Origin: a virus
Taxonomy: Duplodnaviria > Caudoviricetes
DNA length: 39,890 nucleotides
Virus record (IMG/VR): IMGVR_UViG_3300034418_010258
Span: 1 to 39,890 of that record
Direction: 5' to 3' (one strand)
Made by a program: the position numbers and the translations under genes
Shown here: piece after piece, positions 1 through 39,890 of the stretch
How positions within the stretch are numbered: position 1 is the first letter of the stretch
Layout: each line of letters opens with the position of its first letter
The notes under the pieces: generated by a model
Seen by the model: only the letters and a program-made list of their open reading frames with translations
Told to the model about the DNA's origin: nothing
The model's database searches: none

Positions 1-129
1 CGCAAGTTGTTGATTCTCTTGCGAATCCGGCGGAACAAATCCTCCGATTCCGTCTTCGATCCGGATGCCCGTTTCGCCACTGCCGCTCTCTTCTTGTTCG
101 CCTTCGACGCGTAGGTGGTTTCCCCTTCA
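1..129. repeat. Terminal direct repeat, left copy (assembly circularisation overlap)
   Basis: 4-129 is identical to 39765-39890. Position 3 (C) differs from 39764 (T). Confidence 0.95.
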
Positions 130-3100
130 CCGGTCAGCCACATATTCAATTCGACTGCGTCCAATGTCGCCCACTCACCGAACCCGAGAAGGTGACCGAT
201 GAATCCTTTCTTGCCCTCACCGATGCCGACAATTCTCTTCAATGCCGTTTCCAGCTTCTCAGGGTTGCCCTTGGCATCACGGATTGCCTCGACGGCATCC
301 TGCAAGTTGCGGAGGTTGAATGCATTCTTCTTCGGGATCCCGACAGCTCCGGATTTGTAGGTGCCTTCGGGATTCTTCTTTGTCGGTTGCTTCTTCGACC
401 GGAGATCATTTCTCCCGAATGCATCACGGAGGATGAGTCCACTCTCCCAGTCCGGTTTGCGGAAGATCCCCTTCTCAATGTTGTCGAGTGCCTTCTGCCC
501 GTCCTCAGTTCCAAGCCAATATGCCGCCAGTTCTTCCGGTCGCATCTGTGGCTGCCCCTTCTTGCCGACTGCCATGTAGAGCGGGTCCGGATCGAATTCG
601 ATGCCGTGCTTCACTGCATGTGCCTTGATGGTAGACACATCGATGGCATCCGCCCCGATGGAGGCGATCGTGATCCAGTATGCTTTGGCGACATCCCTGG
701 GTGAGGTTTCCCCGTTGAGTAGATCCTCCCGCTTTTCGAGAATGTAATCGATGACAGGATCCAGGTATTCCGGGTAACTCCCCAGCATCGCGACCATCTC
801 CTTCGTCGGAGTGAGTTTCACGTTCTTCAGGTAGTCGCGAACCTCGTCCGATGACATCCCTTTCACCTCTGCCTCCAGCATCTTCGCCGGCGAAAGAACC
901 GAATAGGTGATCTCATCCCGCGTTGCGTCGAATCGCTGGGAGAGCGGGATCACATTGCCGGATTGGTCGTAGGTGACTGGATCGGCGGATTTGATCTGGT
1001 TGGGTCGCCTGACTACCCAAACATCCATGTCCGATTTGGTAGTATTGACGCCCTCCTCTTTTAACTGTTTGAATTCAAATTGGTGAGCCTCTCTAAAATC
1101 GTCAGGTTTTAGATACGCTGCAATGACCCTCGGATCAGGCGCCCCTTCAAACGTCCCGTTTTCGTCGTAGTATTTCTTTCGAGTCCTGCCGTGTCCGAAT
1201 AGCTCCGCCATCGACTCCTTAGTGGCAAACATTGCCCCAGTGTCGGGAACCTCGAAAATTGTCCAGTCTCCTGGTGTAGTTCCATGGAATACAGGACCGA
1301 CAGTATATCCTGCTGCCTTCGCCGCCTCATCGACCATCCGTTGCGCCGCCTCCATATCCCCGGCCTCGACCGCCGCAAGGTAGTCCGAATCGCTCTTAGC
1401 AGTCGAAAGAACCGAATAGCTAATCTCATCCCGCCCCTGATCGAAGCGTTGCGAAAGCGGGATCACATTGCCGTCTGCGTCGTAGGTGATTGGATCGGCG
1501 GATTTTAAGCGTATCAATTCGGGATGGATGATAACCGCACCGTCAGCGGCCAAATATCCCGGAACCCCTTCGGTCCGTGGATCATTTCGCAACGCCTCAA
1601 TGAATGAAGGTTCGTCCCATAACATCGCGTCGTCCACGATGGGGGCAGAGTTAAGCAGATAGGCCGCCTCGTCCCTGCTTAGATCGGGCTTATGTGGAAG
1701 GTTTTCGTTCGCCCAATTTGCCGCAAATTCAAAAATCCATCCAGGGAGGTGTGTCAGATCCTCCTTGCGAATTAGATATTCCTTGTCGCCAAATTCCAGA
1801 TTCTCTCCCCGCTTTGCAAATTGGATCACGTATCCAGTCTCTGTCGGGAGCTTTGAATCCTTGTGTCCCCTCCTATGCGATAGATCATACCCTGCTGCCT
1901 TCACCGCCTCGTCGACCATCCGTTGCACAACCTCCATGTCGCCGGACTCGACTGCCGCAAGGTAGTCCGAATCGCTCTTAGCAGTCGAAAGAACCGAGTA
2001 GGTGATCTCATCCCGCCCCTGATCGAATCGCTGGGAGAGCGGGATCACATTGCCGGATTCGTCGTAAGTGACTGGATCGGCGGATTTGATTTGGTTGGGA
2101 TTTTCCACAGTGTGGATTCCCTTCCAACTGTCTGAGCCGCGTAGGTAAAATGCCTTTACCACCCCAGTGGCAATGGTTCCTTCGGCATTTACTCCTGTGG
2201 CGTAAGATGTCGCTATCTCCTTGTTTTCTGCGAAGTAAGCAAACCCCGAAAGAATCGATTTGGTTTTCCTGATTAGAAATTTCGTGAAGTCATCAGGCGC
2301 CCCCGTCCAGTTTGGACTTCCGTGATACACCACCGGTGAATCATACCCTGCTGCCTTCGCCGCCTCATCGACCATCCTCTGCGCCGTCTCCATGTCGCCG
2401 GCTTTGACCGCTGCCATGTAGTCAGCATCCATCTCAGGCGAGATTGCAATCGTCGAAAACGTCGCAGGCGCCTGTCGTCCACGCGTCAGTTCTTCTGCCA
2501 TCCTGACCGCTTCGTTCTCCACCTCTCGCGTGAACATCCGCCCCTCCTGCATGCCCAGGGATTTCTCGAGCATAGCCTCGAGTTCCGGGTCGATACCCTC
2601 CTTCTCACGCACCTTCCCAATCGTTTCCGCTCTCCGCTGCATTGCACGGAAGATGTCCCGGTAGGCTGCCATGGCGCCGCCGAGTCCGGAGTCGATCATG
2701 TTAGAGAACAGTTGTCGATATGTTTGCCCGACCTCCCCGAGGTCTTCCGATCGGGTCAGGAAGTAGGAACGCACAATCGAGGAGTATGCCTCCTTCACAT
2801 CCGACTCGACGATCTCCCCTTCCTCCGGGAAGAGGACGATTCCGGAAATTTCCTCGAACCTGCGAAGCTTATCCAGGAGGAAGTCCATTCCCATCTCGCC
2901 CATGATCCGGCCTGCGTCCGCCTCCGATGTCTCCTCCAGCACAGTCGCCAGGGTTGCTCCGCGGAAAAGTTCCACGTTCCGGACGAAGATGCCGTCCGCG
3001 AATTCATGCGACGATCGACCGAGGATCAGGTGGATCATTTCCTTGTCGCCCTCATCCTGTGATGCTGCCATCGCGGCCGCCTCCGCTTCCTTGAATTCCT

Positions 3101-5615
3101 GCTCTGTTTTCTTCCCGAGGTCATCAATTTCGGAAACATCCTGCTGAGACCCCTCTGCTTGCTCCCTGTCTGCCTGCTCCTCGCGTTTCCGCAGTTGTTC
3201 CTTGTCTCCACCCTCCTCACGCTCCTGCTGCGTTGTACGCGATTCTGGGGAGAACATGAAGCGGGTCCGAACACCCCTGCCCTGGTTCTTCTCGATGTGG
3301 CTGAGAAGGGTTCGGGTATCTTCCGACAGGTCGACCTGCCTCTCCGTGAGAATTTTATGCTGCCGTCCCTTCGCTTCCTCAAACGTCTTAAAGAATTGCG
3401 TAGCCGGCTGCATTTCGACGAATGTCCCGTCCTTCTGCCTCACCTCCTGAACGAGTCCCCATCCCTGTTCTGTCTGGACAATGGAAGGAAGCAGGCCGGC
3501 CGTCTGTAGGATGTCGAGTTGCTCCCGCGATTCGAGCATCTTCTTCATCGCTTCCCGCGCCCCTATGGCGCCATCGGTCGCTACCTCATCGAGGGATCTG
3601 CCATCCATCCCGAGATTCGCCATGGATTCGCGTAACTTCGCCTCCGCTTCCGTGAACTTCTTGCTCTTCGCCAGTTCGGAGATGTCGAGCGCGTCGTCCA
3701 GGTTGATGCCGAATCCCCGGAGTAGTTCCGGTTGGGTGAGTGACTGCTGCAATTGCAGGTTGTCCCGGATGCTTCCCGCTCCCGCCCCTAGAAGGACCAG
3801 CGGCAGCACCGCGGCGAACAGTTCCGGCTGCCGCTTGATTTGATCGTTGATGATCGCTCTCCACTCAAAGTCCGGGAAGTCCTGCTCCGCTGCATCGACG
3901 AATTCCTCCACGATCTCCGCCGACAGCAGTGGCGCCACATCCTGGAAGTTTTCCGTGATCATCTCTGTCACCGTTCCGGATGCGAGTCTCTCCAACCCTC
4001 GAACGACCCGTCCCGGTGCCGTCGTGTTCCATACCCACTTGTTGAAAAAATCCGAGACGATCGGCGCCTTTCCAAGCACGATCTTCGCGTTGATTTTTTC
4101 CGCCAGTCCCTGGAACGGTGCCGCAATGAGAGAAGCAGTGTGCGCGTTTTCGTCGGAGAGTCCCATCTCCTTCAGTTGGTAAAATCCCTGATCCGCCATT
4201 GCCGCGGAGTTCACGACCATACCCACGTAGGGGACCATTGCCATCGCAGTGTAGGGAACCGATCGGGCTGCATCGAGCAGACCTTGCCCAAGCAGACCAT
4301 CATGCCTCGACGGGTCGACGACTATCTCCGCAGTCTGCCTCATCTGGTTGTGGATGTTGAGCAATTTCTGCTGCCTTTCCAGCTTCTCGATGCCCTGCTG
4401 GATGAGTTCAGGGTCCGCTTTCGATCCGGGCCGGACATCGGTGAAAAGTATTTCATCCTCTCCCGCCGCGCTCCGCATGTAGGCAATGTTGGTGATGTCG
4501 TCGAGGGTCTCCGGAGTCCCGTAGAAAAGAGGGTTCTCCTGCTTCAGGTATTTGAGCTTCGCCTGGATGTCCGTCCGCTTCAGAGTGCTGATCGGTCCGT
4601 ACCCCAAGTCCTGAACACCTCGTCCGAAATTCTCCGCCAGTTTCTTCCCGTAGTCCTTGTCGACCCCGTCGGAGAGAACATCGAAATTCCCGAGTAGAAA
4701 TTTCACCCTGTCCTCCGGCAGGTCTGCCCATCGTTCTGCCATCTCCGCGTAGGAAGAAGGTTTCTCGACCTTGTCACGGGTTCGCCTTCCAACGGTGACC
4801 TCCCCAAGAACCTCACCTTCCCGGACCCCGGTCCTCAACTCCATCTGGTCGTGCGTCCAGAGCATGAGTTCCCGCTCTTCGTTCGTCAGGGATCCGTGAA
4901 TCTTTTCCCGTGCCGACTCTGCGATCTCGCCCCACTTGCTCTCTCGACCTTCGTAGAGCGGATTTCCTGCGAATCTCTCCTCGAGCAGTTCTGCCGTGCG
5001 GATCGAGTCATACCCCCGCACCCCTGCTTCCCTTGCCGCCTTCAGGATGTCGTTGTCTGAGAAATTGATGTCCTGCCCCAGTCGATCAAAGAACGCAGGA
5101 GCGTCCTCGATCTTCTCGCCGAACACCTCCTCCGAATACTGCGCGATCAGGTCTGGAAGGTATCCGTCGAGAATGTCGTCTGTGATCTCAGGGTTCTGAG
5201 CCTGGAAGTATCTGCCGGTGAAAAACGTCTTCACTGCATCCTTGTCCCCCCGGAAGGATTCCTCGATCTTGCCTGCCTTGTCTGGGTCGAGACCGTAGGT
5301 CGGGGATGTGAACGCTTTCCGCGCCTCTCCGAACGCTTTCCTCTGCTTCTCCTTCGCCGAGTTCGGGAAAGCTTTCTCGCCCAGGCGTTTCTGCTGCTGG
5401 ACGTATTTGCTGACCAGGGTGGTCGCCTTCTTTTTGTAGTTCTCGTCGTCTGTCTGTAGCCAGAGTTTCTGCGCCGCCACTGCCTCATCTTCGGTGATCA
5501 GGGACGGGCCGGCCGGCCCTACCTGTTTCGGCTGAATGATCGGTTCATCTTTTTCCTTTTCCCTTTCGATCAGATCGTCCGGACTGGGAATTGTGCTGAA
5601 AGATTGCTGTGGCAT
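1..5615 (-). CDS. Giant polyvalent virion/ejection protein, N-terminal part. It continues across the junction into 39761..34664; total ~3,570 aa.
   Basis: ATG at 5615 (MPQQSFSTIPSPDDLIE...) is in the same frame as the 34664..39841 ORF. Manual translation found no stop down to position 1. The track lists no minus-strand ORF in this frame because there is no stop inside the window. Contains three ART-like repeats and an HhH motif. Confidence 0.9.
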   Translation of the reverse strand, partial: MPQQSFSTIPSPDDLIEREKEKDEPIIQPKQVGPAGPSLITEDEAVAAQKLWLQTDDENYKKKATTLVSKYVQQQKRLGEKAFPNSAKEKQRKAFGEARKAFTSPTYGLDPDKAGKIEESFRGDKDAVKTFFTGRYFQAQNPEITDDILDGYLPDLIAQYSEEVFGEKIEDAPAFFDRLGQDINFSDNDILKAAREAGVRGYDSIRTAELLEERFAGNPLYEGRESKWGEIAESAREKIHGSLTNEERELMLWTHDQMELRTGVREGEVLGEVTVGRRTRDKVEKPSSYAEMAERWADLPEDRVKFLLGNFDVLSDGVDKDYGKKLAENFGRGVQDLGYGPISTLKRTDIQAKLKYLKQENPLFYGTPETLDDITNIAYMRSAAGEDEILFTDVRPGSKADPELIQQGIEKLERQQKLLNIHNQMRQTAEIVVDPSRHDGLLGQGLLDAARSVPYTAMAMVPYVGMVVNSAAMADQGFYQLKEMGLSDENAHTASLIAAPFQGLAEKINAKIVLGKAPIVSDFFNKWVWNTTAPGRVVRGLERLASGTVTEMITENFQDVAPLLSAEIVEEFVDAAEQDFPDFEWRAIINDQIKRQPELFAAVLPLVLLGAGAGSIRDNLQLQQSLTQPELLRGFGINLDDALDISELAKSKKFTEAEAKLRESMANLGMDGRSLDEVATDGAIGAREAMKKMLESREQLDILQTAGLLPSIVQTEQGWGLVQEVRQKDGTFVEMQPATQFFKTFEEAKGRQHKILTERQVDLSEDTRTLLSHIEKNQGRGVRTRFMFSPESRTTQQEREEGGDKEQLRKREEQADREQAEGSQQDVSEIDDLGKKTEQEFKEAEAAAMAASQDEGDKEMIHLILGRSSHEFADGIFVRNVELFRGATLATVLEETSEADAGRIMGEMGMDFLLDKLRRFEEISGIVLFPEEGEIVESDVKEAYSSIVRSYFLTRSEDLGEVGQTYRQLFSNMIDSGLGGAMAAYRDIFRAMQRRAETIGKVREKEGIDPELEAMLEKSLGMQEGRMFTREVENEAVRMAEELTRGRQAPATFSTIAISPEMDADYMAAVKAGDMETAQRMVDEAAKAAGYDSPVVYHGSPNWTGAPDDFTKFLIRKTKSILSGFAYFAENKEIATSYATGVNAEGTIATGVVKAFYLRGSDSWKGIHTVENPNQIKSADPVTYDESGNVIPLSQRFDQGRDEITYSVLSTAKSDSDYLAAVESGDMEVVQRMVDEAVKAAGYDLSHRRGHKDSKLPTETGYVIQFAKRGENLEFGDKEYLIRKEDLTHLPGWIFEFAANWANENLPHKPDLSRDEAAYLLNSAPIVDDAMLWDEPSFIEALRNDPRTEGVPGYLAADGAVIIHPELIRLKSADPITYDADGNVIPLSQRFDQGRDEISYSVLSTAKSDSDYLAAVEAGDMEAAQRMVDEAAKAAGYTVGPVFHGTTPGDWTIFEVPDTGAMFATKESMAELFGHGRTRKKYYDENGTFEGAPDPRVIAAYLKPDDFREAHQFEFKQLKEEGVNTTKSDMDVWVVRRPNQIKSADPVTYDQSGNVIPLSQRFDATRDEITYSVLSPAKMLEAEVKGMSSDEVRDYLKNVKLTPTKEMVAMLGSYPEYLDPVIDYILEKREDLLNGETSPRDVAKAYWITIASIGADAIDVSTIKAHAVKHGIEFDPDPLYMAVGKKGQPQMRPEELAAYWLGTEDGQKALDNIEKGIFRKPDWESGLILRDAFGRNDLRSKKQPTKKNPEGTYKSGAVGIPKKNAFNLRNLQDAVEAIRDAKGNPEKLETALKRIVGIGEGKKGFIGHLLGFGEWATLDAVELNMWLTGEGETTYASKANKKRAAVAKRASGSKTESEDLFRRIRKRINNL
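891..2423 (-). repeat. Intragenic direct repeats (full junction copies ~1306-1505 and ~1885-2099; half copies 891-1004 and 2341-2423) delimiting three variable cassettes
   Basis: The repeats encode QIKSADPVTYDxSGNVIPLSQRFD...DEIxYSVLS and DYLAAVExGDMExxQRMVDEAxKAAGY. Offsets between copies are 513, 582 and 456 nt, all multiples of 3. Confidence 0.95.
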
Positions 5616-5636
5616 GGCGTGACGTTCCCTGGAGTA

Positions 5637-8600
5637 TCACCCCTGCGGGAACAAATCTCCAGTCAGATCTTGTTCCTCTCCCTCGTCATCCGGAAGGACG
5701 ATTCCTCCCGCGACCTCTTCCCCTCCTTCTTTATAGTCGCCGGAATACGTGACCGTAGGAGTCCGGAATTCAGGTTCCTCACCGGGCCCGTCTGCATCGA
5801 TCGGAAACGCCATCGGGTCCGATTTCGCCTTCAGGTAGTTCTCATGCCCCCCGGCTGCATACATGTCGAACGCTTCGCTCCATAACTCATGAGGCATGTT
5901 GTTGCTGCCTTCGTGCCGCGCCTTTTCCATGAACAGCATCATCATCATTTTCTTGTTCCGGACGAAAACGTCGTCGATGACCATGTTCGGGTCGAATCCC
6001 CTGGGGATGTTATCCCATCCCTCGTTGCCGCCCCGCCACTTGTAGAGGGCATCCTTCAAGGTCATGCCTGTGTATTTAGACGCGAAGAGATCCATGTTCG
6101 CGGCTGCACCGTGAACCGGGGTCGGGAACAGTGCAATCTTGTGACCACCTCCAATGATGCCGTACCCCATCGTCGCGTAGAGGTTGTCGCGTTCCCGAGG
6201 GTATGCTGCCCCAGGGTTGTTGTATCGAACGTTTGCGTTGACCCCGTTCTTCGGGATGTCGTTCCTCACCGTATGCTGATCCTTCCTTACCTCTACGGTC
6301 TGCATGATCTTCATCAGGTTCTGCGGACCCTCATACCTGACCGGCTGACCGTAACCGAATCCACCTTGGCCGCCGGAGATGCGTCGTGCATTCATCACGC
6401 GTGATCCATAGAAGTCGTTCGGGTCTCCCATGTTCATCACCTTCCTCTTCACCGGTCCGCCCATCGTGTTCCGACCGATCATCTCTACGGCACCAGTGCG
6501 AGGGTCTACCGCAGTGACGATCTCCACATGCGTCTCCTCCCGTCCGTGAGTGGCGTTGTAAGTATCGCGGAAGAAAACCAGGTCACCGGGCTGGATCCCC
6601 TGTGGCGGGACGTATGCGCCGATCTCGTCCCTGTTGAGACCAGCGGCTGAGTCAGTCATCTTCCCGCTCATGTTGATGCCGGAATCCTTCATCACGTTGG
6701 AGATGAAGTCGGCGCACATAGCCGGAGTCCCCTTCTTGTAGTGCTGCCCCTCCCATTGCATTGCCGTTTGCAGCACTCCTCCTGCATGGATGCTGGGTGG
6801 TCCGAACTGCTTGATCGAGCCTGCATTGTTCGCCGGAATCACCCCGCTCTTCGCAGAGTAGCCTCCCACGATCGCCTGCCCGGTCGAGCGTAGACCCCCG
6901 GACGAATTATAGATCTCCTCAGTGCTAAATGTGGGAAGAGGTCTCATCGATGGCGACGGTGACGGTGCCGCTCCCTCCGCCGGTGGCAGTTCCTCCATTG
7001 TTGTGCCGGACCTCTTCAGGGCATCGTCGACGAGTTTCATGGTAGCGGCCAGGGCATCGTTGTCACCCTCCTCCGCCTGCTTTGCTGCTTTCTCCATGAG
7101 CGAAGCGGCGCCCTTCGGTTCTTCGGGTGCCTCTCCTGCCGGACCGTAGTATTTCATCCCTCCGGGTGCTGCCTTGTCCCCCAGGATTTCCTTCGCCTTT
7201 TCGCGACCTCGTTTCTGATCGATGCCTCCGGCGCCGCTTCCCATCGCGTCCATTGCTTCCTGCATGCTGCCATACTTGCCGCTCTCTACAGCTTGCTTGA
7301 ATTCCTCCTGTGCGTTGAGGTAGTCCTGATACTGGCGATTCTCACGGTTCCGGTCGATGACGTATGCCTCCTTGTCCTTCTCGTAGTCCTTTTTGTTCCG
7401 GACCTTTTGCTGGTCCTCCCATGCCAGGTCGACCTCGACCATCGTGCCTCCGGTCACGTTGTCGATGTCATCACCACCGAACCATGCTCCAACGAAGTCC
7501 CGGAATCCTCCAGGAAGAGTGATCAGGTTCTCCCCTGACTTCAATTCTTCCGGAGTCGCCGGCCGGACGAATTTGGGACGACCTGTCAGCGGATCGACAA
7601 TTTCCGTCATTTCGCCAACAGGCACCTTCCCTCCATCGGTGACGTAGTTTCCGAACATCCTTCGCTTGAACTCCGAATGGGCATCCGAGGCGTTGATCGC
7701 TTTCGCGTCTCCGTTCTCCTTCGCAAAGAGCATGGCGGAAAGGTCTTTGATCTCTTCGGCTGCCATGCCCGAGACTTTCATGCCCATCAGGATCCGGCGC
7801 TTACCCATCCCTGACTTGTCCGTCTTCGGATCCCATTCCGAAATCTGACTAAGAAACTTGGTTCGCCTCTTTGCTGATGCCTCCAGTCCTCCCGCCATCC
7901 GTTCATTCAGGATGCCCTGAAAATAGGAATCGATCTCCAACCCTTTTTCCTTGGCGAAAGAAATTGCAGCGGCCGGAGTTCGGATCTCCCCCTCCGCAAT
8001 AAGGCGGCCTGCTTCCTCGAGTGGTTTTTCGATCGATTGCAGATAGACGTTGTCGGCTGCCTCCAGCAGACTCTCACGCGCCCCTTCCGGAAGGTCGGGC
8101 CAATTCTTTGCGAATCCATCCGGACCAGGTTCACGCAGCATGCGGGAAACCTTCCGCGCCTGCCCGTCTTCGATCATTCCGCGGATGTCCCTTTGCGCCT
8201 GCCCTGCCTTGTAGGTCTTATTCAACTCGATCTCCAGAACCTTCTTATCGTTGTCGTCGAGAAACTGCGATGCCCGGATCTTTTGCAGACCTGCATCGAG
8301 GTCACCCTGCTCCGCGAAGATGAACGACTCTTCCTTGATCAGTTCGGTCTCCCGCTGGGTGAGGGCATCCTCAAACCCCTGCATTGCCTTGTCTCGTTCC
8401 TCATCGGAGAAAATGTTGTTCTTGTGGAGTCGATCGATGATCGAAATGCCGCCATTCACATTCAGTTCCTCCACAGCAGTCTGGAGGTCCAACTCTGACG
8501 CCTCCTTGGCCTGCTGGACATTCGATCTCGCTGCATCGATGGCGAGCGTTCCCCGCCCTTGAATGTATTTCGCCTCAATCGCGGAGCGGACGGCAAATTC

Positions 8601-9059
8601 GTTGTCCTTGCTGAATTGGATGTCACCGGTGACCAGACTCTCGTTGAAGTCCGACATGCGTCTGTCGAATTCCGGCACCCAGTTCTCCGGCGCCCCGGGG
8701 TTCTGCGCCCTCCATTCCTCGAACCCGTTCACGACCTGGGCATATCCCATCTTCACCTTGTGCTCATCGCGGATCTGTCGGGCCGCCATGTTCGCCTGCT
8801 TGAACTGCCCAAATCCCTGGAACATCGAGCCGACTGCGTTGGCAATAGACTGCAAACCTTTCGCCTTTGCGGTGTAGATTTCCTTCGGAATCAGGGGCAT
8901 TTGAGACTTGTCCCCGAGAACCTCCAACTGCTTCGCGACCTCCTGCATGGCGCGCTCCTCACCAGAGAAGTCCACTCGAGGCAAAGAGTTGTCTTCTGTG
9001 GGCATGCTGCCCCCTGTCGGAGCGGATGCTTCTGCTATATGCTGGGGAATGAATGCCAT
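5637..9059 (-). CDS. Internal virion/ejection protein with C-terminal NlpC/P60 peptidase and lysozyme-like domains
   Basis: 1140 aa with a helical N-terminal region. NlpC/P60 motifs: MCADFISNV, IQPGDLVFF, THVEIV. Lysozyme-like motif: RYNNPGA...FPTPVHGAAA...Y...TL...LYKW. Located between the tail genes and the giant protein. Confidence 0.75.
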   Translation of the reverse strand: MAFIPQHIAEASAPTGGSMPTEDNSLPRVDFSGEERAMQEVAKQLEVLGDKSQMPLIPKEIYTAKAKGLQSIANAVGSMFQGFGQFKQANMAARQIRDEHKVKMGYAQVVNGFEEWRAQNPGAPENWVPEFDRRMSDFNESLVTGDIQFSKDNEFAVRSAIEAKYIQGRGTLAIDAARSNVQQAKEASELDLQTAVEELNVNGGISIIDRLHKNNIFSDEERDKAMQGFEDALTQRETELIKEESFIFAEQGDLDAGLQKIRASQFLDDNDKKVLEIELNKTYKAGQAQRDIRGMIEDGQARKVSRMLREPGPDGFAKNWPDLPEGARESLLEAADNVYLQSIEKPLEEAGRLIAEGEIRTPAAAISFAKEKGLEIDSYFQGILNERMAGGLEASAKRRTKFLSQISEWDPKTDKSGMGKRRILMGMKVSGMAAEEIKDLSAMLFAKENGDAKAINASDAHSEFKRRMFGNYVTDGGKVPVGEMTEIVDPLTGRPKFVRPATPEELKSGENLITLPGGFRDFVGAWFGGDDIDNVTGGTMVEVDLAWEDQQKVRNKKDYEKDKEAYVIDRNRENRQYQDYLNAQEEFKQAVESGKYGSMQEAMDAMGSGAGGIDQKRGREKAKEILGDKAAPGGMKYYGPAGEAPEEPKGAASLMEKAAKQAEEGDNDALAATMKLVDDALKRSGTTMEELPPAEGAAPSPSPSMRPLPTFSTEEIYNSSGGLRSTGQAIVGGYSAKSGVIPANNAGSIKQFGPPSIHAGGVLQTAMQWEGQHYKKGTPAMCADFISNVMKDSGINMSGKMTDSAAGLNRDEIGAYVPPQGIQPGDLVFFRDTYNATHGREETHVEIVTAVDPRTGAVEMIGRNTMGGPVKRKVMNMGDPNDFYGSRVMNARRISGGQGGFGYGQPVRYEGPQNLMKIMQTVEVRKDQHTVRNDIPKNGVNANVRYNNPGAAYPRERDNLYATMGYGIIGGGHKIALFPTPVHGAAANMDLFASKYTGMTLKDALYKWRGGNEGWDNIPRGFDPNMVIDDVFVRNKKMMMMLFMEKARHEGSNNMPHELWSEAFDMYAAGGHENYLKAKSDPMAFPIDADGPGEEPEFRTPTVTYSGDYKEGGEEVAGGIVLPDDEGEEQDLTGDLFPQG

Positions 9060-9061
9060 GA

Positions 9062-9787
9062 CTACCCGTTGTTCTTGAATGGGGTGAAAATAGAGTCCGG
9101 GACTACCCCGTCAACACAAGCTCCGAACACATACGATTTCCCCTCCACGACCATCGGGATCTTCAACACCGTCCACTCCTTCGCCGGGTTGTCTGGTCCC
9201 TCTGGATAGAGAACCATCTGGTTCACCTTCTCTGTGAAAATCTGCCCGACTCGAGCCTCGACTACGTGCATGTCGTTGGCGACATACTTCGCCGAAACTT
9301 CACTTGGATACCTGCGAAGAATGTTGATGGGAGTCCAGAAGTTTGCGCGATTGATGTGAAAGATCGTCGAATAGGAGTCATTCAGGTACCAGTTGTTTTT
9401 GCCGACCTCATGCAACCATGCAGGGTAGGGCATCGAATTGAACACCAGTTCGATCAGTTGCTTTGCGTCCTGCGGTACGCTTGTCACCTCGTATCGTCGA
9501 AGCAGATCGCGGACCTCTGAATTCTCCTTTCGGAGATCCCGGTTCGCCTCATAGAGCATCTTCAATTCTTCGGCCTTTACTTTGCTCTCTGCCCGTAGTG
9601 AGTCCAGTTCCCGAGTGAATGCTGCCAGGTATTTCTCCTCCAGCGTTGCCGCGGAAACCTTTGCTGCGGTTTCCACATCGGCGCGGAAAACGTAGTGGTA
9701 GCCGAGCCAACTTGTGATCAAGCTGATTATAGCCAGGGCGACTGTAATCCCCGTCCCTTTGAGTCCTTTTTTTACCGTGTCGCTCAT
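9062..9787 (-). CDS. Single-TM, coiled-coil, PAS-like domain protein (candidate sensor or holin)
   Basis: TM segment GITVALAIISLITSWLGYHYVF, then a heptad-rich stretch. PAS pattern: FNSMPYPAWL...YLNDSYSTIF...YPSEVSAKYVANDMHVV...FTEKV...WTVLKIPM...VFG. Confidence 0.7.
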   Translation of the reverse strand: MSDTVKKGLKGTGITVALAIISLITSWLGYHYVFRADVETAAKVSAATLEEKYLAAFTRELDSLRAESKVKAEELKMLYEANRDLRKENSEVRDLLRRYEVTSVPQDAKQLIELVFNSMPYPAWLHEVGKNNWYLNDSYSTIFHINRANFWTPINILRRYPSEVSAKYVANDMHVVEARVGQIFTEKVNQMVLYPEGPDNPAKEWTVLKIPMVVEGKSYVFGACVDGVVPDSIFTPFKNNG

Positions 9788-9930
9788 GGTTGTGGAATTG
9801 CCCAGTTTACGTAGACGAATGTCCCGTCTGCTTTATCTCCCACTCCCTGCCCGATCATCACCCCATCTGGAGTGACAAGCGATGCGCAGGAATGCAGGAA
9901 CAGTGTGGAGGCTAGAAAAACGGTTCTCAT
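9784..9930 (-). CDS. Small lipoprotein, 48 aa (not in the ORF track)
   Basis: MRTVFLASTLFLHSCASLVTPDGVMIGQGVGDKADGTFVYVNWAIPQP*. Short signal peptide and lipobox-like LHSC. TAATG overlap upstream and ATGA overlap downstream fill the gap exactly. Confidence 0.75.
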   Translation of the reverse strand: MRTVFLASTLFLHSCASLVTPDGVMIGQGVGDKADGTFVYVNWAIPQP

Positions 9931-10799
9931 TAGTTGTACTGATAGACTGGCATCGTGTAGCCGGAAATGCCAACAGAAGTCGGTGCCACAGATGTCTGTG
10001 CGGCTGCCGATCCGGAAGGCATGAATCCCTGGAAGCTTGTCGTTGCCCCTCCTCCAGAGGCGCCTCCCATCACTCCGCTGATCATTCCGCCGATTCCGGA
10101 GATTGCGCCGGCGACGGCATTGGCTGCCACTCCGTCTGCTTCTGCCTCCATCAGTTGCCGGTTGACCATAGCCTGTCCGACATCGGAAGAGTATTGCGCC
10201 CGGATCCCTGACTTCTCGAGGTAGTTGGCGAATCCCTCAAGCTTTCGGGTCCGCCTGAACGACCTCCGATTTGCTTTCAGTTTGTAGTGACTCCACTTCA
10301 GAGCGTATTCCTGGTTGGCTACCTCACTGAGACCTGCGGCCCGATTATAGGTCATCTCATCGTAGAGGTCACCCATGGTCATCGTGAACTGCTCCGCGGA
10401 GTCTGCAATGACCTCCGCTCCGCTTAGTTCACCCACCGCACCGGACGCGCCGATCACCGCTCTCTGCGATCCCTGCATACGCTCGAACGCTTCCGAACTC
10501 CGATTGATGTTCTCACGGTCCTGCTTCGTTCGGTATTCGATTTCCTCCGAGAGTCGGCGAATATTCCTGCGCCGGCCCATGTTCTCCATTGCCTCGAATC
10601 CAAAATTGATTGCGGTCTCCAGGTAACCAATCCGTTGTGCTGTGCGTCTGGTCAACGCTCCGGCGATTCCGAAGTCACGCCGGGTTTCCGCGTTGTCCAT
10701 CTCCAACTCGAAATTGTCCTGGGCCGCCTCCTTCAAGGCTGCCGACTGACCGAGTCCTCCCGCGAGACCAACGAGTGCTGCTATGCCTGCAAAGATCAT
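9930..10799 (-). CDS. Internal virion protein (T7 gp14-like ejection protein)
   Basis: Probable start MIFAGIAALVGLAGGLG at 10799 (ATGA overlap with the nozzle gene stop). Ala/Gly-rich ends and a GSQRAVIGASG motif. Sits directly after tail tubular B. Confidence 0.65.
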   Translation of the reverse strand: MIFAGIAALVGLAGGLGQSAALKEAAQDNFELEMDNAETRRDFGIAGALTRRTAQRIGYLETAINFGFEAMENMGRRRNIRRLSEEIEYRTKQDRENINRSSEAFERMQGSQRAVIGASGAVGELSGAEVIADSAEQFTMTMGDLYDEMTYNRAAGLSEVANQEYALKWSHYKLKANRRSFRRTRKLEGFANYLEKSGIRAQYSSDVGQAMVNRQLMEAEADGVAANAVAGAISGIGGMISGVMGGASGGGATTSFQGFMPSGSAAAQTSVAPTSVGISGYTMPVYQYN

Positions 10800-13090
10800 T
10801 TTCCGTCTACCATGGTTTTGAGTGTGAATGCCGTGATTGAACACGGGAAGGGCGAATCTGTTTGGAATGTGGTATCAATCGACTGTCGGGAATCGGCGTT
10901 GATCTGAACGTCGTCGACCTGGCCGGTGAACCAGGGTTCGGTCTCCCCCATCAATGTATCATAATCTCGCAGAAGAAACTCGCTAAAAGTTCCCTCCGGG
11001 TGGTCCGACACCTTCAACCCGAGAGTTTTCCAGACGTTCACTGAGCATCGTTGAGTGAGAAACTTCCGGCCAAGTGAGGTGCCGGTTTCGCTCCCCAGTT
11101 CCGATCGTGTAGGCTGCATCGTGGAGGTGTAAGGGAGTCCCGCGACAACCCGGGTCGCCGGAGTCGTGAGAATAATCTGACCACCCGAGACCACCTGAGC
11201 GGGGATCTCCGCCCCGTCTGCCAGTCCGGTGACCGTCTTGCCCTCCAGGTGGCTGAACCCGGGAAAGGTAGTGGTAGGCGCCCCTCCGTCGACGGTGACC
11301 GCAGAATCCACGTAGACCACCGAGGTAGTCTCGTCGTCCTCCAGTTTCTCGAGCCATAGAGGATCCAGCCTCTCGAGGTAGTAGACGGTCGACCCGTTTA
11401 CCTCCCGCTCGACCACGACCCAGACAGAGTCCCCCAGGGCATTCTCACCGCTTGTGATCGCGACAGACCTGACCAGTCCATCGGTGACATGAGGTGACCA
11501 CCCGATCACGTTCTGTGACTGATCGATCGTCATTGCGATGAGTTTGCCATCGTTGGTCACGCACCACAGGATGGGGTCCGGCTGCACCTGAAACTGGTAT
11601 TCCTTCACTCCGTTCCGAACAAGGTGCTCTGCGAGTGCGGTCAGGTCGTCCGAGATCCCGCCCTGCTCCCCGCCATACTGAAACTGGCGCAGTTTCTTCT
11701 CCCCTCGCTCGAGCAGGACCACCGTGTCGGAAGCAATGATCGGAGTCTTCTGTGCCGTGCCGATCCTGGATTGTCGGCGGACGAAAATGTTCCGGGGCGT
11801 GACTGGAGTCTGCTCACTGGTCAGCAATGCCCATTCTTCCGACTGCGTGAAGATGAGGAGAGCGACATGCGACAGCATCGACTGGATCGGGGAAGAGTCG
11901 TCAGCCGATAGCGTGAAACCGATCGCGTCGTCGTCGTAGGCACCGTATCGAAACCACCGGAAGTCGTTCGTTCGGGATAACCAGGTCGTATTAGGTTGGG
12001 CATTTGTGCCTGCGAACACAAGGCGTTGCTCGTGAAACGTGCAGGCCCGGGGGTATCCGGTAGCCGGCGAGAAACTTCCCAGTCTGAATATGTCGGTCGC
12101 TCCGGTTCCAAAGATTGCCGTCTTTACCGTTGCGGTGCAGGTAGCACGATCGGTCATCGCAGTGATTTCCGCCCATCCTGTGTATTCGGAGTCTTCTACC
12201 TCCAGAACCGCGGACGGGTTCCCCTGGTGGGAGACCGTTGTATAGGACATCCGGATCTCACTTGGTTTCTCGCTTGTTGCTTTCCATGCGATGTTTCGCA
12301 GAGCGTCTGCCGGTGACTCGAACGACCGAATCGTGTCCCATCCCCCGTTGAGGTTCTTGACCTCCACATCCAGCGACCCCTCCCATGTTCCATACGTTGT
12401 CAGGGTGTAGTCTCCCACTACCGTGATGGAAGAGGAATCTGCTGTGGCATCGAGAGCAAGGGTCTCTGAGACTCTGGGGCGCCTGTGCGTCACCTCCACT
12501 GCCATTCCGATGTGATCGTTCAGGGTCTGCGAGTCGAGGAAAACATCGTCAGAAAAGGTGAGAGTAACACTGCCGGTGGTCCCTGATGCCGTGACCGTGA
12601 TGTCCGACTCGTTGCGTTGCCTCATCGGCGGCCAATCAAACACCGTCTCGACCATCGTCCATGAATCATTGCCCGACCCGTCGACCGTGAGAGTCAACTC
12701 GTAGGGTGGGTGATTTGGGTGGGTGAAGAATGCGATGTTGTTCAGTTGCTTCATCTGCACCTCGAACAGTTCGGTCTCCAGGTAGGGAGTCGTCAGGGAG
12801 ACGCCAGAAACCTTGGTCCCGTCGTCGTCCCAGACCTCCATCTTCAGTGCGGAGAGCTCAAGGACGAACTGCCTTGCTGCCGTCGGTCTGAATGCGATGA
12901 GTCGTGCGTTTCCTACCAGGGTGCCTTCGTAGAGCATGCCGGGCCGGCGTTGTGCTGTGCCGTAGATCCGCGGAAAGAAATTACGAAGTATGCGGCACCC
13001 AGTCGGGAACTTCGGCAGGTCTCCACGGGTATCGAGCAGAGGTGAGAATTCCCCGGCTGCACAGGAGTTTCTGAGAATGTGAAGAGCCAT
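10796..13090 (-). CDS. Tail tubular protein B / nozzle (T7 gp12-like)
   Basis: 764 aa. N-terminal AGEFSPLL...RNFFPRIYG..QRRPG and GYPRACTFHEQRLVFAG motifs. Confidence 0.85.
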   Translation of the reverse strand: MALHILRNSCAAGEFSPLLDTRGDLPKFPTGCRILRNFFPRIYGTAQRRPGMLYEGTLVGNARLIAFRPTAARQFVLELSALKMEVWDDDGTKVSGVSLTTPYLETELFEVQMKQLNNIAFFTHPNHPPYELTLTVDGSGNDSWTMVETVFDWPPMRQRNESDITVTASGTTGSVTLTFSDDVFLDSQTLNDHIGMAVEVTHRRPRVSETLALDATADSSSITVVGDYTLTTYGTWEGSLDVEVKNLNGGWDTIRSFESPADALRNIAWKATSEKPSEIRMSYTTVSHQGNPSAVLEVEDSEYTGWAEITAMTDRATCTATVKTAIFGTGATDIFRLGSFSPATGYPRACTFHEQRLVFAGTNAQPNTTWLSRTNDFRWFRYGAYDDDAIGFTLSADDSSPIQSMLSHVALLIFTQSEEWALLTSEQTPVTPRNIFVRRQSRIGTAQKTPIIASDTVVLLERGEKKLRQFQYGGEQGGISDDLTALAEHLVRNGVKEYQFQVQPDPILWCVTNDGKLIAMTIDQSQNVIGWSPHVTDGLVRSVAITSGENALGDSVWVVVEREVNGSTVYYLERLDPLWLEKLEDDETTSVVYVDSAVTVDGGAPTTTFPGFSHLEGKTVTGLADGAEIPAQVVSGGQIILTTPATRVVAGLPYTSTMQPTRSELGSETGTSLGRKFLTQRCSVNVWKTLGLKVSDHPEGTFSEFLLRDYDTLMGETEPWFTGQVDDVQINADSRQSIDTTFQTDSPFPCSITAFTLKTMVDGK

Positions 13091-13932
13091 TATCGTAGAT
13101 AGCGAATGATCTTGTTGCAGATGTAGGACGGCTGGAGGTTGTTGTGCGCCTCGACCGCATCAGTATCGGATACCAAATCGGTATTTCCGGTCTTGTCGCT
13201 TCCCGTGTGATTCACCAGTGCCGTTCCTCCTCCTGGAGCCCTGGATAATTCCGCACCTCTGACCCCGTGCCGGTGACTCTGAATCCCCGACTCCTGACCC
13301 GTGAGCAAATGCGCGTCTTCGCCGAAATGGTGATTCAGGTGAGTAGTGGTCTCCGTGCCGATGACCGCTGCATCGGTTCCACCCATGTCCCCCCTCCCCA
13401 CTCCGACCCGGTCGCGACAGTCCGGAACATTGAATGTCGTCGACCAGAAACTGCTGGAACCCGCACTGGCAGTAATCGCGCCAGGGAAAGCACTGTTGAG
13501 GGGTGATGTGACCGTGAAGGTTGTGGTCGTTGGAGTCGTGAGCACAATCAACGGTATATGCCGGGGATCGGAGATCCCGGACGCAGAAGTCCAGCCTGCG
13601 GAGAAACTGGATGCCCCCTCCAAAAACATAATATCACCCACGGCGAGAGTATGCGCGGAAGTTGTCGTGAGTGTGGTGGACCCAAGTGTCCAGGAAATAG
13701 TGGAAGCTTCCTTGTCTGAGAATGCCCCGATTACCTCACCCTTCCCGATCTCCCGAGCCAGTTCCGAATACCCTCCATTGAGTCTCGACGAGTATGCCGA
13801 TCCATCGCACCAGAGAAACTTCGGAGGGAGGCGCCATCCGAAATGCTCCTTGCCTTCGCCGATGATGTTGTCATCGAGCCGGCGCTCCTCTGATGCAGGC
13901 TGACTATTTGGAATGGGGGATAGCGTCTTCAC
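13090..13932 (-). CDS. Tail collar-domain fibre protein
   Basis: FLWCDGSAYS...YSELAREIG, TTFNVPDCRDRVGVG and C-terminal HNNLQPSYICNKIIRY, with a Thr-rich beta insertion. Confidence 0.75.
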   Translation of the reverse strand: MKTLSPIPNSQPASEERRLDDNIIGEGKEHFGWRLPPKFLWCDGSAYSSRLNGGYSELAREIGKGEVIGAFSDKEASTISWTLGSTTLTTTSAHTLAVGDIMFLEGASSFSAGWTSASGISDPRHIPLIVLTTPTTTTFTVTSPLNSAFPGAITASAGSSSFWSTTFNVPDCRDRVGVGRGDMGGTDAAVIGTETTTHLNHHFGEDAHLLTGQESGIQSHRHGVRGAELSRAPGGGTALVNHTGSDKTGNTDLVSDTDAVEAHNNLQPSYICNKIIRYLR

Positions 13933-14549
13933 CAGTCAGAGTCGAAATACCCGGTTCCATGCCGAGAACGTCTGCTCCATGTTCTGCTGGTCGCAAATGG
14001 CGGGATGACCTCCGGGTCGTCTTCCTGCGCGTTCGTTTGCTGTGCTTCGGGCAATGCCATCTCGCTGAACTTCGCCAACAGCATTGCCTCCTTCTCAGAG
14101 TCTTGCGTTAAAATCTGGGCAAGCATATGCCCCAGTTTCAGGCTGAATGCCTCGATGAACGTTTCGTCGAACTCCCCTGGATCCGTGACCCTCCGGATGT
14201 AGGTGACCTTGGCGGAGTCTGCTTTGGTGATCAGGTTGCCACTCTCGATCGAGTAGAATGCCTGATTCATGAATGCCTCCTGTCCGTTGAGCGTGACAAT
14301 GCGAAGGCAGTCAGACGGGAGTGGGTAGGAGTAGGCCGGCCCGAATGCGGGTGCCGTAGCTGACGCAGTCAAAACTGCGCGAGTGATTGCAAAGTTCCAC
14401 GGGTGAGACCGCAGAAGAGCATCCCTACACAGTGGGTAAATCCGACGAACCTTGTCCGCCTTCGGTGAGTTCTCCGTGTATGACGCTATGCCACTCTGCC
14501 CGAGATGAGATAGTGCCAGGTTTGCGATCGTCGTGTCGGTGTAACTCAT
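13929..14549 (-). CDS. Tail tubular protein A / adaptor (T7 gp11-like)
   Basis: IANLALSHLG...LLRSHPWNFA...YPLPSDCLRI motifs; 206 aa. Confidence 0.85.
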   Translation of the reverse strand: MSYTDTTIANLALSHLGQSGIASYTENSPKADKVRRIYPLCRDALLRSHPWNFAITRAVLTASATAPAFGPAYSYPLPSDCLRIVTLNGQEAFMNQAFYSIESGNLITKADSAKVTYIRRVTDPGEFDETFIEAFSLKLGHMLAQILTQDSEKEAMLLAKFSEMALPEAQQTNAQEDDPEVIPPFATSRTWSRRSRHGTGYFDSDW

Positions 14550-14557
14550 CAGCGGGG

Positions 14558-14591
14558 AAAGCGCCTCGAGGTGGATAAGTCCCCGAGGCGC
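14558..14591 (-). terminator. Possible intrinsic terminator after the capsid genes
   Basis: GCGCCTCG...CGAGGCGC inverted repeat followed by only TTT on the minus strand. Confidence 0.45.
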
Positions 14592-14617
14592 CCATCAGGT
14601 GGGTGATGTGGGAAGAA

Positions 14618-15088
14618 TTATCCCATTTCCTCATCCAGATAGCTGATGAGAACCTCCACGATGTCACCGCTCACGATTGCCGTAACGGCAGTGATGGTGA
14701 GGATCAGGAGTTCCCCTTCGTTGACCTGGACGAGAGCATTGCCAGAGGGACGAGTGAAGGCGACAGAGTCGTCGTTCACTGCGACCGCACCGGTGAGTGC
14801 TGTGACGGTGGTGCCATCGGTCCCGAGTTTCTCGAGGCGAAAGCTTCCATTGATTGCCCCGTTCAAGGACGTTACCCGACACTTTTCCGGGATGACGTAG
14901 GCCGTCTTCGCCGGAAGGAAACAGAGTCGGATGTCATCGTCCCCGGATGGGGTCGCGTCAAACGTGTAGGCTGCCGGTTTGGCAACCCGTTCAGCATGCA
15001 CCAGAGTCCGGTGGGAAGGCATCGCGTTGCGAGTCTTCTTCCGATTCATCTGGGATGTGTAGAGAGGGTGGTCAGTGAGAAATGCCAT
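14618..15088 (-). CDS. Hypothetical virion protein (possible capsid decoration protein)
   Basis: 156 aa, beta-rich, immediately after the major capsid gene. Confidence 0.55.
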   Translation of the reverse strand: MAFLTDHPLYTSQMNRKKTRNAMPSHRTLVHAERVAKPAAYTFDATPSGDDDIRLCFLPAKTAYVIPEKCRVTSLNGAINGSFRLEKLGTDGTTVTALTGAVAVNDDSVAFTRPSGNALVQVNEGELLILTITAVTAIVSGDIVEVLISYLDEEMG

Positions 15089-15128
15089 GATTCAAAATTC
15101 CTTTCTGTTGATGTTGATCCTCTACCGA

Positions 15129-16049
15129 TTAAGGCGACCTGTCGCAGGCGATGGTCACGACGGTTTTCTCGAAACGGCGAAGGACGCAGTACTTGCTGTA
15201 AGCACTGATCTGAATCGCGTGATCCAGGTCCGGTCGCTCATCGAACTTGATCTTCATGTCGTCAGGGACAACAATCAAACCGCGCTCTTTCGAGTAGACA
15301 AAGCAGGTCGCAATATCGGTCGAACTCGAGTGTTGAAGTCGGTTCGTGATGATCACATCCATGCCGTAGAGTTTCTTCTCTTTGCCTTCGTGCCATGCGC
15401 CGATCATGTTCGCCCAGACCTCATTCGTTGCCGTCTTGAGGTACTGCAGAAGGTCACGCTTCTCTGCTGGTCCCATGGCGACTGCGATCTCTTCTTCGTC
15501 GCAGAAAATGTCATAGGTTTCGAGAATGCGAACTGCCTCTTCGAGCTTCGCCGGAGTCATGCCGATGTTAGCGGCAGGAGACTCTCCGAACTGGACCCCG
15601 ACCTGCTGAGAGGAGGGGAGATCGATTGCATCGGTATAGGATTCCGCGCCACCGTATTCGGTCTGGTCACAGGCGAGAGCGACAAGCGTATCGACCTTTC
15701 GGTTCCACGCACGGCGCATTTCTTCCTGCACTTCCGAATCGGGTTGGCCCAACATTCCGAGAAAATCGTCGTCGACTTGGTCGAATACGACTTGGCACTT
15801 GAAGTCGCGTTTTACCGCTTCCCGTGCTTTTCCCGTGACCTCAGTGAGGGTGGAGTTCGTCAGGCGACCCGTTCGCTCCGTCCACTCGACTTCATCGATG
15901 TCGTTGTAGACTTTGCTTTTGCCGGCCCAGTTATCAACGCGAACGCGATTCCCGAGTCGTTGGATCTCCTGATTCACATTGTGATCCCAGTTCTCGGCGA
16001 ATTCGCGCCGGTAGTGCTCTGGGATCTCCAAAGATGGAGATAATGCCAT
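15129..16049 (-). CDS. Major capsid protein
   Basis: 306 aa, after the scaffold gene. Resembles BPP-1-like capsids (EIPEHYRREFAENW...QxxxxRL; C-terminal RRFEKTVVTIAC). Confidence 0.8.
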   Translation of the reverse strand: MALSPSLEIPEHYRREFAENWDHNVNQEIQRLGNRVRVDNWAGKSKVYNDIDEVEWTERTGRLTNSTLTEVTGKAREAVKRDFKCQVVFDQVDDDFLGMLGQPDSEVQEEMRRAWNRKVDTLVALACDQTEYGGAESYTDAIDLPSSQQVGVQFGESPAANIGMTPAKLEEAVRILETYDIFCDEEEIAVAMGPAEKRDLLQYLKTATNEVWANMIGAWHEGKEKKLYGMDVIITNRLQHSSSTDIATCFVYSKERGLIVVPDDMKIKFDERPDLDHAIQISAYSKYCVLRRFEKTVVTIACDRSP

Positions 16050-16091
16050 TGTGTTTTATTCAGGTTCTAAGTGGTTGCTTCACCCTCGAAT

Positions 16092-16159
16092 CGGTAGGCT
16101 CTCATGAGGCCGTTTCGGGAACGGTGAGAACTCTGTGCCGGTATGCCTGAATAGGGCCG
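16092..16159 (-). promoter_or_regulatory. Duplicated 21-nt motif in the capsid 5' leader
   Basis: Minus strand CGGCC-N8-GC(A/C)TACCG at 16139-16159 and 16092-16112. Confidence 0.5.
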
Positions 16160-16175
16160 CTACTGAGCTGTGAAG

Positions 16176-16205
16176 ACGATAAGCCCAAACATGGCGACAT
16201 GGCAA
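16176..16205 (-). promoter_or_regulatory. Possible capsid gene promoter
   Basis: TTGCCA-N18-TATCGT immediately after the terminator. Confidence 0.35.
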
Positions 16206-16206
16206 G

Positions 16207-16250
16207 AAAAAAAAACCCTCCCCCCAGGAACTGCTTGCCAGGGGGAGGGT
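16207..16250 (-). terminator. Rho-independent terminator after the scaffold gene
   Basis: ACCCTCCCCC...GGGGGAGGGT stem followed by a run of about 9 T on the minus strand. Confidence 0.8.
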
Positions 16251-16287
16251 GTGATGACGAAACGACCTTTGCCGTAGAGGTAGAACC

Positions 16288-17253
16288 CTAGCGTTGTGGT
16301 TCTCCACTGTCAACGGATTGCTTCAAGAGGTTCCGAACCTTCTCGCGAACCATCTTGTTGTCCGGGTGAGAAGAGTTGTGATACGCGTCATATTGCGCAT
16401 TGCTCTTGTCGTGAATGATCGACTTTGCCTGCGCTCCGAACGACATATCGGTCGGTGTTCCCAGATCTTCGGTCACCTTGCCTTCCTGAACCCTGCCGGC
16501 AATTGCCCCGAGCAGTTTCGCCACTCCGGGAATCTTCAGTGCCTCCTGGTCCTCCGGCGCCATGCCGAATTCATTGGCGAGATGCTTCACCTGTGCGGTC
16601 TTCCTCTCGTAGTCGCGCCCCCAGGTTTCTTGCAGATGCTTCTCAGCCTCCTGCGCCTCCTGCTGCTCCTGATGCTGTAGGGTCTCGAATTCCTTGATGT
16701 CCGCCTTCAGGAAGTAGTTGAACATCTTCTGCGCGAGTTCTTTCGGTGCTCCAGCCTCTGCTGCGAATGCCTCAAAGGCTTTAATTTTCTCAGCTTCGAC
16801 CTCGCTACCCTCGGGCAGGATACCATCCTCCGGTTTGATCTCATACTTGTCCGGGGCGTCAGGGATCCCCATCTTTTCCCGATAGGCCGCCACCACCTCT
16901 TCAGGCGAATCCTCACTCGGGATCTCCAGGAGGTGATCGGTCTTCTCTCGGTATTTGGACATGAAGTCCCGTCCGGACTGAACCATCTTGTCGAACGATG
17001 AAAACTGCTGGAGGTAGTTCTCATGTCCTTTGAGGGATTCGATCCCGTCATACCAATTCTCGCGGAACTCCAGGCTGCCTTCCTCTTTGAAGATTCCGGC
17101 CGGCGCAGATCCACCGATGCCTCCACCCTGATCGGATCCAGCAGCACCAGCATCACCAGCATCACCGGCATCACCGGCACCTCCACCGATGCCACCTTCA
17201 CCGCCCTCCTCCTCCTGAACTCTTGGGAATCCTTGTATTGCTCTTTTCCACAT
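16288..17253 (-). CDS. Capsid scaffolding protein
   Basis: Acidic Gly/Asp/Ala-rich N-terminus, motifs GIPDAPDKYE and LQETWGRDYE, C-terminal HPDNKMVREKV. Located between portal and capsid. Confidence 0.8.
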   Translation of the reverse strand: MWKRAIQGFPRVQEEEGGEGGIGGGAGDAGDAGDAGAAGSDQGGGIGGSAPAGIFKEEGSLEFRENWYDGIESLKGHENYLQQFSSFDKMVQSGRDFMSKYREKTDHLLEIPSEDSPEEVVAAYREKMGIPDAPDKYEIKPEDGILPEGSEVEAEKIKAFEAFAAEAGAPKELAQKMFNYFLKADIKEFETLQHQEQQEAQEAEKHLQETWGRDYERKTAQVKHLANEFGMAPEDQEALKIPGVAKLLGAIAGRVQEGKVTEDLGTPTDMSFGAQAKSIIHDKSNAQYDAYHNSSHPDNKMVREKVRNLLKQSVDSGEPQR

Positions 17254-17286
17254 CTATTCTCCTTTTGTTGTTGTTCAATCTGTCGA

Positions 17287-17934
17287 CTAGAATTGGCCGC
17301 GCCGGCGACCGTAGACCCGGCGGAACTTCTTCGCGCCCCAGTTCCTCTTCCGCCATGCAATCACCAGAGGATCCTTGTCCCCCAGCATCTTGTCCGGCAT
17401 CGGGCAACCAGAGGCAATGTCCTCGCGCATCGTGACTCCGACATCCCCGGGTTTCACTTCGCCATTCTCGCCCTCGAACTGAGACGCGAGGTTGACATCC
17501 GGATCCGGTGCGTCGTCGTCGTCCAGGTCGTCGAGGTCATACTCTGACTCCCCTGTCTCGCGCTCGCTGAGAATCTCCCGCTTGCGTTCTGCGTCCCGTT
17601 CCTGCTTCTGCTCGAATTGCGATGCATCCTTCAGACGCTTGAGTTCCCGTCGCGAGATGGTGACATCGTCGTCGTCGTCGTTCACCACCTTGTTGGTCTC
17701 CTCAGAGGGGGCGGGTTCGCTTGCGGTGCGGGATTCAACGTCCCCGCCCTCCTCTTCGGAAATCTCTTCCACCACATCGCCTCCAGCGACCGGCGCCGGC
17801 AGGGTCTCATCGGGCATGAGGTTGTTCTCTTCGAGTTTCACGCGTAGTGCGTCGACTCCCTCGTTTACATTGGCCTTGATGCCCTCCCCGTGGAGAATAT
17901 CGACCATTTCCTGGCGTGTAAGTTGTTCACTCAT
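17287..17934 (-). CDS. Hypothetical acidic protein (possible N-terminal HeH/LEM-like helix pair)
   Basis: 215 aa, coupled to the upstream gene. LTRQEMVDILHGEGIKAN...LRVKL N-terminus and a basic C-terminus. Confidence 0.6.
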   Translation of the reverse strand: MSEQLTRQEMVDILHGEGIKANVNEGVDALRVKLEENNLMPDETLPAPVAGGDVVEEISEEEGGDVESRTASEPAPSEETNKVVNDDDDDVTISRRELKRLKDASQFEQKQERDAERKREILSERETGESEYDLDDLDDDDAPDPDVNLASQFEGENGEVKPGDVGVTMREDIASGCPMPDKMLGDKDPLVIAWRKRNWGAKKFRRVYGRRRGQF

Positions 17935-18230
17935 GTTCTATCGATTAATGCTGGTGGTAGTTGGAGTAGATCCGTGTTGTTGCTTGTGTGTATGAGGAAG
18001 GAGAGCGTAGAGATCTCCCCGTCCAGAAATGCTGATTGTGATGTCGAAAGTGATTCGTGAAATCGCGGCTGCATCGGGTGAGTCGACTGGACAAGCTCAC
18101 CCAGGATGATGCGTCCCTCCGGGGTGTGGAGAATCTCTTTGCATGCCTTCGCGAATCTCTCCTGCCGTCTCTTGTGATCCTGGGGTTTTTCCCCTACCCG
18201 AGGGGATGCCACTCTTTCGCTGATGTTCAT
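17931..18230 (-). CDS. Hypothetical protein (Bbp19-like, portal-adjacent)
   Basis: TPEGRIILGEL...AFLDGE motif, directly after the portal gene. Confidence 0.6.
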   Translation of the reverse strand: MNISERVASPRVGEKPQDHKRRQERFAKACKEILHTPEGRIILGELVQSTHPMQPRFHESLSTSQSAFLDGEISTLSFLIHTSNNTDLLQLPPALIDRT

Positions 18231-18233
18231 CCG

Positions 18234-19883
18234 TTATGCTGCGACCTGTTCCATGTTCTTGACCGCTTCCGACTCGTTCTTCACCGCTTGTGACTCCTGC
18301 AATGCCATCTCCTGCTCCTGCAAACGCGCCTGCTCTTCCGCTCTTGCTTCGCGCATCCGGCGGACATCAGACTCCGGCATGATCCAATTCTCCGGAACCC
18401 CTTCGTTCCTTCCGTATTCGCGGACTGCTGCGTCCCAGTTTACGTGGTCGACCACGCCAGGGTTCAGTTGAGCGAATGCACCCAGTGATTCAAAGTATCG
18501 ACCGAATGATTCATTCTCGAGTGCCTCAATCTGCAATGCCATTCGGGAAGAGTAGACCATTCGAGGGTCGGGGATGTGGATCCCGTTCTCCATCTGGATC
18601 TGCAATTGCTTGGGAGGCGGAGGGTATGCCTGCATGCGCAGCAGGGCGCCAAACGCTCTTCGTCCCAGCGGGTTGAACACCTCGACCATCTTGGCGGCGA
18701 AGGTCGGCGAGAATGCAGGGAGTTGGTCCCGTTGCCGTTGCACGATCTCCGTAGCAGTCACTTCCTTCCCGGGAGGAATCTCACTCATGACCTGAAACAG
18801 GTGGTTGTGAAAGGCGCGGCGAATGTTGTTCTGTCGCCACTCGACCCGATCGACTCCGGCAGGGTAGCTTCCATTCTCGAGCCATATCTTAGGAGTCTTG
18901 TTCGGGTCGGTGAAGGTGGTGACTCCCCCCGGTCGCATGTCGATCTTGCCCTCATGGTCTACGTGCGCCAGAACGCGAGGGACCACCAGAGTCTCAACCA
19001 GTGAGTCGAGGAACATCTGCTGCTCGTTGAGTTGTCGCATGTCAGGGGTTGCCTGCCATCCGGGGCCGAATCCCCATGCCGTGTCGGTGTAGGTCATATG
19101 ACGGTGAACGAAGGTCGGCATCGACCATGCCCCCTCCACGGAGCACTCCACCTTGTCGTCGACCGCAATCCAGATGATTGACCAGGGCATGCCGGTCGCA
19201 TCGATGTAGCCTCTCTGGATCTCGTTGTTCGGAACGACTACCCGGGTGAACATGAACTTCGATTTGTCGATGCGTTGCGGATTCCGCCATGCTTGGAGGA
19301 CCGATTTCCCCACATTCTCTTCCCCGAACTTTTCGACTGCTTGTCGAGGCGTGAATTCCTTGTCCTCGAACACCGTGTCGACATTTCCTCGCATGTCCTC
19401 CAGGATCGAGTAGGAACCGATTCGCATCGTCCGGAAGTTGAGACCAAGGACGGGGTCCGTGTCCATATGCATCGATCCCGTGCCGAACACCCCGTCGTCG
19501 AGGTAGAGTTTGTGAATCTCACGGTAGAAGTTGGAATTCGCGAGAACCTCCCGAGTGACCTCCGTGCATTTGGAATACCAGGATGTGATCTCGTCGTCGC
19601 CTTCCATCTGCTTCGGAGGCGCGAACTTGAACCACGCAGTTTCCGATGGTGATAGCCACGCCATGCAGCCGGCCGCGTAGGATGAGGCTGCCTCGCTGCC
19701 TACGGAATCGAAAAGCGCAGACTGGCGGGAGGTGTTCGGTTGGGTCCGGTGCTTCTCGGTGCCGATATTGTCGATATTCTGGCGGAAGTAGTTTGCCTGC
19801 TCGCGCCAATGGGAGTGGAAGAATGTCCGCATGTTTTCGGCATCCTTCCTCCGTTGGAGTAGTTTCTCGACTCTGGATTGCAT
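18234..19883 (-). CDS. Portal (head-to-tail connector) protein
   Basis: 549 aa. LFDSVG, VFGTGSM, WGFGPG, IRRAFH and EVTATEIVQR motifs. Confidence 0.9.
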   Translation of the reverse strand: MQSRVEKLLQRRKDAENMRTFFHSHWREQANYFRQNIDNIGTEKHRTQPNTSRQSALFDSVGSEAASSYAAGCMAWLSPSETAWFKFAPPKQMEGDDEITSWYSKCTEVTREVLANSNFYREIHKLYLDDGVFGTGSMHMDTDPVLGLNFRTMRIGSYSILEDMRGNVDTVFEDKEFTPRQAVEKFGEENVGKSVLQAWRNPQRIDKSKFMFTRVVVPNNEIQRGYIDATGMPWSIIWIAVDDKVECSVEGAWSMPTFVHRHMTYTDTAWGFGPGWQATPDMRQLNEQQMFLDSLVETLVVPRVLAHVDHEGKIDMRPGGVTTFTDPNKTPKIWLENGSYPAGVDRVEWRQNNIRRAFHNHLFQVMSEIPPGKEVTATEIVQRQRDQLPAFSPTFAAKMVEVFNPLGRRAFGALLRMQAYPPPPKQLQIQMENGIHIPDPRMVYSSRMALQIEALENESFGRYFESLGAFAQLNPGVVDHVNWDAAVREYGRNEGVPENWIMPESDVRRMREARAEEQARLQEQEMALQESQAVKNESEAVKNMEQVAA

Positions 19884-20213
19884 CTACTTGGGTCCGCCCA
19901 TCGGCGATTTCGGTGCGCCCAGGTATCCACCCCGCGGCATGGTTTGAAGGACTCCGAACCGGGTGCGGTTGCGTTTCCTCGGATCGGTTTGATTGCTTCC
20001 CGTTCTCTCGTCAATGATCTCGGTCTCAGCCGGAATCGGCTCGAGGTTCTCCTCGATGAACTTTGTGTATTTTCCCCGGAGAACCTGATACCGCTCTTTC
20101 TCCTTCTTCCGGATGTCCGACCACCTATCCCGCATTTTGGAGGCTTTACGGCGCGCCTTCTTGCGTCGTCTGCGGTTGTTTCTTAGCAGTTGGTAAAATG
20201 CTTCGCCGGCCAT
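19884..20213 (-). CDS. Hypothetical basic protein
   Basis: 109 aa Arg/Lys-rich ORF abutting the portal start. Confidence 0.6.
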   Translation of the reverse strand: MAGEAFYQLLRNNRRRRKKARRKASKMRDRWSDIRKKEKERYQVLRGKYTKFIEENLEPIPAETEIIDERTGSNQTDPRKRNRTRFGVLQTMPRGGYLGAPKSPMGGPK

Positions 20214-20274
20214 GATTCAAAGGGGTGAATGTCCACACAGTGCCAGAAATACCGGCATCAGTCAAAAGTAAAAA

Positions 20275-20658
20275 CTACCCTCGGGAACGGTCGCTCACCG
20301 GTTGCTTCGGGAATTCGATGACCTTGCTCCCGTTCGGCTGAATGATTTTCGGCCTCGGTCGGTCCGCTTCCTTCACCTCCTTGACGGCATTCGCGGCTGC
20401 CTTCTTGACGCCTTCGTTCGGGTTCCCGGGCGCCTTGTCGAGGTCGTCCTTCATCGAATAGTTCTGCCGTCCCTCGACGAATCCGGTCTCGACACAGATC
20501 AGGCGGAAGGGTGACTTGCCCGAGGTGAACGTGATGAGCGTAGCCCAGGCGCCCTCTGCGAATTTGCCCTTCATCCGGCGGAATCTCTCCCCCAGGTAGA
20601 CCCACTGCTTCTGCTCCTTCACGTATACCTGGATCGAGTATTGGTAGTTTCTGTTCAT
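20275..20658 (-). CDS. Hypothetical protein
   Basis: 127-aa ORF starting 4 nt after the TerL stop. Confidence 0.6.
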   Translation of the reverse strand: MNRNYQYSIQVYVKEQKQWVYLGERFRRMKGKFAEGAWATLITFTSGKSPFRLICVETGFVEGRQNYSMKDDLDKAPGNPNEGVKKAAANAVKEVKEADRPRPKIIQPNGSKVIEFPKQPVSDRSRG

Positions 20659-20662
20659 CGTT

Positions 20663-22228
20663 TTATGCTCCCGGTCTGATTACGGTTGGACCCCTGCCCG
20701 ACCGTCGAGGCGCGGAATCCTTAATTGTTGTGATGTTCGCCTTCAAGCGTCTTCCTCCGCGGCTGCCTACCGTAGCCCTGATCAGTCCTGCTGTCTCGCC
20801 TTCTTTGATCATGCGCAGAGCATCCGCGGCGTGAGAGTTTCTGTCGTGGACCGGCGTCTCAATCGCTTTCCCCGTGCTTGACTCGTTGTCGACCCGGTAG
20901 TTCACCAATCGCTCCCGCCCCTTCTCCGTATTCGCTCGATGGAACAGGAACCGCGGGAATGCCTCTTCGGTCGCGTTGATGCCGACCCAGACAGACTTCG
21001 TCCGCGGCACGATCCGGATGTTTGAGAGTCCGGCCTGCGTGAACTTGTCAGCGATCGATTCTCCCGTGTCCGTGTCTCGCTTGCCATCGTGCGGGAACAG
21101 ATGGACCCCGAGAGGGTATCCCTTCGCGTTGATAGCCGCGACCCTGTCGACCGGGGTGAGGTTCTTCTCGAGCATGCAATCGACGATCCGGATCTCCTGC
21201 CCGATCATTTGGAAGAACCAGGTCACGGTGTTGAACGGAGTCCCGAGATCCCATGCAGTGTGAACCAGAGCGGACCGATCTATCGGGAAGTTGATGATTC
21301 TCTGCTCCGCCTCCGCCTCATCCAGATAGGGTGCATAAATGGCGCCCTTGATCGGTGCAGCGAATGCCTCTGCCAAGGTCGACGGGTATTCTCGCTTCGT
21401 CGCGTGGCGGTATTTCACCTTCCTTGCCGCATACCACTTCTTCTGCTCCTGGCTGAATCGCTTTCCCAGTTTCGACTCCAGTTGCTTGAAGTATTCTTCT
21501 GTCTCCTTTGTGATGGATCCCTCTGTCTCGATCGCTTCCGGGTCGTCGTGCCATGGGAAAAAGTAGATGACGCCCTTCGCGTTTGGGTCGTTGCGAAGGA
21601 TCGGCTCGACCAGTTCCCAGAGTTCCCCCTTCTTTCCTCCCATCCATGTCGTCTCGATGACCGTGCGTCCTTGTGAGGCGGCCGGCATGGCACCAGAGAC
21701 GATCTCCTGTGCTCTCTGGTCATCCATTGCTGCGATCGGTCCCATCTCTGAGATGTGGAGCATGGAGCAGTCTCCGCCCCGGGCTGACACACTTGCGTAG
21801 ATCGATGACTTCTCTGTCTTGCTCTCCCCCCTTGCGATGACTGAGAATTCCTTCTTCGATTCGCTCAGACCCTGATACGACTGCCGGATCAGCGGGTGCA
21901 TGTTGTTGAAGGCGAACTGAATCTGGTTGTCCATCTTCTTCTTCGCGTCGTTCTCGGTTCGGTCGATGAGTTCACCGGTCCACCCGTGATTGAAGACAGA
22001 AGAGTCCACCTGGAAGATGTTGAGACCGGTCGAGAGTCCCAGACGCCGTGACTTGATTATGATGATCAGGTCCGTGGGATTGTCGATCAGTCTCTGGAAA
22101 ATCGCTCTCTGCTCCGGCCGCGGATAGAACGGAATCGCTTCGCCGGATCCCTGCTTCTTGCATTTGTAGAGGTGCTTCAGCCTCCACATCTGATTGCGCA
22201 GATCCTCTGGAGTGAACGACTCAATCAT
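20663..22228 (-). CDS. terL: Terminase large subunit
   Basis: Walker A-like IIIKSRRLGLST, Walker B-like LHISE, nuclease motifs AWDLG and SHAADA. Confidence 0.92.
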   Translation of the reverse strand: MIESFTPEDLRNQMWRLKHLYKCKKQGSGEAIPFYPRPEQRAIFQRLIDNPTDLIIIIKSRRLGLSTGLNIFQVDSSVFNHGWTGELIDRTENDAKKKMDNQIQFAFNNMHPLIRQSYQGLSESKKEFSVIARGESKTEKSSIYASVSARGGDCSMLHISEMGPIAAMDDQRAQEIVSGAMPAASQGRTVIETTWMGGKKGELWELVEPILRNDPNAKGVIYFFPWHDDPEAIETEGSITKETEEYFKQLESKLGKRFSQEQKKWYAARKVKYRHATKREYPSTLAEAFAAPIKGAIYAPYLDEAEAEQRIINFPIDRSALVHTAWDLGTPFNTVTWFFQMIGQEIRIVDCMLEKNLTPVDRVAAINAKGYPLGVHLFPHDGKRDTDTGESIADKFTQAGLSNIRIVPRTKSVWVGINATEEAFPRFLFHRANTEKGRERLVNYRVDNESSTGKAIETPVHDRNSHAADALRMIKEGETAGLIRATVGSRGGRRLKANITTIKDSAPRRSGRGPTVIRPGA

Positions 22229-22231
22229 GCC

Positions 22232-22468
22232 TCAGTATTCGCACAGAAACTCAGCCAACGCCATCTGGTCCGCTTCGTCGATCGTTTCGGTAACCGGGCC
22301 GGCTTGATCGTGAATCTCGATCGTGACCTTCCCGTCAGCATCCCTGGTAAAGATGACAGGACCGTCCGCGGATTCCAGCCGGAGGGTGTTCGCTTCCTTG
22401 CATTTGCGACACAGTTTCTCGGTGTCATCGGAGATGTGGTCTCCGCAGTTGTGGCAGTATTCACTCAT
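22232..22468 (-). CDS. Hypothetical zinc-finger protein
   Basis: CHNC...CRKC, between terS and terL. Confidence 0.6.
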   Translation of the reverse strand: MSEYCHNCGDHISDDTEKLCRKCKEANTLRLESADGPVIFTRDADGKVTIEIHDQAGPVTETIDEADQMALAEFLCEY

Positions 22469-22991
22469 TTTCCTTTTCCTTAGAGGTTCCGCGGATGTCG
22501 CGAATCAAATCCAGAAGGGTATCACCTACCTCACCGTTCAGGGAATCCCGGTCGAGTCCGGTAAGCTTGCCGATCTGCTGCAACGCGAATTGCTTGGAGA
22601 TCATCTTCAAATTGCACGACCGCAGTTCCCCTTCCTCCCCGTAGGTTTCGCGCTTTTCCTCCACCATCCATGAATCCTCATCGACATGGGAGATGGGAGT
22701 GAACACGATCTCCTCGTAGAATCCAACCAGGTCGGCAAGGGTGAAATCCGCCTCCTCACGGATCCGATCGAACACCCGGTCAAGCTCAGCGGCAATCTTA
22801 GGTTTTCGTAGCATCCGATGACCAGTCACTGCGCATACATTCGCCGCTCCTTTGTATCCTGCATGACGATAGGACTGGGTTGCATTCCCCGTGAGAGCGT
22901 AGAGGTGGACGAATCGCCACTCCTTCTCTGTCAGGTCCGAGCGTTTCGGCCGGCGTGGAATCTTCAGCTTACTGGGATCTACTGCTTCCAT
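22461..22991 (-). CDS. terS: Terminase small subunit
   Basis: LTEKEWRFVHLY..TGNATQSYRHAGY...RMLRKPKI helix-turn-helix motif, upstream of terL. Confidence 0.88.
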   Translation of the reverse strand: MEAVDPSKLKIPRRPKRSDLTEKEWRFVHLYALTGNATQSYRHAGYKGAANVCAVTGHRMLRKPKIAAELDRVFDRIREEADFTLADLVGFYEEIVFTPISHVDEDSWMVEEKRETYGEEGELRSCNLKMISKQFALQQIGKLTGLDRDSLNGEVGDTLLDLIRDIRGTSKEKENE

Positions 22992-22992
22992 A

Positions 22993-23226
22993 TCAGTTCA
23001 TTCCGTGTCGTTCAGCATACTGTGCCAACGCGTCGAAGTCATCATTTTTCATGAATGCCACTTCCTCGAGGCACATCATGAACTTCCCCTGGTATCGTGA
23101 CCGAACATGACTCTTGGCGGAATCCGGTGAGTCTGCCCAGATCATCAGCGGGTGCTTCCATCCCACCAGTCTCACGTTGAAAAGTCCCAGCATGCATTCG
23201 CCGGACTCAGTCTCTTGCTTTTCCAT
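22993..23226 (-). CDS. Hypothetical protein
   Basis: 77-aa ORF abutting terS. Confidence 0.55.
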   Translation of the reverse strand: MEKQETESGECMLGLFNVRLVGWKHPLMIWADSPDSAKSHVRSRYQGKFMMCLEEVAFMKNDDFDALAQYAERHGMN

Positions 23227-23380
23227 ATGTTGTATCCGTTACACGTTCGATGATCAATTTCTCCTTGGCAATCTCTTTCCGGATCGCGGTATCCTGGTGC
23301 TTGGTCAGTTTTCCTGTGATGATGTAGTCCCTCCGCTTTCCTGACCGATCGGAGGCTACGTAGGTTCGAGTTGTTCTCAT
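23207..23380 (-). CDS. Hypothetical protein
   Basis: Probable start MRTTRTYVAS at 23380 (ATGA overlap, GGAAGGAG upstream). Confidence 0.5.
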   Translation of the reverse strand: MRTTRTYVASDRSGKRRDYIITGKLTKHQDTAIRKEIAKEKLIIERVTDTTYGKARD

Positions 23381-23718
23381 CTCCTTCCCTCCCTTGCTGC
23401 GTCGTAGGCGAGATCCCCCAGGTAGTCGCAGTGATCGCAGTTCCCCGGTTCGTTCCCGTGGACGCATTCGGTTTCCTCTTCCGGTTCCTCACAGCAGTCG
23501 CAAGGGTATTTCTGACCGCAGTCCTCACACTTCCAATCCGGCGGATCCGGTTCGTAGATTTCGCAGTCGTCCATGGGCCATTTCGCGCCGCAGGATTCGC
23601 AGACGTAGAGGAATTCTCCATCTGGCGTTTTCTCATAGTCGCCTGCATACCCGTCTTCGCATTCTGGACAATCAGGAGGTTCCGGTTCTTCGGGTGGATC
23701 GAGGTGGTAGTCGTTCAT
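23377..23718 (-). CDS. Cys-rich acidic zinc-ribbon protein
   Basis: Multiple CxxC motifs (CPEC, CESC, CEDC, CDHC); ATGA-coupled at both ends. Confidence 0.65.
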   Translation of the reverse strand: MNDYHLDPPEEPEPPDCPECEDGYAGDYEKTPDGEFLYVCESCGAKWPMDDCEIYEPDPPDWKCEDCGQKYPCDCCEEPEEETECVHGNEPGNCDHCDYLGDLAYDAAREGRR

Positions 23719-23903
23719 AATTCAATTTTAATTCCGCTGGAGATACTGGCGCGGAGAATCTGGACCTGTTGCCAACCTTCATCGGCTCGCGTTTCCGCTT
23801 CCCGCAGATCCCGGCGGAGGTTCCCTGTTTCGATCGTAACAAGCGCGAGGGCGCAGCAGAGAGCAATAACCAGGGCGAAAAGGAATAGGGTGAGATGTTT
23901 CAT
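23715..23903 (-). CDS. Small membrane protein (TM plus short coiled coil)
   Basis: LTLFLFALVIALCCALALV hydrophobic helix. Confidence 0.6.
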   Translation of the reverse strand: MKHLTLFLFALVIALCCALALVTIETGNLRRDLREAETRADEGWQQVQILRASISSGIKIEL

Positions 23904-23921
23904 GTTGGTATAAATGGCTGA

Positions 23922-24305
23922 TTATGCCACTGGTGGCTGAAGAAGGCTGTTATCCCCTAAAGATTTTGCTTCCCGCTTCCATTCCTCACCCCAATTTCGG
24001 AGATCCATGTTTGACTGCCTCACGTTCTCCAATTCGTCCTTCGCACGGTCGATATACCATTCGGCGTAATCGGCAGCCTCTTTAAGTTCCTCCAATTCCA
24101 TGCGATCCCATCCCTTCAACCTGCTTTCAGCGTCTTTCAGCGCATCGAGGGCAGCATCTACCATCGGGCACGTTGGTTGCGGTTGCGCGACGATCCCAAA
24201 CCGCTCTTCGCTCGTCGCGGGGGATAACAAGGCGCCGGACTCAACGCCAGACCCTATTGAGTCGGACGCCTTACCCTGTTCAGTTTCTTCTAGTGTTTTC
24301 ATCAT
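23922..24305 (-). CDS. Hypothetical protein (cassette 1 gene)
   Basis: 127 aa; TCPMVD...LENVRQSNMDLRNWG. The start codon lies inside attC-like site 1. Confidence 0.7.
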   Translation of the reverse strand: MMKTLEETEQGKASDSIGSGVESGALLSPATSEERFGIVAQPQPTCPMVDAALDALKDAESRLKGWDRMELEELKEAADYAEWYIDRAKDELENVRQSNMDLRNWGEEWKREAKSLGDNSLLQPPVA

Positions 24306-24342
24306 TGGTTCCCGTCTGGCGTGAGTCAGCTAGTCGTTCTCC
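24222..24342 (+). repeat. attC-like site 1
   Basis: GGATAAC-AAGGC-GCCGGACTC(A)ACGCCAGAC ... GTCTGGCGTGAGTCAGC-TAGTC-GTTCTCC, with an unpaired A in the left arm. Confidence 0.75.
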
Positions 24343-24644
24343 CAAGAAATCTCGAACGGGCCGAAATGGTATCCGGTCCAATCGTTTAGCTTCCGATCCC
24401 ATATGTGGCACTTTCGCGGAACCCACTCCCAATATCTAGGATGCTGAAAAATTAAGATGATTCTGAGCTTCGGCAGGTTGATTGCCCAGGCGTTCCATTC
24501 GTCGTAAAACTCAGAGCGAAACAACAAGGGAGAACAAGGCGAAGCACCTAACCCCTCACCCTCTGGTGGGCAATGCCGACAGGGGAGATGCCTCCCGCAT
24601 TCGCAGATTAGATCTTCTGGTGGGTTTTCGGGGTAGGTGTTCAT
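24330..24644 (-). CDS. Hypothetical protein (cassette 2 gene)
   Basis: Probable start MNTYPENPP at 24644, inside site 2. The stop lies in the right arm of site 1. Trp-rich. Confidence 0.55.
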   Translation of the reverse strand: MNTYPENPPEDLICECGRHLPCRHCPPEGEGLGASPCSPLLFRSEFYDEWNAWAINLPKLRIILIFQHPRYWEWVPRKCHIWDRKLNDWTGYHFGPFEISWEND

Positions 24645-24656
24645 CGTTCGTTCTGT
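24529..24656 (+). repeat. attC-like site 2
   Basis: GGAGAAC-AAGGC-GAA(G)CACCT(A)ACCCC ... GGGGTAGGTGTTC-ATCGTTC-GTTCTGT, with two unpaired bases in the left arm. Confidence 0.75.
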
Positions 24657-24657
24657 C

Positions 24658-24996
24658 CTAAGATTTCCACCAATCGGCGTCATCTTCCTGACCGACAACG
24701 CAGACAATGCGCTTTTCCTCGGGAATCAGTTCGATGATGTCTTGCATGGATGGGGCATCCCGCTCGCCAAGAAACTCTTGGCAGATCCCATCGAAGTTCA
24801 TTCCAAATTCGTGTGTGAATACGGGACGACCAAGCGCCTTTTCCACAGCCTCGTGGAACACGCCAAAGGGGCAGCACAGTTCGGCGGTGAACAGTTGGAA
24901 CTTGGCGATCTGGCGATGGGTTTTACCCTCCCACCAGTTTGATTCTGAAAGCGCAATGGCTCGCTCTTTTCCGACACTCTGTTGATATTGGTTCAT
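24658..24996 (-). CDS. Hypothetical phage-type protein (cassette 3 gene)
   Basis: 112 aa; FQLFTAELCCPFGVFHEAVEKALGRPVFTHEF. Confidence 0.75.
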   Translation of the reverse strand: MNQYQQSVGKERAIALSESNWWEGKTHRQIAKFQLFTAELCCPFGVFHEAVEKALGRPVFTHEFGMNFDGICQEFLGERDAPSMQDIIELIPEEKRIVCVVGQEDDADWWKS

Positions 24997-25007
24997 GGTA
25001 ATTCGGG

Positions 25008-25133
25008 ACAGAACAAGGCGGCGCAGACCAACCGGCTACCCGTTCCGAGTTCAATTTTTAGTGGTTGTTTCAAGGTTGGTTGAGATTCGATGCCGTGCCC
25101 CCGGTAGCCGGTGGCTGGCCTGGATCGTTCTGT
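25008..25133 (+). repeat. attC-like site 3
   Basis: ACAGAAC-AAGGC-GGCGCAG(A)CCA(A)CCGGCTACC ... GGTAGCCGGTGGCTGGCC-TGGATC-GTTCTGT. Confidence 0.78.
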
Positions 25134-25468
25134 GGAAGAGACTCCTCGATCTTAGCCCACCACGAGACATCGTCCGGTAGGTACCCGAAGCTGAAATCAC
25201 CGGTTTCGGGATCGACGAAATCCAGCTTGTCTTCGTCCGCGTAGACGCTCACCATCGCGACGTGCGGACCTCCACGGCATTCGACGACCACGACGAGCAA
25301 ATCACCATCCCACCACCACGGCACCCCATCTCGCTTTCCTGCCGTTCCGCCTCCTCCTCTCGCCGGTCCAGCGTTCCAGACCAACGGCACAGAACAAGTC
25401 AGCGCACTCGAATCCTGCTCTCGTTGGGGTTGTTCGGTCGGTTTCTCAGTTGATAGGGTATTGCTCAT
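25070..25468 (-). CDS. Hypothetical protein (cassette 4 gene)
   Basis: 132 aa. The N-terminus reads through half-site 4 (ALTCSV) and the C-terminus reads into site 3 (PQND). Confidence 0.65.
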   Translation of the reverse strand: MSNTLSTEKPTEQPQREQDSSALTCSVPLVWNAGPARGGGGTAGKRDGVPWWWDGDLLVVVVECRGGPHVAMVSVYADEDKLDFVDPETGDFSFGYLPDDVSWWAKIEESLPQNDPGQPPATGGTASNLNQP

Positions 25469-25626
25469 GATTCCTTGGCGCGTTTTATCATCGCCTCAAT
25501 TCGGTCGCGCCCTAGTCGCTTCGCTTTCTCGACTGCGGACGTTTTCAGGCGAAACGGGAGCGGAATCCGTGGATCGTCCTCCGGTTTCCGCCCCGCTCCT
25601 TTGCGTTTTCCGCCCCGATTGCTCAT
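25465..25626 (-). CDS. Small basic DNA-binding protein, 53 aa (not in the ORF track)
   Basis: MSNRGGKRKGAGRKPEDDPRIPLPFRLKTSAVEKAKRLGRDRIEAMIKRAKES*. ATGA overlaps at both ends. Confidence 0.7.
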   Translation of the reverse strand: MSNRGGKRKGAGRKPEDDPRIPLPFRLKTSAVEKAKRLGRDRIEAMIKRAKES

Positions 25627-25808
25627 TGGACTCCCTGCGCGATTTCCGCTTGAGTGATGTGATCGACCGTTTCAATCGGGCGGGTGACCTGTTTGACCAC
25701 CTTGCGCGGCCCCCACTGAGTCGCCAAAGTAGAGCCGATGGGGTGCTTGCCGTCGATGATGTTGCCGTTTTCGAGGATGCTGTGGAATGTGTAACCGTTG
25801 TTTTTCAT
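25623..25808 (-). CDS. Hypothetical protein
   Basis: MKNNGYTFHSIL... starts 9 nt after a -10 box. Confidence 0.55.
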   Translation of the reverse strand: MKNNGYTFHSILENGNIIDGKHPIGSTLATQWGPRKVVKQVTRPIETVDHITQAEIAQGVQ

Positions 25809-25817
25809 AACGACCAA

Positions 25818-25846
25818 AGATTACCCGTGATTTTGAATCCCGTCAA
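25818..25846 (-). promoter_or_regulatory. Sigma70-type promoter
   Basis: TTGACG-N17-TAATCT. Confidence 0.7.
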
Positions 25847-25881
25847 CAACAATCGAACAAAAGAGAGAGAACAAGCGGGTG

Positions 25882-26787
25882 TCATTTATCGTTCCCTGCT
25901 AAAATTTCCCATGCGAGTGCAGCTCTATTTGTGTCAATCCATTCTTGAAAGCAATCTCCAGGCGTATGCTGCACAGATTGGAACTTGTCCGTTTCCAATG
26001 GCTTTAAGTCGGTCCAAGTAATTGGAACCCCGTTCATCCACTCGAGAAAACAAGGGTTCAGAAAGAGTTTTCCAAGGGGTTCCCCTCGAAATGGGTTTCC
26101 GCTCCCTCCGAGTTCTTGAACTTGGCCGCGCCACTTCTCGGTCCCTGCGTTCGGAGTCGGAAAAAAAACCCCACATATCTGAGTTGCCAGATTCCACTGC
26201 CCCCGGGGATGGAGTCTCTCGACCTCTTTTTGTGTTGCTTTCATCGACGCTCCCATTGATTGATTCGCGAGCGGAGTAGCCAAGGATCCAGATTCGGTCG
26301 CGCTTGTGAGGTGCGGCAACGTGATGCGCTCCCAGCACACCCCATTTCGCATCATACCCCATCGCGGCAAGGTCACCGAGGACCACGGCAAGTCCTCTTC
26401 CCACAAGCAACGGTGAGTTTTCCACGAAGACGAATCTCGGTCGTATTTCACCGATAACTCTAGCCATTTCCCCCCAGAGTCCGGATCGCTCGCCTCCAAT
26501 ACCTGCGCCTTTCCCGGCTGCACTGATGTCTTGGCATGGGAATCCGCCGGCGACAATCTCGACATGCCCCCTCCAGGGTCGCCCGTCGAATGTTTGTATG
26601 TCATCCCAGATTGGGAAGAAGGGCAGGATCCCGTCTCGCTGCCGTTGCAGCAGGACTTTCCGTGGGTATTCCTCGATTTCACAAGCTCCGACAGGTAGGT
26701 GTCCAAGCAGAAGGTCTGCGAGGATTCCGCCTCCTGCTCCCGCGAAGAGGTGGAAACTTCGCAATCGTGTATCGTGGACCAACTCAT
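25882..26787 (-). CDS. Overlapping-frame methyltransferase beta chain carrying motif IX
   Basis: 301-aa ORF in another frame that overlaps almost all of the alpha gene and contains LNPCFLEWMNGVPITWT. The true start may be internal. Confidence 0.65.
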   Translation of the reverse strand: MSWSTIHDCEVSTSSREQEAESSQTFCLDTYLSELVKSRNTHGKSCCNGSETGSCPSSQSGMTYKHSTGDPGGGMSRLSPADSHAKTSVQPGKAQVLEASDPDSGGKWLELSVKYDRDSSSWKTHRCLWEEDLPWSSVTLPRWGMMRNGVCWERITLPHLTSATESGSLATPLANQSMGASMKATQKEVERLHPRGQWNLATQICGVFFPTPNAGTEKWRGQVQELGGSGNPFRGEPLGKLFLNPCFLEWMNGVPITWTDLKPLETDKFQSVQHTPGDCFQEWIDTNRAALAWEILAGNDK

Positions 26788-26791
26788 TCAT
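25934..26791 (-). CDS. C5 cytosine DNA methyltransferase, alpha chain (motifs I-VIII and X)
   Basis: LFAGAGGG (I), GGFPCQDIS (IV), FVENS (VI), HKRDRIWI (VIII), RLKAIGNGQVP (X). Confidence 0.9.
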   Translation of the reverse strand: MNELVHDTRLRSFHLFAGAGGGILADLLLGHLPVGACEIEEYPRKVLLQRQRDGILPFFPIWDDIQTFDGRPWRGHVEIVAGGFPCQDISAAGKGAGIGGERSGLWGEMARVIGEIRPRFVFVENSPLLVGRGLAVVLGDLAAMGYDAKWGVLGAHHVAAPHKRDRIWILGYSARESINGSVDESNTKRGRETPSPGAVESGNSDMWGFFSDSERRDREVARPSSRTRRERKPISRGTPWKTLSEPLFSRVDERGSNYLDRLKAIGNGQVPICAAYAWRLLSRMD

Positions 26792-27156
26792 TTATTCGGT
26801 TGTGGGTTCAGCTCAATTGCCCAGACGATCTTCGGCCTCGAGACCCTGATAGTTGATTTCTGCGAGCAGCAGGGACACTGGTGCAAAAGTTTCGATTTCC
26901 TCCGGATCCCCGTGTCGTAAACCTTTCCCTTCTCTTTGAGAGGTTTCATCCTGGGCGTCACGGTGTTGGGATTCAGCCCGGTTCGGTTGGCAATCTCGAT
27001 GCTGGTTTGCGGACCGTAGATGGCAAGGCATTCCAGGACGATCTCCTCCTTCGCGGAGACCTTGATGTTCTTCGCAGCATCGTGCGAGGTTTCCGGATCG
27101 GTGTGCCGCGCCAGAGCGCGTTCCTCTCCCCATTGTAGCAGTTCTTCAGTCATCAT
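26788..27156 (-). CDS. Winged-helix DNA-binding protein
   Basis: ARHTDPETSHDAA...GPQTSIEIANRTGLNPNTVTPRMKPLKEKGKV. Confidence 0.75.
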   Translation of the reverse strand: MMTEELLQWGEERALARHTDPETSHDAAKNIKVSAKEEIVLECLAIYGPQTSIEIANRTGLNPNTVTPRMKPLKEKGKVYDTGIRRKSKLLHQCPCCSQKSTIRVSRPKIVWAIELNPQPNK

Positions 27157-27851
27157 TTTGCTTTGGATTCAACGTGCAGAAATTCGCACAGGTCATACTT
27201 CAAACGGTTCACGATCGGGATTCCGCCATCGGCTGACATCTTTCCCGCTATGACATCACCTCGGGAGTTCACGGTTGCGAAGACAGGGCGAAGGTATCTC
27301 CGCCGATGCTCCAGAACGGCATACAGGTCAGCCTCCACGCGTTCGGTGAACTTCTCTTTGCCGATGTCGTCCAGGAACAGCATGTCGCAATTCTGCGCCT
27401 TCTGGATAACAGCCTCCCGACCTTTTCCCAAGCTTCCCACCTGTGACGCGAACTCGACCCCGGACGAAAGCATGACACTCGCTCCAGTCTCATACCACCG
27501 GCGCATCAGTTCAAACATGATCGGCGTCTTGCCCGTCCTGCTGTTGCCGATGAGTCCAACACCTCGAGGGCTGTTCTTCCACTCGAACACCTTCGTCGCT
27601 ACGGGGCGCGTGAGTTCCGGAAGCAGATGCATCTCGAACTTCTGATGGTAGAGCGGAGGTGCAATCTCTTCCCATGGGATCCTGCCAAGCTTCGTCCGGG
27701 TTTCCTTCGTCCGGGTTTCGTATTCCTCGATGCAGTCGTCGCAGGCAGTCTGCGCGAACTTGATCATGGCGCCGGCTACCTCCATCTCCGCTTTTTGCGA
27801 CGGGAACGGATTCTTGCAGACCCTGCACGTTGTCATCTCTTCGGTCATCAT
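27153..27851 (-). CDS. DnaC/IstB-like AAA+ helicase loader
   Basis: N-terminal CxxC pairs, Walker A GNSRTGKT, Walker B LFLDDIGKE. Probable start at 27851, right after the initiator stop. Confidence 0.85.
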   Translation of the reverse strand: MMTEEMTTCRVCKNPFPSQKAEMEVAGAMIKFAQTACDDCIEEYETRTKETRTKLGRIPWEEIAPPLYHQKFEMHLLPELTRPVATKVFEWKNSPRGVGLIGNSRTGKTPIMFELMRRWYETGASVMLSSGVEFASQVGSLGKGREAVIQKAQNCDMLFLDDIGKEKFTERVEADLYAVLEHRRRYLRPVFATVNSRGDVIAGKMSADGGIPIVNRLKYDLCEFLHVESKAK

Positions 27852-27852
27852 T

Positions 27853-28572
27853 TCAGAATTCGTTGTTCTTGCTTTGGGCCGCTTCCAGTTCATCTTCCCA
27901 ACCATCACGGTTGAGCCAGGTAGAGGCATGAGGTGAGTATTTCGGTTCGGTGAAAGCGTGAGGTGATTCAACCTGCTCCTTCAGGGCATCAATGATGCAC
28001 TGTGCTTCCGCCCTCTTGCATGCCTTCGCGAATGCCTTCCTTGCCGCTCCCTTCCCGACCTTCCTGGGGTAAATCTCCCAGAATTGAGCAAAAGTACTCT
28101 CTTCACTGCTTCTGTACTCTGCCTCTGTACTCTGCTTCTGCTTCTGCTTCTGCTTGGTGTTACTGGCGTTACATTGCGTTACATCAGCGTTACATTGCGT
28201 TACATCCTTCTGTTTCTCCCTGTATCTCTGAACCCGTAGCCTTGTCTTTTCCCGCATATCGTCCGCACTTCTCATTGCCCGATATGACTCAAAATTCAAG
28301 ATTTCCCAACCATAGCCGGAACCCTCTAAGGCTTTGATCCTTCGCCCTTCATGGTCTAGCGATTTTGAGAGTGGGTCAGGTTTTGACAATTCCTCAATCC
28401 CCCATTCTACCTCATCAATTGGGGCTCCTATTCTGCGCGCTATCGCTGCCGGGGTCATCATTACGACTCCCTTTGAATCAGCGCAGAGAAGGAAATCCGT
28501 AAAAAAATGACGTAGTTTCCTATCGTCTGCTATGGATGAGTCGAGTATTTGTGTAAAGAGTTTTACAAACAT
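27853..28572 (-). CDS. Replication initiator protein (lambda O/DnaD-like)
   Basis: MFVKLF..ILDSSI N-terminus, FWEIYPRKVGKGAARKAF...HASTWLNRDGWEDE C-terminus, internal iterons, and position upstream of the loader. Confidence 0.8.
   Translation of the reverse strand: MFVKLFTQILDSSIADDRKLRHFFTDFLLCADSKGVVMMTPAAIARRIGAPIDEVEWGIEELSKPDPLSKSLDHEGRRIKALEGSGYGWEILNFESYRAMRSADDMREKTRLRVQRYREKQKDVTQCNADVTQCNASNTKQKQKQKQSTEAEYRSSEESTFAQFWEIYPRKVGKGAARKAFAKACKRAEAQCIIDALKEQVESPHAFTEPKYSPHASTWLNRDGWEDELEAAQSKNNEF
28157..28205. repeat. Iterons / putative replication origin
   Basis: GCGTTACA at 28166, 28176, 28187 and 28197 (10-11 bp period), next to (TTCTGC)n repeats. Confidence 0.75.
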
Positions 28573-28591
28573 GGTTTATTCCTGTTTCCTT

Positions 28592-28627
28592 GCGTTACTG
28601 TAGCGTTACATCGCGTTACAATAACGC
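28592..28627. promoter_or_regulatory. Iteron copies upstream of the initiator gene (putative autoregulatory operator)
   Basis: GCGTTAC(T/A) at 28592, 28603 and 28613, plus an inverted TAACGC at 28622. Confidence 0.65.
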
Positions 28628-28636
28628 AAGTGTTTT

Positions 28637-29857
28637 CTACATCGCTGCATGAAATCCACTGTAGAGGTCGATTTCTCCGACCTTGTAGCTTGAGGGTTCG
28701 AGCGTCTGCTCCTGCGCCTCCATCATGTCCGCGGACCATTTCCCCCGCTTGTAGAGCGAAGCGAGTTTCTGGATCTCGGTGTTGTATTTGACGGTCTCCG
28801 CCTGGATCCAGTCGTCCGGCAGCCAGAAGATACGGGCAATGAACGGTGCCACTTTTTCCTGAGCAAGGAATCCCGCCCTCTTTTTGGGGAAGTCGTAGGC
28901 TGCCACTTCCGGGTGACCCTCCAGCCACTGCGAAATGCGGATGTAAGATGCCATCGAAAAGTCGTAACCGTTCATCTCGACCTGCTTCCCAAACGCAAGG
29001 GGATGTGCTGACAGGCATGTCTTCGGGTCGAGAATCGCATCTCCAGCCGGAAGGATGTCGAGCCTGCCCTTTGTCTGGACATGAAACTCCTTTCCTGACG
29101 ACCCAAACGAAGCAACAGCAAAGAGTCCCACCTCCTTGTGCTTCTTCTGAAGTTTCATCTCGCGAAGGTAGGTGCCGACCTCCGAGGATTCAGGGTGGTC
29201 GTGCATCGCATCCACCATGCGCCGAACGTGCTCCAACATCGCAGGCTTGACAATCAGCCGGCCGGCGGAAGTCTGTTCCTCCTTCCACTTGTCGTATTCA
29301 GTCTGCGGGAAGGTGTTCTCGATCTCCTCCTTCATCCGCTTCCGGGTCGCGGCCAGGATTTCTTCCTTCTCCTCATCAGTCTTCGGAAGGTTCCCGTGCT
29401 TTTTCTTGTAATCCTGAGCTTCCTTGCTGTTCCCTGAATACTTTTCCGGCAATCCCCCCTCCTTGCGCCTGAGGCGCCTCTCAGTGAGTTCCGAGAGTAT
29501 CTCTGGTGTAAGGACAGCGAATTCGTTGTTGAACTCGTCAGGAGTCAACAGGACGCAATGGTAGAGAGATCCGAAAATCAGCGCCTCAGTCTCTTCCCGG
29601 TAATCGATTCCGACAGGTAGGTCGATGTTGTTGTTCGTACACCACCTCGCGATTCGGTCGTTCGCGATTCGGGTGAAGTGTCCGCGGTTGCCGAACGAGG
29701 TGAATTCCTGCGACCCGTTCTTGATGTCAGATCCGCTGATCCCAGGTGCGACCCGATATTCTCGCATCGGTTGATTGATTCGCACCCCGTTGATGCCGGC
29801 ATCGGGATTCACCGGAAAGCAGTCCGAGAGAATTTCTCTGTAGGTTGGGATTTTCAT
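28637..29857 (-). CDS. PD-(D/E)XK exonuclease (RecE/ExoVIII-like)
   Basis: ISGSDIK, ALIFGSLYHCVLLTP, KGRLDIL...DPKT, GYDFSMASY and AQEKVAPF motifs; near erf. Confidence 0.8.
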   Translation of the reverse strand: MKIPTYREILSDCFPVNPDAGINGVRINQPMREYRVAPGISGSDIKNGSQEFTSFGNRGHFTRIANDRIARWCTNNNIDLPVGIDYREETEALIFGSLYHCVLLTPDEFNNEFAVLTPEILSELTERRLRRKEGGLPEKYSGNSKEAQDYKKKHGNLPKTDEEKEEILAATRKRMKEEIENTFPQTEYDKWKEEQTSAGRLIVKPAMLEHVRRMVDAMHDHPESSEVGTYLREMKLQKKHKEVGLFAVASFGSSGKEFHVQTKGRLDILPAGDAILDPKTCLSAHPLAFGKQVEMNGYDFSMASYIRISQWLEGHPEVAAYDFPKKRAGFLAQEKVAPFIARIFWLPDDWIQAETVKYNTEIQKLASLYKRGKWSADMMEAQEQTLEPSSYKVGEIDLYSGFHAAM

Positions 29858-30147
29858 TTGCTCTCGTCCTCCTTCGATTTCAGGTGCTCCTGGTCTCCTT
29901 CCGGTCCGTGAAACTTCTCTTCCACTTCCAACCCTTGCAGGATCTGCCCGATGTCAAACGGTTGCTTGTACTGCGCGATGCACCCCTGAACGAACGTCGT
30001 CCGGATGATGGTCTCGAGCAGTTCGTAGGAGATTTCCCCGACACTGCCGGGTTCGCTCTTGCTGAGAAGTCGATCGGCGATGTCATGGTATTCCTCCCTG
30101 TGCGCCTCCTCAGAGATGATGTGATACAGTTTTTCTGAAACAGTCAT
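29854..30147 (-). CDS. Hypothetical protein
   Basis: 97 aa, coupled to its neighbours. Confidence 0.6.
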   Translation of the reverse strand: MTVSEKLYHIISEEAHREEYHDIADRLLSKSEPGSVGEISYELLETIIRTTFVQGCIAQYKQPFDIGQILQGLEVEEKFHGPEGDQEHLKSKEDESK

Positions 30148-30149
30148 AA

Positions 30150-30977
30150 TTAGATTTCTTCGTTGTTAATGGTTTCCATGATGGTGTTCCACTTCTCATC
30201 TCGCGTCATGTCATCCTGCCATGCCACTGGAAGCTTCCGCCAGTCGTTGAACTTCTTCTTTGTGAGAATGGAAATCGCTCCATTCAGTTGGGTCTCGGTG
30301 ATCCCGTTCGATGCCATGTTCACCTCCATCAGTTCCTCGTAGGTAGGTTCCGGACCCTGCGTCTGAGGTGCTGCGGGTTCCTCCTTCTTCCATGCTGCCC
30401 GACCTGGATCCACCGGAGGATCCTCGGTGCTGTTGCCGTCGTCGTCCTCATCAGTGGTTTCAATTCCCAGGGCATTCTGGAGGGCATAGCGTTTGCCGTA
30501 TGACATCGCAGACCCGAGTCCCTGCACCTTGTTCTTGAATCCACTGTCGTCGATGCAGACAGGCGCCAGTGCCTCCCAGGAATGTCCTGCCTCATGGGTG
30601 ATCGTGCAGATGACCCCGGTGATTCCACCGTTTGTCCCGAGCACAGAGGTGAACCGTTCGGTGAATCCACACTCGACCATCAGCGGCCGGATCTGCTTCA
30701 TCATGGCATCGAAACTGGTGTACCTGCTCACGGGCCGGCCGGACCGGTCGTGAATGATCGAGTTCTTCTGCAATTGAGGGCATGCTCTCTTGAACTTCTG
30801 GAGGGCCAGGGCAGCAAGGTGCTGCGCCTCCTTCGTCAGGATCCGCTCTTGCAGGTCGAGCATGCGTTCCAGTTTCTCCACATCTGCGTCCGGATCGCGG
30901 ACAATGCGTTCGATGGCATGCAGGGTGAGCTGCCCCTGCGTTGCCCCTTCGGGTGCTGTTGTTATTTCAGTCGTCAT
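30150..30977 (-). CDS. erf: ERF-family ssDNA annealing protein
   Basis: QGLGSAMSYGKRYALQNALGI...DEDDDGN signature. Confidence 0.9.
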   Translation of the reverse strand: MTTEITTAPEGATQGQLTLHAIERIVRDPDADVEKLERMLDLQERILTKEAQHLAALALQKFKRACPQLQKNSIIHDRSGRPVSRYTSFDAMMKQIRPLMVECGFTERFTSVLGTNGGITGVICTITHEAGHSWEALAPVCIDDSGFKNKVQGLGSAMSYGKRYALQNALGIETTDEDDDGNSTEDPPVDPGRAAWKKEEPAAPQTQGPEPTYEELMEVNMASNGITETQLNGAISILTKKKFNDWRKLPVAWQDDMTRDEKWNTIMETINNEEI

Positions 30978-31225
30978 CTTTCGTAGGAATAAAGGTAGGA
31001 TTTTTCAGAGAGTTGCCGGTGCTGCTCGAATGCGTCGAACAGTTCCCGACTAGGGCGGAGAACCACATCGTCCTCCACGATATAGGTAACCTTGCAGCAG
31101 ACCGTGGGGTCCAAATTCTGCAAGGCAACCCTGATCATTTTCTCCTCATGGGAGAGGGTTTGGTTTCGGAACCACCGGTCGGTGTATTCCACTTTCCACG
31201 CCTGGGTTGTGTCGTCGCCAATCAT
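30974..31225 (-). CDS. Hypothetical protein
   Basis: 83 aa, ATGA-coupled. Confidence 0.55.
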   Translation of the reverse strand: MIGDDTTQAWKVEYTDRWFRNQTLSHEEKMIRVALQNLDPTVCCKVTYIVEDDVVLRPSRELFDAFEQHRQLSEKSYLYSYER

Positions 31226-31458
31226 TTCTCAATCGCGAGGTAGAGTGGGCGAGACTCTTCGTCAGCCTCGTAGCGGAATGAAACGACATTCCCGTTGAAT
31301 GCCTTCGCCATGACCGGGTCGTTCAGCTTTATCAGTCCGCGGAAGTGCATCGAATTCCGGTTCTCCCGATGGATTCGGAGAATCTCCCCCTCTTCATCCA
31401 GGCTGAACAGTTGGTCGAGGATTTCGTCTTTTGCTTCGTCAATCGTCATCCACATCAT
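31222..31458 (-). CDS. Hypothetical protein
   Basis: 78 aa, ATGA-coupled to the downstream gene. Confidence 0.55.
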   Translation of the reverse strand: MMWMTIDEAKDEILDQLFSLDEEGEILRIHRENRNSMHFRGLIKLNDPVMAKAFNGNVVSFRYEADEESRPLYLAIEK

Positions 31459-31469
31459 AATTGGTTGGT

Positions 31470-31754
31470 TTAAAGTTTTGCAGCAAGTTTCCGACCGTAG
31501 TCGGTGAGGAACACAAACCGGACCCTGCGGTCGTTGACATCGGTCCCCCGTTCAATAAAGCCTGCCCCCTCCATGCGGTCGAGGATGCCGGTCGCGGCGG
31601 CCGGAGAGATTTTGCAGAAGGCAGCAACCTCCGCAGTCTTCATCAACCCTTTCTCATTGAGAATGGCGAGAACTTTCAGACGGGTGCAGCCCAGGGTGCT
31701 GGGAATTTCTTCGATTGTTTTCAGGTTCATGGTTTTGTACATATTTGGGTTCAA
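31470..31754 (-). CDS. MarR-like winged-helix regulator
   Basis: KTAEVAAFCKISPAAATGILDRMEGAGFIER..DVNDRRVRFVFLTDYGR. Confidence 0.85.
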   Translation of the reverse strand: MNPNMYKTMNLKTIEEIPSTLGCTRLKVLAILNEKGLMKTAEVAAFCKISPAAATGILDRMEGAGFIERGTDVNDRRVRFVFLTDYGRKLAAKL

Positions 31755-31756
31755 AA

Positions 31757-32065
31757 TCAGTAGGGTGAATTGCTCATGTCGACTCGGTACGCGTAGGTGC
31801 CGCCGAAAGCGGAGCGTCCGGAAAAGGTCATGAACTCAGGTTCATGTGCATCGAGCCAATCAGAGGTCCAGTCCTCCGTGACGCGATCCAGGAACGAGTC
31901 GTCCTCGAAGATGAGGTCGTCGTCCATTTCGGTGCCGTCGTCTTTCCAGACGCCTCCGGTCACCTCGAATTCCCCGGAACATTCCTGCACCTCCAAAAAG
32001 AGGATGCATTCGCGACCGTCATGGTCGCCTCCGAGCCAGTAGGTAGAGTATTCTGCTTTCGTCAT
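31757..32065 (-). CDS. Hypothetical acidic early protein (probably leaderless)
   Basis: ATG at 32065 lies 7 nt after the -10 box. The track's 32101 start is the TTG of the -35 box. Confidence 0.65.
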   Translation of the reverse strand: MTKAEYSTYWLGGDHDGRECILFLEVQECSGEFEVTGGVWKDDGTEMDDDLIFEDDSFLDRVTEDWTSDWLDAHEPEFMTFSGRSAFGGTYAYRVDMSNSPY

Positions 32066-32072
32066 CGGAAGG

Positions 32073-32101
32073 AGAATAATCCCTTCCGTTACACCTGTCA
32101 A
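32073..32101 (-). promoter_or_regulatory. Strong sigma70-type early promoter
   Basis: TTGACA-N17-TATTCT with an AT-rich upstream segment. Confidence 0.8.
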
Positions 32102-32135
32102 CTATTTTCAGGCATAAATTATTCCGAATGCGCGA

Positions 32136-32825
32136 TCAATACGGCTTGATGTGATCCGGCAGACCGTTTGCCGAATAGTAGGATCCACTGGAAATGAAGG
32201 GAATCGCCCTCTGAAAATGCATCCAGTCCTTTCCCCATGCCCGTCCGCCGGATAGCCAACCGTGCCTCTCCATCACATCGATGGCAGCATCTGAGAAGGT
32301 GGTCGTCTTCTGGAGGAACGGGTTCTCCTCAGAATTGATGTCGACTGCAATGCCCCAGGCATGGGTCGAGAGGCTGGATCCTCCCCGCTTGTAACGGTAG
32401 TTCCAGCACCCAGAGTAGAGGTGCCATCCCTGCCGGTAGAATTCTGTTTTCCCGAGCGTCTCGAACACACCCTTCAGGGCCGCCTCCAGCGATGCCGCTA
32501 CCTTTACATGACACCGATGGTCATCGAGGTTATCACCGGTCGTGTCGCTCAAATGCGCGCCCGTCCTGGTATAGAGTCGGATGTCATTTACAGGAAAGTT
32601 GAACCGGGTCAGATTTGCCTTCTGCCATGTCGCCGACTTTCCAGGGGGACCGTAAAAAGCAGAGAGTTGATTCTCATTTGGAAGGGTGATTGTCTCGGCC
32701 GGCGCCGGTGATTGCCCTTCCCCGATGGGAGGGACAACAGGAAGGATTCCACCCAGAAGATGGTGTGCTTCCTTCAAATGCCACATTGCCTTGTCATGGT
32801 GGTCTCCGATTTCTTCTATGCTCAT
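32136..32825 (-). CDS. Endolysin, M15-family peptidase
   Basis: WNYRYKRGGSSLSTHAWGIAVDIN...KDWMHFQ. Confidence 0.85.
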   Translation of the reverse strand: MSIEEIGDHHDKAMWHLKEAHHLLGGILPVVPPIGEGQSPAPAETITLPNENQLSAFYGPPGKSATWQKANLTRFNFPVNDIRLYTRTGAHLSDTTGDNLDDHRCHVKVAASLEAALKGVFETLGKTEFYRQGWHLYSGCWNYRYKRGGSSLSTHAWGIAVDINSEENPFLQKTTTFSDAAIDVMERHGWLSGGRAWGKDWMHFQRAIPFISSGSYYSANGLPDHIKPY

Positions 32826-33463
32826 TTTATTCCCAGGTCTGAGTTGATCCAGTCGATGGTGGTCGCGACTCTCGATCGCGAAAAATAGTCGTTGTGACCG
32901 TATCCCGTGAACGTCCGGGTGCGGATCCGTGGGTCAGCCAGGTAGAGCTGCCCATCCCGATGGAACCCTTTCGACCCGAGAGAACCGTAGAATCCGGGGA
33001 AGTTTTCCAGCCGGCGGATGACCTTGTCCTCCGGACTCACATACGCGTAGAACATCTCCACTACTCCCGATTGCACAAGCTCCGCCACTCCCGACTTGTC
33101 TACATCGGAGTGGATTGCCGACCCGATCAGGATGACCGTGCCGAACCTCTGCCCTTGCTCTGCTGCCAGTTTCAGGAATTCGATGGTCACGTTGGTGCCA
33201 TTAGAATGGGAGACACAGTGCGCCGGTTTGTGACCCGGGAAGGAGTTCACGACCGAAAAGTATTCGACGAGCATAGATCTCGCCTGCGTCGGATTCACCC
33301 GAATGTGGTTGTCGAGGAAGTTCAATCCTGCCCTGTATTTCTCCGTGTCGACATGCACTGCTGCCGGACCGAACTCCCGATAGGTTCGCACCTTGTAGTC
33401 GTGAATCCACGACGACCTGGTCCTCTTCTGGCGTATGCCGTGCCTGACTAGAATCGGGATCAT
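32822..33463 (-). CDS. Alpha/beta hydrolase (lipase/esterase-like)
   Basis: ILVRHGI oxyanion region, VSHSNG nucleophile elbow, SPED, GHNDYF. Confidence 0.75.
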   Translation of the reverse strand: MIPILVRHGIRQKRTRSSWIHDYKVRTYREFGPAAVHVDTEKYRAGLNFLDNHIRVNPTQARSMLVEYFSVVNSFPGHKPAHCVSHSNGTNVTIEFLKLAAEQGQRFGTVILIGSAIHSDVDKSGVAELVQSGVVEMFYAYVSPEDKVIRRLENFPGFYGSLGSKGFHRDGQLYLADPRIRTRTFTGYGHNDYFSRSRVATTIDWINSDLGIK

Positions 33464-34659
33464 TACTCTGCTGAAACGTAGCGGATGGTAATTCCCTGGA
33501 CCCCGATCGCACCCGTGTAAGTTCCTCCGCTCACATCTCGCCGGATCACAATGCCGAGAAGAGATCCCGCAACAGGATCAGTCGATCCCGTCACTTGTGG
33601 AGTCAGTGAGGTGTATGGGGTCGGGTTCTTAAAGGCGGGGAGTAAAAAATGCGCCCCTGCACCGGTGGTTGTGCCAACTGCGTGAAACCCCTGGTCCGCG
33701 CTCCACATATCAGCGAAGTAGTCGAAGTTGATCGTGTTGGTCGTAAATGCGCCGAGGTCGTGGAGGATCAGTGAAATGGATAGAGAAGAAGTGTCCCCGT
33801 TCCAGTCTCCGGGCATGACCACTCTCCAGATGGAGTCCCCGTCACCCGTGTACGCGTAATGAGCATACGGATTATCGGCGAAACCGGTTGCCGTGTTCAC
33901 CTCCGTGCAGTGGACCCCGTCCACGATGACCGTGCCGTCATAGAACCGAGACACAGTCCGGTACCGAGGGGAGTCTTCCCTCACCAGGGCAATCAGTTCA
34001 GCCAGGGTCAACGTCTCCGGCGCCGCGGATCCCAGAGAGAATGGGAATCGCATCGTTGCCTTCTGACCTGATGACAGAGTCCCCACCAAGTCGGGAAGAT
34101 TGCCTCCCAGTTGCAGTGACAGAGTCGGATTCCCAGCGATGCCATTCCCGTTGGTGACGGCAATCCCCTTCGTCGACGCGCCTTCGATCTGCCTTGCCGT
34201 GACGGTGCCGTTCGTCGTCTGCGCCAAGAGACCGTTCCCGGTGCCTACGATGTCGTTCGCGTTCAGGTATGCGGCAGTAGTCAAGGCGTCACGATATGCT
34301 TCCTGCGCGATCATGACGACCCTGTCCAGAGCAGACTCCACCTCCTCCGGCGGGAACTTTCCACTGGTGACAAGGTCCAGATTTTGGACCTTCGCGGTTT
34401 CCCTGCGAATCCGGATCGTCGTCATTCCAACGACACCTGGATCTGCTGTCACCGTAACGGTTCCTCCCTTCAACCTTCCCGCTGAGTCATAGCCAGGATT
34501 GAGAGTCCAGGAGTCTACGTCGACAACCGCGCCCAGCGAATTGTCGAAAAGTTGCACTCGGATGTCGTCAACGTCGTTGTAGCGAAAAGTGAAATCGAAG
34601 TCTACCGGAAAGGTTGAACCCAACGCGTAGTAGATCTCTGATGCTTCTGTGTCGATCAT
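33463..34659 (-). CDS. Tail fibre / receptor-binding protein (T7 gp17-like N-terminal adaptor)
   Basis: FPVDFDFTF...IRIRRET...FPPEEVESALDRVVMIAQE adaptor segment and a beta-rich C-terminus. Confidence 0.75.
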   Translation of the reverse strand: MIDTEASEIYYALGSTFPVDFDFTFRYNDVDDIRVQLFDNSLGAVVDVDSWTLNPGYDSAGRLKGGTVTVTADPGVVGMTTIRIRRETAKVQNLDLVTSGKFPPEEVESALDRVVMIAQEAYRDALTTAAYLNANDIVGTGNGLLAQTTNGTVTARQIEGASTKGIAVTNGNGIAGNPTLSLQLGGNLPDLVGTLSSGQKATMRFPFSLGSAAPETLTLAELIALVREDSPRYRTVSRFYDGTVIVDGVHCTEVNTATGFADNPYAHYAYTGDGDSIWRVVMPGDWNGDTSSLSISLILHDLGAFTTNTINFDYFADMWSADQGFHAVGTTTGAGAHFLLPAFKNPTPYTSLTPQVTGSTDPVAGSLLGIVIRRDVSGGTYTGAIGVQGITIRYVSAE

Positions 34660-34663
34660 GGTT

Positions 34664-37600
34664 TTAGTCGGTTAGAATGTTTTCCCCGAGTCTGCTTAGA
34701 TCGCGGAATAGGTGCATGAATGATGCGGATGCAGCCGCAGAGTCTGAGAAGATTCCCATGCCTTCGATGAGTCCCTCGAGGTCGCGGAGAGCAGTGCCGT
34801 CCTCGATGCTCTCACCTGTCAACAGACGGGGAATGCGAGTGGCGCCCCTCCCGATAGACGAGAGCGGAGTCGAGTCGTATTTGTATTCGCCGGCCAGGGA
34901 GTAGATCATGGACTGGATTTCTTCGCCAAAGATGGGAACACCGTAAAGCCATTCAGTCATCGCGTCGAGCATGAAACGACGCGCCCATTGGTTCTGTGCA
35001 TCAAAGTAGCTCTCGTCGTCAGAGTCCCGCGCCTCTCTCCATACGTTCCGAATCACAGCAGACATGATGCCCTGAAGGATGACCGCATAGGCGACCGACC
35101 GTCCCAGTCTGGTTGCGTCTTTTGTCACTGCCGCGACCAGCATGAGACCGATGTTCTTCCGCGCCTCACTACCGAAGTTGAACACCAATGCACCGAGAGG
35201 GTTGGCGGAGAATGCCAGTTCCACCGATGACCTCGCGCCGGGTCGCGTTGGTTGAGCTACCTTGTCGGTGATTCTCTCAGCCTCGTTGAGCGCATGCTTC
35301 TCCGGGTTCGGCATCCCCTTTGCCTTTGCCGCGGATAGCCTCTGGTCGTAGATGATCGCGAAGGTGCCTGCCGTGAAGAGAGCGTCCGCGCCGGCGATCG
35401 TGCGCCCGAGGTTGCCGACAGCATATTTCAAATCGTTGCCCGTGCCGCGGCGGAATCCTCGCGCCATGTCCCCGAGTCCCGCGGAGTCCAACCAGGCAGG
35501 GACATCGTAGACGTTGTTGTGCTGCAATGCCTGCCGGACGATTGGTGGCATCTCCTCCAGTCTCCTCTGGATGTAGTCGGAGTTCCATGCCTCTTTCCAC
35601 CCCATCTCGAGGTCTCCACTGAAAAGTTTCACGATTCTGCTGTAGTAGTCAGCCGCGGACATCTCCGCTCTGGCTGCCGTGAGTTGCGAGGATTGCAGGG
35701 CGATCGTCCCGATGCGTCCGACAATTGCCATCTGCGCGAAGTTGGATGTCGCCTTGCCCAACCAGTCTGTATTGAATCCCAACTCCGCCCCTGCCATGGT
35801 GTTCCCGTTCTCGCGGTAGAACCGCAGGAAAAAATTCAGGTTGTTCACCGACTCGACCCCGAACTTCTCGGTCAGCCCGTTCTGAATCGATCGCTCCCCG
35901 AGGATTGCCTGGGCATCCCGGTTGAATTCGGCGAAGGCAAGGAAGTGGTTTATCTGCCGCTTGTGTCCGGAAAACTTCTGGAGGGCATTCACAAATGTGG
36001 GTCGCGCAATCGCATGCCCCCGTGAACGGAGTGAGTTCGGCGTGACAGTGCCGCTCTTGGTGAGTCCGGTGGTCGGATCCATCTGGTCGCGGTTCGTCTC
36101 CGAAACACCCTGCACCTTCAGCGGCGCGTAGAAGATGTTCTTCGGGAGGTTCACCCCGTAGATCTCCCTGTAGAGAGGGTTGATTCGCTCCCACTCTTTC
36201 CGGTATTGCTTCCGGAGAAACTTGTAGACCTTGATCGCGGCCGGCGCCTTTTCGGTGAGTTGCCGCTTCAGGTCGTCGACAAACTTCTGGTCGTAGTGCC
36301 AGTACTCACGACCTCCTTTGCGAGGGTTGCCCTCCTCATCGAGCGGACCCATCATATGGCGCCGGCCGTCTTCCTGTCTCCAGGTGAGAAGAATGTCGAC
36401 CGATTGCATCGGCGTGAAGTTGCCCTCCTTCGTCTCGATAATGTCCTGGTTGAGATCCCAGTCCACCTTCATGCCGTTGCGTTTGCTGCCTCCGATTTGC
36501 TGCATCAGTCCCTGCACAAGGTTGCCGGTCTCCTGATCCAGATCATGCCGGAGGTTCTCTGCATGCCTGAGCCTGTCCGTCCAGTAGGTGTAGGTCTCCG
36601 ACTCCGAACCGAACCAGTAGTCGAATAGTTGGTCCCAGGTGAGCAGACCCTGTGCGCCCTTCCGGTGTTTCTTTGCCTCGTTCAGGGCATTCTGGAGGGC
36701 CGCTACGTTGCCAGAAGCTTTAGCGTCCGACCATGCCTCGTTGCGTTTCTCCTCGAGGAATTCTCTCCGCTTCGCCTCGTTCTGCTTCCTCATCTCCCAG
36801 GCGCCGACCCGGAGTTCTTCCAGCGTGTCGACGGCATGAAAGCGCAGGATCGAGTCCAGTTCCATCCAGCCGGCGAAACCTCGATACATCTCCGCAGTGA
36901 GTTCCAGTTTCGCGATCTTGTTGTGGTGCTCCTCCAGTTGGTCAGGAGTCATCTTGGAAACGTCTTCCGACTCCATGGTCTCCGCTTCCAGTTGGAGTTT
37001 CTCCGCTTCGATCTCACCCTTCGCCCGGTCCCATGCCATTGCCTGGTCGGCTGCCTCGAAGAGTTCGTAGAATTCTGCCGTCAGGGTTCCCTTCCGCTTT
37101 TTCCCTGCGCTCCGGTCGTCGCCCCGCTTGATCTTCCGGAACAGGTTCTTCCGGGTTTCCTCCGCTTCCTTCCACAAGAAGTATTCGAGTTCCTGATCGA
37201 GCTTCGCTACCCGTCTCTCGATCTCCTGAAGCATTGCCGCAGGAGTCTTCAGTGATGCAATCCTGTTCGAGCCTCGCAGCAGTTTCCCCCGCACCTCTGG
37301 GGGCGCCTGCATGGTGATCGCTTCAATTGTCCGCAGGGCAGCCCTGAGTTGCTCACGGTCCAGGGTGGTGACATCTTTCGCCTCCTGCCTGTAGTAGATC
37401 TGAGCTTCCTTCCGCGCCTCCGAAAGCATCTTCTTGCGCTCTTCATCGGTGACCGTTCGACCTGCTTTCTCCTCCTCCTCGACGAAGTCCTCGACGGTCT
37501 TCTTTGCGCGGAGTCGAATCTCTTCCTTCCTGCTCTCCTCGATCAGTCCCTGCTGCTCGACTATGTCGACCCATTTCTCGAGTTGCTCCTGCGCCCGTTC

Positions 37601-39890
37601 GCGAATATTGCGGACGATTTCCCCACGGAGTTTCGGTGACCGCTGAAACGGTGACAGCATCTGGTCGACCCGTGCCTGCGCCTCCGCGTAGTCCTTCGGC
37701 ATACGGAGGGCGGAGTATGACGCCCCACTCGCTAGAGTTGCGAGGGCGGCGTCTCTTCCTGCTTTGTCGAGTCCAAGTACTCGAAGCCCACTCTCATCAA
37801 GTCCCCCAATGGACCTTCCGAGTCGATCAGATTTTCTGGGTAGTAGTCTTCCACCTGTTCCAGCATCCCCTCCAGGATCGGAATCGAATGCTCCACCTGT
37901 GTCGTCGCGAAGATTCCCATCAGCAGTTCTTGCTGCTGCTTTCCTAGCTTTTGCAATCGCTCTTGCGGCCACGCCTGATTGAGCATGCTCTGAAGTGCGT
38001 CGTCTTGTAGTTGCCCCGTCATGCTCCATTACTACCACAGGTGGGAGTCCGTGTCTACTCTCTTCCCATCCCTGTGACTCCCACACTTTCCGGCGCTTTT
38101 TGTCCTCCTCGAGTAGTTCCTTATCTGTCCGGGTATCCCCTTCATCCCGGTAGAGGGGATCATAGGGAAACGTCTGCGTGACCTTCCACCCATGGTTGCC
38201 GTATAGCGTTGGGAGAATGCCGTCCGGCATGCGGTCATTCGAGACTGCGAATGCGTCCAGAACATTTGCTCCCTCGCTTAGTGCTTTCGCCATGATCAGG
38301 TTCAGCATGCCCTTCGTCGCGACATTGGAGGTAACTCCAACCAATTCCCTGCGCCCGGTATCAGTCACCTTGCGTGTCTTCTCATCGTATTCGCCAATCT
38401 TGATCGCAAAATAAACGTCGTCATCCCCCAGTCGAAACACCTTCATGTGACCGTCCCGCGCCCATTTGCCGACCTCCTTCGGGTCGTAGTGGGTAAGCGT
38501 GTCGCCTGCCTCGTTCTGACGTATTGCTCTTGTGAATTCCACCACTCCCTGCTGCTTCGAGGTATCGATCACCTTCCAGTTGTCCATCACCGCATTGAAC
38601 ATTGCCTGCGCCTCCGCTCTGGAAATGGGAATGTTCTGCGCATTGTTCACCGTGTCGACCACATCCTGCTCCAGCAATGGGGCGCGGATCCCAGTGGAAA
38701 GCGTTCGGCCCAGTAGGTAATCGGGGCGTGAGGTTGGCTTTTTCTTTGCCATGTCCTCCAGCATTCGACCACCTACCAGGTCCAGCGGAATGGGTCTCCG
38801 CAAATGACTCACTAGTTTCCCGGGTATGACATGGGAGTAGGACAGATGTTCCTGCACTCCGAATGCAGCCGCAGACAGGTCGGGCTTTTCGACGTTCTTA
38901 TTTTTCCCGAAATATGCGTCGAGCGCATCGTAGTCGACCTCAATCAGTGAGATGATAGATGACGTTTCGAGACCCTCGAACGACTGGTCTCTGGCTTGAT
39001 TTAGGATCCTCTTGATCGGTATCACGCCAATCTCCTCGGCCGCGGCTGAGTTCATTGTCTTGATGACGAAAGCTCTCTCATCGAATGACAGGGAGGAAAT
39101 GTATGACTCAAATTTTGAGGCGGAAAACTTCTTTGGGAAACGAGTGAGTTTCTCCGTTCCTGCCTTTGTTGACCCCGCTTTTTTACGGATCAATTCAGAC
39201 AGGTTTGCTTCCTGTTCAAGTGATAGCGCCCCGTCCCTGATAGCCTCCTCGATCGCGTTGAAAACAATTCTCTGGAATGTCACGTTCGACTTGTGCGCCT
39301 CTTGCGCCATCGAATATGGAGCAATCAATGCGCGGCGCCGCCCCTCTTCGTCGGTCCAGTATGCCTTCGTTTTCGTCAGACTTTGATAAATCGAGCGGAC
39401 CCCAACCTCTTTTGATGCCCATGCTGCGGTATCCTTGTCAGGGTCGTTCGGATCAAAATGCAGCAGAGGGTATGCTGGGCCGCCCTGGACATCCACCCCG
39501 AACAGTTTTCCACCACCCGAGAGCAGGTCTGCCATGATGGGAAGGAACGGTTTCCCTACATATTCCTCTGGAATTGTGCCGGGGATTCCCTTCTGGTCTG
39601 CCAGGGTGTTGGCAGGGACAAGCATCACCGAGTGCGTTCTCATCGAGTGGTAGACGCCTTCATGAGTCGTCTTCAACCCCTTCCCTGCGTCCCAGATCCA
39701 GTGATGAATCACATGCGCGGCGACCTCTTCGGGGATTTTTGAGCCTCCCTCTGCCGTCTTGCGTAAGTTGTTGATTCTCTTGCGAATCCGGCGGAACAAA
39801 TCCTCCGATTCCGTCTTCGATCCGGATGCCCGTTTCGCCACTGCCGCTCTCTTCTTGTTCGCCTTCGACGCGTAGGTGGTTTCCCCTTCA
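34664..39890 (-). CDS. Giant polyvalent virion/ejection protein, C-terminal part (end of HhH-GPD-like domain, GNAT domain, long helical C-terminus)
   Basis: The 1725-aa track ORF stays open to the window end and joins 1..5615 through the terminal overlap. GNAT-like segment: ELVGVTSN...GANVLDAFAV...GILPTLYGNHGW...PYDP...PPVVVME. Confidence 0.9.
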   Translation of the reverse strand, partial: EGETTYASKANKKRAAVAKRASGSKTESEDLFRRIRKRINNLRKTAEGGSKIPEEVAAHVIHHWIWDAGKGLKTTHEGVYHSMRTHSVMLVPANTLADQKGIPGTIPEEYVGKPFLPIMADLLSGGGKLFGVDVQGGPAYPLLHFDPNDPDKDTAAWASKEVGVRSIYQSLTKTKAYWTDEEGRRRALIAPYSMAQEAHKSNVTFQRIVFNAIEEAIRDGALSLEQEANLSELIRKKAGSTKAGTEKLTRFPKKFSASKFESYISSLSFDERAFVIKTMNSAAAEEIGVIPIKRILNQARDQSFEGLETSSIISLIEVDYDALDAYFGKNKNVEKPDLSAAAFGVQEHLSYSHVIPGKLVSHLRRPIPLDLVGGRMLEDMAKKKPTSRPDYLLGRTLSTGIRAPLLEQDVVDTVNNAQNIPISRAEAQAMFNAVMDNWKVIDTSKQQGVVEFTRAIRQNEAGDTLTHYDPKEVGKWARDGHMKVFRLGDDDVYFAIKIGEYDEKTRKVTDTGRRELVGVTSNVATKGMLNLIMAKALSEGANVLDAFAVSNDRMPDGILPTLYGNHGWKVTQTFPYDPLYRDEGDTRTDKELLEEDKKRRKVWESQGWEESRHGLPPVVVMEHDGATTRRRTSEHAQSGVAARAIAKARKAAARTADGNLRDDTGGAFDSDPGGDAGTGGRLLPRKSDRLGRSIGGLDESGLRVLGLDKAGRDAALATLASGASYSALRMPKDYAEAQARVDQMLSPFQRSPKLRGEIVRNIRERAQEQLEKWVDIVEQQGLIEESRKEEIRLRAKKTVEDFVEEEEKAGRTVTDEERKKMLSEARKEAQIYYRQEAKDVTTLDREQLRAALRTIEAITMQAPPEVRGKLLRGSNRIASLKTPAAMLQEIERRVAKLDQELEYFLWKEAEETRKNLFRKIKRGDDRSAGKKRKGTLTAEFYELFEAADQAMAWDRAKGEIEAEKLQLEAETMESEDVSKMTPDQLEEHHNKIAKLELTAEMYRGFAGWMELDSILRFHAVDTLEELRVGAWEMRKQNEAKRREFLEEKRNEAWSDAKASGNVAALQNALNEAKKHRKGAQGLLTWDQLFDYWFGSESETYTYWTDRLRHAENLRHDLDQETGNLVQGLMQQIGGSKRNGMKVDWDLNQDIIETKEGNFTPMQSVDILLTWRQEDGRRHMMGPLDEEGNPRKGGREYWHYDQKFVDDLKRQLTEKAPAAIKVYKFLRKQYRKEWERINPLYREIYGVNLPKNIFYAPLKVQGVSETNRDQMDPTTGLTKSGTVTPNSLRSRGHAIARPTFVNALQKFSGHKRQINHFLAFAEFNRDAQAILGERSIQNGLTEKFGVESVNNLNFFLRFYRENGNTMAGAELGFNTDWLGKATSNFAQMAIVGRIGTIALQSSQLTAARAEMSAADYYSRIVKLFSGDLEMGWKEAWNSDYIQRRLEEMPPIVRQALQHNNVYDVPAWLDSAGLGDMARGFRRGTGNDLKYAVGNLGRTIAGADALFTAGTFAIIYDQRLSAAKAKGMPNPEKHALNEAERITDKVAQPTRPGARSSVELAFSANPLGALVFNFGSEARKNIGLMLVAAVTKDATRLGRSVAYAVILQGIMSAVIRNVWREARDSDDESYFDAQNQWARRFMLDAMTEWLYGVPIFGEEIQSMIYSLAGEYKYDSTPLSSIGRGATRIPRLLTGESIEDGTALRDLEGLIEGMGIFSDSAAASASFMHLFRDLSRLGENILTD
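39762..39890. repeat. Terminal direct repeat, right copy
   Basis: Same sequence as 1-129 with one mismatch. The repeat lies inside a continuous reading frame. Confidence 0.95.

Follow-up and report, generated by a model that had tools for sequence, protein, structure and literature searches.

Sister phages appear to gain and lose gene cassettes of an integrase-less attC array at the G/TT crossover point of integrons

Lambdoid and T4-like phages exchange small accessory genes as modules at conserved short boundary sequences. The locus described here differs from these systems in that its repeated elements are attC sites and its joints share 3-7 nt at G/TT. More similar arrangements are the CALINs, of which Qi et al. 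2023 (PMC9892861) list 17 in 10,705 phage genomes. According to the accessible sections of that paper, phage attC sites recombine with IntI1 in five of six tests, and off-target or illegitimate recombination is suggested as the route of entry. As in the CALINs of the virulent phages TJE1, PH101 and P12002L, an attC cluster with small genes and no integrase is present here; comparative cassette turnover in phage populations, which is documented below, does not appear in these sections. The genes of TJE1 are located sense to attC, whereas those of the present locus are antisense. The annotated genes of PH101 lie on the strand listed as bottom, an antisense layout as observed here, on which the accessible text does not comment. 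For both published attC sites of PH101 (L250:1890-1950 and 2501-2558) the listed bottom strand is the coding strand of the flanking genes. Integrase-less attC clusters in phages and reversed polarity at PH101 are therefore already known, as far as this source shows. The sedentary chromosomal integrons of Verrucomicrobiales (IntI by TIGR02249, attI and array; L133, L143, L159, L161) share attC type, extra bases and chaining with the phage locus. In contrast to these integrons, the phage lacks intI, and its genes are antisense and overlap the attC sites.

The window, i.e. the whole stretch of DNA that was analyzed, is a complete 39.9 kb phage genome (39,890 nt, completeness rating 100%) with a terminal repeat of 129 nt. 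Every recognisable gene is located on the minus strand, which is G-rich and coding. These genes encode Erf, a RecE-like nuclease, a replication initiator, a DnaC-like loader, a DNA methylase, terminase subunits, capsid and podovirus-type tail proteins, and the array is positioned between the methylase gene and terS. The phage's own recombination genes, coding for a RecE-like exonuclease (28637-29857, minus strand) and an Erf annealase (30150-30977, minus strand), are relevant to an integrase-free explanation of the array. No tyrosine recombinase was detected in the complete genome by six-frame profile searches with PF00589 (0/1) and TIGR02249 (0/1), in agreement with the original prediction; controls were positive in 14 of 14 genomes. 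The array region is listed for 13 runs, all of them freshwater metagenomes and most with a small share, and no RNA dataset is listed for it.

Further features were noted elsewhere in the genome. A giant minus-strand ORF of roughly 3,550 amino acids extends across the genome ends (5615->1 and 39890->34664), contains internal repeats at 881-2437 that differ in number or order in the sister phage, and shows a weak ART-PolyVal match below cut-off (E 3e-4). Its product looks like a polyvalent injected virion protein. Two long ORFs (301 and 285 amino acids) overlap at 25882-26791 on the same strand in different frames; both match methyltransferase PHROGs, and the double frame also occurs in the sister phage and in the distant relative G002. 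Repeat units containing GTTACA at 28147-28204 and 28584-28641, in and beside the replication initiator gene, are likely the iterons of a replication origin.

Three attC sites with the expected anatomy had been predicted in the array, and their boxes were confirmed. On the plus strand, attC1 spans 24220..24344 (AAC at 24226, GTT at 24336), attC2 spans 24527..24658 (AAC at 24533, GTT at 24650) and attC3 spans 25006..25135, whereas attC4 (25388..25468) is truncated at a start codon (ATG at 25468), so that it comprises only the left arm and the loop. R'' (..AAC) and R' (GTT..) boxes flank inverted L arms in all three full sites, and all eight predicted R boxes were found in place. The motif AAC-AAG[GT]C occurs four times in the 39,890 nt, always on the plus strand and always inside the array. 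In arm alignments of the three full sites, the unpaired bases always fall within the left arm on the plus strand, which is therefore the attC top strand. The prediction of one or two unpaired bases including an A holds for sites 1 and 2, which both carry an extra G and A, but not for site 3, which carries three (G+A+A). The right spacers of sites 1-3 measure 5, 7 and 6 nt; that of site 2 is atypical, as attC spacers normally measure 5 nt on one side and 5-6 nt on the other. Site 2 also harbors a second GTT 4 nt upstream, but the joints in the reads nonetheless use 24650.

The sites were also recognized by a covariance model, as the original prediction had anticipated. This custom model, R1, was trained on 29 bacterial attC sites aligned from 67 loci, which had been fetched from bacterial genomes with a two-arm pattern and of which about 30 are labelled Verrucomicrobiota. 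On the plus strand it scores attC1 with 44.6, attC2 with 37.3 and attC3 with 70.8 bits, and the next match in the window reaches 10.2 bits. R1 is partly circular: the pattern used to fetch the training loci had been modelled on the phage sites, so that the end motifs are in part predetermined. Neither the covariation nor the integrases next to the training loci depend on that pattern. In the host attC stem 15 of 21 pairs show two-sided changes, and 87% of the cells are paired compared with 27-44% in slid controls. The viral scan with R1 covered 86 loci, six of them terminase relatives and the other 80 from a loose pattern whose 120 loci are mostly chance matches. Among these 80, E < 0.01 was obtained only in L030, L049 and L052, and the examined flanks of the terminase relatives L007, L008 and L009 contained no match. 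The exact site-3 pattern was found in 0 viral contigs and a tight degenerate attC pattern in 0 genomes, and an Rfam search gave no real match. A generic AAC-GTT arm scanner was dropped as too loose, since it returned dozens of matches in the window.

The R' box (5 nt after GTT) of each site complements, at 5/5 positions, the R'' box of the site that follows. With a total of 20/20, this arrangement is the best of 24 permutations (runner-up 18), as expected from the claim that each GTT box fits the next AAC box better than its own. The chaining had been read as the scar of cassette integration. It is exact but ordinary in any integron array, as it exceeds own-site pairing in 71 of 85 bacterial and nine of nine phage cassettes, and chained R boxes were for this reason rejected as a novelty. 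Folding of the bottom strand had been proposed as a further check. In the minus strand, the fold of lowest energy brings the two arms together, although z against shuffles is only -1.3 to -1.6, and the folding energy of whole sites is not better than that of shuffles (z -0.9 to -1.6). The array contains at least two attC sites within 3 kb according to R1, the spacing used for CALINs in the accessible text of PMC9892861, and has no integron integrase nearby in the PF00589 and TIGR02249 searches. We consider it a genuine CALIN that functions in the manner of an integron array. It is not a complete integron, as intI is absent in cis and the cassette genes are not sense to attC.

The left end of the array is an anchor at 23932..23957 on the plus strand, with the crossover G/TT at 23949/23950. 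It occupies the position where attI would be, lacks a left arm and carries an L'-like GGTGGCTGA in the register of the right arms of host attC sites. Both predicted half-sites were located, the right half ending at ~23957 and the left half starting at 25388, but the left element at 23949 is not matched by R1. A matrix was built from 15 candidate attI sites of hosts, which themselves score -3.5 to 10.0 when left out one at a time. On this host attI matrix the anchor scores -3.1, a value equalled or exceeded by 17.5% of the 754 GTT in the window. The anchors of the distant relatives G002 and G003 score 3.9 and 6.8, and 0 of the 754 window GTT score as high. The attI and attC matrices are weak, because even the genuine sites 1 and 2 obtain low scores on the attC matrix. 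As a crossover site, the anchor has been used repeatedly: three different first cassettes adjoin it in the window, in the sister phage G001 and in a contig of run X8. A scan of metagenomes for the anchor gave three matches, of which two represent the window and sister alleles and the third is a coincidental match within a bacterial gene. The attG sites, secondary targets of integron integrases, are said to have been described by Loot et al. in 2024 and could explain the first capture of a cassette at a non-attI anchor such as 23949. What distinguishes the present anchor from attG is its apparent reuse, by at least three cassettes that differ from one another.

Four cassettes follow the anchor on the plus strand, and all four genes are encoded on the bottom strand, antisense to attC and overlapping the sites, with stops in or beside the preceding site. 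For cassette 1 (23950..24336, 387 bp, TT... to G), run X2 contains another allele, which shows 28 differences. Its gene (23922..24305, minus strand, 127 amino acids, no family) starts in the attC1 loop and runs across the left arm of attC1 and then the anchor. Six full-length versions of the protein (five of them other homologues) share G(D/E)N, encoded by the R-box codons, followed by five different tails. Cassette 2 (24337..24650, 314 bp) harbors a gene at 24330..24644 (minus strand, 104 amino acids from the ATG; ORF open to 24707) with its ATG within the right arm of attC2 and its stop within the right spacer of attC1. The gene of cassette 3 (24651..25127, 477 bp) is located at 24658..24996 (minus strand), encodes 112 amino acids assigned to DUF7736 / PHROG 13999 and starts 10 nt from attC3; its homologues were found in two other phage contigs, in one next to attC-like sites and in the other without them. 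Cassette 4 (25128..25468) is common to the sister phage at 95.9%, and its gene (25070..25468, minus strand, 132 amino acids, no family) stops in the attC3 loop and starts at the point where attC4 is cut. An intact attC4 homologue is present in L154 (112-249), and contigs in run X9 break exactly at 25468/25469. In L154, a short MAG contig, the intact site adjoins a repressor-like gene, and the antisense gene has an N-terminus nearly identical to that of the site-4 gene. The sharing of cassette 4 with the sister phage and the broken attC4 fit a unit that, judged from these sequences, is likely the oldest and distal one. For cassette genes 1, 2 and 4 no function was obtained from PHROGs, NCBIfam, Pfam or the atlas. 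A scan of the array for promoters and terminators remained at chance level with no promoter-like site, and GenBank phages matched the array in nothing beyond short weak pieces.

Natural variation at the locus was analyzed in the sister phage G001, which is ~94% identical to the window (91-95% across most of its length), and in metagenome contigs. The comparison of relatives that the original prediction had called for placed breakpoints at G/TT in both. Identity between G001 and the window ends at 23951, right after the GTT, and returns at ATC-GTT 25124-25129, at cassette 4. Between these shared flanks G001 harbors four units unrelated to those of the window, with the chained boxes GTTCGTCGC/GCGACGAAC, GTTCTCCTC/GAGGAGAAC and GTTCTCTTT/AAAGAGAAC; chaining comprises three of its four R boxes plus the shared one, and the fourth unit has lost its left arm. 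Site 4 and sister site D were broken by events outside GTT. Runs X4 and X5, from two studies, also contain the sister allele, which places 1266 nt between 23951 and 25124. The joint 24333->24648 lacks exactly the 314 nt of cassette 2, with seven shared bases across G/TT, and occurs in X1, X2 (which possibly represent the source sample) and X7; its sides measure 23-24 nt in X1/X2 and 47 nt in X7, which belongs to another study. The joint 23948->25127 in X8 (side 48) lacks all three cassettes, so that the anchor meets cassette 4, and shares only GTT; it bypasses an 8-nt block common to the anchor and site 3 just upstream. In X9, cassette 2 is present from its G/TT with a different left neighbour. 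In X1, cassette 3 forms its own contig at a depth of 52 compared with ~20 for the backbone (~2.5 times). Other variable regions of the phage show, in the sister comparison, DNA swapped without attC.

The joint data derive from contigs of eight of the 13 listed runs, and for short contigs the letters between the sides are not known. The joints 24579->25514 (22-nt side) and 25402->25486 were left out. Circular cassette junctions, likewise suggested as a check, were not detected as back-joints in the contigs of these eight runs; contigs drop rare forms. The joints could stem from other phages that share these units, but the exchange unit is the cassette either way. Natural alleles of one phage species thus document the exchange of whole units at the integron cut point, and this argues that the clusters are live.

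As the phage itself encodes no integrase, a trans-acting enzyme is required. The named terminase homologues belong to Luteolibacter luteus, Prosthecobacter dejongeii and an Akkermansiaceae MAG (43-47% identity). They point, independently of the attC sites, to a putative host in the Verrucomicrobiales, at order level only. Within the Luteolibacter family, 67 of 151 genomes contain TIGR02249 above cut-off, and attC3 matches attC DNA in 14 of 301 genomes at 70-94% identity. The integrase-like ORFs beside the same attC type pass the TIGR02249 cut-off at all five tested loci, which bears out the expectation of an IntI next to similar sites in the likely host group. A host integron would be the simplest source of a trans-acting enzyme, another element being a less simple one.

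We therefore regard the locus as an integrase-less cassette array in which sister phages have gained and lost units at G/TT, with a host integron integrase likely acting in trans during infection (probability roughly 0.7). IntI is established to produce what is seen here, i.e. crossovers restricted to GTT with 3-7 shared bases, chaining of the boxes and conserved extra bases. According to this reading, IntI would cut the folded bottom strands of attC, and circular cassettes would pass from one phage genome to another, whether co-infecting or resident. The left anchor, located at the promoter-distal end of the leftward phage transcript, would be the entry point of new units, which would push older ones toward the decayed site 4; each unit would often bring its own start codon inside its attC. 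The same chemistry might be carried out by an integrase from a co-infecting phage, a prophage or a plasmid instead of the host chromosomal integron. In the 301 host-family genomes none of the cassette bodies was found and, of the array, only attC3 itself was matched (two candidates scored per genome), which makes the pool look phage-side. However, PF00589 was absent from all four related phage records, two of them complete and G002 and G003 both included, and IntI is common in the candidate host family, so that this source is considered unlikely.

An exchange of modules by Erf and RecE, with attC remnants serving as short shared boundary sequences and no integrase involved, is less probable still. 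The phage encodes both an Erf and a RecE-like nuclease, its genome is mosaic elsewhere, and the cut of site 4 at a start codon is a typical gene-boundary junction. However, joints confined to GTT are hard to obtain from such annealing, because exact matches between sites reach 11 nt at most, in the left arms, whereas the joints share 3 to 7 nt, always across GTT. Furthermore, the X8 joint ignores the available 8-nt block, and crossovers in the arms are not expected to yield chained R boxes. Least credible is a fossil array, captured once as a cassette block from a host integron and kept for translation signals or mRNA hairpins. The decay of several sites, the starts and stops inside sites and the weak folding are compatible with such a relic, but its genes are antisense, unlike host cassettes, and the nearest look-alikes of the cassette genes are viral (atlas scores < 0.9, leads only). 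Wholly different content at precise ends between 94%-identical phages speaks against it as well, and the G001 allele together with the contig joints largely refutes it.

The polarity of the genes, which the original prediction does not mention, separates phage from bacterial cassettes. The longest ORF is sense in 69, antisense in nine and tied in seven of 85 bacterial cassettes (from 124 of 166 R1 matches, with singletons, one duplicate locus and weak matches excluded), whereas it is antisense in eight, sense in none and tied in one of nine phage cassettes (from the three window sites and 15 of 37 viral R1 matches). The distant relatives G002 and G003 (terminase ~50%) also harbor antisense arrays, which occupy the corresponding position in their genomes and include methylase, PAPS-reductase-like and Pol-beta-like genes. 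A PAPS-reductase-like antisense cassette is common to both (L005, L215-L216) but located at different array positions. A Verrucomicrobia-type attC array with antisense genes also occurs in a contig binned as Propionivibrio (L181:5217-8597), which may be a phage or prophage that was misbinned. In the literature searched, which covered few subscription journals, neither antisense cassette arrays of phages nor the turnover of such arrays were found to be described. If replication follows the genes, the bottom strand would be the lagging-strand template, a position reported in the accessible part of PMC5371416 to raise excision. Alternatively, reversed polarity might leave a host cassette that lands in the array untranscribed; many host integron cassettes in Vibrio are anti-phage, according to the accessible part of 10.1101/2024.07.02.601686. 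A wider proposal, whose chances we place a little short of even, is that lytic phages of Verrucomicrobiales run their own cassette pool of mirror polarity on the host integrase. Phage genes would become cassettes by acquiring an attC that contains their start codon and would be traded between phages, and polarity would silence host cassettes in the phage and phage cassettes in the host integron.

What is new here is unusually direct natural evidence of precise cassette exchange in a phage. In the earlier picture, phage attC clusters were rare and their activity had been shown on cloned sites only. The gene family of cassette 3, which occurs with and without attC flanks, offers a handle on how cassettes are made, and the antisense layout implies that gene starts overlapping attC may escape cassette surveys. 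Should the catalyst be host IntI, a system that bacteria use for adaptation and in which anti-phage genes are stored (10.1101/2024.07.02.601686, accessible part) would also diversify phages.

Follow-up and report, generated by a model that had tools for sequence, protein, structure and literature searches.

Backward gene cassettes and probably translated attC sites in an integrase-less, integron-type array of a phage operon

Layout of the locus and anatomy of its attC sites

The window, i.e. the whole stretch of DNA that was analysed, is a phage record of 39,890 bases that is rated 100% complete. Bases 1-129 recur with one mismatch at 39762-39890 (4-129 and 39765-39890 are exactly identical), and because of this 129-base terminal repeat the record is taken to be a circular assembly of ∼39,761 bases. 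All of its genes are on the − strand, and they encode terminase, head-tail connector, capsid and tail proteins, a DnaC-like loader and a cytosine methyltransferase. An array of attC sites and small genes is flanked by the methyltransferase on one side and by the small terminase gene on the other. BLAST against cultured phages gave only a weak 61-nt match, and an alignment query of viral contigs gave no confirmed locus. The features of the array, and two recombination genes further along the genome, are as follows:

23922-23957, + strand: left insertion point with a G/TT crossover at 23949-23951; attI-like or secondary site
23922-24305, − strand: gene 1 (127 aa); leader supplied by S1, body conserved, tail derived from the neighbour
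23950-24336, + strand: cassette 1, with end complementarity; missing from a relative in which cassettes 1-3 are replaced
24222-24342, + strand: attC site S1; AAC at 24226-24228, GTT at 24336-24338; 46 bits
24330-24644, − strand: gene 2 (104 aa); its 39-aa leader is the whole bottom strand of S2
24337-24650, + strand: cassette 2 (314 bp), the unit whose mobility is best documented
24529-24656, + strand: attC site S2; AAC at 24533-24535, crossover GTT at 24650-24652; 46 bits
24651-25127, + strand: cassette 3; assembles separately as 24649-25130
24658-24996, − strand: gene 3 (112 aa); DUF7736 (PF24875, E 1.6e-12), wholly within cassette 3
24993-25073, − strand: putative relay ORF of S3, 26 codons; its TTG overlaps the gene 4 stop and its stop overlaps the gene 3 ATG
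25008-25133, + strand: attC site S3; AAC at 25012-25014, GTT at 25127-25129; 69 bits; encodes the gene 4 tail
25070-25468, − strand: gene 4 (132 aa); leader found on three other bodies, body found under other leaders and with other tails
25389-25468, + strand: half-site S4, left arm and loop only; 8.3 bits
25805-25885, − strand: putative relay ORF of S5 (MTPACS...), 26 codons; ATGA overlaps at both ends
25866-25897, + strand: collapsed site S5, in which only a short remnant separates the AAC box from the GTT box
28637-29857, − strand: exonuclease VIII-like gene (Pfam/PHROG)
30150-30977, − strand: Erf-like annealing protein (Pfam/PHROG)

Sites S1-S3 carry the core triplets and hairpin of attC sites, and their lengths of 121-128 nt fall within the attC range (∼55-141 nt). 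A covariance model trained on 23 chromosomal sites, mostly from Verrucomicrobiota, matched S1-S3 on the + strand only, and the next best match anywhere in the 39,890 bases scored 11 bits; the motif used to collect the training sites came from phage sites, which makes this test partly circular. Among the 23 chromosomal sites, the stem is kept by two-sided changes in 8 of 16 pairs. Unconstrained stem alignment placed left/right bulges at 1/0 in S1, 1/2 in S2 and 3/0 in S3, and in the bottom-strand fold of S2 the extrahelical bases are on the left arm, in line with the one-arm bulges of attC sites. The first bases of each cassette find their longest complement in that cassette's own downstream AAC box (9, 8, 9 and 8 nt, the top value of each row), which is the core-box complementarity of a gene cassette. 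The strict RYYYAAC/GTTRRRY consensus is not matched, the R' boxes being GTTCTCC/GTTCTGT; chromosomal sites from IntI-bearing Verrucomicrobiota also depart from GTTRRRY (consensus GTTCGnC). An Rfam scan returned no relevant match and one chance snoRNA match. Folding energies of the whole sites were within the range of shuffles (z −0.5 to −1.6, not significant), so the case for attC is carried by the motif, the structure model and the natural variants described below. For S4, a right arm was searched for and none was found; the left arm of S5 is similar to that of an intact site in viral contig L290.

The strand of the sites is anchored by a reference chromosomal integron, in which intI on the − strand is directly followed by an attI-like TACTG/TT, a sense first cassette and the same site type on the + strand. 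Because of this anchor, and because the model matches on + only, the top strand of the sites is + and the four genes run backward. This bears out a preliminary description of the DNA, which had placed the attC top strand on + and the four genes on −, as in the whole phage, opposite to the usual integron layout. The ATGs that it had located within sites, at 24305 and 24644, lie in S1 and S2, and a third, at 25468, lies in the S4 remnant; the termini that it had listed (N-terminal GALLSP, ASPCSP and ALTCSV, C-terminal LGDNS, WEND-stop, PQND and AGNDK-stop) all stand in the translations. At the level of sequence, the observation of backward genes partly encoded by attC sites is thus confirmed, and it holds for genes 1, 2 and 4, while gene 3 starts and stops inside its own cassette.

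No match to tyrosine recombinases (PF00589) was found in the complete phage genome, and tblastn searches of it with IntI queries gave nothing better than E 0.2. Three full attC sites on one strand within 0.9 kb, with intI absent, constitute a CALIN as defined in PMC4889954. The absence of intI from the phage genome sets the locus apart from complete integrons, and the placement of four genes on the attC bottom strand, three of them passing through sites, sets it apart from the canonical cassette orientation. Judged by these features, it is a real CALIN that would work like an integron array, neither a complete integron nor canonically oriented. On its bottom strand, the left insertion point encodes the gene 1 tail (NSLLQPPVA-stop), and it contains a 9-nt complement to the AAC box of S1.

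Three further observations concern the surroundings of the array. A promoter-like TTGACG, 17 nt, TAATCT (25846-25818, − strand), seen by eye and not called by a consensus sigma-70 scan, points at the array from within the S5 relay ORF. The cytosine methyltransferase DNA holds two long ORFs in different frames (25882-26787 and 25934-26791, − strand), both with methyltransferase PHROGs, which we take to resemble split alpha/beta methyltransferases. Residues 1095-1159 of a very large virion-region protein (3-5615, − strand) have a weak, sub-cut-off match to PF18760 (ADP-ribosyltransferase, polyvalent proteins).

Mosaic proteins and exchange of cassettes at G/TT

No function for genes 1, 2 and 4 emerged from Pfam, PHROG or the protein atlas (the best atlas score, 0.88, is a lead only), and gene 1 has no Pfam or PHROG family. 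Their homologues are mosaics. In the six homologues of gene 1, which like those of gene 4 were compared as proteins only, the body is common to all and the leader is present in 5/6, and the tails after xGDN/xGEN differ. The gene 2 leader, followed through 12 homologues, occurs on six unrelated bodies (P0010-P0014 and P0020), and five more homologues match only its first 25 residues. The gene 2 body is found under another leader in P0009, P0022 and P0023, and that leader also stands on the gene 1 body (P0006). At the DNA level, in L008-L010 and run X7, the leader occupies the same hairpin, with a switch of body at the AAC box. For one body, the tails, NAKADTRRP-stop in L010 and NVKGESPLTESEV-stop at an L011 site, are exactly what the arm of the adjacent site encodes in the Asn frame. 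The alignment of homologues proposed in the preliminary description therefore came out as it had anticipated, with bodies common between the xCS/LLS and xN positions and with variable leaders and tails. Its further proposal, that the sites supply start, stop and a neighbour-dependent tail, is supported by these alignments for the tail and has to be amended for the leader, which belongs to the cassette's own attC. Since start and leader travel with this attC, only the tail and the hand-off from the upstream gene depend on the neighbour.

Compared with L008, the S2 leader has 13 synonymous and 1 non-synonymous changes over 25 codons, and 18 and 4 over 39, a substitution pattern that points to translation. 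In L011-L013, the S2 leader and the right-hand box are fused in frame to another gene and the left arm is missing; this site is likely fixed and domesticated. Homologues of gene 3 adjoin backward attC sites in L003, and no sites were detected around the one in L002. The latter (near 4300) is 64% identical, and a short stretch at its 3' end looks, by eye only, like a remnant right arm. In the L003:4490-4660 region, a backward cassette has its ATG in a GTTATG box and its stop in the TAA of a TAAC box; read from its sequence, this cassette is the mirror image of a classical cassette and a second way of using the sites.

Natural variants break at the G/TT of R', as expected of the attC crossover, and whole cassettes are missing, relocated or exchanged in relatives, with exact G/TT borders. 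Cassette 2 is identical over 24334-24652 (319 nt) in L007, where it has other neighbours on both sides and the breaks fall at TCG/TT and G/TT. It is present as 24336-24653 in a contig from another study (run X7), next to a further neighbour. A joint that omits exactly its 314 bases was found in runs X1, X2 and X4, i.e. in three runs of two studies (X1 and X2 are one sample, with sides of 23-24 nt; X4, from another study, has a side of 47 nt). Because cassette 2 is 100% identical between different contexts, its movement is recent. Contigs of two other studies match 23850-23951, continue with 1266 foreign bases and rejoin at 25124; since they diverge at 23951 and rejoin at 25124, cassettes 1-3 have been replaced between two G/TT points. 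The piece of cassette 3 (24649-25130) has ∼2.5 times the flanking depth and a different left neighbour in runs X2 and X3, and the S4 segment 25391-25468 sits on a different body in a 37-kb contig. A joint at 24579-25514 was set aside as a likely repeat match, its side being 22 nt, and run X9 contributed nothing to these comparisons. The attC accompanies the gene whose start lies in it, as cassette 2 does with S2, which is what ordinary bottom-strand recombination predicts (PMC5027507).

Gene shuffling between similar repeats by the phage's own homologous recombination, with no integrase active today, is an unlikely source of these variants. The phage does carry both the Erf-like and the exonuclease VIII-like gene and no integrase, and such recombination could account for leader swaps at the conserved left arm; against this, the breaks fall on G/TT with only ∼3-7 bases common to old and new neighbours, the left border at 23949, which is also broken there, is not a repeat, and chromosomal sites of this type have retained compensated stems.

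Cassette orientation and frame register in phages and bacterial genomes

Related sites were collected by a left-arm motif search, which covered 120 of ∼180 viral loci and 148 bacterial-genome loci from 8 of the 64 collection parts; the multi-site arrays among the latter were from Verrucomicrobiota. A hairpin filter, which let through 0 false sites when applied to 184 kb of shuffled DNA, and the exclusion of duplicates left 100 sites from phages and 74 from genomes, and these gave bounded cassettes of at least 150 nt, 79 from phages (two window cassettes and earlier loci included) and 48 from genomes. Cassette starts were picked by complementarity of at least 7 nt, so end complementarity in this survey is no evidence. 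A codon-score classifier was dropped, as it was biased against AT-rich chromosomal cassettes and left 52/74 unscored, and the top-ranked strand and the stop-free cover were used instead. Among the 79 phage cassettes, the ORF with the highest score ran antisense in 64 and sense in 11, and 4 cassettes had none; among the 48 genome cassettes, it ran sense in 30 and antisense in 8, and 10 had none. By stop-free cover, 36 phage cassettes were antisense and 3 sense, with 40 ties (n = 79), and 35 genome cassettes were sense and 1 antisense, with 12 ties (n = 48). An in-frame bottom-strand ATG inside the cassette's own site was present in 57/79 phage versus 3/48 genome cassettes (shuffled bodies gave a mean of 4.9 and a maximum of 13, against the 57 observed for phages), and any bottom-strand ATG in the site in 73/79 phage versus 17/48 chromosomal cassettes. 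When PHROG was used as a judge of ORF strand, 5/45 candidates had any match, one of them strong, and all five were antisense; few cargo genes match any family. Three contigs of the genome collection (L204, L206 and L216) contain backward, leader-bearing cassettes, and they may be phage or prophage DNA within bacterial assemblies.

The register of the crossover was followed in 57 sites from 37 loci, which share ancestry and are not independent. The crossover AAC is an in-frame Asn in 50/50 read-through ORFs, and 7 ORFs end before the box. The Asn frame has a stop inside its own site in 57/57, so that no fusion with the next gene arises, and this stop is at most 8 nt from the next ATG in 51/57 sites, with 28 exact 4-nt overlaps; in the other two frames, a stop within 8 nt of the ATG occurs in 4/57 and 8/57. 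Entry from leader to body uses all three frames (25, 20 and 12 of 57). As judged from these sequences, the main regularity is a fixed crossover frame that places a stop on or beside the next start.

In the window, this register appears as a chain. The methyltransferase beta ORF ends with NDK-stop in S5 and leads into a 26-codon ORF, the putative relay, which ends on the next ATG. At 25468, the stop of the upstream gene overlaps the ATG of gene 4, the gene 4 tail ends on the TTG that opens the other putative 26-codon relay, and this relay ends on the ATG of gene 3. In S2, the Asn frame reads NER-stop, with the stop overlapping the gene 2 ATG; it is used in L007, and gene 3 stops 13 nt earlier. 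Gene 3 is an exception to the pattern, as is S1, where 24 nt separate the gene 2 stop (ND-stop) from the gene 1 start. We infer termination and re-initiation between the cassette genes, as described for ORF-11 and for short ORFs in attC sites (PMC8876359).

It is improbable that the array is a relic, captured once, in which the apparent leaders and tails are untranslated DNA that happens to be open to reading and the true starts lie inside the bodies. S4 and S5 have decayed, as a relic would, and the S2 leader also occurs without the left arm (L011-L013), so that its conservation at the protein level may predate the site. The complete identity of cassette 2 between contexts speaks for recent movement, however, the stop-start register in 51/57 sites is unexpected for neutral DNA, and bottom-strand ATGs occur in 17/48 chromosomal versus 73/79 phage sites.

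Integrase source, proposed mechanism and relation to known systems

A tyrosine recombinase is encoded in 7/37 viral records with such sites (2/8 among the near-complete ones), and because of this low fraction an integrase activity in trans is assumed. Among five of these recombinases that were tested, IntI scored above the cut-off in G014 and G027, and the G037 protein, with 180 bits, was below it; IntI was above the curated cut-off in 5/5 Verrucomicrobiota genomes tested. In G014, G027 and G037, intI is located at the attI end of a backward array, on the same strand as the cassette genes, and in G014 and G027 the last cassette gene continues across an attI-like site to a stop codon at the start of intI. 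The G037 array (L290:11310-17905, L291:400-700) has ∼16 consecutive backward cassettes followed by a divergent IntI-like gene, in a genome with an HK97-type portal and capsid. G027 (L289:2722-4444 and 7542-10980) has two backward arrays on opposite strands, with an NNHYTQ tail on one gene of each; this common tail suggests two copies of the attI-like site.

A search for viral integrases was evaluated for the best 80 of 535 confirmed stretches, of which 8 had no frame that a script could recognise and 18 were duplicates. The 54 distinct integrases comprised 7 with backward coupled upstream sites, 8 called sense, 8 unclear cases and 31 without a detected upstream site. In a quick tree, 12 viral integrases cluster (SH-aLRT 99) apart from five host ones. 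Ten members of this clade were inspected, and AACAGTGATTATCC or a one-base variant stands just before intI in 7, with a looser version in 3, mostly behind co-directional genes; two loci of the clade that had been labelled sense also had co-directional genes and the attI-like motif on inspection. The antisense label changes 5 times on the quick tree and 48/500 shuffles were equally good, so a single origin of backward arrays is not supported by this tree. Another unusual layout was seen in L292:4680-8000 (KX853513) and 11 viral loci, where IntI-like genes have sense attC-like sites downstream; nine of the 11 sit in one part of the tree. The left border of the window's array is re-used by relatives and shares only AACAG with the attI-like motif of the phage IntI clade, and for this reason the phage likely relies on the IntI of its host or of a co-infecting phage. 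From the site type alone, the host is likely a Verrucomicrobiota bacterium.

With a probability of about 80%, we read the locus as an integrase-less, integron-type array in a phage operon, on which IntI likely acts in trans and whose sites likely serve as translated adaptors. IntI would recombine the folded bottom strand as in any integron, and because it does so a cassette would carry its own attC and hence its own start and leader. The upstream gene would pass the crossover with AAC as Asn, take a short tail from the right arm of the next cassette, and stop on or beside that cassette's start, so that ribosomes could re-initiate. Since all cassettes use one frame, any order would work, with no promoters or ribosome-binding sites of their own. 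The backward layout would let the one-way transcription of the phage, from the replication genes to terminase, read the array. It would also favour excision if genes are co-oriented with replication, as recombination is more frequent for bottom strands that lie on the lagging-strand template (PMC5371416). Leaders would reach new bodies through less common exchanges at the AAC (R'') box, for which top-strand recombination is the most likely route.

The opposite assignment, in which a mirror-specific integrase recombines the other strand, so that the genes are ordinarily oriented and a site moves with the gene upstream of it, is very improbable: the AAC box is where leader swaps break, the symmetric complementarity of the cassette ends fits both models, and top-strand recombination occurs at some sites (PMC5027507), but two independent contexts have cassette 2 together with S2 and the leader, the gene 1 leader is kept in most homologues while tails vary, and the attI-like site of phage integrons is on the side expected for ordinary strand choice. 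Within the reading as an integron-type array with bottom-strand recombination, we tentatively consider that Verrucomicrobiota phages have an integron branch of their own, with an IntI clade and attI, frame-locked attC adaptors and a two-way cycle that creates cassettes, although we regard this as somewhat less probable than its contrary. In this cycle, the bottom strand would shuffle cassettes and the top strand would graft an attC with its leader onto a new gene.

Clusters of attC sites in phages have been published, and phage sites were shown to recombine with IntI1 (PMC9892861, Qi et al. 2023). The array resembles those phage CALINs in having at least two attC sites, no intI and methyltransferases in the cargo. 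In the main text of that paper, however, the layouts are typical, the integrons host-derived and the phages temperate, and backward genes, leaders, tails or a frame register do not appear; its example TJE1 is sense-oriented at the one strong site that we detected, and its supplements (17 CALINs) may contain examples of backward phage cassettes, for which we found no published case. The sedentary chromosomal integrons of Verrucomicrobiota share the site type, length, bulge side, G/TT crossover and end complementarity; they differ in carrying top-strand genes that for the most part stop ahead of or within the AAC box, in having an intI directed away from these cassette genes, and in the rarity of an in-frame bottom-strand start (the 3/48 above). 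In ORF-11 of attI1 and short ORFs of attC sites, a frame likewise spans the crossover and couples translation of the next cassette (PMC8876359). As described there, those ORFs are on the top strand and concern the first cassette or single sites, whereas in the phage array it is the bottom strand of the entire site that is read, as part of a cargo protein and in one frame across many unrelated cassettes. The left border, CTG/TT, fits the GWT/TGWT targets of attG insertion (bioRxiv 10.1101/2022.09.11.507474), and by analogy such secondary-site insertion offers a possible route to seed an array without attI. The attG insertions described are in bacterial chromosomes; the phage border is instead re-used by relatives and supplies a protein tail. 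In one survey pipeline (PMC7370490), ORFs are tied to sites by strand and those that overlap by more than 50 nt are dropped, and as described these rules mean that at least this pipeline would discard backward genes. The full-text literature searched, with subscription journals largely outside it, contained no backward phage cassettes, attC-encoded leaders or crossover frame rule.

Integrons are known as bacterial devices in which genes stay oriented towards the Pc promoter through strand selectivity. The phage would use such sites with its genes flipped, and each recombination site would double as coding sequence in a standard frame. Frame-locked sites of this kind would be a natural plug-and-play design for polycistronic translation, and many uncultured phages have mosaic accessory regions and odd protein ends that such sites could explain. 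How cassettes are created was called unknown in PMC4889954. With one attC on many unrelated phage genes, joined at the AAC box, cassette creation becomes a testable question, and the two-way cycle, if true, would be a visible and testable route by which cassettes are created from ordinary phage genes.
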